Part shown: positions 1 to 64,000 of the stretch, in pieces
Layout of the letters: the number at the start of each line of letters is the position of its first letter
Position numbering within the stretch: the first letter of the stretch is position 1
From: Macrostomum lignano
Lineage: Eukaryota
Direction: 5' to 3'
DNA length: 64,000 nucleotides
NCBI GenBank assembly: GCA_002269645.1
Contig: NIVC01001413.1
Span: forward strand, 186,001 to 250,000
Notes under the pieces: model-generated
What the model was told of the DNA's origin: nothing
The model's database searches: none
What the model saw: only the letters and a program-made list of their open reading frames with translations
Translations under genes and position numbers: made by a program

Positions 1-705
1 ATTGGTATAGCCAGTGCATTTAGTATGGGGTCGCTATATCGCATAGCGCTGAATGGGGTTCTGCCATAGACAATGCGATTTGAGTTGCGACAAATTATAC
101 GTTCCTAACCGTGCCACCAGCCCTTTTTCTGTATACATTCTCCTCCTTTTCCCAGTGTGGCTATGGAAAATGTTTGTCAACTGATGAAAATCATTTCGAG
201 CAATAAAATAGAAAAACTGAATTGAACATTTGAATTATATTGATCTATCGAAAGTATCAATGGTTTTTTGACGCATGTTATTATTTGCTAAAGTTAATCA
301 ACCGTTAAATCCTTTAATAGCGATTTAAATATTTAAAGCGAAGACGTACCCAATTTTTTGTTAAAATGACATAACTTACTCCAGCTAATTTTTAAACAAT
401 TACGTATATTTATTTTCTGAACGAGAGAGATTTTTTCGTTAGTAAAAAGTCTTATTTATCCCTTGTAGTAGATAAAGCGAGAATATTGTGTACTTTGAAA
501 CTGACAAAGCTATAAGACATAAACAAAAACCAAAAGAATTTGAAGAAAAGTGTTTTTTTAACGGCTTTGGACACAGAGACGTCAGAGCAACGTTTATTAA
601 TGTGTCAGTAGCCTCACTATTAACCAATGAATAACCTTTGACTGCGGGAGCTGTTCCCGCTTGCATATTATTTCTGTGGCTGTCTGGTGCACCTTTATTA
701 GCTGC

Positions 706-955
706 CTGATGCCCCCTCTGTAGCTAAGCTGATGCCCCCTCTGTAGCTAAGCTGATGCCCCCTCTGTAGCTAAGCTGATGCCCCCTCTGTAGCTAAGCTG
801 ATGCCCCCTCTGTAGCTAAGCTGATGCCCCCTCTGTAGCTAAGCTGATGCCCCCTCTGTAGCTAAGCTGATGCCCCCTCTGTAGCTAAGCTGATGCCCCC
901 TCTGTAGCTAAGCTGATGCCCCCTCTGTAGCTAAGCTGATGCCCCCTCTGTAGCT
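706..955. repeat. 23-bp minisatellite (GCTGATGCCCCCTCTGTAGCTAA), about 11 copies
   Basis: Near-perfect tandem units just downstream of the GPCR stop codon. Confidence 0.97.
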
Positions 956-1050
956 GTCGCCCGTCCCATCTTGCAAATCATCAGTGAGGAAAAGTCTCAA
1001 AGAAAGTGAGAGAGGAGAATTCTCGTAGATCCCAACTTCAGTTTCACAGT

Positions 1051-4000
1051 TCATTCCAGCGTCACGACGGGCTCCGGCTCCGGAACGGCTGTTTGCTTTG
1101 GAGCGGCGCCGGTGTTCGCTGTTCCACCGTTGCCAGCCAATCGATTGCGACATCGGCCGAACAGGCAACACAGCTCGCGTCGGAAATTCTCATTCAGCAG
1201 GCCGTACAGCAGCGGGTGAGCGCAGGCGGCAACGTGCACTGACAGCAGGCAGAGACCCTGGGCTGCCGTCGTTGACAGAAGGGACTCGTCCGATGCATCC
1301 GACTGGGGATCGTTTGCCAGCAGAGGGTCGGACACCTGCGACCGGGGTTATTAACGAAGTTGATTTATTAGTTAACTACCTGTGAAATTTCAAGCTTATG
1401 TGAAGTTTTGGTATGAAAATTTTGAATATACTTACACCAAGGCTTTGACCTTGTACAGTCGCTATTTTAATTTTTCAAGGAAAATTTGCTTTAAACCAAA
1501 AAGCATTCGCCCTGGAAGTCAACTATCTAACCTAAGATATCAGCATCCCTATGAGCTTCGGTTCAAAGCAGCCGAGCAACCTCCCCCCCCCATGAGACTT
1601 GACATTTCAGCAATTCGCCTAATAAGCCAGCGATCGGTAGCGGGCAGCTGCATGCGCCCATCATCTCTTGTTTTCTATAAAACTAAATATTCTAAATCTT
1701 TATTAAATGCGACTTTGAGAACATCTTTTAAGATTCGCAAAGCTATAGTTGAATCCGACGCAAGATGGCGCATTGATGGACATTGCAACTGCAGCCCGCC
1801 ATCCAGCAAGCCTCAGAGCAGCTTCAGACACTGGTGTTAGACCCCATCGGGACTGCTCACCGGCTACGGACACGAATGCTGCAGTGGAATTACGGATCAG
1901 CTGGGAGCGACCCACTCGCGTATTGACGTGACGGTGTAGGGCTCCTGTTCGGTGGCGGGACGTGTCTTCATTTCATGCCTTCATGTCTTCATGCCATGTT
2001 GCAGCCAGACTGTTCCCGTAGGTCCAATAACCAGGTGACCCAGCTGGGCAGTCAATAATAACAACAACAACAACAACAAAAATGCAACTTCAGACACCTT
2101 GATATCAGACTAATATTTCAATCCACGCTAACAAAAATCCAGCTAGCATTAACAAACCTGTTTGCCTTCGTTCAGTCGCCAGAGCCGCACGTCCTGCGTC
2201 AGATTGAATATGGACAGCGGCAGCCAAGCCAACCCGAACAGCGTCGCCACGCCCGCTAGCAAAGCGTTCGCTCGCCTCTGTCGCCGTTTCTCCTGGCGCC
2301 GCCTCAAAGGCCCGAGCACGGCCAGACGGCGGGCCAGACGGGCGCGAACCAGAGCGGCGGTGAACAGCAGAGCCGCCAGCGGCAGAGCGTACTGAACGCA
2401 CAGACAGGCACCACTGTAGGCCACTTTGAGCTCGCGAATCAGACTCCCAGAGGTTGCTTCACCGCAGGCTAGGCCAGATGTACTAGCGCCCTGGTCAAGC
2501 CGCAACAGGTCCCTGGTGAGTTCGCTAAATAGCAGTGCGGGACTGGCGGCTGTCAGAGCGGCCAGCCAGATTGCCGCGATGGCAATGCGACTGCCGCGAG
2601 CGGCCGGGCCGAAGGCTGATACGGGCCGAAGCACCGCCTGGAAAAGGAAGTGCATCGCGAGACAATTACATGTAGAATTAGTCGCTTCGCAGTTTAGCAG
2701 TACTTTCAAGACACTTGATAACACTGCATTGTAACACGATTCAGCCAAAATCTGTCCAGAGAAGAAGATCGCGCTGCTATGTACACAGCTGCCATTACAT
2801 GTAACTGTTAGCTGAGGTATTTGATTGGATGATGTTATGACAGCCTGCACTGCTTCAGTAAAAAGAATTGAATTGCACAGACTTTGAGCGGGATTCAGGC
2901 TGACAATATTTTTAGCAAAATTTCGATCGCACTGCATAGCCGTGTCATCGGATTTCATTACTCAAATTTCATCAATCTAGCAAAGTAGATGGCAGATTCA
3001 TAGCAGAAGCTTATTTTGATGAAAATGGGATTCATTCTAAATGGCATGCTTTCTAGTGGCTTTGACACTGCCGAGTTTTGGGAGAAATGGCCCAGACACA
3101 GCTCTATTCTTTCTAGATTTTCGACGGTTTTACCTGTATCACCGATAGAAGTTCTAAGGAGCGTACACCATCTGTTTAGTCCAATTTCGTGCACACCCAT
3201 GTAAAAATTTGTTATGCACTTACAGAATAGTAAATCGAAGGCAGCATAAGAGCGAATCGATGACGCACAGCCCCTGATGACGTCATCGATAACGCCGCAA
3301 CACCTTGATCGTGTTAACACCGTATTTGAACTGTTCAAAATTATTCCAACTAATCTGGACTAGAAAGCTACAAAATGAATTGTGAATATTATCATTAATT
3401 ATTAAAAGAGTTGCGATCATGACAAAGTCGTCCCACGGGATGTCCGGGCCCGGGATTAATGCGCTTCTTTAGTTAGTTTGCCAGAACCATGCAGATTGAG
3501 AGCCAGATTTTCACAATAAATAGTTCCTCTGCTACTTTGATTCAGTATTAAATTTATACCCGAATAAAAACGTGAGTTTTCAATGCATGCACTGCATCGA
3601 AATCCAAGTTATGATCGTGAATAGCTTTCAGAGAACACTTCTATTCAAGCTATACGCTACTGTACAAAGTGCCGCAAAAGTAGGGATTTAATCGAATAGT
3701 TTAGGAACTCGATGTAGTCTGGGTCAATAATTTGTGCTGTCAGTCAGCTACGCTCGTTATCATTCGTGCATAGCTAATAGCTTTCAATAAACTTTTGGTT
3801 TTCGATTCCTCGAATCTTTTCATCCCCTTGTAGTGTTACTCAACATCACGTTGCGACACATTGTGCGTCATCGCGTCCTAATTAGCATACTTATCAATTG
3901 CACTTACCCGGCACCTGTCGATAGCAATAGCTGTAATCGTGAAGGTTGACACGAACAAATTCACTCCGGGCAAAGCGTTAACGACTTTGCATAAAACCAG

Positions 4001-4480
4001 GCCAGATGTCCAGCTGTGATGCGGAAAAAATAGTCGACGAATATTACAAGGCTGCGTAAGAACGCACAGCAAAAAATCGGATGCGGCCAAATTAGTCACG
4101 AGCCAGTCTGTCGCGCTCAGAGCAGTGAAAGGTGACTGACGAAGTTCGCTTTTCAGACGTCTTCGACGCAGAAAAGCGACCAGAAGCAGCAGAGCGTTGC
4201 CAAGAGCGCCAAAAATAACTAAGCACCCGAGCACCACCAGTAGAGGTCGGAGACTGTGCAACTCTCTGAGTAGATCTCCGGCCGTCTCTGCCATTAGACT
4301 GCGAATTTCATTGGCTTCAGCCGTGTGGTTTAGACACTGGTAGAGCCGCAGCAGCCGTGTGGGGTCCATGCCATCTTCACCGACTCGCGAATCCGGTGTC
4401 CCGAGAATGCGTAAGCACGATGTCTTGTTCATGTTCAACGCTTGCACGGCTATCATGCTGAAAACCGACGAAATGATCAT
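1051..4480 (-). CDS. Rhodopsin-family neuropeptide GPCR (NPY/NPF/PrRP receptor-like), 3 exons, about 445 aa
   Basis: Exons 4480-3908, 2637-2158 and 1335-1051 join at GT-AG sites in phase 0/0. Motifs: TM1 GALGN, TM2 NLAASD, TM3 CKVVNALPGVNLFVSTFTITAIAIDRC, TM6 LAWLPLSIFN, TM7 HPLLYGLLNENFRREL. The exact start ATG is uncertain. Confidence 0.9.
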
Positions 4481-6704
4481 AATGCCTAGATATGCAGCTT
4501 GAGTCTTTGTAAATACGACTCGTGTATTCTGCTCATCCGTAAGTTACAATGATGGAATCAAACAGAGTGTTACTATAGCAATTGCAGGAGGATTGTGGGC
4601 ACATCTATAGTCTTACAACCAACCTCTGATGGCAATTCTGCCCATTCACAGTCCCTGTGCCTTGGAGGTTGGCCCACATTTCATGGGTATGACTCGCACG
4701 ACAATCTCCCGACCGATTTTTTGTACAAAACCCCCAAAATGAATGAGCTTACACTGAAATTGTCCAGATGAAACTGAATAATGAAAGTCGTATCTATTGA
4801 TGTAATTTTGAGATAACAAAATCTAACCATGTCTGAGTTCACGGAGGACTTCTTAAATAAGATGATGAGTGCGCATCTCTGCATCCTATAGCAGAGCTGC
4901 ATTAGCACTTGGGTGCTTTGCTATGGCCATGCAACCTTTTGCAGCAGAACCAATCACTGATTTCTCCCTATCTGCCGATGATTTCCCAGCTCAATAGTCA
5001 ACTCATCATTCACATTGTCGAATAATATACTGAAGAATTTCGATTAAGAAATGCAAAAATCTCAGGAAAACTATAACTTTCCGTGATTCAATCAAAATAG
5101 AAAGCATGATGGCTGCACATCACCTGATCAAAAAAGTTCGTCTATGAGCGTTTGCTCGTTAAGTTAAAATTTGCAATCATTATTTTTGAAAGAGACGCCC
5201 CGAGTGACTCAATACCAACGGATCCATATATTTATTAACACTAGAGCCGCAAAACTAACTCAGACTAGCGAAGGTGTTCATGAGTAATTACTCGCTCGAT
5301 CAGAGGTCCTTTAAGTCATGAACTTCCTTTAATCACAATGCATCAATAGTTTTAGAACCGCGCCTTTTGGGTCCTAATTGCAGGAAGGAGGAATCTAAGA
5401 AGTCGAGTTTTAATGTACTTTTGCCGTACATAGCGTCATGACTCTTGAGTGTTACTTGCGGGGATGCAAAAATACAGACTTGCTAATTGAAACTGGGGAA
5501 TTTCCTTGATGTCTTGTCAGTTTGATTCACTTCTGCTAAAATTAACAAACTATTTGAAATTAAAAGAGATTGGGAATTTTCCATTTAGCTAATTATCATG
5601 TATAAAAAAATCATTCTAGCATCCAGTTCAAGGGCAGGGCGGATATTACTCTCAATTCTTTCCCACTTCTTTTTATCTCAATATTGAAATTACATTGAGC
5701 CGATCGAAATCTTATTTGATGAGAATTATTTAATAAATCTCCGGGAAAGGAAGTCAATAGGCAGACCAGCATGTTGTATGCTCGTACAGTCCTTAAGGAG
5801 CTGCAAAAGCTTATTCTTTGAATTCGGATATTGTAATAAATGATGGCTGCTTATTGCTGACTGACTGAAGTGTTACCTGCAACACTCTGAAACCACTCTG
5901 CAGCGATGCAGTAACAAGGACACTAATTTCAAAGCAAGCAAAACGCAAAATATTACGAGAAAAAATTATTCAAAATCAAAAGACGATAATATAGGGCAAA
6001 AGTTCACCATTATATTACTTGATTATGTATAGCAAAAAAAAAGAAAATAAGATAATAGAGGCTAGATGACAATGGAATCATTTTCAGGAAATAGTTTTCA
6101 TCGTATCGACTTTTTAAAGTTGTACTGATTTTCACATTTTAAATTTTGAAGATTGAATTAAATCAATTTTTCTGCAATAAGACGATTTGAACTTTTGATC
6201 GAGCTTGTGAATCGTCCGCCCCCAAATTCCCTCCTTCCTCCAGTCAAAGCCGGGGGGGGGGGGTGGCTCGACAGGATTGGAGTGGAATATTCTATTGCAT
6301 AAGGGCCCACGCATTCGAGAAATTTCCTCAGAAAAATATTTCCCATCCAATTCCACGTGTCGTTAAACGTGTCGGAAAATTCCACCTTCCGAAGCATGGC
6401 ATTTAAGCATTAAATGCAGCTACCCGTATTTTTCGTTTTCTCCGTAAATGTCCTTGGTCCGTATATGAACTGAATTAAAGTTCGTTGAGACCTTACACAA
6501 TAGAGTGCTAGACTAAAAGTTAGTTACAAAAGAGACAACTTTATAAAAAACTTCTTTAAACAGGAATGTCTCTCAATCATTCATTTTCATTATGTTTGAA
6601 TAGTACAGAAAAAAGCAGCAGCTACTTAATAAATTTTTTGATTTCATTAATTCAAAATTCGATTCATCTAAATTACCAGTTTTGACGCTGAAAAGCCAAT
6701 GATT

Positions 6705-6915
6705 AAGGGAGAGATGCTGAGATGCCAATGATCAAGGGAGAGATGCTGAGATGCCAATGATCAAGGGAGAGATGCTGAGAGGCCAATGATCAAGGGAGAG
6801 ATGCTGAGATGCCAATGATCTAGGGAGAGATGCTAAGATGCAACAACGATCAAGGGAGAGATGCTGAGATCCTAATGATCAATGGGAGAGATGTTGAGAT
6901 GCCAAGGGAAGACGC
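6705..6915. repeat. 29-bp minisatellite (GAGATGCTGAGATGCCAATGATCAAGGGA), about 7 degenerate copies
   Basis: Tandem units read directly; they decay toward the right. Confidence 0.9.
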
Positions 6916-8175
6916 TGAGCTGCAAACGCTGGAAAAAAATAAGCTATAAGATGCTGGTCAAGAAATAATCGCCAAGATTTCAAAGCTCACGAGAGGATTT
7001 GCTAAGATTAATGTGTTCAAAGGAGAATTCTGAAACGCAAAGACTCGAAGGGGAATACATATTGTTATCAGGCGTAAAGAGTTTGATATTTGGGCTACTC
7101 GATATTCTGCTTTAAACATCCTCATCTCTCATGTACACGGCTTTTACATGCTGAGTTTCCTGACAGTGTGTATTCCTTCCTTTGCTCTTTACGATAAAAT
7201 TGGATACGGTAATATCTGACTCGACGAAATTCGATATAGAATTGCAAGATAATAATGTCTATAGAAAATCAGCTTACCCTATAGAAAGAGTTTTACAACT
7301 TAGGGTCAACGAGTTCGGGAAAAGATTTAATTGGAAAAACTTCCAATGCATTTTATTGCTAAGAAATTCTTTAAAGTCATTTTTCCATCCGTGTTTATAC
7401 CGATTGGGGAAGGCAAACTTTGTAGTACCATCGATATAAGCTTTGGCTCTAATAAATATTTTTGTTTAAAATAAAAACCAGACTGTTTATATTCGGGTTG
7501 ACCTCATTAAAACGAGTAGTTCTCATTACCACTCTCATCAAGAAAAGAAAGAAAATAAGCACTGTATGAGCAATTTTTCTGATTGCATTTAATCAGATAT
7601 TAAATAAACCAATTTAGTCTTTCAATGCCTATCGTTATGATTAGATCTTTTAGGAGAATGTTTCAGGACAATGTTTATTGTAATGCGTCATTCCAAAAAT
7701 AACTACTTAAAGTAAATATGCTTGAAAAAGATTTTTATTATTTAAAATCCAAATCGGCTTTGACCTCTTTGACCTCTTTGAAAGGTAGAAATAGTATACA
7801 TTAACGTTTTTGCAAACATAGGAGCTATCGCTAGTTAATCATTGGTTTTTCACGTCAGTTAGGGTAGGATATGTGATATTTAAACAATTAAGTAGCAGAT
7901 CGAGCAAAATTCAAAATAAATTTTGACGCACCTTCGAGAAATATTTACTGTATAGTCATGTGATTATTTATCATCCACATAGATTAGATATGCATACATT
8001 TAAGAAAGTCGAGTCGCTCGATTCTGGCACAAGTTGACAGCTAAGCGTGTTGATCCTCCGAAATTTGATCTGTTTGATCGCAGGTGGATCACTGCTTGGC
8101 TTTTTCTTTCTGAAAATTAAAATAAACAACTTGTGATTGATTTTTGCGTTACTATAAGCAAGAGATTCTGTTGAT

Positions 8176-8465
8176 GTCGCTCTGATATGCCAGCGGCCCA
8201 GGCTCGATTCCAAGTGCAGTCACATTAATTCGAGGCTAAATTGGAATCTCGGCTTGGCTCTACTCGTGAGACTAACGTCTTTGAGGGCCAACCCCCAAGG
8301 CACAGTGAAGTGTACATGCCTAACGATAAATAAAGTTAGGGCCGATGTACACTCCTGTGTGAGTGTGTGCCTGCTCAATGGAGTCGGCGGAATGGGCAGT
8401 AATGCCTCTCGATGTTTGTGTCACGATGCCACACCTCAATGCACACAGCCCCTGCCTCTAAAAAT
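8176..8465 (+). mobile_element. tRNA-derived SINE, family A (5'-eroded copy)
   Basis: B-box-like GGCTCGATTCC plus a body shared with five other copies in the window. Confidence 0.85.
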
Positions 8466-8600
8466 CTTTAACAGCTTAAGGTCAATTCGACTGGAAGCAC
8501 CAATTACGTCCAATTCATGCATATTCCTTGGGGCTCCCTGGGATAATGGGGATAACAACAAGGATTTCGTATGAACTGAAGACTGCAGAATGGTCTTTAT

Positions 8601-9920
8601 GGGAGTACGATATTTGCTAGCAGGAAATCTGCTAGCCTAAATCTGCTAGCCGAAATCTGCTAGCCGAAATCTGCTAGCTGAAATCTGCTAGCCTAAATCT
8701 GCTAGCCGAAATCTGCTAGCCTAAATCTGCTAGCCGAAATTTTCTAGCCGAAGTTTGCCAGCCGAAGCTTGCTAGCAGGAAATCTGCTAGCGGGAATTTG
8801 CTGACCGAACTTCTTGGCACCGGTGTCAAAAGATTGCTTGTTTTCTGGCAATGGTAATGCGTAGTTTTGGCTAAAAAATTCAGAGAAGTGGGTAAAAAAT
8901 CCCAAATATTTTATAACTAAAAGCATCAGCATCAGTTCAAGTGCTTAGAAAGTCAGTTTGTCATTGTGGGGGACAGAATACTCTCAAGTCGCAATCAGAT
9001 AGCTCGTAGTAGGACAGCAGTTGAATTCCTTACTAAACTGTCATGGCTTAACGTTAGCAGAGAAGGCTATAAAAAGTTATTCCAAAACACTGTACATTTG
9101 CTAGGTACATTGAGCCCTATCACCTGATCCTTGGTCTGGGGGAATGAGTTGGATGAGTCCAATGAGCGGCACAACAGAAAAAGTAGACAAAATTCACTTG
9201 CCTACAGTTTCTGTCCTGATTGAGGTACAAAGTTGAGACTATACTTTGTATTTAGACAAAGAATGACTCAATGAAGAATTGTATCAAGTTTGAAGTCAAT
9301 CGCTGTACGTGGAGCAAACTTATGGCAGCTGAAAGTTAGTCAATTTTAAACCCCTTTCACACATCTGTCCAGTGGCCAGGGAGAGAGGCGGAGGTTGGGG
9401 TGGCTGTCTCGCTGACGAAAAGCAGACTAACTTTAAAAGTACACAGTGCCGTTCAGAATTAACTTCGAGACTCGAAACTTTACACGATTGTGTCCAAATA
9501 GTTGAAAATGGATTGTGTCCAATTTGAAGAGGATTCGTAAAAGTGGAGCGACGCTATAGAGGATTTAGTGAAATTCTTGCGAAACTGGACAAGCAAATTG
9601 TCTCAAAGCTAATTACAACTTTCCGAGTTCGACTAGCCAAATTGCTGCTTGCCGGTTTTGGTTGGATTCTCGTTAGCAGATTTCGGCTAGCTAAATACTC
9701 GCTAGCAAAATTCCTGCTAGCAAGCTTCGGCTGGCAAACTTTGGCTAGCAAACCTCGGCTAGCAGATTTCGGCTAGCAGGTTTCGGCTAGCAGATTTCGG
9801 CTAGCAGGTTTCGGCTAGCAGATTTCGGCTAGCAGATTTCAGCTAGCAGATTTCGGCAAGCAAATTTCTCGCTAGCAAACTTCGACCATCAGATTTCTTG
9901 CTAGCAAATTTCATAGACCC
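8601..9920. mobile_element. Non-autonomous Foldback/Mutator-like DNA element, about 1.3 kb
   Basis: Inverted arms (8601-8800 and 9690-9920) built of 14-bp GCTAGC-containing subrepeats, with GGG termini. Degenerate 9-bp TSD GGTCTTTAT (8592-8600) / GGTTTTTAC (9921-9929). Absent from the paralogous site at about 17640. Confidence 0.8.
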
Positions 9921-9959
9921 GGTTTTTACATCTCTTTCACTAACAATATAACCTCTCAC

Positions 9960-11418
9960 CTCTTTAGAATTCCCAGACAGAGCGATAGCCAAGATCCCTG
10001 CGGCTGCAGTGGCAATTCCAACTCCAACTGCAGCTCCCAGGGCTCCTTTTTCCTGCCATGTCATGCCGTCCTCATCCGGGCTGGCCTTGGCTCGAATCCG
10101 ATGCGTGCCGTTCCAGCAGTTGTCAGTGAACAGTCCGTAGTCGCTGCCGCACGAGTCGAACAGGTCCTTCAGAGTGACGCCGGGATCGACCTTGCCAACC
10201 TGCCGGATCAGTTCCCAATCGCGAATGTCTCGTCGAATGATTTTAACGATTCGGCATTCGCCTTCGCGGTATCTGGCCCGATAGCTGATGTCGTCGTTCG
10301 GACCACCTGGAGCCGGAGGTGTTACAGCAATAAATTTTAACAATGAGCACTAGAATTTGCCCTGGTAACGGGAGGTACACTCGTATTACCAGCGTTCTAT
10401 GAAGTTTTTTGGAAGGTCGAATCCCTACGAGATAAGACATTCCAGTTTTTTAATACCAAACTGTCAATATCTAATTGTCAAGGCTTCAGTTATACATCTA
10501 CATGCTTCTATATGCTTGTTGAGTTCATTTTTAAACTTCTGGAAGTAGGAAAAGCGAAAGTTCTGTGTGCACTCTAAATGCATTTTTGCAACAATGCACT
10601 GCATCGCTTAAAAACTAATCATCAAAGAGCGTTAACGGTTCTCCATTTGTTGCGTTTTTCATACTACTATAGCAGTTTCCTCAATTTTGAGTTGATGAAC
10701 TTACAGAGTCGCTTTGAACCAAGCAAATGCCGAATTCGGCTGTCAAATTACTGTTCATCGAACGTGGGGTTTACCACCAGATAATCCATATTGAACTTCT
10801 GATTATCTTTTAACCTAAATTTTGATCTAGGTAGTGCTCCATATTGATTAGTTAAATGAGTTACACTCTCATCGATGTATCAGGGCTACATTTTGTAAGA
10901 CGGAAAGACCATATACATAAAAGTTAATATACAAGTTCATTATATGCTAGGTGTTTTGGGTCGCAAAATCCACCCGTACCGTAGATGTTAAGGATCAAGA
11001 CCTAGGATTATAACATTCCATTATTTTTTTATTAGTTGATTTTACCTGCTTTTTGGCAACTCTGTGCAAATATAGAATTCGTCATGACTCTAAATAAAGT
11101 TCAAAGAATAAAAGTTTAAACACGCATAAGGCCATAGCAAAAGCCAAATCAAATCAAGTATCAAACCGTGCAATCATCGTATATATGCGACGGAAATAAC
11201 GACGGATATGCTACCCGAAACTCACCCTTCTCAATCAGATAGAGCCCACCGTTCTTAGTAGTAACAACAGCCGCCTCGTGAACAAAGCCGTGAAGGGCAA
11301 CGGACTTGTTGCCCGCAGAATACAATGGTCGCTTGTAGATGCCAACTTTAATGACCACTTGGTCTAGGTCGATGCCGCAGTGCTTTCTACGAAGCTGTCG
11401 TTTCCGCTTGTCCGCCAT
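9960..11418 (-). CDS. Permuted NlpC/P60 (LRAT/PPPDE-like) His-Cys protein with C-terminal hydrophobic anchor, paralog 1 (about 180 aa)
   Basis: Exon 1 11418-11226 (MADKRKRQ...GFVHEAAVV...YLIEKG) joins in phase 1 to exon 2 10306-9960 (...DYGLFTDNCWNG...GALGAAVGVGIATAAAGILAIAL SGNSKE). A GTGAG follows; the true C-terminus is uncertain. Confidence 0.75.
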
Positions 11419-14400
11419 CGTCTAAGCAAAATCAAATTAATATTTTATGGTTTTCTTTGTCTCTGAAGATTGAGGTCGGAGAGCTTGATATGTTAGTCCA
11501 TGCTTTCCTGTAGTTAATATCGTTTGGAAATTGGCATAGAACTGGTGACTTGTTTTCATGGGGCGCTTTACAAATTTCCTATTAATTCTCTAGTTGGCTT
11601 CTTTAACGGACAATAGTAAAGCGGTATTAAAAGTTTAGGCATTGTGGCAAAGCGGCAGTAAAAAGTTGCTGACTATGTTAAATCGGCGGTAGCTATAGCG
11701 GTAGGTATACAACTCAAACTGTTTCTCAAGTGTCAATCCAGCTATGTATGCATCTAGCAGTTAAATCAAACTAACAAAGCAAAGAAACGGGGCCATCACA
11801 ATGCTAAGCTAGTGAGCTACTAATACTAACAAGTAGACAATCTACTCTTATTCGAAAAATATGGAAATAAAAAGACGGTAGATAAAGTAGAAACTGTGAA
11901 TTTGTATTTTTTTTAAACTACAGAATTTAAGCAACAATTAGCATAGTCACCAAATTTTACACTGCTAATGTAGATGATGCAGATAAAAAAGTTTTCAATA
12001 CGTACATCGTTTTCACTTGGGTGAGTGCATCCGGTACCACAATATTACGAGCTTATGCCGAGCACACATCCTTTGAAAAATATAGATTGGCTTTAGAGGC
12101 ATATTTACATGAGCGAGATGTTAATGTTGCTTAGTTGCAATCAGACTGTCACAACTCTAATATGGCAATGGAAAAATAAATTTATTTTTAAGGGAACTGT
12201 ACTGGTCATAATTTCGGTATTGCGCTGCTAAAACAACCGAGTCTGAGTGAATCTCTCACCACCGTTGCATCTGGGAATCTGTGCCAGACGTATAGTTGCC
12301 GCAGCCGCACTGCATTTATGTTTAGACTGATGTGGCTAACGTTCCATTTGGGTAACTGGTTGCGAAAGAACATGGCCAATGTTACCTTCTTCTTCTATTT
12401 CTTCGGGTCACGGACATTGTAGCTAGACGTAGCTAATAGGACCGGGTGCCTAGCACCATGCAGTCAGGGCGCTAACTCTGCGGGGGCTGTTGCTGCTGCT
12501 TTGAAATAGTCCCTGGCGATTCCCTATCTATCACCAGCGTATGTGCTTGCTTCAGCGGTCGCCGGAGCGGATGTGACATTTAGGACGGTGTAACTACGTC
12601 GTCGCTTTCGGACTCCTGCGGCGGCTGCGGCGGTGACGACGGCAGCTGCAGATTTAGTGGTGGCGGAGGCTCGCTAAAATATCATCTGATCGACAGTGGC
12701 TTGCACGACCGTTCGATTGTCAACCAACTCTGGCCGCCCGATATCCACACTGTCCTGTTTGGAGCTGAAAAGCATTTTTGGTCTACTGACGCTGGAACAA
12801 CCGAGAATCGATTTGGCGTGTTAAACAGCTGAACGTCGACACCACCGACATCCATTCACCTTGGCTGGTGCACAACACAAACTGTGAGTTGGCGACACTG
12901 ACGAAGTAGGTCATTGTAACCGTTTTGCCAGGTCAGCAGCGGCTCACTGAATGAGGTCGGCAAAGTTAAAACGCTATACGAGCCGTACACCTGACAGACT
13001 TCATTTTTTATGGCTTACCTATACCGCCGCGGGTAGCTGCATGCAAATTACGGGCGATTTCAGATGCATGCGGGTTGTGTTTAACATAGGCTAGCACGCA
13101 CTGAATGCATTTCATTTGTGCTTGCGCCCTGTTGCTGACTGTGCTAGAACTGTTGCTGGTAGCTCGAACCTCCACTGCGGTGGTCGTTTGGTCGGTTAAA
13201 CAAAAAACTGCTCGTTCAAAAAGTCTACATAGTTTGCCCCTTCCTTTCTTCCTTTCTAAAACTCACTTTTCATAAATAAAGCAGTAGCTCTGGTCAGGTA
13301 CGCCAGTGTAACATATGAAGGCCAAACGAGATGCAGCCCCAACTGTAACAAATTGAGCCATAGACGTTAGAGCAGATCGTAGTCCGATCGTAGCTACAAC
13401 GGTACACAATATTAGCTGTTTTTTCAACGCCAGAAGGCCCCAAAGAGAAATGGTCGGCGGTGGGCCTTCTCTACAGATAAACCTCAGATTTCCTTCTGCC
13501 TGGAAGGTGCACACACTGGTACCCATGTACATAATGTCGTCATAAAGCCTGAGAGCTGTACATTCAGGCTGCTGTGGTTGCTGTTGCTGCTGCTGTTACT
13601 ACAGCCATTCTTTAGCGGTGTGGTGGTGTTGTTGCTGTGGAAGAGGGTGGCGTTGTTGCTGTGGAAGAGGGTGGCTGGTTGGCGCTCGCACACGCCATAC
13701 AGATCGCCGCGCTGGGGACACTCTTAATTTCAATTTGGGTCCAGTTGCGCATGGCCTTCCAATCAAATCGCAACAGTTATGGAGTACTGCGATGCTAATA
13801 AATGCATGAAAGCTGGATGTCTTCTGACTGATATTGTTGTCGCTAGTCAGAAGAGTGTACTCAGTGCACGGCTCCATAATGTGGGTTCTGGATAGCGGGA
13901 AACTCGTTATTACTGGCGCCTATTTTTGTGTTATATTGAATCGTAGTATGCCGTTTTTTAGTTGTTTTAGTTGTTACTCTTGTTGTTGTTGTTGTTGTTG
14001 TTGGTATTGGTGTCTTTATTGTGATTCCGATTGAAGAAAATAGGCAATGACTTTTTTATTTTTTGAGGGAGAAATATACAAACTTGCATAGATTGCGATG
14101 GGGACAGGAGGACAGGTCCTAACCCCACTCACTGATCGCCGATTGAGTCGCTCAATTCGACAGCTTCAGGCAGACACGAGCATCATTTTCAGCGCTCCGG
14201 GCTGCTTCAAATACGACGCATGCCAGTTGCAGCACAGACATTCCACGGCATGCGCGACGATTGTCTGGCTTTTCACCAATGGAGGCATCCGTTGCATCGT
14301 CGGAATGGCAGTAGTATTCTGGGCCGTCCTATAGGAAGCGGCCGCAGCGCCTTCTTGAACAGCCGCCTGTCAACGACGTGAACAGAGGGAGCGACGGATG

Positions 14401-15420
14401 CAATTTGATTTGGGGCATGAATGCACCAGAATATTTTCGGACAAAATATTTTCGTCATCGAAAGCAGAACCAATAAAAACAAAAATACTCTTACCTGGCT
14501 GTGGCAAAAGAACAGTGCTTTTGCTGCTGAGCCTACTTGGCGAAACTGTTGGTGACTGTAGCTGCTGCTGGGCGCAACAGCAGAAGCGACTTAATCCGGT
14601 CGCAGCGGCGGCAGTAGTCCCAGAATCCTGGGCAGCGGCAGCGGCGGCGGAACATATGGCTTTCTCCAGCTTATTCAACGAGAAGTGAAACTAGCGGTTG
14701 AACGAGCATAGCGCATTATATGATTCATGTATATGTATATTTATGTATAGAAAGCGTATATAATCCTACTAACTACTATAGAGGGGATCGTATAGTCTAT
14801 GGCTGCTGAAAAAGTCTCACACGAGAAGCTGTGCATCTTTAGTAAGACTATGCTACAGGCAGCTCCACTTCTGCCCAATAAATTGTCTATGGTCGAATCT
14901 ATGCTGTACATCTTGCTTTTAAAGTTTAAAAGCTCTGTCGATATTTTCAGGGAACGTAAGGAACGAAAAGTACAATTATAAGGAACGCTGTACAGCCTGT
15001 GTGAGAGTGTGTGTGTCGAGTGCGTACTTTCGTACAATATTGGCAACGAAAAGAAGCTACATGTACAAGAAGCAATAATTTCAGATTAAATTTTAAAATA
15101 TATTAAATAAACCCATTCAATTCGCCAATGGCCTACACTGTTACCATGAAATCTTTCAGGAGAATCAATCTACGAGCTTAGGTTAAATTTTTAGAGGATT
15201 TTTTTCTCAAATTTCCATGCGTCATTCCTAAATTATCCACTTTGAGTAACAAGTTTGAAAGGAATTTATTATTTTAAATCTGAAACAAATTTGATCTCTT
15301 TATAACCCTATGAAAGGTAAAAAATATTACAGGAGGTATCGATAGTCGATAGTTGTTTTTTATTTAAAATGCAAAATGTTGGATTTTAAAGGAATTGGAT
15401 TCCAAAGGAATTTGGAACTT

Positions 15421-16452
15421 TGTCCCAAAAGTTCCCGGAACGTCCAACGCAGCTCTCCAACGGAGCCATGATGTCCCACGCCCTTGGTGTCAAATGAAAG
15501 GAAGTTTTGTCACGAAGAAAATGAAGTTAAAAGCATGTTGATATCTGTTTTTATTCAGGAGCTGCAGCAAGAAACGTGCGCGAAGGTCAGGGGTAGTGTT
15601 ACACAACCTCAAAAATCTATGGCAATGATTTTAAACAATAAAACACAGAACATTTCATACCGTTGATGAATCCTTGGGACATGCACCGATTCAAAATTCA
15701 AAGCGAATCGTCAAGCTCAGCCTGCGGCTTCTCCACGTAGTCCCCATTCAGCTGAATACACCTCTGCCACTTTGAAAGCATGCCGTCGATGGCCTGGGCA
15801 AAAACAGTTCGAGGCATTTCATGATGCAGGATGACGCGACGAGTGAAGCCTTCAAGTTCACTGCGGTTCTGGAACACCGGCTACGAATTTTCTGGACCGT
15901 CTCTAAAGCGTTCGATCCATTCGTAAATGGCAGTTTTTTTCAGGCTGTTCTCACCGTGGATGGAGAATAAGTGGTCAGAAATCTTGGCTCCACTCCATCC
16001 TACTGACCAAAGGACAAAAACTTGACTTCGCTGACTTTCGAGGCTCTGAAGAGAACCCAATTTGGCAAAGAGATTTCAAGTTGAAAGCAAGCGCTTGGTA
16101 AGAATTATCTGCACTCGCGCAAAAGCTCAGATTAGCTTAATGAGCATTTCTGCTTTTTCCATAGACACTACCACGTCTTTCTGAGACGTTAGTAGCACGA
16201 ATTCAAAATGAAAATATCCAAAAACAAAGATGAAAAATTATTTTCAGTGATATGTGAGGTTGTGTAACAGTACCCCTGACCTTTGCGCACGTTTCTTGCT
16301 GCAGCTCCTGAATAAAAACAGATATCAACATGCTTTTAACTTCATTTTCTTCGTGACAAAACTTCCTTTCATTTGACACCAAGGGCGTGAAACATCATGG
16401 CTCCGTTGAAGAGCTACGTTAGACATTCCGGGAACTTTTGGGACACCCCTCG
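15421..16452 (-). mobile_element. Internally deleted mariner (Tc1/mariner) element with about 190-bp TIRs
   Basis: Inverted repeats 15421-15612 and 16256-16452; the right end reads TA|CGAGGGGTGTCCC on the minus strand. Minus-strand remnants: GENSLKKTAIYEWIERFRDG (N-terminal HTH) and MLSKWQRCIQLNGDYVEK (mariner C-terminus). The catalytic core is missing. Confidence 0.88.
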
Positions 16453-17204
16453 TATGTCAGTTATTTAACATCAATAAAAAAAATTAAAGCACTGCGAACA
16501 GAGGACACAATAATTTGAAGGTCTGAAGTACCATCGATAAATCATTACTATATAGTCATGTCTCTATTAGAACCACATAGATTACACATGCATACATTTA
16601 AGAGAGAGTAAAGTCGCTCTACTAGACACAAGTTTGCAGTTAAGCGTATTGATCCTCCGAGTAATTTGATTTGTTAAACCGCAGGTTGATCACTGCTTGG
16701 CCTTTTCCTTCTGAAAATTCAAATTCGTGGCTTGTGATTATATTTTCGCGTTTACTATAAGCAAGAACCATACGACGGGGGTGCTGAGATGCCAATGATC
16801 AAGACATAGTCGTATGTTAGCTATTGCTTTATAAACCCGACAGAGCCACAGGAGGTGCAGCTAAGGATGTCAAGGGCTTAAGCTACGGACCCTGAATAGT
16901 ATAGAATGTCTTCTACTATTGCACGATTAGGTTTAGTAGTAGATCTACTATCCAGGGGTTCGTGGCTTAAGCTAAATGGCAAACTGCAAATTGGAGTCAG
17001 CACTGGCACTAAAAAGCTCTGGATATATCTATATACCTCGAAAAGGCTTAAAAAGACGTCAATCAAACCGAAAAAAATCCAATTTTCCTGCTGATATGTA
17101 AAACCTTTTCGAAAAAACTTGCTGTCCCTACAGCTGAATTAATTACTAATCAAACGGATTGAATAAACGATAAATAGTTGGTCGGGAGGAGTCGATTGCC
17201 GTGG

Positions 17205-17510
17205 AGGTGCGGTGTAGCCCAGAGGGCTGGCGCTGCGCTCTAATGTGCCAGCGACCCAGGCTCGATTCCAAAGGCAAATCCAAGGGCTAAATTGGAATCT
17301 CGGCTTCGCCCTACTCGCGCAGTTAACGCCCTTGAGAGCCAACCCCCCAAGGCAAAGTGAAGTTTACATGCCTAACGATAAATAAACTTACGTACGCATC
17401 TAAGCGCTTGTGTGCCTACTCAGGGGAATGGACAGTAATGCCTCTCGCCCGTTGTGTGACAATATGACTTATAGAGTTCGACAGGCTGCACACACACCCT
17501 GCCTCTGAAA
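17205..17510 (+). mobile_element. tRNA-derived SINE, family A
   Basis: A-box-like TAGCCCAGAGG, B-box GGCTCGATTCC and the shared body; carries an internal deletion. Confidence 0.85.
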
Positions 17511-17663
17511 AAATCATTAAAAGTAACTTTGAGGTCAATTCGACTGGAAGCACCAATTGCGTCCCATCCAGGTGCAATCTTTGGGGGCCCCTTGCGATAA
17601 AGGGGATAATAAAGATTTCATGTGAGCTGAAGACTACTAATGGTTTTACATCCTTTGTCTCAC

Positions 17664-19183
17664 CTCTTTAGAATTCCCAGACAGAGCAAAAGCCAAGATC
17701 CCTACGGCTGCGGCAATTCCAACTCCAACTCCAACTTCTACGGCTCCTTTTGCCTGCCAGGTTATGCCGTCCTCATCCGGGTTGCACTTGGCTCGAATCC
17801 GATGCGTACCGTTCCAGCAGTTGTCAGTGAACAGTCCATAGTCGCTGCCGCAAGAGTCGAACAAGTCCTCCAGAGTGATGCCGGGATCGACCTTACCAAT
17901 GGGCCGGATTAGTTCCCAATCGCGAATGTCTTTTCGAGTTATTTCAACAATTCGGCATTCGCCTTCTCGGTATCTGGCGGGAAAGTTGATGTCGTCGTGC
18001 GGGCCACCTGGAGCCCGAGGTGTTATAGCAATAAAATTAACAGGGAGAACTAGAATTTTCCCTGGTATCTTGACGTAACAACCGCGTTCTATGGTATCTT
18101 TTTGAAGGTCGAATCCTACGAGACGAGAAAAGATTCCAGTTTTTTTTAATACCAAACTGTCAATATCTGATTGTCAAGGCTTCAATCAAACACCAACAAA
18201 AGCTGTATGTGCTTGATTGGAGGTTGAATAAACCGGTACAAGCTTGTTGAATTCCTTCTTTAACTTCTGGAAGTGGGAAACGCGAAAGTTCTGTGTGCTC
18301 TCTAAATGCATCTTTGCAACAATGCACTGTATCGTTAAAAACCAATCATCATGGAGCGTTAATTGTGCTCCAATTTAGCGTTTTTTCAGACTCCAGCAGT
18401 ATTTTTCTTCAATTTGAGTTGATGAACTTACAGAGCACCTTGAAACCAAGCAAATGCAGAATTCGGCTGTCGAATTACTGTTCATCGAACGTGGGGTTTA
18501 CCTCCAGATAATTCAGTTAACTTGTGATGATCCTTAAAGCTAAAGTTTAAGCTATAGGTAGTGCTCTGTATTGATTGGTTGAACGAGTTACACTCTCATC
18601 AATGCATCAGGGCTTACATTTTGTGGGACCGAAATGCAATACACAATAAATTTATATAACGTTTTAAGTGCATTGCAAGCAAGGTCTTTTGGGTTGAAAA
18701 AGATCTTGGTTCTTTAATAATCAAGGTCTATAGGATTATAATGTTCAAAGCCTACAAGGTCTGTTACAGAATGAACTATAACTATTTTTATATTAGTTAA
18801 TTTTACTGCCTTTTGGCAACTCTGTGCGATTAGTTTGGTCATGGGTCATGGCTCTAAATCGAGTTATAAAATAAAAGTTTTAACACACGTAGAAACCGAG
18901 CAAAGCCAAATAAAATATCAAACAATATACATGCGACTGAAATGAATGAAAGGATTCGTTTCTAAACTATAAAAAATATTACTCGAAACTCACCCTTCTC
19001 AATGAGATAGAGTCTACCGTTCTCAGTGGTAGCAACAGCCGCTTCGTGAACTAAGCCTAGAAGGGCACCAAACTGGCCCATAGAATACAATGGTCGCTTG
19101 TAGATATCCCCTTTGATGACGACTTGGTCTAGATCGATGCCGCAGTGCTTTCGACGAAGCTGTCGTTTCTCTTTGTCTGCCAT
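17664..19183 (-). CDS. LRAT/PPPDE-like His-Cys protein, paralog 2
   Basis: Exon 1 19183-18994 and exon 2 18007-17664, phase 1. VHEAAV and DYGLFTDNCW are retained, as is the hydrophobic tail. Confidence 0.75.
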
Positions 19184-19734
19184 CGTTCATAAACGCTCGT
19201 AAGATCAAATCTATAATGTTTTTATGTTCTGTGACTATGAAGATCGAGATCTGTTATAGCTTGGCTGCCGAATTCTGGTTGCCGAATTATGGCACAGAGT
19301 GACTGCTTGCCTTCGTCTTGCTCGCCCAACCGCCTGCGCTGTCTAAATAGTTCGCATGAAAGCTAGCAAGAAAATGAAAGTTATCGCCGAGGCCTATAGG
19401 AAGCAAGTTCGAGGCTTATGCTTCAGACCATAGACTAAAATAAACAGCTATTTATACCCGGTTTGGCCAATTGTACATTGAACATTGTACATTTTAACCA
19501 TAGAGAAATTTTGATTTGATGCAGTTTAGGAAAACGACTGTGTTAGGCATGGATGAAGGAATACATGCAGTGTATTCCTTCATCCATGGTGTTAGGTATA
19601 TAAGAATAAGTGGTTGTCTCTACTAATCCTTAATTTTTATCTGCAACGTTTTCAAGTTCAATATTTGTAACAAACCTGTGACGTTGACAGCGTCGGTTTT
19701 AAATCACAGTCGGAAGGCAAAGCTGTCTTTAGGC

Positions 19735-21045
19735 GGTAGAGAGAAGGAGAGAGAAGGAAAGAGAATTGGAGAGAGGTGGCAGGGAGAAGGAAAGAGAATT
19801 GGAGAGAGGTGGCAGGGAGAAGGAAAGAGAATTGGAGAGGTGGCAGAGAGAAGGAAAGAGAATTGGAGAGAGGTGGCAGAGAGAAGGAAAGAGGAGAGAG
19901 GTGGCAGAGAGAAGGAAAGAGGAGAGAGGCGGTAGGGAGGAGAGAGAAGGAGAGAGGCGGCAGGGAGGAGAGAGAAGGAGAGAGGCGGCAAGGAGAAGGA
20001 GAGAGAAGGAGAGGCGGCAGGGAGGAGAGAGAAGGAGAGAGGCGGCAGGGAGGAGAGAGAAGGAGAGAGGCGGCAAGGAGAAGGAGAGAGAAGGAGAGGC
20101 GGCAGGGAGGAGAGAGGAGAAAGGCGGCAGGGAGAAGGAGAGAGAATTGGAGAGAGGTGGCAGGGAGAAGGAAAGAGAATTGGAGAGGTGGCAGAGAGAA
20201 GGAAAGAGAATTGGAGAGAGGTGGCAGAGAGAAGGAAAGAGAATTGGAGAGAGGTGGCAGAGAGAAGGAAAGAGGAGAGAGGTGGCAGAGAGAAGGAAAG
20301 AGGAGAGAGGCGGTAGGGAGGAGAGAGAAGGAGAGAGGCGGCAGGGAGGAGAGAGAAGGAGAGAGGCGGCAAGGAGAAGGAGAGAGAAGGAGAGGCGGCA
20401 GGGAGGAGAGAGAAGGAGAGAGGCGGCAGGGAGGAGAGAGAAGGAGAGAGGCGGCAAGGAGAAGGAGAGAGAAGGAGAGGCGGCAGGGAGGAGAGAGAAG
20501 GAGAGAGGCGGCAGGGAGGAGAGAGAAGGAGAGAGGCGGCAGGGAGGAGAGAGAAGGAGAGAGGCGGCAAGGAGAAGGAGAGAGAAGGAGAGGCGGCAGG
20601 GAGGAGAGAGAAGGAGAGAGGCGGCAGGGAGAAGGAGAGAGAAGGAGAGAGGCGGCAGGGAGGAGAGAGAAGGAGAGAGGCGGCAAGGAGAAGGAGAGAG
20701 AAGGAGAGGCGGCAGGGAGGAGAGAGAAGGAGAGAGGCGGCAGGGAGAAGGAGAGAGAAGGAGAGAGGCGGCAGGGAGGAGAGAGAAGGAGAGAGGCGGC
20801 AGGGAGGAGAGAGAAGGAGAGAGGCGGCAAGGAGAAGGAGAGAGAAGGAGAGGCGGCAGGGAGGAGAGAGAAGGAGAGAGGCGGCAGGGAGAAGGAGAGA
20901 GAAGGAGAGAGGCGGCAGGGAGGAGAGAGGCGGCAGGGAGGAGAGAGGCGGCATGGAGGAGGAGAGAGGAGAGGCGACAGGGAGAAGGAGAGAGGAGAGA
21001 GGCGGCAGGAAGAAGGAGAGAGGAGAGAAGCGGCAGGGAGGAGAG
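19735..21045. repeat. Purine-rich (GA) compound minisatellite, about 1.3 kb
   Basis: Units such as GGCGGCAGGGAGGAGAGAGAAGGAGAGA. The long ORFs in six frames come from the repeat. Confidence 0.95.
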
Positions 21046-22589
21046 AAGCCCTTGCCCTCTCGCAATTATAAAATACATACGAAGTGAAGATTTTTGCCAA
21101 GTTTCAAACTAAAAGTTAGACTTTCTGCACTTCCCCGTCCTTTTGAAGCAGCCATCAGCAACAATGAGTTCATACTAGGGTCATGCGCGGACACCAAGGA
21201 CTTTGCTCCCCCCTTGCTCTTTGCTCAGTTAAACGTAGAAGAGATTACGGGACTGAATTGTCTCCTGCTATGCAAAATGTGCATTGATACATTTCTATTG
21301 TGCTCGGATAGAATCTTAAGGAAACCAAACCATTTCTCACTAAGGTTTCATGCCTCTTACCTCCCGCCAATCAGAATAGCCATGGAGTAGATGCTTTCTC
21401 AGAGTTTAAAGGAAACTCAGATACACACAATTACCCTCATCTCTCTCTCACTCTCACTTTGAAGGTCTTTCGACTTGGATTCTGTAATCCTGTGTGAGAA
21501 GCTTTCCAACAACAAGTTGCATACGTACATGTAGTTCTTTCATTTTTTAGTTCTTCTGTTAGAGAATTTTAGACCAATGGGATTCCCTATTTTGCATCAA
21601 AGAAAAGATCGCAATATGTTACGGATTGCATTTTAATCAGATATTGAATAAACGCATTAAATCTGGCGATGCTTACCCATTCATTATTATGGGATCTTTC
21701 AGGAGAATCAATGGTACGAGCTGGGTAAACTTTTTTAAAGAGCATTCTGTTTTTTATTCTTGATATTCAATGCGTCATTTCTCCAATATCTGCTTTGCGT
21801 AATATTTTTGAAATGAATCGTTTATTTAAAATCAAAATCGGCTGACATCTTTGAAAATTGAAATATTGTGAAAGGTAAAATATTACAAGATCATTTTTGC
21901 AAACAAGGCAGTTAACGGCAGTCCATCGTTGGTTTTCTTGTCAGATAAGTAAGGATGCAATTTTTGAGCGATTAATAACCAATATAGCACGAGATGCGGT
22001 GCGTTGGCGCTTTTTTAGTATCAATAATAGAGAAAAAACAAAAAAAACACAACGAACGGAGGATTTACTAATGTGAAATATGCATCGCATAGTCATGTCA
22101 GTATTAGATTACACATGCACTATACATATAAGACAGAGGAGTCGCTCGATATCACTTCAGAGACCGAAACTGGCACAAGTTTGCAGCTAAGCGTGTTGAT
22201 CCTCCGAGCAATTTGATCTGCTAAACCGCAAGCTGATCACTGCTTGGCTTTTTCCTTCTGAAAATTCAAATTGGTAAGAGCGTATAGCTTGTGAAATATA
22301 TTATTAGCAATAAATATATGCTAGGTGTCACTTCATGAACCTGAAAAATTCAGCAAAACATTTTTCACGCTTTTTTAGTGTACTGTATCAATCTCCATCA
22401 GACTCTCATCTCAAGCTGACAACAAATACCAGTAAGTCCGTGGACGACGAGTAAATAAGCAGGAGATGCAGAAGAAATCGGTGAAAGAGATGATTTAGAT
22501 TGAACTCTGAAGCCATATGGACAAGTGTTTGATGAAGACAGAGCCCGCCTTCGTGACGCACACGACGACAACGGGCAGAATTTATTTTT

Positions 22590-22826
22590 TTTATTAGAGG
22601 CAGGGGGGTTGTGTGCACCCTGGCGCACTTTAAGCGACTTAGGCACACAACCGGCGAGAGGCATTACTGCCCATTCCGCCGACTCCCCTGAGCAGGCACA
22701 CAAGCGCGCGGATACGTACGCAGGCACACACTCACACAGGAGTGTACAGCGGCCCTAACTTTATATTATCGTTAGGCATGTACACTTCACTGCGCCTTGG
22801 GGGGGTTGGCCCTCAAGGCCGTTAAG
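22590..22826 (-). mobile_element. SINE family A, 5'-truncated copy
   Basis: Matches the 3' two-thirds of the 41905-42265 copy and has an A-rich tail. Confidence 0.85.
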
Positions 22827-23060
22827 AACGGGCAGGAGGATTATGTCCATCTGGTGCGACTAAAGAACATCAAAAGACCCCACATCAAAAGCGAGCCAAA
22901 GGTGGAAGAATTAAAAGTAAGAAAGAAAGAAACACCGTTGGCGTCCCATCCAATCATTGGTATCATTAAAATTCCAGGAGATAAATGAATGATGATGGGA
23001 TTTCATGTGACCTCAAGGCTCTGTAATGGGTTCTACATCCTGTCCCCTGTGAAGTCTCAC

Positions 23061-24097
23061 CTCTTTAGAATTCCCAGACAGAGCAAAAGCCAAGATCCCT
23101 ACGGCTGCGGCAATTCCAACTCCAACTCCAACTCCTACGGCTCCTTTTTCCTGCCAGGTCATGCCGTCCTCATCCGGGTTGCACTTGGCTCGAATCCGAT
23201 GCGTGCCGTTCCAGCAGTTATCGGTAGCCAGTCCGTAGTCGCTGCCGCACGAGTCGAACAAGTCCTCCAGAGTGATGCCGGAATCGACCTTACCAACTGG
23301 CCGGATTAGTTTCCAATCGCGAATGTCTCGTCGAGTGATTTCTACAATTCGGCATTCGCCTTCTCGGTATCTGGCGGGAAAGTTGATGTCGTCGTTGGGC
23401 GAGACACCTGGAGCCGGAGGTGTTACAGCAATAAATTTAGCAAGGAGGGAGCACTAGAATCTACAGTGGTATCTGGACGTAACACTCGTATTCTATAATA
23501 TAATTATGAAGACTGAAATTGACGAAATCATTTTTTGTAACCAGACACTACATCGTTTGAAAGCTGTTCATCAAAAGACGTTAATTGTGCTCCATTTCGT
23601 CATTTTGTATTTTAAGCTAGGTAGTGATCCATATTGATTGCTTAAATGAGTTAAAGCAAGTAAATCAAGTACTGTATCAGTGCTACATTTAGTGGGTCAA
23701 AAAGGCCATAATGCACGTAAATTAATATATTAGTGTGTCATATTAATGGTCTTTTGGGTTAGGTCAAACATTTGAACAACCATAAGCCCAAACTGGTTTA
23801 TTCAAAGCTAAACCAAATAAAGTTTCTAATCTTATTGATGCGACTAAAATATCTGAGAACTCGTTTCTAAACTACGAGCGTAAGCTATGATACCTGAAAC
23901 TCACCCTTCTCAATGAGATAGAGTCCACCGTTCTCAGTAGTAGCAACAGCTGCTTCGTGAACAAAGCCGAGAACGGCACCAGACTTGCTGCCCACAGAAT
24001 ACAATGGTCGCTTGTAAATGTCTACTTTAATGACCACTTGGTCTAGATCGATGCCGCAGTGCTTTCGATGAAGCTCTCGTTTCTTCTTGTCCGCCAT
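23061..24097 (-). CDS. LRAT/PPPDE-like His-Cys protein, paralog 3
   Basis: Exon 1 24097-23905 and exon 2 23407-23061, phase 1, open frame throughout. FVHEAAV and DYGLATDNCW present. Confidence 0.75.
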
Positions 24098-25340
24098 CGG
24101 ATATGTAATATCGAGTTCAATGTTATGGTTCTTTTTCTCTGAAGATTGAAAGCGGAAAGCTGTGTTAGTTTGTGCTTTACTAGTCAATATCGCCTGGAAA
24201 TTGCATGCTTTTAGTTCCCTTTTACACAGTTGAACCACCCCACATGGAAAGAGGGGTCGGCGCTGTTAGATAGTGTACGTACACTAGCACTAAAAATAGT
24301 ACATATGCACATAAAGCTACATGCATATTCAGATCGAGAAAAGCAGACAAGGAGACGAAAGTCAAGAAATTTCATTGGAGTACATTGTTCGCGTACATTT
24401 ACGCTCGTACATACAGACAGACAGACAGAAGTAAGAAAGAGAGCAAGCAATATGTTCGTGCTTCGTAAAGCACATAAACCTAACCTACTCGCCTATGTCA
24501 GATATGCTAGCACAGTAAATGTTATAATCTGACATGTTTGAATCAACATAGACATTCGTTTGATAATAGAAAAAAAGATAACAGACTCGCGCCTAGTATT
24601 AAGTGAAAATTCATGGCTTTATTAAAAACGGGTTTAATGTATTTCAAAACGTTTTGCAATACTCTTCAGAAAATGGACCACAGATACGATTAAAAGACCC
24701 TTAGTTACTGATACTACTTTCGATTGGGCGACTGTCAGGAGTTTTTTGGATTATTTTGTTCGTGTCAAGAAATTAATTTTAGATGTAGTCGTACGAGTAT
24801 AAGCACCAGGGCGCCAGCACCAGGGGCGCCATATGCATATAGAGGACCGCACTAAAGCCTTGAGAATTTTCAAAGCAAAAATGCTTTTTAATACGCGTTA
24901 TTCACCATGAAAATAATTCTAAAAATATTTTACGCTTTTGAGTTATAAAATCAAACTTCTGTAGGAAACATTCACAATATACTAAATCTCTAAGATCTTA
25001 TTATACTCATATTCATGCATCTAAAATAGTTCATCTGTTGCGCAAGTTGTTATACGAGATGACAGTAGGTAGGTTAACGGGTGCAAGTTCAGGAAGAAAA
25101 CTTCATAATATGCGGTGAGAGTAGTGCAGTATGATATTATGCAATCGCTTTTAAGGTTACACGGTGCAGAAGGCAGGTATTCCCGTTGTGTATGAAAATC
25201 GGCCACTCATTTACGAGCGTAACAGCAATAGAGACGAAAAATCATTTTAAGAGTATTACATAACTTTGCTGAGAGTTTAATGTCTATATATTTAGAAACG
25301 TCAAACTTTAAATCATCTGAGAGCTCTCAGTCAACCAGCG

Positions 25341-26040
25341 ATGGCAGACGAACCGACAAGAGAGTTCAGACGAAAACACTCCAGTGTGGACCTGCAGCAG
25401 ATTGTGATCAGTCTTGACCTGTACAACCGGCCTCTGAACGGCAAGGGAGGCAAGTCGGTCACCTTATTCGGGTTTGTTCACGAAGCAGCAGGCTCTAAAG
25501 GGCGTTAATTGCGGGAGCAGAGCCAAGGTGAGATTCTAATTTAGCCCCAAAAATTAATGTGACTGCACTTGGAATCGAGACTGGATCGCTGGCACATAAG
25601 GATTGCAGCGCTAGACCAGTGAGCTACGGCTCCCCTCTTGGCTTTGGTGTTGGGCTGTTCTGCACTTTTAGATGTAGGCTGTATAGTTTTCCACTTCGAG
25701 AGTAACACTGAAGCATCCAAGTGAGATTATTAAAATACAACGCGCACTTTGCAGGCGTCAGCAAAGACTTTGACATCGACTATCCAGTTAGGTATCGCGA
25801 AGGCGAATGTCGCATTGTAGAAATTTCCAGACGCGACACTCACGACTGGATGCATATCAGGAAAGCGAAGTGTTCAACCGAGCGTCACACTGGAGGACCT
25901 GTTCGACTACTGCGGCAGCGACTACAATCTGCTGGCGGACAACTGTTGGAACGTTGGCGTCCACAGGATGCGGACCACGTCCTGCCGTGGCGATCGGTTT
26001 GTTGACCATGGCCCTGTCGGACAGTTCTAAGGAGAAGACG
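25341..26040 (+). pseudogene. Inverted, diverged fourth paralog of the LRAT-like family (pseudogene)
   Basis: MADEPTREFRRKH...GFVHEAA is cut off by a SINE at 25491. Exon 2 (25755-26040) reads VRYREGECRIVEIS..., frameshifts, then VTLEDLFDYCGSDYNLLADNCWN, has a deletion, and ends at a GTAAGG donor. Confidence 0.85.
25491..25637 (-). mobile_element. SINE family A, 5' (tRNA) half only
   Basis: Reverse strand reads GGGAGCCGTAGCTCACTGGTCTAGCGC...GTCTCGATTCCAAGTGCAGTCAC. Confidence 0.85.
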
Positions 26041-27224
26041 GTAAGGCTAAATGATCACTTTCTTTAAGTTAAGCAAAGTTGATCTCGGTTAGCGCGTAGC
26101 TGAAGCTGTTAGGTGGTAAAATTAAATATTGTACACCTACATGTTATACATCTTTCAGAGAAAGAAGAAAAGCACACTCAACTGATTGTGGGCGCGCAGC
26201 TCTTGTGAAACTGTTTAACAAGTGCGACTGACTGCTTTGATATTTAAACTGAGTTGTAAATAACGGCAAATATTCAATACAAGCAAACAAGTCTTGTTTA
26301 AATTTTTTTGTTATATTTTGTTACATTGTCAATTTATTTGATTATATCGTTTTACTTATTGTTGACCTCATATTATGTAGCAATCCTTTTAGTTTTATAT
26401 TTGTTCTTGTTTGTGTTAAATTGTCTTTAACGATATGACACAATCATTTATTTGAGTGAAAAACTCGTTTCCAATAAACAGCACGACTTTAAAAAAATTA
26501 GGCTTTAGTTACAAATTTTGGCTTTTTAAGTTAGCTAGTTAGAGTATAGCTGCACCCTGCGGCCATTAACAATATTTCTGGGCTTTGTAACTTAAGTTAG
26601 TAGCCTGAGTCAATGCTTCTACAAGCCCGTAAACTTTTTCAAGTTTTCAGGGAATTCGGGAAATGCTACTGTTTGCATGGATTTTAGCTACAATACTTTA
26701 TTTTCTTTGTCAAAAGATTTCTGCTATTTAGGTTTAGATCATTCGAGTCCTTTTATACTGCTTTGAATCGAAGTGAACCGCAAATGAATCCTGGGTAGAA
26801 CTTAGTAGAGTACGCATTAGGGCTGATAAATGAAATATTTTTAGTGTAACTTTTCATTGAAGATCATATTTAGCGATTGGTATTATACTACCTACATAGC
26901 CGAGTTAGTGGTTAATAATAATTAGAAATAACGTTATATTTTCTACCTATAATTGATAGCCAATAAATTTGACAGGTCCTAAAATGATGCAACAATAGGG
27001 GGCTTCGCGTATACAGAGAGAAAATGCACAATACGTGTTATTAGAAAATGATATTAAAACGTTACATAGAAATCGGCATAGCTGAAGATAAAGGACAACG
27101 GGTATCCGTAAAGATAGCTACAGAATATATTTAGCAATGACGTGCAAAAACATTGCGTCTTAGTTTGAGCTTTAGCTTATGCAAGGGTATGAATCGCCAC
27201 AACAGACAGACTGAAGCTTTGTTG

Positions 27225-28329
27225 TCATTTATTACCGCGCAAGCCCAGCTGTGGCCCAAGCACCGCCAGTGATCTTTTAGCCGGAGCTAGGCTGTCAGTA
27301 ACCCCGGCGTGGCCTCGTTTCCTAGCCATCCTGTTGTCTCCGTCAGCAGCTGGGTTCTCCGCTGACGGCTTGCGCACCACCAGAGCCCGCTCTTTGGCCT
27401 CCTCGCTGTGACTGTACGGACAGCGGTGCCCCCGATCGCATCGACCAGATAGGAAGCGTCTGCACAGCGGTATCCGTTTTAAACCGCTGCTTCTGCTAGC
27501 GGAATTAGTTGCCGCTTCTATCGGGGTCACGTGATGCGCTAATACGGCTAACTTCTTACGCTCGGCTTTATGGTACTCGGTTACAAATGCGGATTCGTGC
27601 TCAGCTGATGCGGCCGCAAAACTTGGCAATAGATTCGAGGAACTACTGGCTTGTTGCTGCTGCCGATTGCTGTTTTGCTGCTTCAAGTCTGTACTATCCA
27701 ATTCACTGTCTTCGAGTTCGACGTCTATTTCAACGAATCCGTCGCTTTGATTGTCGTCTGTGTCCTCGTCGCTGGGGCTGTTGCTATGGTCAGAGGCAGA
27801 CTGAATCAGACCAAAACTGTTGCTGCCGCTAATAAGTTTGCTGCTTCGTTTCTCTTCCGTTGATTTGCTTTCCTCATCTTCAGCTGTTGCAGTGTCTGAG
27901 TTGTGCTCTGGGCAGGAATGTTGAACATATTTAATAACTCAGACTACTTGATAATCACGAGTAAATTTATCCAATGTACATTTAGCTACCAAAGTAAAAG
28001 GACGATACTTTTTTCAATATTTCTTTTTCCATTTTACCTGTGTTATCTGCAACAACTCTGGGGCGCTTTTATAATGACTCTGAGGGCCGTAGAGTCGAAA
28101 TTTTAAATTTCACACCCAGAACATAAAATTTAGAAAATATGAAAAGCAAAAAAAACACATCTCGCTTACCATCATCATATTTAGCATCATCAAAGTCTCC
28201 ATCACTGTCGCCTGCAATTTCGCTCGATTTTTGTTTTGTACTTTTATAATTTTTCACTGCCTCAGCAGCCTCGGGAGCATCGCCTTCGCTCTCGCTGCCG
28301 CTACTATAAGCTACTAGCGCGGATGCCAG
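27225..28329 (-). CDS. CCCH zinc-finger protein (about 280 aa), with no in-frame ATG at its apparent N-terminus
   Basis: Exon 28329-28170 (LASALVAYSSGSESE...) joins in phase 1 to exon 27907-27225 (acidic region, then CRRFLSGRCDRGHRCPYSH, a C-x7-C-x5-C-x3-H finger). Confidence 0.75.
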
Positions 28330-28389
28330 CTTGACGACGAGGCGATAAGATAAATTGATTAAATCTATTATATAAAATAGAAAAATAAA

Positions 28390-30081
28390 TTAACGCTTAG
28401 TAACGGACGCGATAATTGGCTTAGGCCGGTCGCGAAAAACCAGCTTGTTTCGTATGACGCCAACAATTTGATTGCCGCGAATCACAGCCAGTGGCTTCTC
28501 AAGCGGCACCGATTTGCCCTGGATTAAGGGAATTAAGAAAAATGAAATTTATTACAAATATTCTGGTTAATTTTAAATGTCAATCACGAATTCTAGATTA
28601 AGATTAGCTAGAAGATAAATCTCTCACAATTATTTAACTGAAAAAGCAGCGCGTCTATTCTTTTTTCAGCGCTTTGTTACTTAAACTTAATGGGACAGCT
28701 AAAATTTCCTTTCCTTCCTCGGGGTCAAGATAAACAACAAGCATTCGGGTTAGATAAAGCCTAGGGCAGGCCCATTCAGCTCGGCCAATGAGAGCAGTAA
28801 GGAGAGAAGTCAAAATCAGACGGACGAAGCTCAGCCTAGGGGACAGGCACAGTCTAGCTCAGCCAATGAGAGAGCAGTAAGGAGAGAGGTCAGAGTCAGA
28901 CGGACGAAGCTCAGTCTAGGGGGCAGGACCTGTAAGCGATAGCTTACTGATAGTAAAGCTATTTGAACATGGCGCGAATTCCTCACATGGTGGACTAGAA
29001 AATGTCGCCATGTGCAAGGGCGCATAAATAGCAGTTCCACTCAGTTGGCTAGAGGTGGAGCCGACCTCGTGTGGCTATGACTGACTGACGAGGGCAAACA
29101 AGCCCGAAACCGGTCTCAGTCTGCCCCGCATGGTTCGATTCCCACTTTTAGCCGCTGATAGGACCAATCTAGCTCAGCCAATGAGAGAGCAGTAAGGAGA
29201 GAGGTCAGAGTCAGACGGACGAAGCTCAGCCTAGGGGACAGGCACAATCTAGCTCAGCCAATGAGAGAGCAGTAAGGAGAGAGGTCAGAGTCAGACGGAC
29301 GAAGCTCAGCCTAGGGGACAGGCACAATCTAGCACAGCCAATGAGAGAGCAGTAAGGACAGAGATCAAAGTCAGACATGAGGAAAGCCAAACTGTTTATC
29401 GGTCTGGCTGGGGACCGGGGCGCCGCGCCGCGCCACCCCTTTTCCCTTTTGCTCACTATGCACCCGCACTGGATTTGGATTTTTCAATTTTTCCGGCAAT
29501 CTTCAGTATTGAATTTATTTCTGTTGAAATCAATTACAGCCTAAATTAGTGGGTCTGCTTTTAGAAAGCCGATGGCGATTTTTTCAGCTTTATTATCCTG
29601 TAGACTTAACGGATTTTTAATTTTAGTAAAGCAAAAACGCTAAATTTGCTACTGACAAAAGTAGACTAGTGCATTTTTTGCAAGCGACATATCTTACCTA
29701 CCTATTCTAGTATGTGATGTCCATAAATAAGCATTTGACAAGCGAGGTAAGGATAGTTATTACTAGAACTCTTAATTAATTAATTACCTGCAATAAATGG
29801 TGACCAACAATAAGCAGAGGCTGTCCAGAATGCCGACTAAACAGCAGATCGCCAATAAGTCCGCCGCGAAGTTTTTCTTCCTGATCAATGAGATTATCTT
29901 CGGCTAAAGTGCGACTTTCAAAACTGCCTTGCAATTCAATGAGACTCCAGCAGCCTGTTTGGTTGCCGGATTCCAGCTGTGGCAGCTGCACAGTTAGCTG
30001 CTGAAGTTGAGCATTTAAAGTGCTTATTTTTAGCAATTTGAAGTTGAAATTATATTGTAAGCCTGGAAATTTCATGGCCAA
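28390..30081 (-). CDS. CHTF8: Chromosome transmission fidelity protein 8 (CTF18-RFC subunit)
   Basis: Exon ending at 29788 (WSLIELQG...GLIGDL...QPLLIVGHHLLQ) joins in phase 0 to exon 28518-28390 (GKSVPLEKPLAV...KLVFRDRPKPII). The start is either ATG 30081 or a spliced start near 29997-30000. Confidence 0.9.
28931..29160 (+). mobile_element. Solo-LTR-like / retrozyme-like insert, about 230 bp
   Basis: Flanked by GGACC direct repeats (28926-28930 and 29161-29165), with imperfect terminal inverted repeats TGTAAGCG...CGCTGATA, an internal CATAAATA, and a hammerhead. Confidence 0.6.
29079..29121 (+). ncRNA. Minimal type I hammerhead ribozyme
   Basis: Stem I GACTGA/TCAGTC, core CTGACGA, stem II GGGC-AAACAA-GCCC, GAAA, palindromic stem III CCGG, and a GTC cleavage triplet ending at 29115. 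Confidence 0.85.
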
Positions 30082-31841
30082 ATTTCATATATTTTTTTCT
30101 TCGAAACCTTGTCTATAAAAACAAATCTATATAAAAAAGAATTAAAGAAGTAAATATTTTGCAAAATGTTAAGTCAAACAAATCCCTTAATTTCATATAT
30201 CAAAGAATTAATAAAGAAATTGAGGAGGCTGCTGAGGATCACTGGGTTAGAAAATTTGCAAGTCATTGTAAATTTTACAATTAGATGTCTTTTTTATGCT
30301 AAGCCAAACCTCTCTGCATCCAATTAAACAGTTGTTTACAGCTACTTGGCTGTTGTGGCAAGTGGAACAGACAGATTAGTAGTGCTGCAGAAGAATTTCC
30401 TGACCATCAAGTGCTAGTAGCCTTTGTGGCAGGGGGATGCCACTGTTCGATAATAACATTAACTGAAATTTACGTAACATCCCCGGGATTTTTTTCTGTC
30501 ATCATTCCTTCCCCCGGTGTGAGTTCTCCCTCTCCTATCCCTGGCCCTGTTTGTCCCGTTGTTGTTTCTGCATTTTCTCCCCATTTGTTCCAGTGTTTTT
30601 CTGTCTGGTCCATCCCTGGTGTCCCTTCCTTGTCCCCTTTTTCCTTCTGCTGCCCTTCTCAACGTACTATTTAAACTTTGTGTTCAGTGCGTTATTTTGC
30701 ATACTCTGCTTCCTCTGCTCTGTTCTACCATTACTTTGCCCTGCTCTCTTAGTTTTAACAGCCAGGTGTTTAATAGTTATTTGCGTGAATAGTATAGTCG
30801 CCTAGTTACAGTTCTATTTTAGTAGCTTGTGCCTCCGGCACCCGTGGAAAACCTTGTCAATTAATCAGTTATTCAGCCTGCAAATTTAACGATAATAATA
30901 AACCAAAGCAAACCCCAACTTAATTATTTTTATTAATATTTCCGTTGACACTAAGCCATAGTCTCTCTTGAGTCATTGCCCGTGGGGCATAAAATAACCA
31001 AGTCTTCATCTCAAAGAAAGCTCTGAGACTTATCCATTCCGTAATACATAAATTACGGTGGTGGCAGCAACTACCCTATTGAAAACGAGCTCAGCAAATG
31101 ACATAATTGTTTACGGTGTCAACAATCTCCAGTGTTTCATCGCTTTGAATGACCCGGGCTGCTACAAGACCGCTCGACTACGAATACGACTACCCTCCCC
31201 CCGGAATTGAGGAACCTGGCAGCTGGAGTAAAAGGAGAACTTTGTTGTGATTTGTCTGCGCAATTTTCCAGAATTAATTTGTGCGAACTCAATGCCATTT
31301 GGTTTTCAAAGAAAACCCAGCATTTCAAACCCACCAACATCCAGAGAAATTTTATTTTTCATCCTTCTCCACCCCCACCTCACCTTGATGGCATTCTCAA
31401 AAGTCTAAGAACCTACTTTATAGGAAGAAACTTAAGCACTAGTAACAGGTACAAAAACTACATTTTTTATTTCAACACAAGTTCAAAAGAATTGTTCAAA
31501 TTCAAGGCTAATTTACTTGAATTTTAGATGGTTTCTATCTACTATACTGGTTCTAATTCTTTAGTTTTAGGAATGGTTTTCAACTTGTTTGATTGCTATA
31601 GGCTTACAAATGTGTTCACTAAAAACCATTTTCAGATTCATAAAGTATCAATCATTTATTTTGCAAGAAGTTCTAAGAAGTATTCAGAGAAATTTTGTAA
31701 GGGGATCAGGAGTATATACAAAAAGAGTACATGCATTAGAAGTACATGCTAAAAGCAAGCACTATAACCCTCTAATCTCAGTAATACCCAGACTAGAAAA
31801 GTAGTACATGTACCAGTAGACTACCAATAGGCTACCAGAAC

Positions 31842-32275
31842 AAGTAATGGGCACCACTAAATTTATTTTTAGCGCCACTAATTAGCGCTGTTGCTAACTG
31901 ACAGAAGAAAAAAATTAGTGATTGCTAATAGCGGGCACTATTTCTATTTTGAATTTAGCACAATTAGCGCCACTAATTTTAAAATGTGCTAATTAATAAA
32001 TACATTTAATATAAACTGTCATTTCATATGTATCTATGCATTTTTGCATATTTTTAACTCATACATTTTAAACAATTTATTTTTATTATCAATCCTAATA
32101 AAAAATCCTCAAGCCGCTGAACTATCAGAGCAACAGTTGGTAGAAAGAGTTCCTAAATTACAATGCTGTTTGCCTTGAAAAACATCAAGTGCCCTTGCTA
32201 CAGTGGCCATGACCTTCTTATACTAGTGCCCTGTATATACTAGTGTCTTATACTAGGTACTAGTGCCCATCACTG
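31842..32275. mobile_element. hAT-type MITE
   Basis: TIRs (A)AGTAATGGGCAC / GTGCCCATCACTG with an exact 8-bp TSD ACCAGAAC (31834-31841 and 32276-32283). Confidence 0.8.
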
Positions 32276-32914
32276 ACCAGAACATTACCAGAATGCTACA
32301 AGAATGCTACTCAGACTTATACAAAAAAGGTAAAATACTTATACTTCTATGGGATTATTAAAAGAGAAGTTTAGTACTAGTACAACTTTGGTAGCATCAA
32401 AAGATTAAATTAAGGACCTGCAACAGTATTAGTATCATGCTATAAAGATTGCAAAAGACAGAAGAAACAGACCTGTCACAACTTGGTGGCAGCAGCAGGA
32501 TTTCATTTAAAATTTCATATGTAGATAACTTTCTTAACATTAAATTTCCAATTTTAGGGAAGGAAAGCTTAGACAAAGAAAATAAAATTCAATTGAGTGT
32601 TTGTTGACAATAATTTGTAGAGTGAAAATAAAGGAAATGAAGAATTGAACAGTGAAGATACAAATAGAGTGACTGACTCAGATGATACATCAGAAGAGGA
32701 AGGAGAATTAGAATTAGAGATGGAATGTGCTCAGCTAGAGAAAAGGTTATAATCTGAGACCACAAGGCAATAGAATGACTCAGCAAAAAGGTATGATAGG
32801 ATTTGTATGCCAAAGGTGCTATATGATATATTTAGAACAATAAGAACGAACAAATGGCCATTAAAAGCAATGTAGATCAGTTAAAATTTCATATTAATAT
32901 CTAGCATTTTCCAA

Positions 32915-33525
32915 GCGAATTGAGCCTAAGAGCAAGCAATTTAATCCTTAAGGAGAATCAAGCCATTGAAGACTTGTTTTTCATTTTCTATGGCCCAAAG
33001 AGGGGGTCTATGAAGCAACCAATTTGAGAATCTGGGCATCCAATTAATCCCTTTTATAGTGCTTGTATATTTTTTATGAATACAACTAATGAATTCAATG
33101 AATTATACAACTTCATTGAAATGTTTACAAATAGATAGCATATTAATAAACAATTGACATTAATATTCTAATGTTAGAAAAACCCCAATCAAAATAGGCA
33201 AAGGCAAAAACATGGCATATACCATAAACTAAAAACAACTTTGTCTCTCACAATGCTCATCTACTGCATCTTGGGCTATAGCTAAACTTTTATTACTGCT
33301 CTGCTTGCTAAATTCTTTGTTTGCCATATCTATTGTCTAATAAAATCTATTATATTCTATCATCTAAGGCTTACACAACTGTGGAATGTTTTAATAGCAT
33401 GTCTAAATTCTCAAATTGGTTGCTCTATAGACCCCCTTTTTAGGCCATAAACAATGAAAAGCAAGTCTTCAATAGTTTGATTTTCCTACAAAAGATTAAA
33501 TTGCTTGTTCCTAGGCTCAATCCAT
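32915..33525. repeat. Old inverted repeat pair (about 120-bp arms), probably a MITE relic
   Basis: 32920-33037 is the diverged reverse complement of 33400-33522. Confidence 0.65.
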
Positions 33526-35397
33526 AGTCCCAAGTATACACTATGTATGCAATAATTTTTTTTGCTTTGCACACTGCACACAAAGTGGGGTAAGATTGCA
33601 AAAGGCAGCTATAGAGGCTTTGAGTCTGATTCTAAGAAACAATGTCCAATGAAGTATTACATTTTTAACGAAAGATAGAAGATAAACAATACTTATATAA
33701 GTTACTATTAGACAGAATAGTAGTCACATGACTGCTCTCAGCCAATAGTGACTTACATGTGTGTGTGTGTTGCCAATAAAAATGGCCAAGGTTGCGCATG
33801 TATAACCTAAATAATCATATATTACCATGTAATAATAAAAACATTGCATCTTTCATACTTACTTTAGGCCTTAAAATAATTATTTAAAAAAGTATCACAT
33901 ATTTTTTTTAAAAGCCTAAAAAATCCTATGAAGCACAGGCCAGCTATAGTACCAAGTTTATAGCCCTGATAGTAGTAGAATGCCAAAAACTTGAAATTGT
34001 CACTATTGTCCAACATGCCAAAAAAACTTTTTCAACTCCTTGCTCCACACCATGCATGCAATACTAGACTGCTTGGGACCTTGTTGTATGCAAGAATTTT
34101 CCCAACTAAATAGCATCTTTAGGAGTATAGGGCTCAATTGGCTTGAAAAATGCTATAATTATAGTTATTTGCTTATAAAATTTGACGTTGTACATAAAAC
34201 AAATCTGTAAATACTATTATAATCTGCTAGATGCAATGTTTAATTTGATATATTACTCAAGAAAATATCTTACAAAATATAAAAATTAAAAAAATAAATA
34301 AATAATCAATTTAAATATACAAAATTAAAAATCAAAGTGTCAAATCTGCTAGGGCCTAACCTAAGCATACCCCACCTTGGAACATAATGATATCATCCAG
34401 TTTTTTGGCTGCCAGCCTATTAAATACAAACTCACTTTAACTGCTACAACGCCCTATAATTTATTACAAGTTATACAAATATAAATATATAAGTTTCCTT
34501 ATATACCTACAAAAGGAGTATATATATATGCATTAAAACTTGAAATTACCATACTAAAAGTAAAAGCAAGCACTTTAACCCTCTAATCTCAGTAACGCCC
34601 AGACTAGAGAAGTAGTACATATACCAGTAAGACCACTCAGGCTATCAGGTAACGAGAATGCGGTTATCTTCAAGTTTCGTTCGTTTAATTCCAACACCCA
34701 CCCCCCACCACCCTTGAATAGAGGGCGAAAATAATTCCGGAAATAATTAAACGAACAAAACTTGAAGATTGCCGAGAATGCTACCAGAATACTATTTAGA
34801 CTCATACAAAGAAAAGGTAGAATACAACGATAACGATAGGACATAGGATTATTATTAAAAGAGAAGTTTAGTACTAATACAACTTTGGTGGCATCAGAGA
34901 GATTAAATTAAGGGCCTGCAACAGTATTAGTATCAGCAGTTAAAGATTGTGAAAGACAGAGAAAAAACACCCATCGCATACATTTTTAGGAAAAATTCAA
35001 ATAGCTAATAAATGTATTTTCATTTTTGGTTATCAAAACTGCTATTAAGTCCTTTGCTATAATGCCATTGGCTTTTGACTTAAGGCAACAATAGCCAGTC
35101 TACAAACGAAGTTTAACGGCTAACGAAACGAAGTATTTAAATAAGGAATTATAAAACAAGTACTGTATGAACTTGATGGAGAGCAATTCTTGTGAATTTG
35201 AATCTGCCACAAACTTTCCGCGAAGCGCATCCCGATTTAAGCAAAAACCTAACAGGAAATTGCATAAAGATCTTTCAATAGGGTGCCTGCGTACTATCTG
35301 AAGAGATTATTTACTACACAGTTTCTGTATTGCTTCGTTAATAGCTTATTTGATTTAAAGTTCTGCAAATAGCGTGCCTGCAATTAATCTCTATCAG

Positions 35398-36095
35398 GGG
35401 CCGATTTCATAAAAAAACTACAAGTGACAAGTGACAAGTCGACAAATGACAAGTGACAAGTGTCAAGCGTCAACGATTTTGGTTTCATAAACATCACGCG
35501 TTACTAGTGTTAAAAATAACTCACTTGTGTGTCTATGGTTGAACCACCTTATAAAATCGATCGAGCCTTTTGACAACAGACCAAAATCTTAGGAGTTATG
35601 TCTTGCTTTGCTTTGACGGATTTGCTTAAAAGACGGCCTCTGTGTTCTTCTCGGTCTGTAATACTTTATTTACTGCAATGAAAGACAAAGAGGAAGCGAA
35701 GCTGAGCAAGTAAAGGTGTCTTCTTAAGTTAAAACTCTTTGCGCAGGTCCTAGAGCCACTAGGAGCTCTAATTCTTCGTCTTCGCTATCGGACATGAAAA
35801 GATAAAACATAAGAAAACGATTTGATAAAAGCTACAAGTGTCACAGCGACTTGTCAAAAACACATGACAAGAGGAAGTATTTTTACACAGAATTGCTAGC
35901 ATCCAGCTTATAGTGCATGTCTATGGACGAAAATCCCGAAGAAACGCTTGTAATTTGTCAAATTTCGCTTGTCACTTGTCACTTGTAACTTGTCGATTTG
36001 TCAAATTGTAGTTGTTTTTTATGAAACGCATTATTTTTTGGAATTGTCACTTGTCACTTGTAATTTGTCCGACAAGTGCTTTATGAAATAGGCCC
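35398..36095. mobile_element. PIF/Harbinger-like MITE
   Basis: TIR GGGCC(G/T)ATTTCATAAA, 3-bp TSD CAG (35395-35397 and 36096-36098), and subterminal GACAAGT repeats in inverted orientation. Confidence 0.78.
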
Positions 36096-36970
36096 CAGGT
36101 ACATTTCTTCTTTATTCAAGCCAGAATTCTTTTCCTATTAACTAAAAATAGCTGTTTCAATCAGGGGAGTCGCATAGTTAAAAATTGATAGTTTATCCCG
36201 TATTTAACTCGAATTGAAAGAATATATCAGCAGAAAAGAATTTTATCTACAGAAGTACACTGCTGTAAATACAGCAAAGAGAGATACACGCTATAGCTGT
36301 GTCATATGTATGGGATCAAAGAGGTTTTTGTAAATTAATTATTTTTAAAATCGGTCAGCTCATGTAAAATTTTAATTATAATTTTTACCGAATTCCAAAA
36401 AAATCCAGAAACAAAAGAGAAGAGAAGAGAGAGCTGGAGAGCTAGGGAAGAGCTACATGTAGGAGAGGAGAGAAGAGAGAGGAGAAGAGAGGAGAGATCG
36501 ACTTAGCAGAGACACAACATTGAGCGGGCCGCCGATCATGCTACTGTGAGCTGTTTCAAAGGACCCGAGAGGGCTGGATATAGAGAGGCGATCGCAGGCC
36601 GCATGTGGCTCACGAGCCAGAGTTTGCCGACCCAGCTGCATACAGCACGCGGGATCGGCATGGTCCAAGTGCAAGTGAAGCTCTCATTTCAATGCAAGAA
36701 AATTCTCTGTCAAAGAGAAAGTTACTACTGCGATTTAACTATCTCATTTGATTGTATTCCGACAGCTAACGGAAGCAGGTAAGTATAAATCTATTCATAC
36801 TACTGCATTCACATGGATTTATTAGCAGCGAATTACGTTGATTAATCCTAGAATTGAATTAGCTGATTTCATTTCTCTAAATATATCTCTCCCTTGCCAA
36901 AATTAAAAAAAGCTTAAAGGATGTTGCCTTCTGCAGCTACATGCCTGTGATTAGCTTCAACAGCAAGGAA

Positions 36971-39893
36971 CTCTTATATTAACCTGACTGTAGCTTCATT
37001 CAATGCTCGCACTCTCTCTGCCGACTGGAGACTGCGCGAGCTGACCAAAGCTGCCTCTGACCTCTCCATCTCTATTCTTTCAATCCAAGAGCATCGCCGC
37101 AGGCTTCCTGAAGACCTCGAGGCCAGTCTGTACAATGGTGGAGGTTCACAGCCTCACCTGCCTCTGTCCAAGGCGTGGGGGCATTGGCTTCGTGCTCTTC
37201 CCAGAAGCCTCCCGGTCGCTCGATCCTCTCGATCAACTGTTTATCTGAGCGCATCGGTCATGTCTCCTTTGCTCTGAAGGACAGGCACCTCAATGTCATC
37301 TGTGTGCACGCGCCAACTGCACCAAACACAGCTTCAGACCCATCTACAACTGAGAGCTTCTACGACCAACTGAACGCCCTTCTTGACCAGCTGGCCTCCC
37401 GGGACCTCATCGTTGTCACCGGCGACTTCAATGCTCCCCTCCCAGTTGACGGCCGACTGGTGAAAAATCGTTGCGGCTCAGCTAATGCCAACAAAAGTTT
37501 CCTCTGTGACTTCATTCATTCTCGCGACCTGATGGCGGCGAATGGCTGCCTTCGCCAACGCCTCAGTGTTCTACCAAATTTCCATGGCCCAAACGGTCGC
37601 GCAACACCCGCCTCGACTGGATTCTCTGCCCAATGTCACAGAGAGCTCGTCTGCGGGCCATTCGTAACATCACCCTGAAATGCATCCCACCTGACCACAC
37701 TCTCCTGTGCTGCAGACTGGACCTTCGCTGGCACCGCTTCAGGAGGCCGACCAGTCCCCTGCCCTACTGGGGTGCACTCAACAACTCTGAAATCAGATCG
37801 CACTTCCTGCGACAAATCAAAGACTCGGGGTTCCGCCTTGACAGCAGCTATGACAGCTTTTCCGCCTCTGCGGCAGCAGTGCTCCCCCAGGAGGCAACCG
37901 CGGCAATCGGGTGCACACTAGGACTCTCACCCGATGTCATCAGAGCCCGGCAAGACATGCAAGCCGCAGTTGACCGACATGGCACTGCCAGCATTGCTGC
38001 CTCCACCGCGGCTGAGGCACTGCAAGCTGCCCACATCCAAGCTTCTGAGCTGTCTACCCAAGAAGCTGTGACGGAGATCAAGGCTGCCACTGACAACTGC
38101 CGTCATGCTGCGGCCTGGCGCACCATCAACCGCCTCACAGGGCGGCGAGCCGCGCCGAATGCTATCATCAACGCTGACTCCATCGAGCACCGCCTACAAC
38201 TGATTGCGGGCCACTTCCATTTTGTGCTCAATGCCCCAGATCCCAGCGCTACTCTTCGCCCGCTCGCTGACTCTCCACCTGCCTGCCCATCCGACTTCAA
38301 TTAATATTGCGCTCCGATCTCCATGGATAAAGTCTCCAAGGCCCTAAGAACCATGCGGGCTGATGCAGCAGCGGGAATCGATGACATCCCACCGCGTGTC
38401 CTGAAGACGCCTGAGCTGCTGCTTGTCATCACCGGAATTCTCAACTGCTCCTGCTGCATGGGTGGGGACTCAACTGCTAGTGCCTCAGAGCGATGGAGAA
38501 CTTCTAAGATCGTGGCCATCCCAAAGAAGAGCAACTCTATAGCGGCCTCGACAACCTGCGTGGCATAGCTCTAGAGTGCACTCTGGCCAAAGTCCTCAAC
38601 ACCATCCTTCGAAGTCGCATTCAACCCATCGTCAACCAGAGGCTTCTCAACATCTAGAGTGGCTTTCGACCTGGACGGTCAACAGCAGAACAATTCGCTG
38701 CGATCTGGTGCATCATTGACACCTGCGAGACTCGCCAAAAGGCGGTGTCAATTGTTTTTGTAGATTTCTGCAAAGCTTTTGACTCGTCAGCCGGGCGGCC
38801 ATTGCCTGGCTCCTCCAGCAGCATGGAGTTCCTCAGCTGCTGGTTCAGGCGATCATGGACCTCTACAGCTCGTCCAAGGCTTTTGTCCAGACTGAACATG
38901 GCCCTACATCTGAATTTGCCACCACCTCCGGGGTCCTGCAAGGTGACACCCTATCACCGCTTCTATTCGTTATCCTGATCGACTACGCCATGCGGCTGGC
39001 TCTGGCGCGACGAAGACGGCTATGAAGTGGTGCCTCGCCGCAGCTCCCACTTTCCCTGTGTCAAGCTGACCTGTCTCGCCTACGCCGACGACTTGGCGCT
39101 GACCTGCTGCAGCCCCGAAGCTGCGCAGAGGGTGGTGAGTCGGCTGGCTGACGAGGGGAAGCGCGTGGGGCTCCACATCAACCACGGCAAGACAGAGGTG
39201 CTGCATGTTGGCATTGCCAACTCTCCACCGCTGCTTCTACCGGACGGCAACACCATCGCCCCGTGCAACCAGTTCAAGTATCTGGGCGCCCTGGTCCCTG
39301 ACCCGGATGCCATTGTCAACAACCGCAAGCAGCTGGCGTGGAGGGCCTCCCACCTTCTCCGCTCCATCTTCAACTGCCGGCTCGCCACCGACAGCCTGAA
39401 GGTCGCCCTCTTCCGCTCGGCAGTTGAGGCGGTGCTGACCTACGAGCTGGAAGCTGTTCCCATGACTGCCACTCATGAGGCGAGCTTGGAGGCCTGCCAT
39501 CGTCATCTCCTGCGCGATGCCCTGGGCATCCGGTTCCCCGAGCGCGTGAGCAACGCTGAGCTGACGGCCCGGACCCGCATTCTGCCCCTGGGTCGCACTT
39601 TGGGTCGCACTTTGCAGAGGCGACGCCAGATGTTGATCGGCCACTGCCTGTGGGCCCTCACACAGGGCACCGGGCCCCCGCTCGCTGACCTGCTGCTCAG
39701 CCCGCCTTGTGGGAGACTCCGCCGGGGCCAGGCGCGCTGCACCACTCTGACTGACACCTTTCTCACTGACTTGCAGGCTCTGGGCCTGACCCCTCAGTCT
39801 GCAGCCAGGCTGGACTCAGCTGTTTTCCACCAACGGGTACTTCGCTGGCCCCTGCGCCAGCGTCTGTTTAATAATAATAATAATAATAACAAT
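36971..39893 (+). mobile_element. Degenerate RTE-like non-LTR retrotransposon (APE + RT)
   Basis: APE motifs SFNARTL, IQEH and GDFNA; RT motifs GVLQGDTLSPLLF and LAYADDL; (AAT)n tail; 12-bp TSD AACAGCAAGGAA (36959-36970 and 39894-39905). Several frameshifts and stops. Confidence 0.92.
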
Positions 39894-40730
39894 AACAGCA
39901 AGGAAATTCAGCATTTCACGGATCACTACTGTACCTACTGATACGAGTAATATGGGATTCGCATCTGCTACGCTCGTATCAGCCTTACAGATCTAGAGAA
40001 CTTTAACGAGATTAAAGATTCGAATTAAAATATCAAGGTCATCCTAGTTGACTAATTGATCACGTGCTAAGAGTTAGTTGCTGCATAGGTCCAGTGGGTT
40101 GTGAGTTTTGGGTTTTGCTTCTATTTTTCTGCCGAAACTGCCACTGCCAAGCATGAAGCACGTGATACGTTTAATATAATGATCGAGCTAATTTGTAGCA
40201 ACTTCAACAGGCATTTGGTATTTTCGGTGCATAGAAAAAAATAGTTTGTTTTCGATCGAACACAAACGGAAATCAACGATTAATGATGGAAGTTGGTTGC
40301 AGAAGCTAAATAGCGCGGTCGAGTTGCAATAATTAACCCTAATTGTTCTTTCACATATGAAGCTATTATAGTCAGGAAATTGATTAGCCCGAATTTTGTT
40401 GCTTTTTATCCCGACAGAAAATTAAACACTGCACGAAAGCGCAAAAAAATTAGACCCGTTTTAATGACGCAGAAAATATTTTTTGTTTCACAAATTGCCC
40501 TGTTTACACGCGAAACAACGCAGATGTCATAAATTTTGAGCGGCCTCTGCAACGGGTGTATAAATATAGGAATGGAAACTGTCAGGCCGGAGCCAAGCGA
40601 TCCTGTTCGTTAAACATAGGCCTTTACCTTTTGAACGAATTTCGGCAGTCAAGTAAGTTCAATATCGATATTTCTCATGTCAAGATTTGCATTAGGTAGC
40701 TTCGACCATAGACCAATTTAAGGTGGCTGG

Positions 40731-41090
40731 AGGCAGGGGTTGTGTGCGGCCTGGCGCACTTTAAGCGACATTGTCAAACAACCGGCGAGAGGCATCACTG
40801 CCCATTCCGCCGACTCCCCTGAGCAGGCACACAAGCGCGCGGATACGTACGCAGTCATACGCAGAGGCACGCACTCACACAGGAGTGTACAGCGGCCCTA
40901 ACTTTATTTATCGTTAGGCATGTACACTTCACTGTGCCTTGGGGGTTGGTTCTCAAGGCCGTTATTTGCACGAGCAGAGCCAAGCCGAGATTCCAATTTT
41001 GCCCCAAATGAATGTGACTGCACTTGGAATCGAGCCTGGGCCGCTGAGACATAAGAGCTCCAAGAGCGCCAAGTAGACCACTAGGCCCCG
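40731..41090 (-). mobile_element. SINE family A, near full length
   Basis: High similarity to the 41905-42265 copy. Confidence 0.88.
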
Positions 41091-41578
41091 TCGACCAATT
41101 GTCTAATTCCTAAGTAATAAGCTAGGAATTCGGGTTAATGTTTGGTCCGACCACAGATACTAAATACCCTAGATTGTTCACAATTAGCACAATCTTCTAG
41201 CGTCAATTTGACTTGCTACTGATCTCTTTCCAGTAGCATATAGGCGTATATTTCCTTTTTATTTTTGTCTTGACAAAAAATTGGAGAAAATGATTGTTAG
41301 CTACTTTTGTCCCTTCGCCGCTTTCAACTCTTTTATATTTCGCCAAGCCTGACAGTGGATCAAAATACACTAGTGTGTGGAGCTATTTGAAGTGTGTTGC
41401 TTTTTACGCTCATAGCACTGAGCAGAGAGCAGTCTTGCTAGAGATGGCTTGTAATATATGTTGGTCTAACCAAAGAATATCGGATGATCGGATAATCGGA
41501 ATTCATTGCATGATTGGAATTCATGGAATGCATTTCTGGTTGCTCGATACTCTTTGGCTTCAACTTACATAGGCTAAC

Positions 41579-41585
41579 TATAAAA
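41579..41585 (+). promoter_or_regulatory. Candidate TATA box of the secreted Cys-rich gene
   Basis: TATAAAA about 80 nt upstream of the ATG at 41665. The support is positional only. Confidence 0.4.
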
Positions 41586-41664
41586 GCGAACTTTGCTTAT
41601 AGATATATATTTTAACTTTTGACTCAATTTCAGAAGCCCTAACTACGTGAATTTTTTAAGCAGA

Positions 41665-43007
41665 ATGAATCGAATGCTAGCTTGCGGAGTTGCTCTCATC
41701 GTGCTGGCTTGGTAAGTTATATCTCTCTCATCCCAAAGTATTAGGTCTGCATATGCACCCTTTCATTGCTTCTCTAATACGATTCTCAATCGATGTTAAA
41801 CAGCTTCAAGCCTACTGAGGTTAACTCAATATTATTTGATTGACGCGCAGCGGGCACCCTGGCCCGCGCAACGTCTTTGGTGATATTGTCTCAAGCAACC
41901 ATGCATTTTATTAGAGGCAGGGGGGTTGTGTGCACCCTGGCGCACTTTAAGCGACATTGGCACACAACCGGCGAGAGGCATTACTGCCCATTCCGCCGAC
42001 TCCCCTGAGCAGGCATACAAGCGCGCGGATACGTACGCAGGCACACACTCACACAGGAGTGTACAGCGGCCCTAACTTTATTTTATCGTTAGGCATGTAC
42101 ACTTCACTGCTGCGCCTTGGGGGGTTGGCTCTCAAGGCCGTTAATTGCACGAGCAGAGCCAAGCCGAGATTCCAATTCAGCCCCAAATTAATGTGACTGC
42201 ACTTGGAATCGAGCCTGGGTCGCTGGCACACCAGAGCCTGCGCTAGACCGCTGGGCTACGGCCCCCCTAAGGAACCATGCAGCGCTGACGGCGATTCTTC
42301 CGGCCCATTCCGCTGCTCCTGAGCACATGTACAAAGCGCGCTAATGCTGTACACAGGCACGAACTCATACACACGCTCACACAGGGTGCACAGCGGCCCT
42401 CGCACACCGCTCCCTCACTTTATTTCTCAACTCAAGTCTGCAGCGGCGTAGCTGAGCTGCGTCACTCGCAAATATTGAGAGACTTTGCCTGCACTCTCAA
42501 AAGTGGCGAACACAGACCGAATCTACTGTGATGGCGACTTTTCCATGTTGCTGAGTACACATTAAGCGCATGCTACCCCACTAGCCAAGCACGCCTACTA
42601 AATGAAAGAACAGAGTTTTGTTCTATTGTTGAACACAATTGACCTGCAAAAATGGATGCTTAAGTTTTCACACACAGTCCTTGCTCCAACACTGAAACTT
42701 CAGCTTGATCAGCGCCGGCCACTGCGGCGGAGTGTGCAGCTCCGAAGGCGCCACCAAGACCGAGGGCAACAGGCTGTGCGAGTGCGGCTACTCCTACATC
42801 ATGGGACAGCGTAGCAACCAGCTGCAGTGGATCTGCCGGCTTAACGGCTGCGAAGACTGGAGCGAGGAGCAGGGTCGCATGGTGTTCTACGAGCCTGGTC
42901 AGGTTATGCAACTCCAGGGCACCCGGTGCCAGTGCGTCGAGGGCTCGGATCCCTACCTGCAGGACGCTAGCACCCTGTACCACATCCGGTGCAGCAGCAG
43001 GAAGTGA
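41665..43007 (+). CDS. Small secreted cysteine-rich protein (about 116 aa), 2 exons
   Basis: Exon 41665-41711 (MNRMLACGVALIVLA, signal-like) joins in phase 2 to the GC-rich exon 42704-43007. Two CxC-containing modules. Confidence 0.75.
41905..42265 (-). mobile_element. SINE family A, full-length copy (about 360 bp) inside an intron
   Basis: 5' GGGGCCGTAGCCCAGCGGTCTAGCGC (A box), GGCTCGATTCC (B box), and a 3' CCTGCCTCTAATAAAA tail. Confidence 0.9.
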
Positions 43008-44189
43008 TTCGATAGTTTGAGCAATTGTTATTGATTAATTGACCTTTGAAACTAACAACCTCGTTTTTGGCACGGGTTTCACAGTTGTTTAAGAAAGTTT
43101 GTTATTACTCGATTATACCTTCCTTGTTGCAACTGCAATAATTATGACGAAATATAATTTATTATTATATTATACGTCATAAAAACGCTTTAACCCAGTT
43201 GCTACGTTTTCTAGCATATTTATCTTGGAAAATGGTTGCCTGAATGGCAATAACTACATGTAGATAGGACACTGTTGAATTAAAAAACTACTACACATTT
43301 ACTTGTACATTTTGGGGCAACCAAATTAATAGAACAAAATATGTTTTTTGTTGTAACGAGAGAGTTCAATCTCGTGCGCAAACAGAGTATTTCAAAGCTT
43401 ATTAATGAAGCCAAGATAAAGCCTCGGAGCAGTTACATTCTAGTTTGTGTCATGTCATCGAACTTCTTGAGTCATTGAGTAAAATGCTTTATCTTCTGCA
43501 GTAAGGGTAAGGTTTTTAAAATTCTAAACCATATCCGTGATTATCTGTTCAAAGTTATCACGGAGAGCACCACAAAAGTTCCAACTGCACTTAAACAGAC
43601 CAGTGAACTTCACTTTCTAACCTCGATGGGACTTTGGGCAGGTCTTATTCTCGTAAGGGATCTTCGATCTCGCAGTCCTAGGGCATAAAGGATTTCTTGG
43701 AATGCGTTAGTTGGGAGCCGCGTTTTAGGTGACCTCAAATGAAACCAATTTTTGTACGCCTCACTTGAGCCTTAACAATCACAGATATTGCAGCAATATT
43801 TTTGCACTTCATTTTGTTTTTATTAATCAAATCCAGTGATCGCTTGACAAAGGCATTGCCGCCAGATTGGCTTGTACAAATAATAGAAAATGATTAATTT
43901 CATGACAAAATTAGTGTCAGTAGTTACATGTAAATAACCAAAATTTTCCAAAGCAGTTCATGGGTAGACGTATACCGATTAGAACTTTCGGATGCAAAAG
44001 CATATAATAATTTGTGAACGCACGTCGGTGAGTGCAAAACAGCCTTGAGTTCGACAGTATTAGCAGCTTTGGGTAGCTACTTGGTTTATGGGTTGGTCGC
44101 TCATTTACGAACCTATACAGTCAATTTGAGTCTATGCGGCTTAGAACAAGAGTTTGCACGAGTCAATGCAGGAATCCAAAGCAGGTGCA

Positions 44190-44455
44190 GCACCCCCCCC
44201 CCCCAATGTGCATGGGGGGTGTGGCGGCAAAGAAAATTGTCTGTTAACCTTGGCCTGTCTCTTCCACTGACGGTGTCATTATTTATTGCCTTGATCAGGT
44301 TCGATCAAGCAAGAGCATTGTGTGAGCTAACCTCTTAATCCCGCTGTCTCTCCCCTACCCTTTCCCAATCACGTGGTTGTGGTCCCGGTTAGTTTCCACT
44401 CCCATATCCCGGATCAAACCGGTAATTTCCACTTAACCGCTCGGCCATACTGGCC
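44190..44455 (-). mobile_element. Probable second tRNA-derived SINE (family B)
   Basis: Reverse strand starts GGCCAGTATGGCCGAGCGGTTAAG (tRNA-Leu/Ser-like A box) followed by GGTTTGATCC. Single copy here, and the 3' end is uncertain. Confidence 0.55.
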
Positions 44456-44610
44456 TAAACACTTGGGCTGACTTGAGAGCCAATTCTTATTATAAAAGAA
44501 GCTTTTGCTCCCGATCCCCGGCTGACAAAACCCTGAAGACATTTGAAGTTAGCTGCCGGATAAACAAAAAAAGTTTGTCGTCGGATTAAAAAAAGAGCAC
44601 TGCGTGTGTT

Positions 44611-47600
44611 ATGAAGATTTTTGTCCGAGTACGAGCCGAATGGCTCACGGTGCCCGTTGCCAAGGAGACGGTCCGTTGGCTCGGAGAAGAAGCTGTTCGA
44701 CGGTACAGCGCGCTGCAGCCGCCGTCGCACGTCAACAGACCTGAGAAAGTCTTCCAGATAAAGAAGACCAAGAATGGAGCAATTCTGCATCCTGAGGACA
44801 AGATTGTCTCTGTGCTGACCGATGAAGAGTACATCACTGTCAGTGAGTGAGCAGAACGCTATTGTGCAATCTTAGTAGCTGTTACGCCTCAGTGGATTCA
44901 TTATGTAGTTATATGACTCGGGGTGTTCATTATGTAGTTTTATGATTACTTCATAAATTGAGTTTGAGGGAAATCAAAAGCCTTTCCAGCTCGCACGTAC
45001 AAGGCTGTGCGTCGTTTGAGATCGAATCCGTTTCTTTCAAATCGTGACTTACTTTGAATTAGCTTCAGGGGGTTCCGGGCATCCGGATACTGCGGGGAGG
45101 CGTCTACGCCCATTCCGCTGATCCCTGGCGACCACGGCAGCTGGTGCTGCGGTGACGCGCAGGGAGCTGATCCGGTGGTGCCGGACGTCCGTAGCGAGGT
45201 CCTCCTCCGGAGAGTCCATGGAGGTGGATGGTCGCACGACCGGTAGCTCTTAGGTAGTGGACGAGTATATTCTTTCAAATCTAATTAACGCTAAGATAAT
45301 TGCAGTGAATTTTCGATTCGTATACTGCAAGTCAGTAGTTAATATTATTCCTAAACTCTGCGCTGCTTTGTTTAACCAATTGAATTGCTAAATATACAGT
45401 TTTAGAGAGCGACCTTCAGAGCAGTACAACAAACGTCAACATTTCTAGCGGGTTCGCGTGCGATGGCGATCCGCTTTACAGCAGCTCGTTGGCGTAAGTG
45501 ATGTTTTTGTTAAACTTGAATGACAGGTGGCACATCTCTATGCCTATTTTTTGAAAGAAATTCGCATTGCAATGCTTTAAATTGCTTAATTTTCAGCTCT
45601 GCACCCCACGTTCATCACATGTCTCCAGTAGAATCTCTGGTACTCGATGGCAACAGCTTGACAACTAAACACCTAGTACAGCTGGGTAGGGGAAAGTACA
45701 GGATTGAGGTAAGATTTTGATGGTGATTTGTTTGCAAGCACTTCGGAAAACTCTTCAGAATTGTATTTATTGTACGCATTTTAGCTTTCGGAAGAAGCTT
45801 GGGCCGCTGTGTCCGCCGCTAGGGCTGTTGTAGACGAAATCGTTGCAACAAATCAAAGTAGGTCGACTTTGAAATTGCACACTAAAGTTCCCCAAATACT
45901 TTAATAAAATACCGGGAAAACGCTAAAAAACCCGTTTATTCGATTGCAGCTGTCTATGGAGTCACCACAGGATTTGGCCGATTCGCGAGCGTTGTGATTG
46001 AGAAAGAAAAGCTTCAGGTACACTATATGATGCTGAGTTATGGCTAACCGACCTTTGAACTTGTAAATTTGAAATGGATTTTGTCTATTCATTTTTATTG
46101 GGGAGTTATTTTTACGTTAAGACAGACACGAGGCAGTACAATTTTGGGTTTGAATCGTCCTTAGAGAAGGAAAAAATGACATCCCTTTACTGCTATACGT
46201 ACTTGAATAGTGTCGTGAATGAATTTTAAATTCAAGAAGAAATATATAATTGCTGACAGGAGCTGCAGGAGAATTTGATCCGCTCTCACGCTGCCGGTGT
46301 CGGCAAGCCGCTCTCTCCGGAGCGCACCAGAATGCTGCTCTCGTTGCGCATCAACATCCTGGCCAAGGGGTTCAGCGGCATCTCGCCGGAGACTCTGCAG
46401 AAGCTGGTCGACGCGTTCAACGCCTCCTGCCTGCCGTGGGTTCCCGAGCAGGGCACTGTTGGCGCCTCCGGCGATCTGGCGCCGCTGAGCCACCTGGCTC
46501 TAGGCATGCTGGGCGAAGGCATCATGTGGAGTCCGAAAAGCGGCTGGGCCGATGCCCGGTTCGTTCTGGAGGCAAACGGCTTGACACCGCTGAGGCTGAA
46601 ACCGAAGGAAGGCCTGGCTCTGATCAATGGCACTCAGCTTATTACGTCGCTAGGGGCTGAAGGTGAGCCAAGTAGAGACCAGCAGTAAAGAGACCAGCAG
46701 TTCTGTTCATTTTGCTGACCCTATTTAACCCCGTTTAGCGCTTTGCATTCTCTAGAGCACAAATAAATGCACTGCAGATACATAAATATAGCATGCAGCT
46801 GATTTCTAATAAAGTTGAGCGTGGCGTCCTTCTACGAGCTACTTCAGTTGTCAATGGTAGAGAGACCTTGCATTTCACATCTTCCGACAGGTACACAGGC
46901 TGTGTGCCTTAAGGGTTGACCTTAGCACGAGATTCAGACGCATTATCCTTTCCCGCATTGAGTCTTATAAAATCAAACATTATTTTAATTAGCTAAAAAT
47001 ATAGCACAGCTGCTCATGGTTTGAGCTAAGAGGATTTTCCTTTTTCTCTTAAACTCCAGCGGTTGAACGTTGCGAGGCCATCGCCCGTCAGGCGGACGTG
47101 GTGGCAGCTCTGTCACTTGAAGTGCTTAAAGGCACGAGTCGAGCATTCGATTCGGACATTCACGCCGTCCGCCGTCACCCCGGCCAAGTGGAAGTGGCTG
47201 GAAGATTTCGCGCTCTGCTGAGCAACCACGTGTTCAAATCTGAGATTGCCGCCTCGCACAGATTCTGCAACAAAGTGCAAGACGCCTATACACTGCGCTG
47301 CTGCCCTCAGGTGCACGGAATTACCCAGGATACCATACAGTTTGCGCACAACATCATTCTTACCGAGCTTAACAGCGCGACTGATAATCCGGTTAGTGAA
47401 CTGGGTGAACACTTTTCACTTTATTTGATCTAGGCGATGAGGTTCTGTCGGGTATAAAAGATTCCCGAAGAATCCCTGATTTCTTTCCGGTAGCATGTAG
47501 CGTCCCTTTTCTTTAGTTGTCCATGGTTATTTGATTTACCAACTTTGACTGTACTCAGGGACTAGAAGTTTGCTTAGCGACAGGTTTTTATTAACGAAAA

Positions 47601-50600
47601 CTCTAGACTGCGAGTGGTAACAACAGTGATCTACGGGATCTACAAAACAACAGTAACCATACCTTATGGAGACAAGTAACTGTAGTAAGTTGTCTTGGTA
47701 CAAACGTACTCAATACACACACTCGCCCAAAATCCAGGAACAACTTTAACCCAAACTCACTGCACCACAAAACTCATCCATAACTTTACTCCGGCAGATG
47801 GTCCTTGCCAGTCGAGGCGAAATCATTTCCGCTGGTAATTTTCACGGCGAATATCCGGCTAAAGCCTTGGATTACCTCGCCATTGGGGTGCACGAGCTGG
47901 CCAACATCTCTGAGAGGCGAACCGAGAGACTCATGAATCCCAGTAAGTTCAACTGTGATTGCATGAAAGTCAGCTAACACGTTTGGTCATGGAGCAGCGT
48001 GACGAAATACTAAGTTAAACTATTTTAGCCTACAGCGGACTGCCCGCCTTTCTGGTTAAGGACGGAGGCCTGAATTCCGGCTTCATGATAGCCCACTGCA
48101 CTGCTGCGTCTTTAAGTAAGTCAGTCCGCGTCCTAACCTTAAAACTCAAACAAACCTAAAAAATGCCTACAATAGTTGAGGTCCATGAAAACTGGCTGTG
48201 AAACTAAATCCTAAAGGTAGCCTAAACCCTAGACTTAATTGTCGGCAGCCAAATCCTACATGTTGATCCTTGACACACTGAGGTCCCTATTTACCTCACA
48301 CTTGATACTAGCTGAATTGAAAACGAACTGGTGATCAGGGTCTCGTATAGACTCAAAGCTAATTAATAAAGACAAAAAACACAAGAGATTGACAGACAAA
48401 ATACACGAGGAGAGACAGACAAAATACACGAGGAGAGACAGACAAAATACACGAGGAGAGACAGACAAAATACACGAGGAGAGACAGACAAAATACACGA
48501 GGAGAGACAGACAAAAGACACGGGGAGAGACAGACAAAGGACATGGGGAGAGACAGACAAAATACACGGGGAGAGACAGACAAAAGACACGGGGAGAGAC
48601 AGACAAAAGACACGGGGAGAGACAGACAAAATACACGGGGAGAGACAGACAAAATACACGAGGAGAGACAGACAAAATACACGAGGAGAGACAGACAAAA
48701 GACACGGGGAGAGACAGACAAAATACACGGGGAGAGACAGACAAAATACACGGGGAGAGACAGACAAAGGACATGGGGAGAGACAGACAAAAGACACGGG
48801 GAGAGACAGACAAAAGACACGGGGAGAGACAGACAAAAGACACGGGGAGAGACAGACAAAGGACATGGGGAGAGACAGACAAAAGACACGGGGAGAGACA
48901 GACAATAGACACGGGGAGAGAGACAGACGAAAGACATGAGGAGAGACAGACAAAGGACATGGGAAGAGACAGACATAATACACGGGGAGAGATAGACAAA
49001 AGACACGGGGAGAGAGACAGACGAAAGAGATGGGGAGGGACTGACAAAAGACACGGGGAGAGACAGACGAAATACACGGGGAGAGACAGACAAAAGACAC
49101 GGGGAGAGACAGACAAAAGACACGGGGAGAGACAGACAATAGACACGGGGAGAGAGACAGACGAAAGACACGGGGAGAGACAGACAAAGGACATGGGGAG
49201 GGACTGACAAAAGACACGGGGAGAGACAGACGAAATACACGGGGAGAGACAGACAAAAGACACGGGGAGAGACAGACAAAAGACACGGGGAGAGACAGAC
49301 AAAAGACACGGGGAGAGAGACAGACGAAAGACATGGGGAGGGACTGACAAAAGACACGGGGAGAGACAGACGAAAGACACGGGGAGAGACAGACAATAGA
49401 CACGGGGAGAGACAGACAAAATACACGGGGAGAGACAGACAAAAGACACGGGGAGAGACAGACAAAAGACACGGGGAGAGAGACAGATGAAAGACATGGG
49501 GAGGGACTGACAAAAGACACGGGGAGAGACAGACGAAAGACACGGGGAGAGACAGACAAAAGACACGGGGAGAGACAGACAAAATACACGGGGAGAGACA
49601 GACAAAAGACACGGGGAGAGACAGACGAAAGACACGGGGAGAGACAGACAATAGACACGGGGAGAGACAGACAAAAGACACGGGGAGAGACAGACAAATA
49701 CACGGGGAGAGACAGACAAAAGACACGGGGAGAGACAGACAAAAGACACGGGGAGAGACAGACAAAAGACACGGGGAGAGACAGACAAAAGACACGGGGA
49801 GAGACAGACAAAATACACGGGGAGAGAGACAAAATACACGGGGAGAGACAGACAAAAGACACGGGGAGAGACAGACGAAAGACACGGGGAGAGACAGACA
49901 ATAGACACGGGGAGAGACAGACAAAATACACGGGGAGAGACAGACAAAAGACACGGGGAGAGACAGACAAAAGACACGGGGAGAGACAGACAAAAGACAC
50001 GGGGAGAGAGACAGACGAAAGACATGGGGAGGGACTGACAAAAGACACGGGGAGAGACAGACGAAAGACACGGGGAGAGACAGACAATAGACACGGGGAG
50101 AGACAGACAAAAGACACGGGGAGAGACAGACAAATACACGGGGAGAGACAGACAAAAGACACGGGGAGAGACAGACAAAAGACACGGGGAGAGACAGACA
50201 AAAGACACGGGGAGAGACAGACAAAAGACACGGGGAGAGACAGACAAAATACACGGGGAGAGAGACAAAATACACGGGGAGAGACAGACAAAAGACACGG
50301 GGAGAGACAGACAATAGACACGGGGAGAGAGACAGACGAAAGACACGGGGAGAGACAGACAAAGGACATGGGGAGGGACTGACAAAAGACACGGGGAGAG
50401 ACAGACGAAATACACGGGGAGAGACAGACAAAAGACACGGGGAGAGACAGACAAAATACACGGGGAGAGACAGACAAAATACACGGGGAGAGACAGACAA
50501 AATACACGGGGAGAGACAGACAAAAGACACGGGGAGAGACAGACGAAAGACATGGGGAGGGACTGACAAAAGACACGGGGAGAGACAGACAAAAGACACT

Positions 50601-51566
50601 GGGAGAGACAGACAAAAGACACGGGGAGAGACAGACAAAAGACACGGGGAGAGACAGACAAAATACACGGGGAGAGACAGACAAAAGACACGGGGAGAGA
50701 CAGACAAAAGACACGGGGAGAGACAGACAAAATACACGGGGAGAGACAGACAAAATACACGGGGAGAGACAGACAATAGACACGGGGAGAGACAGACAAA
50801 ATACACGGGGAGAGACAGACAAAATACACGGGGAGAGACAGACAAAATACACGGGGAGAGACAGACAAAAGACACGGGGAGAGACAGACAAAAGACACGG
50901 GGAAAGTCAAGGGAGAGAGACAATACAACGATGTAAAAACCCATTTTAAACCGGCAAAAATCTTTCATTCAATATGCAACCAATTCATTTTCTTCTACAC
51001 TCGCCACAACAGCCTCTGAGAACAAGGTGCTGTGCCATCCGTCCAGCGTGGACTCACTATCCACCAGCGCCGGACAGGAAGACCACGTCAGCATGGGCGG
51101 CTTCTCCGCTCGCAAGAGTCTACGCGTTGTTGAACACGTCGAACAAGTACTGGCCATCGAGCTCCTAGCGGCTTGCCAGGCCATGGAGTTCCTGCGTCCG
51201 TTGAAAACCACCGCACCCCTTGAGGCGGTTTACCGCCTAGTCCGAGAAAAGGTGCCAGCCTGGGAGCGCGACCGCTACATGGCGCCAGACATTGTTGCCG
51301 CCACGGCGCTACTCCGCAGCGAGAAAGTCTGGCAGACGGTGGCGCCGTACATTGCCGAATACGAGAGCCTGGTGACTGACGAGATGCGGCCAACCAGCCC
51401 GACAGCTTTCTGCATCGGCCAGCAACGGAAGCGACTGACATCGGCTAGCAACGGATCGCCGACAGAGATTCCACCGACTGTACCCACTGCTGCTGCAGCG
51501 TCTGGCGCCTCGACAATTTCGCCAGTGCCAACCTCGCCTGTGAGCAAGCGCTCCAGGCTACAGTGA
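44611..51566 (+). CDS. HAL: Histidine ammonia-lyase, 10 exons
   Basis: Exons 44611-44842, 45406-45493, 45597-45708, 45785-45857, 45950-46017, 46260-46662, 47060-47391, 47798-47942, 48029-48115 and 51013-51566 are phase-consistent. Motifs [11 protein letters not shown]-forming [14 protein letters not shown] and QEDHVSMG; N-terminal Par3/HAL-type domain. Confidence 0.97.
48385..50920. repeat. 23-bp minisatellite (GACAGACAAAAGACACGGGGAGA), about 2.5 kb, in the last HAL intron
   Basis: Directly visible tandem units with variants. Confidence 0.97.
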
Positions 51567-52206
51567 GCAACGCATCGCGTGTCTTCCTAATGCTTGAACT
51601 TCGTTTGAACTATCGACTTTTTCAAATAATATTAAGTGCAATGTTACAAAAAGGGTACTTGTTAACTTCGAACTGATTTTCCTTAAAGACGGTATTTGAT
51701 TTTTCATACTCGAAGAGGCGTAACTAACTGTGTATTGATTTTTATGCAGAAAAATATCTTGGAGTTCATTCAGACGAGGGTCAAAGATAAATGAATCTCA
51801 TGGATTTCTGATAAGTCCATACTGCATGAGCTGATGCTGGAGTATGAAATTCTTGTCTACCTGTTCTTGTCAAAGCTTTATCTAATTTAATTTAATAATC
51901 AACAAACGTACGTAACTAATGACCGGACTGACGATTCACTGGCTAAAACTTTTAGCAACTTTCGGTGACGGTTATTTATGAATCTTTGGTGATTTGTGTC
52001 TTCCTTTTTGGTTTCAATTTTGGTTTTAGTTTTGTATTGCTCAACGCGCTCAGGTATAAGTGCAATACTTGTACGCACAAATATACTCAGCAGAGAAAGC
52101 GTACATATTAATATTGCTGGGTCTTTTGTTATTTCGGTAAACACGTTTGTGATGGTAAATTTTAAGACAGCAGACTATTGTACAGTAGGTACAAGCTAAA
52201 CTGACT

Positions 52207-52462
52207 GGGGGAAACTGGTTTTCAATTGGTAGATTGACTGCGGAAACTGGTGTACAGTTGGTAGATTGACTGCGGAAACTGGTGTACAGTTGGTAGATTG
52301 ACTGCGGAACTGGTGTACAGTTGGTAGATTGACTGCGGAAACTGGTGTACAGTGGGTAGATTGACTGCGGAAACTGGTGTACAGTTGGTAGATTGACTGC
52401 GGAAACTGGTGTACAGTTGGTAGATTGACTGCGGAAACAGGTTTACACTGTACAGTTGGTAG
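52207..52462. repeat. 32-bp tandem repeat (GGAAACTGGTGTACAGTTGGTAGATTGACTGC), about 7 copies
   Basis: Lies between the convergent 3' ends of HAL and the ependymin-like gene. Confidence 0.95.
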
Positions 52463-52870
52463 ATATATTGACCTAAATTTATAGAAATTCTTTAGAAAAA
52501 CGGAAAAATATCTTTACAATTTTGAAATAATCGTAATTAAGCTAAATTTTGTTATTTTATTTTTCGGAAGCAATTCAAAACATTTCGCAAATGATCGATG
52601 TATAGTGAGTGCATCGCAAAATTTTAACATTAATCAACAACAGGTAAAAAAATCTGACAATGAGCACTTTGCGAAGACTTCAGTAAAATTTTGTTAGTCC
52701 TTGAAACGTCCTTGAAATGATTTAAATAGGAATTAAGCTACAGGTAAAAGAAGACATGCTGGAAAGCGTTTCTCGATAACTAAACGACAATTAAAAGGTA
52801 TAAAGTTTTACACAGTGATTAGCCTTAAAGTGTATCATCAGTCAAACTGAGAAGTATGTACTTTTAGTTT

Positions 52871-60800
<7,930 letters not shown>

Positions 60801-61391
60801 GCTTGTTTCTCTCTGGTACTGTTGAAATTTCTCCTTGTTTGGATCAGCCAGAAAAGCGCGGGTTCTTTCCTTAGGAAACCTGGAATTAAAAAGCAGAAAT
60901 TCGAATATAGATTTGAGCACAGTTGATCTCGCGAGGTCAGTGACCAGTTGCTACCCAGAGATTAGATTCTGGAAAAAAAACTCCTGGTGGCAGTCTGCGC
61001 CAAGCCTGCTAGAAAGATTTTTATCAGTCAACTTTCTCATTTCGCTGCCAGAACCAGAAGAAGAGAGAAAGGCAGCGCGTCGGAACAGAAAGAGGCGAAA
61101 GGCAGCGCGTTGGAGGCGAAAGTTCGCCCCCAGATAAGATAGAGGCTCGCCCGCCTTTGCCAGAGCCTCGAACTGCGTGACTGGCTTATCTTTGTCGCTT
61201 TCAACTTTCTACTCAGTTTCTAAGAGAAGCTCTGTAATAAGCTTGCTGGCGTGTAGAGCACTCAAAGCAATATTGGGATGAGCTCGCTTCCATTGAACTA
61301 TCACTGTTTAAACAGGTGTGTTCACAGACTGGCAACACTGATTCCTCTGCCTCACGGTTTTTTTCCTTTTCTTCCATTGCCATCTTAAGGG

Positions 61392-62633
61392 GGGAGCGCC
61401 AGCACCAAGGGGCTTTAGCACCAAGGGGCTTTAGCACCAAGGGGCTTTAGCACCAAGGGCTTTAGCACCAAGGGGCTTTAGCACCAAGGGGCGCCAGCAC
61501 CAAGGGGCGCCAGCACCAAGGGGCGCCAGCACCAAGGGGCGCCAGCACCAAGGGGCTTTAGCACCAAGGGGCTTTAGCACCAAGGGGCGCCAGCACCAAG
61601 GGGCGCCAGCACCAAGGGGCGCCAGCACCAAGGGGCTTTAGCACCAAGGGGCGCCAGCACCAAGGGGCTTTAGCACCAAGGGGCTTTAGCACCAAGGGGC
61701 TTTAGCACCAAGGGGCTTTAGCACCAAGGGGCTTTAGCACCAAGGGGCTTTAGCACCAAGGGGCTTTAGCACCAAGGGGCTTTAGCACCAAGGGGCTTTA
61801 GCACCAAGGGGCTTTAGCACCAAGGGGCTTTAGCACCAAGGGGCTTTAGCACCAAGGGGCTTTAGCACCAAGGGGCGCCAGCACCAAGGGGCTTTAGCAC
61901 CAAGGGGCTTTAGCACCAAGGGGCTTTAGCACCAAGGGGCGCCAGCACCAAGGGGCTTTAGCACCAAGGGGCTTTAGCACCAAGGGGCGCCAGCACCAAG
62001 GGGCTTTAGCACCAAGGGGCTTTAGCACCAAGGGGCTTTAGCACCAAGGGGCTTTAGCACCAAGGGGCGCCAGCACCAAGGGGCGCCAGCACCAAGGGGC
62101 GCCAGCACCAAGGGGCGCCAGCACCAAGGGGCGCCAGCACCAAGGGGCGCCAGCACCAAGGGGCGCCAGCACCAAGGGGCGCCAGCACCAAGGGGCGCCA
62201 GCACCAAGGGGCGCCAGCACCAAGGGGCGCCAGCACCAAGGGGCGCCAGCACCAAGGGGCGCCAGCACCAAGGGGCGCCAGCACCAAGGGGCGCCAGCAC
62301 CAAGGGGCGCCAGCACCAAGGGGCGCCAGCACCAAGGGGCGCCAGCACCAAGGGGCGCCAGCACCAAGGGGCGCCAGCACCAAGGGGCGCCAGCACCAAG
62401 GGGCGCCAGCACCAAGGGGCGCCAGCACCAAGGGGCGCCAGCACCAAGGGGCGCCAGCACCAAGGGGCGCCAGCACCAAGGGGCGCCAGCACCAAGGGGC
62501 GCCAGCACCAAGGGGCGCCAGCACCAAGGGGCGCCAGCACCAAGGGGCGCCAGCACCAAGGGGCGCCAGCACCAAGGGGCGCCAGCACCAAGGGGCGCCA
62601 GCACCACGGGGCGCCAGCACCAAGGGGCGCCAG
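61392..62633. repeat. 16-bp minisatellite, two variants (GCACCAAGGGGCGCCA and GCACCAAGGGGCTTTA)
   Basis: About 77 units, with the variants segregated in blocks. Confidence 0.97.
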
Positions 62634-62997
62634 ACTTGCAGTGAAGCTCCACTGTCTAGAAATAAATCGTATTACGCAATTCACCCTTTGAACATCAGTT
62701 TGATCTAAAAGTAGATAAAAAACTTTAGTATGGCCGCGCAGTATACATGTATTGTCGATGTTTACTTTAAAAACAGACCTTTTGGATTTGCAACCGTCAA
62801 TCAAAGAGCAAGCAAGCGACTAAAAAAATACAACCCAACAGTTTGAGTAGTTTTGACACTTTTGAACAAAAATTTACAATAAAAAACATATGAAAAAAAC
62901 GAAATATAAAGGTGCTGTATAGAAGTGGCAATGTGCATGCAAGTAACTAAATAATTAACGTCGAGTAACAACGGCACAGAGATGGCAATCTGCCAGT

Positions 62998-63746
62998 CTA
63001 GTGACAGTTCATCGACCATCGACCCGAAGTAGCGGCAGCGGCAGCAGCGGCAGCGGCAGCAGCGGCAGCGTAAGTGGGCGGCCAGAAGGTCAGAAAGCCG
63101 CCAGGATTGACCGGCGCCTCCTCAGCCGGAGCCGCAGTCGAAGATTCCACATTGGTTGATGAAAACTGCACCTGCTGGTTTTGATGAGTATAATTATACT
63201 GCTGATTAGGCTGGCTTGTGAAATATTGATGCTCATAGCGCTCAGTTTGAGTTGTCAGCTGCTGCTGATGCTGTGGCTGCTGTGGCTGCTGATAGTACGT
63301 GGCAGGGTAGCCAAAATTGTAGACAGGGTAGGCTGCTGAACTGTACACCCATTGCTGCTGCTGCTGCTGCTGCTGCTCGATAGAGTGCGGACAGTCGAAC
63401 GGAGAACACGAGCAGCAGTGCTCAGTCTGTTCAACCGTTGGCTTGGTATCTCCGACAGTTGCAGAGATTTTCAGCGCCTTCGGCGAAGACAAACCCGAAG
63501 AAGAAGAATTCGATGGAACGTCGTCCGATGGACGACGTTTTGCATTCGCCTTTTGACGCGAGCTGAAAATTTCATTCTGCGGTCGAAAGTCCGGAGTTGG
63601 ATGATCGTGGCAGCCTTTGGCCTGGAAGTACACCATCCCGTTGTTGGCGTGACGCCAAAAGTGCGTGACGGGGAAGCCGCCCTGACCGCGGCACTGGCGC
63701 AGGTAGAGCACGCCATCGGTGCACTTCGGGTTGGGGCAGCGGGAGC
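62998..63746 (-). CDS. gcm: Glial cells missing transcription factor, last exon (5' exons lie beyond the window)
   Basis: Acceptor at 63747 followed by SRCPNPKCTDGVLYLRQCRGQGGFPVTHFWRH...YFQAKGCHDHPTPD, the C-terminal half of the GCM domain, then a Q/Y/A-rich tail. Confidence 0.93.
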
Positions 63747-63854
63747 CTGAGGTTTGGAAGTGAGTTCGAGGTATGGAAGTACCATTTTCTCATTAAAAAT
63801 ATGCTTTATCGACATCGAGAGTGACAATCGCTCAGAGTAACATGAAAAAATCAG

Positions 63855-64000
63855 GATCATTTAGAATCGGGATCATTTAGAATCGGGATCATTTAGAATC
63901 GGGATCATTTAGAATCGGGATCATTTAGAATCGGGATCATTTAGAATCGGGATCATTTAGAATCGGGATCATTTAGAATCGGGATCATTTAGAATCGGGA
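63855..64000. repeat. 16-bp tandem repeat (GGGATCATTTAGAATC) in a gcm intron, running off the window
   Basis: Perfect units. Confidence 0.97.

Follow-up and report, generated by a model that had tools for sequence, protein, structure and literature searches.

A tandem array of tail-anchored Cys/His proteins in Macrostomum lignano, probable distant relatives of the LRAT/PLAAT family

The LRAT and PLAAT (HRASLS 1-5) proteins, which count among the H-box/NC proteins together with the picornavirus 2A H-box/NC proteins, have the circularly permuted form of the NlpC/P60 fold, in which the strand with the His lies ahead of the helix with the Cys, the strand following the His strand bears a polar residue and an Asn-Cys pair opens the helix after a Y-x-L motif. 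In PLAAT1-4 a C-terminal anchor rich in Ala and Gly and a basic tail with a KQ end come after a core of about 130 amino acids. The His and Cys signatures of LRAT/PLAAT read HWA(I/L)Y and NCEHF, and a second His is the canonical third residue; across the triads of NlpC/P60 enzymes Glu, Asp, His and Gln are all within the known range. Some mammalian PLAATs are enriched in testis, and PLAATs clear organelles in lens fibre cells. The PPPDE/DeSI proteins have the permuted papain-like order, too, together with a Y-x-L-x-x-x-N-C helix and a long connection from the first strand to the His strand; they are not known to have a C-terminal membrane anchor, a tail anchor being typical of PLAATs. According to a preprint the H-box/NC 2A proteins of viruses are homologues of PLAAT3 (bioRxiv 10.1101/2024.04.06.588386).

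The window analysed here, a 64-kb stretch of M. lignano DNA taken at its full length, contains three intact paralogs of three exons each, all of them on the minus strand (g1, 8089-11418; g2, 16690-19183; g3, 22237-24097), and a pseudogene in inverted orientation (g4, 25341-26040). The four paralogs of the initial annotation were all recovered by tblastn with the g1 protein (E 2e-76 to 4e-15) and by a motif scan, neither of which found a fifth copy elsewhere in the 64 kb; g3 is intact, g4 alone being a pseudogene. All introns of g1, g2 and g3 are canonical GT-AG.

Exon 1 of g1 (11226-11418) runs from Met1 to the first base of codon 65, matches PAA68182.1 at 100% and covers the basic N-terminus and strand beta1 as well as His47 (codon 11278-11280) and Glu63 (codon 11230-11232), ahead of the donor GTGAGT; exon 2 (9960-10306, donor GTGAGA) encodes strands beta4-5, a helix, the Asn127-Cys128 pair, with the Cys codon at 10116-10118, and, at positions 9972-10043, the transmembrane helix (residues 153-176), and exon 3 (8089-8109) encodes KEKAKQ and the stop. 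The same arrangement recurs in g2, with the LVHEAA variant in exon 1 (18994-19183; 100% match to PAA68183.1), the Cys motif and transmembrane helix in exon 2 (17664-18007) and KEKAKQ and the stop in exon 3 (16690-16710). The exons of g3 lie at 23905-24097, 23061-23407 and 22237-22257, the last again encoding KEKAKQ and the stop; exon 2 is intact, has one additional codon past the splice site and shares 99% identity with P0002, a product of a duplicated locus. Because of the third exon, a 21-nt piece that had been missed in each intact gene when the cluster was placed at 9960-26040, g1 reaches beyond that range to 8089. Nor was the cluster without annotation, as g1 and g2 are already in GenBank (PAA68182.1 and PAA68183.1, both 'hypothetical protein'), whereas the exact product of g3 has no entry in the protein collection searched. 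The GenBank gene models of this assembly, g1 and g2 among them, derive from RNA-seq transcripts, and spliced transcripts therefore exist.

The pseudogene g4 is on the plus strand. Its exon-1 remnant (25341-25496) stops directly past FVHEAA, the final ~15 codons and the splice donor having been replaced by an interspersed repeat (25491-25627, no strand assigned), and its exon-2 remnant (25755-26040) is broken by two frameshifts into three reading frames and has lost ~25 codons from the stretch that links Cys helix and membrane helix, with the DNCW motif kept. The repeat also occurs in intron 2 of g1 (8182-8289), g2 (17214-17340) and g3 (22645-22824).

The duplicated locus, which is ~94% identical, carries the same three genes and the same g4 lesions. 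Since array and dead copy are common to both loci and the paralogs have a dS of 0.19-0.27, the array is old and stable; the expansion suggested for it initially is not shown. The dN/dS values of 0.30-0.38 among g1-g3 indicate purifying selection on the intact copies. The tandem array with its one old pseudogene would reflect turnover of the kind typical of reproduction-related genes.

The proteins of ~186 amino acids have no signal peptide and consist of a domain of ~130 residues, a C-terminal anchor helix and a short basic tail. As first described, the copies of the cluster have in common a basic N-terminus (MADK(R/K/E)KRQLRRKH), His47 in an F/LVHEAA motif, Asn127-Cys128 in a Y-x-L-x-T/A-D-N-C-W motif, which is kept in g4 also, and a C-terminal hydrophobic transmembrane helix, to which the polar residue at position 63 is to be added. 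The helix is Ala/Gly-rich with a Kyte-Doolittle 19-mer mean of 2.2-2.3, as compared with 2.1 for the anchor of human PLAAT3, and is followed by a tail with a KQ end. The layout is thus that of PLAAT1-4, from which the cluster differs in reading HEAAVV and DNCW(N/H) at the His and Cys sites, in having Glu in place of the second His, in a loop of ~15 residues that joins strand b1 to the His strand and has an R-P-L motif peculiar to the family, and in the conservation of Lys64 and Trp95, which are not features of the LRAT family.

A sensitive profile search of the whole library returned only nine proteins, namely a few from metagenomes and three more paralog groups of M. lignano. His47, Lys64, Tyr121, Asn127 and Cys128 are invariant in an alignment of 12 sequences, and in one of 21 sequences position 63 is Glu, Asp, His or Gln throughout: Glu in the cluster and Asp in the M. 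lignano paralog P0007. Most relatives from outside Macrostomum have His or Gln there. P0007 bears the UniRef name 'LRAT domain-containing protein', presumably from a PROSITE profile. The relatives from outside Macrostomum lack the C-terminal anchor and some of them have signal peptides, from which it follows that the ancestral substrate need not have been a cytosolic membrane lipid. On other invertebrate-like metagenome contigs, relatives with signal peptides are found in tandem arrays, and copies 2 and 3 on one metagenome contig (L001) have lost the His and/or the Cys.

No family member reached a Pfam threshold, and a PDB sequence match was not obtained either. With the LRAT model (PF04970) neither g1-g3 nor 16 family members nor the family consensus gave a match at E ≤ 10; human LRAT, the control for this model, scored 140.8 bits, and DESI2, the control for the PPPDE model, 157 bits. 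Canonical NlpC/P60 proteins (PF00877) were considered and set aside, the order here being His47 and then Cys128, with no PF00877 match. When the family profile was aligned with PLAAT/LRAT in hhalign, 92-106 columns aligned with a score of 26-27 at a low probability (7-10%), in a register that pairs His47 with His23, position 63 with His35 and Cys128 with Cys113; column shuffling gave a null of 12.6 ± 2.6 (maximum 19.5-22), the real score being ~5 SD higher. The alignment with human PLAAT3 alone takes in the membrane anchor as well as the NC helix, with Y121-x-L-x-x-D-N127-C128 opposite Y-K-L-T-S-E-N-C, and E-H-F replaced by W-N-G or, in other relatives, by x-H/N-A.

An AlphaFold model built from the 12-sequence alignment (core pLDDT 85-95) has the order b1-b2(His47)-b3(Glu63)-b4-b5-helix-helix(Cys128 at its N-terminus)-transmembrane helix 148-175, which is also the order of elements in PLAAT3. 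The predicted fold is permuted, His47 starting the strand 46-54 and Cys128 the helix 128-139, both with a local pLDDT of 85-95. Foldseek found no significant structural match in the PDB; the best one was the Aichivirus 2A H-box/NC protein (E 0.3, target-normalised TM 0.44-0.48), and among the best 50 neither the solved structures of PLAAT2/3/4 nor the PPPDE structures 2WP7 and 3EBQ were present.

In the viral library of Foldseek two giant-virus proteins, A0A6N1NL70 of Tupanvirus soda lake and A0A2P1EKP2 of Moumouvirus australiensis, matched with E values of 2e-6 and 5e-6 (rmsd 3.0-3.3 Å over ~130 columns). These mimivirid proteins are the sole statistically strong structural neighbours, at 18-20% identity and by a likeness known from structure alone; they differ from the flatworm family in being multidomain proteins of 535 and 366 amino acids, and are uncharacterised. 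One of the two carries the name F-box/FNIP repeat protein. Picornavirus polyproteins matched more weakly (E 7e-3 to 0.2), as did a 'lecithin retinol acyltransferase' of Pithovirus (0.6). A DNA-pattern scan of viral contigs gave no relative.

By three lines of evidence, namely the AlphaFold model, the Foldseek matches and the profile-profile alignment, the family would belong to the NlpC/P60 superfamily in its circularly permuted form, nearest to LRAT/PLAAT and not to PPPDE. The initial annotation had named both as relatives (LRAT/PPPDE-like): a permuted papain-like, NlpC/P60-type domain with a PLAAT-style anchor agrees with AlphaFold, Foldseek, hhalign and the UniRef name, whereas the case for PPPDE is weaker, with an alignment confined to the NC helix.

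In Tables S6 and S8 of Brand et al. (2020, PMC7336406) Mlig000256.g2/.g3, duplicated copies with a CDS of 561 nt whose proteins are 98% identical to g1, are classed as 'Testis' and 'germline_FACS'. The paralog Mlig025840.g2, which is 36% identical, is listed in the 'Testis' class, as up-regulated in octets vs isolated worms and as positive in testes by in situ hybridization; both primers of the hybridization map exactly to the locus encoding this paralog. By the available data, which are those on the close copies of g1 and this one paralog, the family is expressed in testis and germline, which speaks for a lineage-specific reproductive gene family and not for a defence system.

We propose, giving it an even chance of being right, that the family is a divergent, Pfam-less branch of permuted NlpC/P60 proteins near LRAT/PLAAT, consisting of tail-anchored thiol phospholipases/acyltransferases that act in spermatogenesis. 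The catalytic domain would be cytosolic and tethered by the C-terminal tail anchor. The nucleophile would be Cys128, which opens the last core helix, and the general base would be His47, with which strand beta2 begins; residue 63 on strand beta3 would orient the His. An acyl-thioester may be formed from a membrane glycerophospholipid, the acyl chain then being handed either to water, as in PLA1/2 activity, or to an acceptor with an amine or hydroxyl group. The expression in testis and germline points to membrane-lipid remodelling during spermatogenesis as the likely role.

Alternatively, the proteins could be membrane-tethered cysteine peptidases or isopeptidases, that is PPPDE/DeSI-like deSUMOylases, deubiquitinases or generic NlpC/P60 amidases, which at an organelle surface would cut conjugates of proteins or peptides and not lipid esters. 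The Cys/His chemistry and the permuted fold class hold for this reading too, and the long loop from b1 to the His strand, read directly from the sequences, is nearer to the PPPDE than to the PLAAT layout. With DESI1 and DESI2 hhalign gave a score of 19 vs a null of 11.9 ± 2.1 at the Y-x-L-x-x-x-N-C helix, but only 23 columns at the Cys align and the His strand remains unaligned; as the DESI profile consists of two sequences, the comparison is somewhat unfair to PPPDE. The best match to PF05903 (PPPDE, Peptidase_C97), that of paralog P0005 over the Cys helix (residues 179-214 only; E 0.08), has 13.2 bits, far under the cut-off of 29.2 bits. Membership in PPPDE/DeSI is not supported on these grounds and because in the Foldseek search an H-box/NC protein ranks first and both PPPDE structures are missing from the best 50; the tail anchor also argues against it. 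We consider a peptidase function unlikely.

Somewhat less probable still is that the family forms a separate lineage of its own among the permuted NlpC/P60 thiol enzymes, a third one next to LRAT/PLAAT and PPPDE, scattered in marine invertebrates, with a tail-anchored, germline-recruited branch in Macrostomum. Some invertebrate members would be secreted or soluble and arranged in tandem, with structural relatives in mimivirids, and Macrostomum would have gained the tail anchor and recruited the protein to the male germ line, where it may evolve under sexual selection. Its members might dismantle or remodel organelle membranes in spermiogenesis, as PLAATs do in lens fibre cells.

More doubtful again is that the proteins are not enzymes at all, serving in germ cells as membrane-bound scaffolds or membrane-remodelling factors like the picornavirus 2A H-box/NC or the LRATD proteins. 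The Aichivirus 2A protein as best solved structural neighbour, the loss of His and/or Cys in the two L001 copies and the change of the canonical second His to Glu would be in keeping with this. However, His47, Asn127 and Cys128 are invariant in all intact M. lignano members and in the majority of the distant relatives, the genes are under purifying selection, Glu is, like Asp and Gln, an accepted third residue in NlpC/P60 enzymes, and the L001 copies may simply be pseudogenes.

The defence role also suggested initially, as birth-and-death immune effectors such as an antibacterial amidase or a phospholipase that attacks membranes, is highly improbable: the genes do form a tandem array with a pseudogene, and metagenome relatives with signal peptides in tandem arrays would suit secreted effectors, but the M. 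lignano proteins are tail-anchored without a signal peptide, the available expression is in testis and germline with one paralog up in octets vs isolated worms, array and pseudogene are conserved between the duplicated loci without quick turnover, and dN/dS is below 0.4.

The preferred reading, a tail-anchored thiol phospholipase/acyltransferase near LRAT/PLAAT, provides a fold assignment and a functional hypothesis for flatworm 'hypothetical proteins' recognised by no domain library. The chemistry and architecture belong to a known enzyme class, and no long-standing question is opened. A testable candidate is added to the rapidly evolving testis-specific genes of a hermaphrodite that is a model for sexual selection and regeneration, and for which RNAi and transgenesis are available. 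The family probably consists of distant, previously unclassified, lineage-specific relatives of LRAT/PLAAT, and it widens the LRAT/PLAAT-like sequence space by a Glu as third residue, by secreted or soluble invertebrate relatives and by structural neighbours in giant viruses.

Four copies of a gene for a small Cys/His protein had been recognized in the window, genomic DNA of the free-living flatworm Macrostomum lignano, by the initial annotation, and four there are: three intact three-exon paralogs on the minus strand (g1, g2 and g3) and one dead copy, g4, on the plus strand. A reading of both strands with GT-AG introns gave exons at 11226-11418, 9960-10306 and 8089-8109 (−) for g1, at 18994-19183, 17664-18007 and 16690-16710 (−) for g2 and at 23905-24097, 23061-23407 and 22237-22257 (−) for g3. 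The terminal exon of each is just 21 nt long and encodes KEKAKQ plus the stop codon; because this exon had been overlooked, g1 extends past the start initially assigned to it, and g3, contrary to the first gene models, is intact. A motif scan and a protein-versus-DNA search revealed no family copies in the 64-kb window beyond g1-g4. The spliced product of g1 is 100% identical to GenBank PAA68182.1 (BOX15_Mlig017153g1, contig NIVC01001413.1, GCA_002269645.1), and g2 is in GenBank too, so that "unannotated" does not apply to these two genes, although both are entered merely as hypothetical proteins. Intron 2 of g1 is unusually long (1.85 kb versus 0.8-0.95 kb in g2 and g3) and harbors two 14-bp satellite arrays in opposite orientation (8615-8802 and 9674-9912).

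The annotation of GCA_002269645.1 was built solely from genome-guided RNA-seq transcripts and TransDecoder (Wudarski et al., 2017, PMC5730564). g1 and g2, whose models have three exons, are thus represented by spliced transcripts, which removes for these genes the initial reservation that such transcripts might be lacking; this support covers g1 and g2, the exact g3 product not being in the protein collection searched. The window's own gene IDs are Mlig017153 and Mlig015703; the entries of Brand et al. (2020, PMC7336406) used here are for copies and a paralog outside the window. The CDS length given for Mlig000256.g2 and.g3 in their Tables S6 and S8 is 561 nt, as expected for a protein of 186 amino acids, and the proteins are 98% identical to g1. 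Both genes are classed there as "Testis" (positional RNA-seq) and "germline_FACS", with read counts of 0 and 8 for the first positional column and of 116 and 200 for the second. The paralog Mlig025840.g2 is classed as "Testis", is up in octets versus isolated worms and was detected in the testes by in situ hybridisation (probe RNA815_21744; Brand et al., 2020). Both published primers of this probe match the locus encoding this paralog (P0017) without mismatch, one shortly before the start codon and the other in the gene span near the 3′ end. From the near-identical copies and the paralog in these entries we infer that g1-g3 themselves are expressed in the testis. In paper texts we found neither the locus tags nor Macrostomum together with LRAT, and the supplements of PMC5816591 and PMC12896417 do not contain the tags either. 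Next to Mlig025840.g2 (7170-7895 (−) of its locus) lies a gene that matches the Fic domain (PF02661).

In an alignment of 12 family sequences His47, Lys64, Tyr121, Asn127 and Cys128 are invariant, and the motifs R-P-L, HEAAVV, L-I-E/H-K and DNCW are specific to the family. At position 63 of an alignment of 21 sequences the window cluster has Glu, as do two M. lignano paralogs; the paralog P0007 has Asp, and the relatives outside Macrostomum have His or Gln. Glu, Asp, His and Gln make up the set found at the third, His-orienting place in NlpC/P60 triads. An AlphaFold model from four near-identical M. lignano sequences was unusable (pLDDT 44) and only a second one, from the 12-sequence alignment, was relied on (core pLDDT 85-95). 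It predicts strands at 21-31, 46-54 (opening at His47), 59-64 (with Glu63 and Lys64), 82-86 and 96-101, and helices at 110-117, 128-139 (opening at Cys128) and 148-175, the long last one being the membrane segment. The predicted His-bearing β-hairpin followed by a Cys at a helix N-terminus is a permuted papain-like arrangement, as the initial annotation had proposed from the sequence, and the order of elements agrees with that of PLAAT3. A canonical NlpC/P60 amidase is rejected, the order of catalytic residues being wrong for it.

No Pfam model rose above noise for g1-g3, for any other family member or for a family consensus, and searches of the PDB with single sequences and with profiles gave chance matches only, such as one to TM1112 via the word "GxxYxIEKG". 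The human PLAAT3 and DESI1 queries used for profile comparison are identical to PDB entries; the LRAT and DESI2 queries scored 141 and 157 bits on their own Pfam models. The PLAAT alignment consisted of human PLAAT3 and close vertebrate orthologues. With PLAAT, with or without LRAT, hhalign found a single match of 92-106 columns, in which His23, His35 and Cys113 of PLAAT3 are in register with His47, position 63 and Cys128 of the family. The probability was low (7-10%), and the score of 26-27 lay about 5 standard deviations above the column-shuffle null (12.6 ± 2.6, maxima 19.5 and 22), the reversed target scoring 19. With PLAAT3 alone, the alignment takes in the NC helix as well as the membrane anchor. 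The paralog P0007 is independently named "LRAT domain-containing protein" in UniRef.

The strongest alternative, a PPPDE-like isopeptidase or another amidase, is in our estimate unlikely. It can point to a 13-bit match over the Cys helix of one paralog, the sole trace of PPPDE in Pfam, and to an hhalign score of 19-20 against DESI1+DESI2 (null 11.9 ± 2.1), whose alignment, in contrast to that of PLAAT, spans just 23 columns around the Cys. At the level of profiles this preference for PLAAT over PPPDE is suggestive but not decisive, because the PPPDE profile is thinner than the PLAAT profile, itself shallow since the PLAAT3 search yielded close vertebrate orthologues only. Solved PPPDE structures were not among the Foldseek matches listed for the 12-sequence model.

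Foldseek gave no significant match to this model in the PDB. The top one, not significant, was the 2A protein of Aichivirus A (E 0.3); a Josephin-like clippase ranked next, and among predicted viral structures picornavirus polyprotein fragments matched at E 7e-3 to 0.2. The likeness to 2A would suit a non-catalytic membrane factor comparable to viral 2A proteins, the second-ranked alternative, which for a family with invariant His47 and Cys128 we hold to be improbable. In the viral library the significant neighbours were limited to domains of two uncharacterised mimivirid proteins, Tupanvirus A0A6N1NL70 and Moumouvirus A0A2P1EKP2 (E 2e-6 and 5e-6; rmsd 3.0-3.3 Å over ~130 columns); a Pithovirus "lecithin retinol acyltransferase" matched at E 0.6. 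A search of viral contigs with a distant subgroup of the family recovered no relative.

Among 1.84 billion representative proteins, a profile search detected just nine family members at E ≤ 1e-3. They include three more paralog groups from M. lignano (Mlig012613, Mlig004476 and Mlig025840) and five proteins of ENA or Logan assemblies. A word-indexed homology search with the 12-sequence alignment gained no new members, and seven more loci came from JGI metagenomes. The metagenome relatives are eukaryotic: several have introns, one contig carries animal-type LINE tails and the GC content is 0.32-0.41. Tandem arrays occur among them as well, with three copies (1374-2042, 3777-4094 and 5428-5898) on an invertebrate-like contig of ENA ERZ27297344 and two (3229-3633 and 5098-5679) on another invertebrate-like contig; in two of the former three the catalytic His and/or Cys is gone (W...NS and H...NF). 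The C-terminal anchor looks like a Macrostomum feature, since it is absent from all non-Macrostomum metagenome relatives, several of which begin with a signal-peptide-like segment. Overall, by these searches, the family looks small and patchy.

In the window the unit of duplication was the whole gene including introns (e.g., 9954-11487 versus 17658-19263, 76% identity). The dS between pairs is 0.19-0.27 and dN/dS among g1-g3 is 0.30-0.38; selection is purifying, somewhat relaxed. A second M. lignano locus, on NIVC01000029.1 of the same assembly, is collinear with the array for more than 9 kb (~94% identity) and has counterparts of g3 and g2 as well as the g4 pseudogene with the identical frameshift; a 98%-identical g1 copy is annotated on this contig beyond the stretch compared. 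M. lignano assemblies are highly redundant owing to extra large chromosomes (PMC5730564). Since both loci contain the array and the dead g4, the array is older than the locus duplication. The evidence does not support the expansion first thought of; it supports a long-standing tandem family in which one member died long ago. A role as defence effector, also suggested initially, is very improbable, the array being stable, the expression in testis and the M. lignano proteins without signal peptide.

The pseudogene g4 (25341-26040 (+)) lies head-to-head with g3. Its exon 1 breaks off directly after FVHEAA, where a repeat (25491-25627) supplants the exon's final ~15 codons together with its splice donor, its exon 2 is readable only by using three reading frames, and ~25 codons are deleted ahead of the membrane helix. 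Of the four copies it has diverged furthest, its identity to g1 being about 58-68% in the aligned segments; this and the identical lesions at the duplicated locus led us to reject a recent death. The repeat is an inverted copy of a short interspersed element of ~110-180 bp (copies 75-80% identical), which also occurs in intron 2 of g1, g2 and g3 (8182-8289, 17214-17340 and 22645-22824). A tRNA origin was rejected, since ARAGORN detects no tRNA-like sequence in the whole window.

The window contains further features. Downstream of g1 lie two exons of a rhodopsin-family GPCR (2152-2958 and 3881-4480 (−); Pfam 7tm_1, E 1e-9 and 7e-13). An inverted repeat pair of 212 bp, 93% identical (15421-15632 and 16234-16445), flanks short ORFs (15698-16060) that resemble a putative transposase N-terminal remnant and have no Pfam match. 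Between g2 and g3 there is a GA-rich minisatellite of 1.3 kb (19738-21040; periods 28, 85 and 381), which yields long spurious ORFs in every frame and over which the duplicated locus is only ~81% identical. Just past g4 follows a CCCH zinc-finger ORF (27228-27701 (−), E 2e-4). A non-LTR retrotransposon fragment (37175-39941 (+)) with an RVT_1 reverse transcriptase (2e-9) and a weak endonuclease match under the Pfam cut-off (E 9.5e-4) sits in a GC-rich island (GC 0.59 at 38-40 kb). Exons of an aromatic amino-acid (histidine/phenylalanine) ammonia-lyase are at 46275-46685, 47098-47430 and 51027-51563 (+) (Pfam Lyase_aromatic, E 7e-49 to 5e-24), with a purine-rich (A+G) minisatellite of ~2.7 kb (about 48256-50968) in an intron, and a GCM-domain ORF is found at the window end (63001-63711 (−), E 4.5e-14).

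The best-supported reading is that of a divergent LRAT/PLAAT-like family of thiol enzymes, tail-anchored with a cytosolic catalytic domain and used in the male germ line. From homology and the conserved residues we infer a PLAAT-type mechanism with a putative phospholipid substrate: Cys128 would be activated by His47, itself held by Glu63, an acyl-thioester would be formed from a glycerophospholipid and the acyl chain would be handed on to water or an acceptor. The family is best called a member of a known enzyme class rather than a new kind of system, set apart within it by the lack of a match to the LRAT model of Pfam, by its own motifs and by the different targeting of its relatives. It extends LRAT-like sequence space and provides a concrete, testable candidate among the fast-evolving testis genes of a tractable flatworm.

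What the first reader, a model, noticed from the sequence alone, without database searches (positions are those of the whole stretch)
28926..29165. Hammerhead ribozyme inside a solo-LTR-like insert in the CTF8 intron
Seen: a complete minimal type I hammerhead (29079-29121) with a palindromic CCGG stem III, downstream of a TATA-like motif, within a ~230-bp insert that has a GGACC duplication and TGTAAGCG/CGCTGATA ends and interrupts one unit of an 80-bp array. Established: minimal hammerheads with palindromic stem III cleave as dimers and occur in Penelope-like pLTRs and retrozymes, while LTR-type retrozymes are described mainly from plants; 5-bp TSDs and TG starts are typical of LTR elements. 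Inference: the relic of a ribozyme-bearing LTR or retrozyme family in an animal, possibly producing circular RNAs. It is antisense to CTF8, so it would not cut that pre-mRNA.
Basis: partly seen in the sequence, partly recalled or inferred. Interest (0 to 1): 0.8.

Follow-up and report, generated by a model that had tools for sequence, protein, structure and literature searches.

The report
Solo hammerhead-ribozyme mobile element in flatworm intron
A 229-base mobile element carrying an intact self-cleaving hammerhead ribozyme has inserted into an intron of the CTF8 gene of the flatworm Macrostomum lignano; it is real, but it belongs to a kind of ribozyme-bearing retroelement already well known in animals.

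Summary
Window 28931-29159 is a 229-bp insertion flanked by a 6-bp duplication (AGGACC). A second copy of the locus in the same Macrostomum lignano assembly is about 97% identical and lacks the insert. It shows the exact empty site, with one AGGACC.

The insert carries an intact type I hammerhead (29068-29132, cleavage after C29115). Helix I has 6 bp plus an internal loop and a distal helix. Helix II has 4 bp. Helix III is a single A-U pair capped by palindromic CCGG. This is the classical metazoan hammerhead, not only a 43-nt minimal motif. It lies antisense to CTF8.

The solo-LTR reading fails: there are no TG...CA ends, and the ribozyme is type I rather than the type III of plant LTR retrozymes. 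The best fit is a solitary single unit of the non-LTR retrozyme / Penelope-associated kind. In metagenomes, at least 17 of 31 loci with this hammerhead architecture lie beside Penelope-like ORFs. Retrozymes are already reported in trematodes and triclads.

With one ribozyme and a 1-bp helix III, this copy probably cleaves poorly and cannot release a circular RNA by itself. No other copies could be retrieved, so the subclass remains open. It is a new member of a known kind, of modest interest.

The parts
28931..29159 (+). 229-bp inserted element (51% GC, no ORF; the longest stop-free stretch is 48 codons)
   Evidence: It interrupts one 80-bp array unit. It is absent from the 97%-identical second locus L036, where alignments break at 28930|29160. 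There is no other copy in the window.
28925..28930 (.). Target-site duplication, left copy (AGGACC)
   Evidence: The empty site in L036 carries a single AGGACC.
29160..29165 (.). Target-site duplication, right copy (AGGACC)
29068..29132 (+). Complete type I hammerhead. Distal helix I is 29068-74/29126-32. The internal loop is 29075-78/29122-25. Helix I is 29079-84/29116-21. The CUGACGA box is 29085-91. Helix II is 29092-95/29102-05 with loop AAACAA. GAAA is 29106-09.
   Evidence: Rfam HH9 32.7 bits, E=1.1e-6. Custom model R1 46.8 bits, E=2e-12, a unique hit in the window. The active fold evaluates at -24.6 kcal/mol.
29109..29114 (+). Helix III: A15.1-U16.1 pair capped by palindromic CCGG (ACCGGU), able to form a 6-bp intermolecular helix in a dimer
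   Evidence: Read from the sequence. Forming the single pair costs +5.7 kcal/mol in the monomer, whereas the ACCGGU self-duplex gives -8.3 kcal/mol. The same architecture is described for amphibian HHR_Amex1 (PMC7229834).
29115..29116 (+). Predicted self-cleavage site (GUC|U), 185 nt from the 5' end of the insert and 44 nt from its 3' end
   Evidence: Position of C17 in the hammerhead alignment.
29041..29158 (+). Long imperfect hairpin (extended helix I) with the hammerhead at its tip. It closes one base before the 3' end of the insert.
   Evidence: MFE structure of the insert.
28932..29032 (+). Two further hairpin domains (28932-47 and 28958-29032). The TATA-like CATAAATAG lies at 29023-31.
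   Evidence: The whole insert folds at -92.1 kcal/mol, z=-5.7, against -79.1, z=-3.4, for the minus strand.
29132..29149 (+). Exact Pol III B-box consensus GGTTCGATTCC (29132-42), followed by TTTT (29146-49)
   Evidence: It is the only B-box match in the 64 kb, where 0.27 is expected. The A-box resemblance upstream is not significant. tRNA models fail.
28758..29376 (.). Host 80-bp tandem array (about 5 units, each with AGCCAATGAG), split by the insert
   Evidence: TRF and the unit alignment. The second locus has 8 units.
28519..29787 (-). CTF8 intron (GT...AG on the minus strand) containing the array and the insert. The flanking exons are 30075-29788 and 28518-28390.
   Evidence: Translation. 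Pfam Ctf8 on the spliced product. A Ctf8 gene is also called at the homologous place in L036 and L038.

Best explanation
The insert is a solitary, single-unit copy of a hammerhead-bearing non-autonomous retroelement. It belongs to the metazoan 'non-LTR retrozyme' / Penelope-like-element (PLE) associated kind. The host is the flatworm Macrostomum lignano.

Shown:
- A 229-bp structured element integrated at a staggered cut, giving a 6-bp TSD.
- It carries an intact canonical type I hammerhead on the strand antisense to CTF8.

Inferred life cycle:
- Master copies elsewhere, either tandem units or PLE terminal repeats, are transcribed.
- Two hammerheads pair through the palindromic ACCGGU to build a stable helix III, and each RNA is cut after GUC.
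- Unit-length RNAs are ligated into circles by a host RtcB-type ligase.
- A reverse transcriptase supplied in trans copies the RNA into a nicked target. A PLE RT with GIY-YIG nuclease is the most likely source.

The cleavage site lies inside the insert, 185 nt from one end and 44 nt from the other. The template was therefore not a self-cleaved linear monomer. It was an uncleaved or re-ligated (circular) RNA.

At this locus the element is probably inert. It has one ribozyme with a 1-bp helix III, so monomer cleavage should be poor. There is no second site to release a circle, and there is no effect on the CTF8 pre-mRNA.
For: - Hammerhead intact and statistically secure. Its architecture (helix I 6 bp, helix II 4 bp, helix III 1 bp with a palindromic tetraloop) is the one described as canonical for metazoan repeats (PMC4209133; PMC7229834).
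- True insertion with TSD and an empty site.
- The size of 229 bp is within the 150-450 bp of animal retrozyme units. Coral and jellyfish units are 220-245 nt.
- No ORF.
- The RNA is highly self-paired and strand-asymmetric: + strand -92.1 kcal/mol, z=-5.7; - strand -79.1, z=-3.4.
- A TSD longer than 4 bp fits what is reported for animal retrozymes.
- Retrozymes are already recorded in the flatworms S. mansoni and Schmidtea. Dispersed monomers are common.
- Of 31 metagenome loci with the same hammerhead architecture, at least 17 lie next to PLE ORF1 or RT+GIY-YIG ORFs. One holds a 185-bp tandem dimer.
Against: - Only one copy was seen. No relative of the non-ribozyme part was found in the window, in 44 kb of further M. 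lignano sequence, in metagenome, genome or viral contig scans, or among predicted proteins.
- The defining tandem arrangement is absent at this locus.
- No PLE ORF lies in the 64 kb, and whether M. lignano has PLEs was not established.
- GC of 51% is slightly above the '<50%' quoted for animal retrozymes.
- Retrotransposition itself is inferred. There is no poly(A) tail and no RNA data.
Confidence: 0.5

Rival explanations
1. It is an ordinary, heavily 5'-truncated copy of an autonomous Penelope-like element, that is, a fragment of its terminal pseudo-LTR region rather than a dedicated non-autonomous unit.
For: PLE insertions are typically strongly 5'-truncated, carry the hammerhead in the pLTR and have TSDs of variable length (PMC8557442). 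Most single hammerheads in S. mansoni were read as truncated PLEs (PMC4209133). At least 17 of 31 metagenome loci with this hammerhead type sit beside PLE ORFs.
Against: The ends of the insert coincide with the ends of a closed three-hairpin fold (nt 2 to nt 228), which looks like a complete unit rather than an arbitrary truncation. There is no PLE ORF, tail or inverted partner in the window. In several metagenomic families the homology starts only 47-85 nt upstream of the cleavage site, unlike the 185 nt here, but that comparison is weak.
Confidence: 0.2
2. It is a tRNA-derived, Pol III-transcribed SINE carrying a hammerhead, like the Sm-alpha / Sj-alpha elements of schistosomes, mobilised by a LINE.
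For: An exact B-box GGTTCGATTCC at 29132-42 is the only one in the 64 kb, where 0.27 is expected. TTTT follows 4 nt later. Upstream there is a D-arm-like CTCAGTTGGCTAGAG and a TATA-like motif. The host is a flatworm, and Sm-alpha is a tRNA-Gln-like SINE with a hammerhead (PMC2770079). A 6-bp TSD is compatible with this reading. An APE-type LINE is present in the window.
Against: No tRNA model recognises the element: Rfam gives E>10, ARAGORN finds nothing at default settings, and a pseudo-hit appears only at an 80% threshold. The A-box match is not above chance. The putative boxes lie 110-210 nt into the element, so a Pol III transcript from them would miss the 5' 100 nt of the insert and end 10 nt before its 3' end. 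The two 'boxes' are simply the two strands of the extended helix I. There is no A-rich or simple-repeat tail, and no shared 3' end with the LINE in the window.
Confidence: 0.15
3. It is a solo LTR of an LTR-type retrozyme or TRIM, left after LTR-LTR recombination.
For: A 6-bp TSD is within the 4-6 bp range of LTR integrases. The element starts with TG. A TATA-like motif lies upstream of the ribozyme. TRIMs with tRNA-like boxes in their LTRs (Helenus) exist in animals, and TRIMs are reported in cestodes (PMC10886601).
Against: The termini are TG...AT, not TG...CA, under any TSD of 3 to 6 bp. There are no terminal inverted bases. The ribozyme is type I, whereas LTR retrozymes carry type III (PMC7229834). 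Animal Helenus makes 4-bp TSDs. No partner LTR, PBS or PPT is visible.
Confidence: 0.06
4. It is a cut-and-paste DNA transposon (MITE) or a chance hammerhead-like sequence in unrelated DNA.
For: The element is short, non-coding and flanked by a short TSD.
Against: There are no terminal inverted repeats: the local score is 4 against a shuffle mean of 5.1. The hammerhead core, all three helices and the distal helix are intact, which chance does not explain.
Confidence: 0.03

Closest known systems
Metazoan non-LTR retrozymes (Cervera and de la Pena 2020, PMC7229834), including the units reported in S. mansoni (285 nt) and Schmidtea mediterranea (379 nt)
   Same: Canonical type I hammerhead, with helix I of 6 bp, helix II of 4 bp and a very short palindromic helix III. 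The unit is about 230 bp, non-coding and strongly self-paired. The TSD is longer than 4 bp. There is no LTR, PBS or PPT.
   Different: This copy is solitary rather than tandem. GC is 51% rather than below 50%. There is no sequence similarity outside the ribozyme to anything retrieved. Expression as circular RNA is unknown.
Penelope-like elements and their hammerhead-bearing pseudo-LTRs (PMC4209133, PMC8557442)
   Same: The hammerhead has a dimer-forming helix III. PLEs also have TSDs of variable length and frequent truncated solo copies.
   Different: There is no PLE ORF, tandem or inverted partner, or tail at this locus. The ribozyme is the 'canonical' form, not the published PLE 'min-HHR' (helix II 7-8 bp, no helix III).
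Sm-alpha / Sj-alpha SINE-like hammerhead elements of schistosomes (Ferbeyre 1998; Laha 2000; summarised in PMC2770079)
   Same: A flatworm host, a short dispersed non-coding element, a type I hammerhead with a helix I internal loop and a 6-nt loop 2, and a Pol III B-box-like motif.
   Different: Sm-alpha is recognisably tRNA-Gln-like to tRNAscan-SE, whereas this element is not recognised by tRNA models. The box positions here are incompatible with transcribing the whole unit.
Amphibian satellite 2 / axolotl HHR_Amex1 hammerheads
   Same: Helix III is a single base pair capped by a palindromic tetraloop. That form cleaves weakly as a monomer (6% in 1 h) and efficiently as a dimer (PMC7229834).
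   Different: The host lineage and repeat sequence differ. The amphibian units are about 330 bp and occur in huge tandem arrays.
Plant LTR retrozymes
   Same: A non-autonomous retroelement with a hammerhead and a short TSD.
   Different: The plant elements have type III ribozymes in true LTRs with PBS and PPT, 4-bp TSDs and units of 600-1000 nt. None of these features is seen here.

Membership tests
Hammerhead ribozyme, type I (canonical metazoan form) | Conserved core: C3U4G5A6N7G8A9, G12A13A14, A15.1-U16.1, H17 | tested here: met
   CUGACGA at 29085-91, GAA at 29106-08, A29109-U29114 and C29115.
Hammerhead ribozyme, type I (canonical metazoan form) | Three helices around the core with helix I open-ended, and helix I and helix II base-paired | tested here: met
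   Helix I has 6/6 pairs and helix II 4/4 pairs, with a 7-bp distal helix. The same pairs covary in 21 metagenomic relatives, where the two unconstrained helix II pairs are 100% paired with 4 pair types each.
Hammerhead ribozyme, type I (canonical metazoan form) | Score at or above an Rfam hammerhead gathering threshold | tested here: not met
   HH9 scores 32.7 bits against 52. The shortfall is mainly the deleted helix III hairpin of that model.
Hammerhead ribozyme, type I (canonical metazoan form) | Self-cleavage, and tertiary contacts between loop 1 and loop 2 | not testable with these tools
   An internal loop CUAU/UGCC and loop 2 AAACAA are present. L028 shares CUAU/UGC. Activity needs an in vitro transcription assay.
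Non-LTR retrozyme | Tandem repeats (two or more units), so that two hammerheads flank a unit | tested here: not met
   There is a single copy. No second copy lies in the 64 kb or in L036/L037. The arrangement elsewhere in the genome was not testable.
Non-LTR retrozyme | Unit of 150-450 bp, non-coding, without LTR, PBS or PPT | tested here: met
   The unit is 229 bp. The longest stop-free stretch is 48 codons. No PBS-like or LTR features were seen.
Non-LTR retrozyme | Highly self-paired RNA | tested here: met
   -92.1 kcal/mol, z=-5.7, with 0 of 200 shuffles as stable.
Non-LTR retrozyme | Expressed as linear and circular RNA | not testable with these tools
   No transcriptome data were available.
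Penelope-like element | ORF with a telomerase-like RT plus a GIY-YIG endonuclease | tested here: not met
   tblastn of a metagenomic PLE RT-EN and ORF1 against the window gave nothing below E=5.
Penelope-like element | Pseudo-LTR arrangement: partial tandem or inverted copies, with a 30-40-bp tail | tested here: not met
   There is no repeat of the insert in the window. Terminal redundancy is limited to a 7-mer.
Penelope-like element | Hammerhead in the terminal repeat | tested here: inconclusive
   The same hammerhead architecture lies about 230 nt upstream of ORF1 in tandem PLEs from metagenomes. No link between this particular element and a PLE could be shown.
Solo LTR / LTR retrozyme / TRIM | TG...CA termini (short inverted ends) | tested here: not met
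   TGTAAG...GCTGAT. No choice of TSD length gives a CA end, and there is no terminal inverted repeat.
Solo LTR / LTR retrozyme / TRIM | TSD of 4-6 bp | tested here: met
   A 6-bp AGGACC, confirmed by the empty site.
Solo LTR / LTR retrozyme / TRIM | Type III hammerhead (LTR retrozymes); paired LTRs with PBS and PPT | tested here: not met
   The ribozyme is type I. No partner lies in the window. The rest of the genome was not testable.
tRNA-derived SINE (Sm-alpha-like) | tRNA-related head recognised by tRNA models | tested here: not met
   The Rfam tRNA model gives no hit at E<=10. ARAGORN finds none at default settings, and only a pseudo-hit at an 80% threshold.
tRNA-derived SINE (Sm-alpha-like) | Internal Pol III A and B boxes placed so as to transcribe the unit | tested here: inconclusive
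   The B-box is exact and locally unique. The A-box is not above chance. The boxes lie in the 3' half of the element.
tRNA-derived SINE (Sm-alpha-like) | A-rich or simple-repeat 3' tail, or a LINE-derived 3' end | tested here: not met
   The element ends ...TTTTAGCCGCTGAT. It shows no similarity to the LINE at 37-40 kb.
TIR DNA transposon / MITE | Terminal inverted repeats | tested here: not met
   The best local match of the two ends scores 4, against a shuffle mean of 5.1.

The most novel reading that the evidence does not exclude
The element could be a discrete, self-contained hammerhead retroelement with fixed ends that coincide with a closed three-hairpin RNA fold. It would have its own Pol III-type signals (an exact B-box followed by T4). 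It would then be either an animal TRIM/LTR-type retrozyme or a new SINE type in which the ribozyme sits inside a tRNA-like shell, moving as a defined linear unit rather than by rolling-circle copying of a circular RNA.
Probability: 0.08. Interest if true: 0.6.

Novelty: new member of a known kind. Interest (0 to 1): 0.3.

Why it matters
Hammerhead-bearing repeats are known in many animals, so the existence of this one is not surprising. It has three modest values.

- It places such an element in Macrostomorpha. No paper in the searched library mentions a hammerhead ribozyme in Macrostomum. M. lignano is a flatworm model with transgenesis, where mobilisation and circular-RNA formation could be tested.
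- It offers a clean filled/empty pair with a 6-bp TSD for a single unit.
- The ends of the unit do not coincide with the ribozyme cleavage site. The template that was copied was therefore uncleaved or re-ligated RNA, not a self-cleaved linear monomer.

For CTF8 itself the insert is probably neutral.

Tried and rejected
- Rfam at gathering thresholds found nothing. The motif appears only with the permissive search.
- tRNA gene or tRNA-like head: ARAGORN at default settings, with introns, and on a deletion series removing the ribozyme gave no gene. At an 80% threshold it gave a pseudo 'tRNA-Phe' at 29073-29155, whose 'anticodon' is the hammerhead GAAA. I rejected this.
- Search for other copies:
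  - blastn in the window.
  - Exact or degenerate pattern scans of metagenome and viral contigs with the specific ribozyme sequence: 0 hits.
  - A relaxed pattern gave 31 metagenome loci and 2 bacterial MAG loci. The two bacterial hits and three of the metagenome hits (L006, L016, L032) lack helix I and are chance matches. None of the hits shares anything with the insert beyond the ribozyme.
  - The 48-codon stop-free frame of the insert against 1.84 billion protein representatives gave only low-complexity noise.
  - R1 found no hammerhead in 44 kb of further M. lignano sequence or in L001/L002.
- Searching papers for the ribozyme sequence string gave irrelevant hits.
- Organism identification: the HAL exon (65-69% to many phyla) and the LINE RT (metagenome-only hits) failed. 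A lineage-specific paralog gave Macrostomum lignano at 100% identity.
- Locating PLE 3' ends relative to the hammerhead by comparing metagenomic family members: the assemblies are tandem or permuted, so the boundaries were uninformative.
- The original Sm-alpha paper (PMC108972) is not held.
Full report
WHAT IS THERE

Window 28931-29159 is a 229-bp block that interrupts one unit of an 80-bp tandem array (TRF; unit alignment). The array lies in the 1269-nt intron of a two-exon gene on the minus strand. The exons are 30075-29788 and 28518-28390, with a GT...AG intron. The spliced product matches Pfam Ctf8 at 31.5 bits against a cutoff of 22. The block is flanked by AGGACC on both sides (28925-30 and 29160-65). 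The interrupted unit is exactly 6 bp longer than its neighbours once the block is removed.

ORGANISM AND EMPTY SITE

Two attempts to place the window failed. The HAL exon is 65-69% identical to proteins from many phyla. The LINE RT has only metagenomic relatives at 41-65% identity. A lineage-specific paralog (window 17646-18155, minus strand) then hit Macrostomum lignano proteins at 100% identity. The window is part of NIVC01001413.1 in assembly GCA_002269645.1.

A second copy of the locus lies on NIVC01000029.1 (L036) and also holds a Ctf8 gene. It aligns to the window flanks at 96.5-96.9% identity. The alignments stop exactly at 28930 and resume at 29160, so the 229 bp are absent. Six of the eight array units in L036 read CTAGGGGGCAGGACCAATCTAGC. 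That is the predicted pre-insertion sequence with a single AGGACC.

The block is therefore a real insertion at a 6-bp staggered cut. Strictly, its absence from L036 could also reflect later loss by unequal exchange between array units. The TSD shows how it arrived in either case. The TSD copies are identical and the ribozyme is intact.

THE RIBOZYME

On the + strand, 29079-29121 reads GACUGA-CUGACGA-GGGC-AAACAA-GCCC-GAAA-CCGG-UC|UCAGUC. All core positions are canonical. Helix I has 6 bp and helix II has 4 bp with a 6-nt loop. A15.1-U16.1 is the only pair of helix III and is capped by palindromic CCGG. Cleavage is predicted after C29115.

Rfam HH9 aligns 29067-29139 at 32.7 bits, E=1.1e-6 for that search. 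This is below the gathering score of 52, largely because that model expects a helix III hairpin.

Helix I continues through an internal loop (CUAU / UGCC) into a 7-bp distal helix. In the minimum-energy fold of the whole insert it continues further, as a long imperfect hairpin spanning 29041-29158. This is the 'canonical metazoan type I hammerhead' of Cervera and de la Pena: helix I 6 bp, helix II 4 bp, helix III 1-2 bp with a small palindromic loop (PMC4209133). Its helix III is the form described for axolotl HHR_Amex1. That ribozyme cleaves 6% in an hour as a monomer and efficiently as a dimer (PMC7229834).

Energetics agree with this:
- The active fold without helix III evaluates at -24.6 kcal/mol, against an MFE of -27.6 for a competing register.
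- Closing the single helix III pair costs +5.7 kcal/mol.
- An ACCGGU self-duplex gives -8.3 kcal/mol.

RELATIVES OF THE RIBOZYME

A relaxed pattern (CTGANGAGNNCN6GNNCGAAACCGGTC) found 31 metagenome loci and 2 bacterial MAG loci. The matches with full 20-nt flanks gave 26 distinct sequences. Of these, 21 have at least 4 contiguous helix I pairs, although helix I was not in the pattern. The two helix II pairs left free by the pattern are always paired, each with four pair types.

A covariance model built from these 21 sequences finds the window ribozyme at 46.8 bits (E=2e-12) and nothing else above 13.8 bits. This E-value is partly circular, because the pattern came from the window. The Rfam result is independent of it.

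At least 17 of the 31 metagenome loci carry Penelope-like ORFs next to the ribozyme: an ORF1, an RT+GIY-YIG ORF, or both (Pfam on L018; tblastn). L018 is a tandem PLE with a 5006-bp unit and the ribozyme about 200 nt upstream of ORF1. L008 contains a 185-bp tandem dimer of ribozyme units. None of these loci resembles the insert outside the ribozyme.

WHAT KIND OF ELEMENT

- The insert has no ORF.
- It has no terminal inverted repeat.
- It has no TG...CA termini, no poly(A) or simple-repeat tail, and no second copy in the window.
- No PLE ORF lies in the window.
- As RNA it is unusually structured on the ribozyme strand (-92.1 kcal/mol, z=-5.7). The other strand is less so (-79.1, z=-3.4), which points to selection at the RNA level.
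- The three hairpin domains begin at nt 2 and end at nt 228, so the insert looks like a complete unit.

Its size falls within the 150-450 bp of animal non-LTR retrozymes, and coral and jellyfish units are 220-245 nt. The same paper's supplement lists retrozymes in S. mansoni and Schmidtea. A 2026 preprint reports dispersed monomers and derives animal retrozymes from PLE pseudo-LTRs.

I therefore read the insert as a solitary unit of this known kind (confidence 0.5). A truncated PLE end is the nearest rival (0.2).

The cleavage site is internal, 185 nt from one end and 44 nt from the other. The copied template was therefore not a self-cleaved linear monomer.

THE POL III LEAD

The insert contains an exact B-box (GGTTCGATTCC, 29132-42). 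It is the only one in 64 kb, where 0.27 is expected. TTTT follows it, and a D-arm-like CTCAGTTGGCTAGAG lies 90 nt upstream. Schistosome Sm-alpha is a tRNA-Gln-like SINE with a hammerhead, so this rival deserves weight (0.15).

Several things count against it:
- tRNA models do not recognise the element.
- The A-box resemblance is not above chance.
- The two 'boxes' are the two strands of the extended helix I.
- A transcript driven from them would not contain the first 100 nt of the insert.

THE LTR READING

A 6-bp TSD and a TG start are compatible with an LTR. The end is ...GAT, the ribozyme is type I, and plant LTR retrozymes have type III ribozymes, PBS/PPT and 4-bp TSDs. Animal tRNA-bearing TRIMs (Helenus) make 4-bp TSDs. 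I give this reading 0.06.

CONSEQUENCES AT THIS LOCUS

The ribozyme is antisense to CTF8 and cannot cut its pre-mRNA. With a single cleavage site and a 1-bp helix III, the copy is expected to cleave poorly and cannot release a circular RNA on its own.

LIMITS

- No other copy of the element could be retrieved with the available collections.
- Subclass, partner enzyme, copy number and activity are therefore inferred, not shown.
- Whether the two loci are homeologs, paralogs or haplotypes was not resolved.

VERDICT

It is a new member of a known kind, with interest of about 0.3.

Noticed in passing
window 29132-29149 and 29073-29155: An exact Pol III B-box consensus (GGTTCGATTCC) followed by TTTT lies inside the extended helix I of the hammerhead. 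At an 80% threshold ARAGORN folds 29073-29155 as a pseudo-tRNA whose 'anticodon' is the hammerhead GAAA. It is unclear whether this is a relic of a tRNA-derived ancestor or coincidence.
   Followed up: partly
window 28758-29376; L036 4713-5339: Each unit of the 80-bp intronic array carries a CCAAT-box-like AGCCAATGAG. The array has about 5 units in the window and 8 in the second locus. The AGGACC junction variant dominates in L036 but occurs only at the insertion site in the window.
   Followed up: partly
window 29079-29121: The repeated ACTG register (GACTGACTGAC) lets the CUGA box pair with GGUC in the minimum-energy fold (-27.6 against -24.6 kcal/mol for the active fold). This competing structure would further damp monomer cleavage.
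   Followed up: partly
window 37175-39941: A degenerate APE-type LINE (Exo_endo_phos plus RVT_1 fragments in different frames, with a poly-Asn tail). Its only relatives in the protein database are unnamed metagenomic ORFs at 41-65% identity.
   Followed up: partly
window 9843-10343 and 17646-18155 (minus strand); L036, L037: Tandem paralogs of an uncharacterised protein family without a Pfam match. Hits come only from Macrostomum lignano, at 79-100% identity. At least two copies lie on the window's contig and three on the contig of the second locus.
   Followed up: partly
whole window, e.g. 19738-21046, 48391-50903, 56177-58057, 58489-59868, 61396-62633: The density of long minisatellites is extraordinary: TRF lists 25 rows, some of which are overlapping descriptions of the same array. 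Units are 4-30 bp (with higher-order periods up to 381 bp) and copy numbers reach 158. Together they cover a large share of the 64 kb and create long spurious ORFs in several frames.
   Followed up: no
window 51027-51566 (+), 62998-63711 (-), 2149-4480 (-), 27225-27701 (-): Other genes seen: the last exon of histidine ammonia-lyase, a GCM-domain exon with poly-Q/poly-A tracts, a rhodopsin-family GPCR in two exons, and a CCCH zinc-finger ORF next to CTF8.
   Followed up: partly
L018 1-10604; also L021, L004, L023, L024: Metagenomic Penelope-like elements assembled as head-to-tail tandems. Each unit has a 432-aa ORF1 without a Pfam match, an RT+GIY-YIG ORF, and a canonical-looking hammerhead (4-bp helix II, ACCGGU helix III) about 200-250 nt upstream of ORF1. 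This is not the published PLE 'min-HHR' form.
   Followed up: partly
L008 541-911: A 185-bp tandem dimer of hammerhead units (99% identical) nested in a 792-bp higher-order repeat that also holds a 212-aa ORF. It is a retrozyme-like array in a freshwater metagenome contig.
   Followed up: no
L028 (minus strand, around 1224-1272): One metagenomic hammerhead shares not only the core but also the internal-loop sequences (CUAU / UGC) and a GUGUG-type distal helix with the window ribozyme. Nothing beyond that matches, which may indicate a conserved loop 1 design.
   Followed up: no
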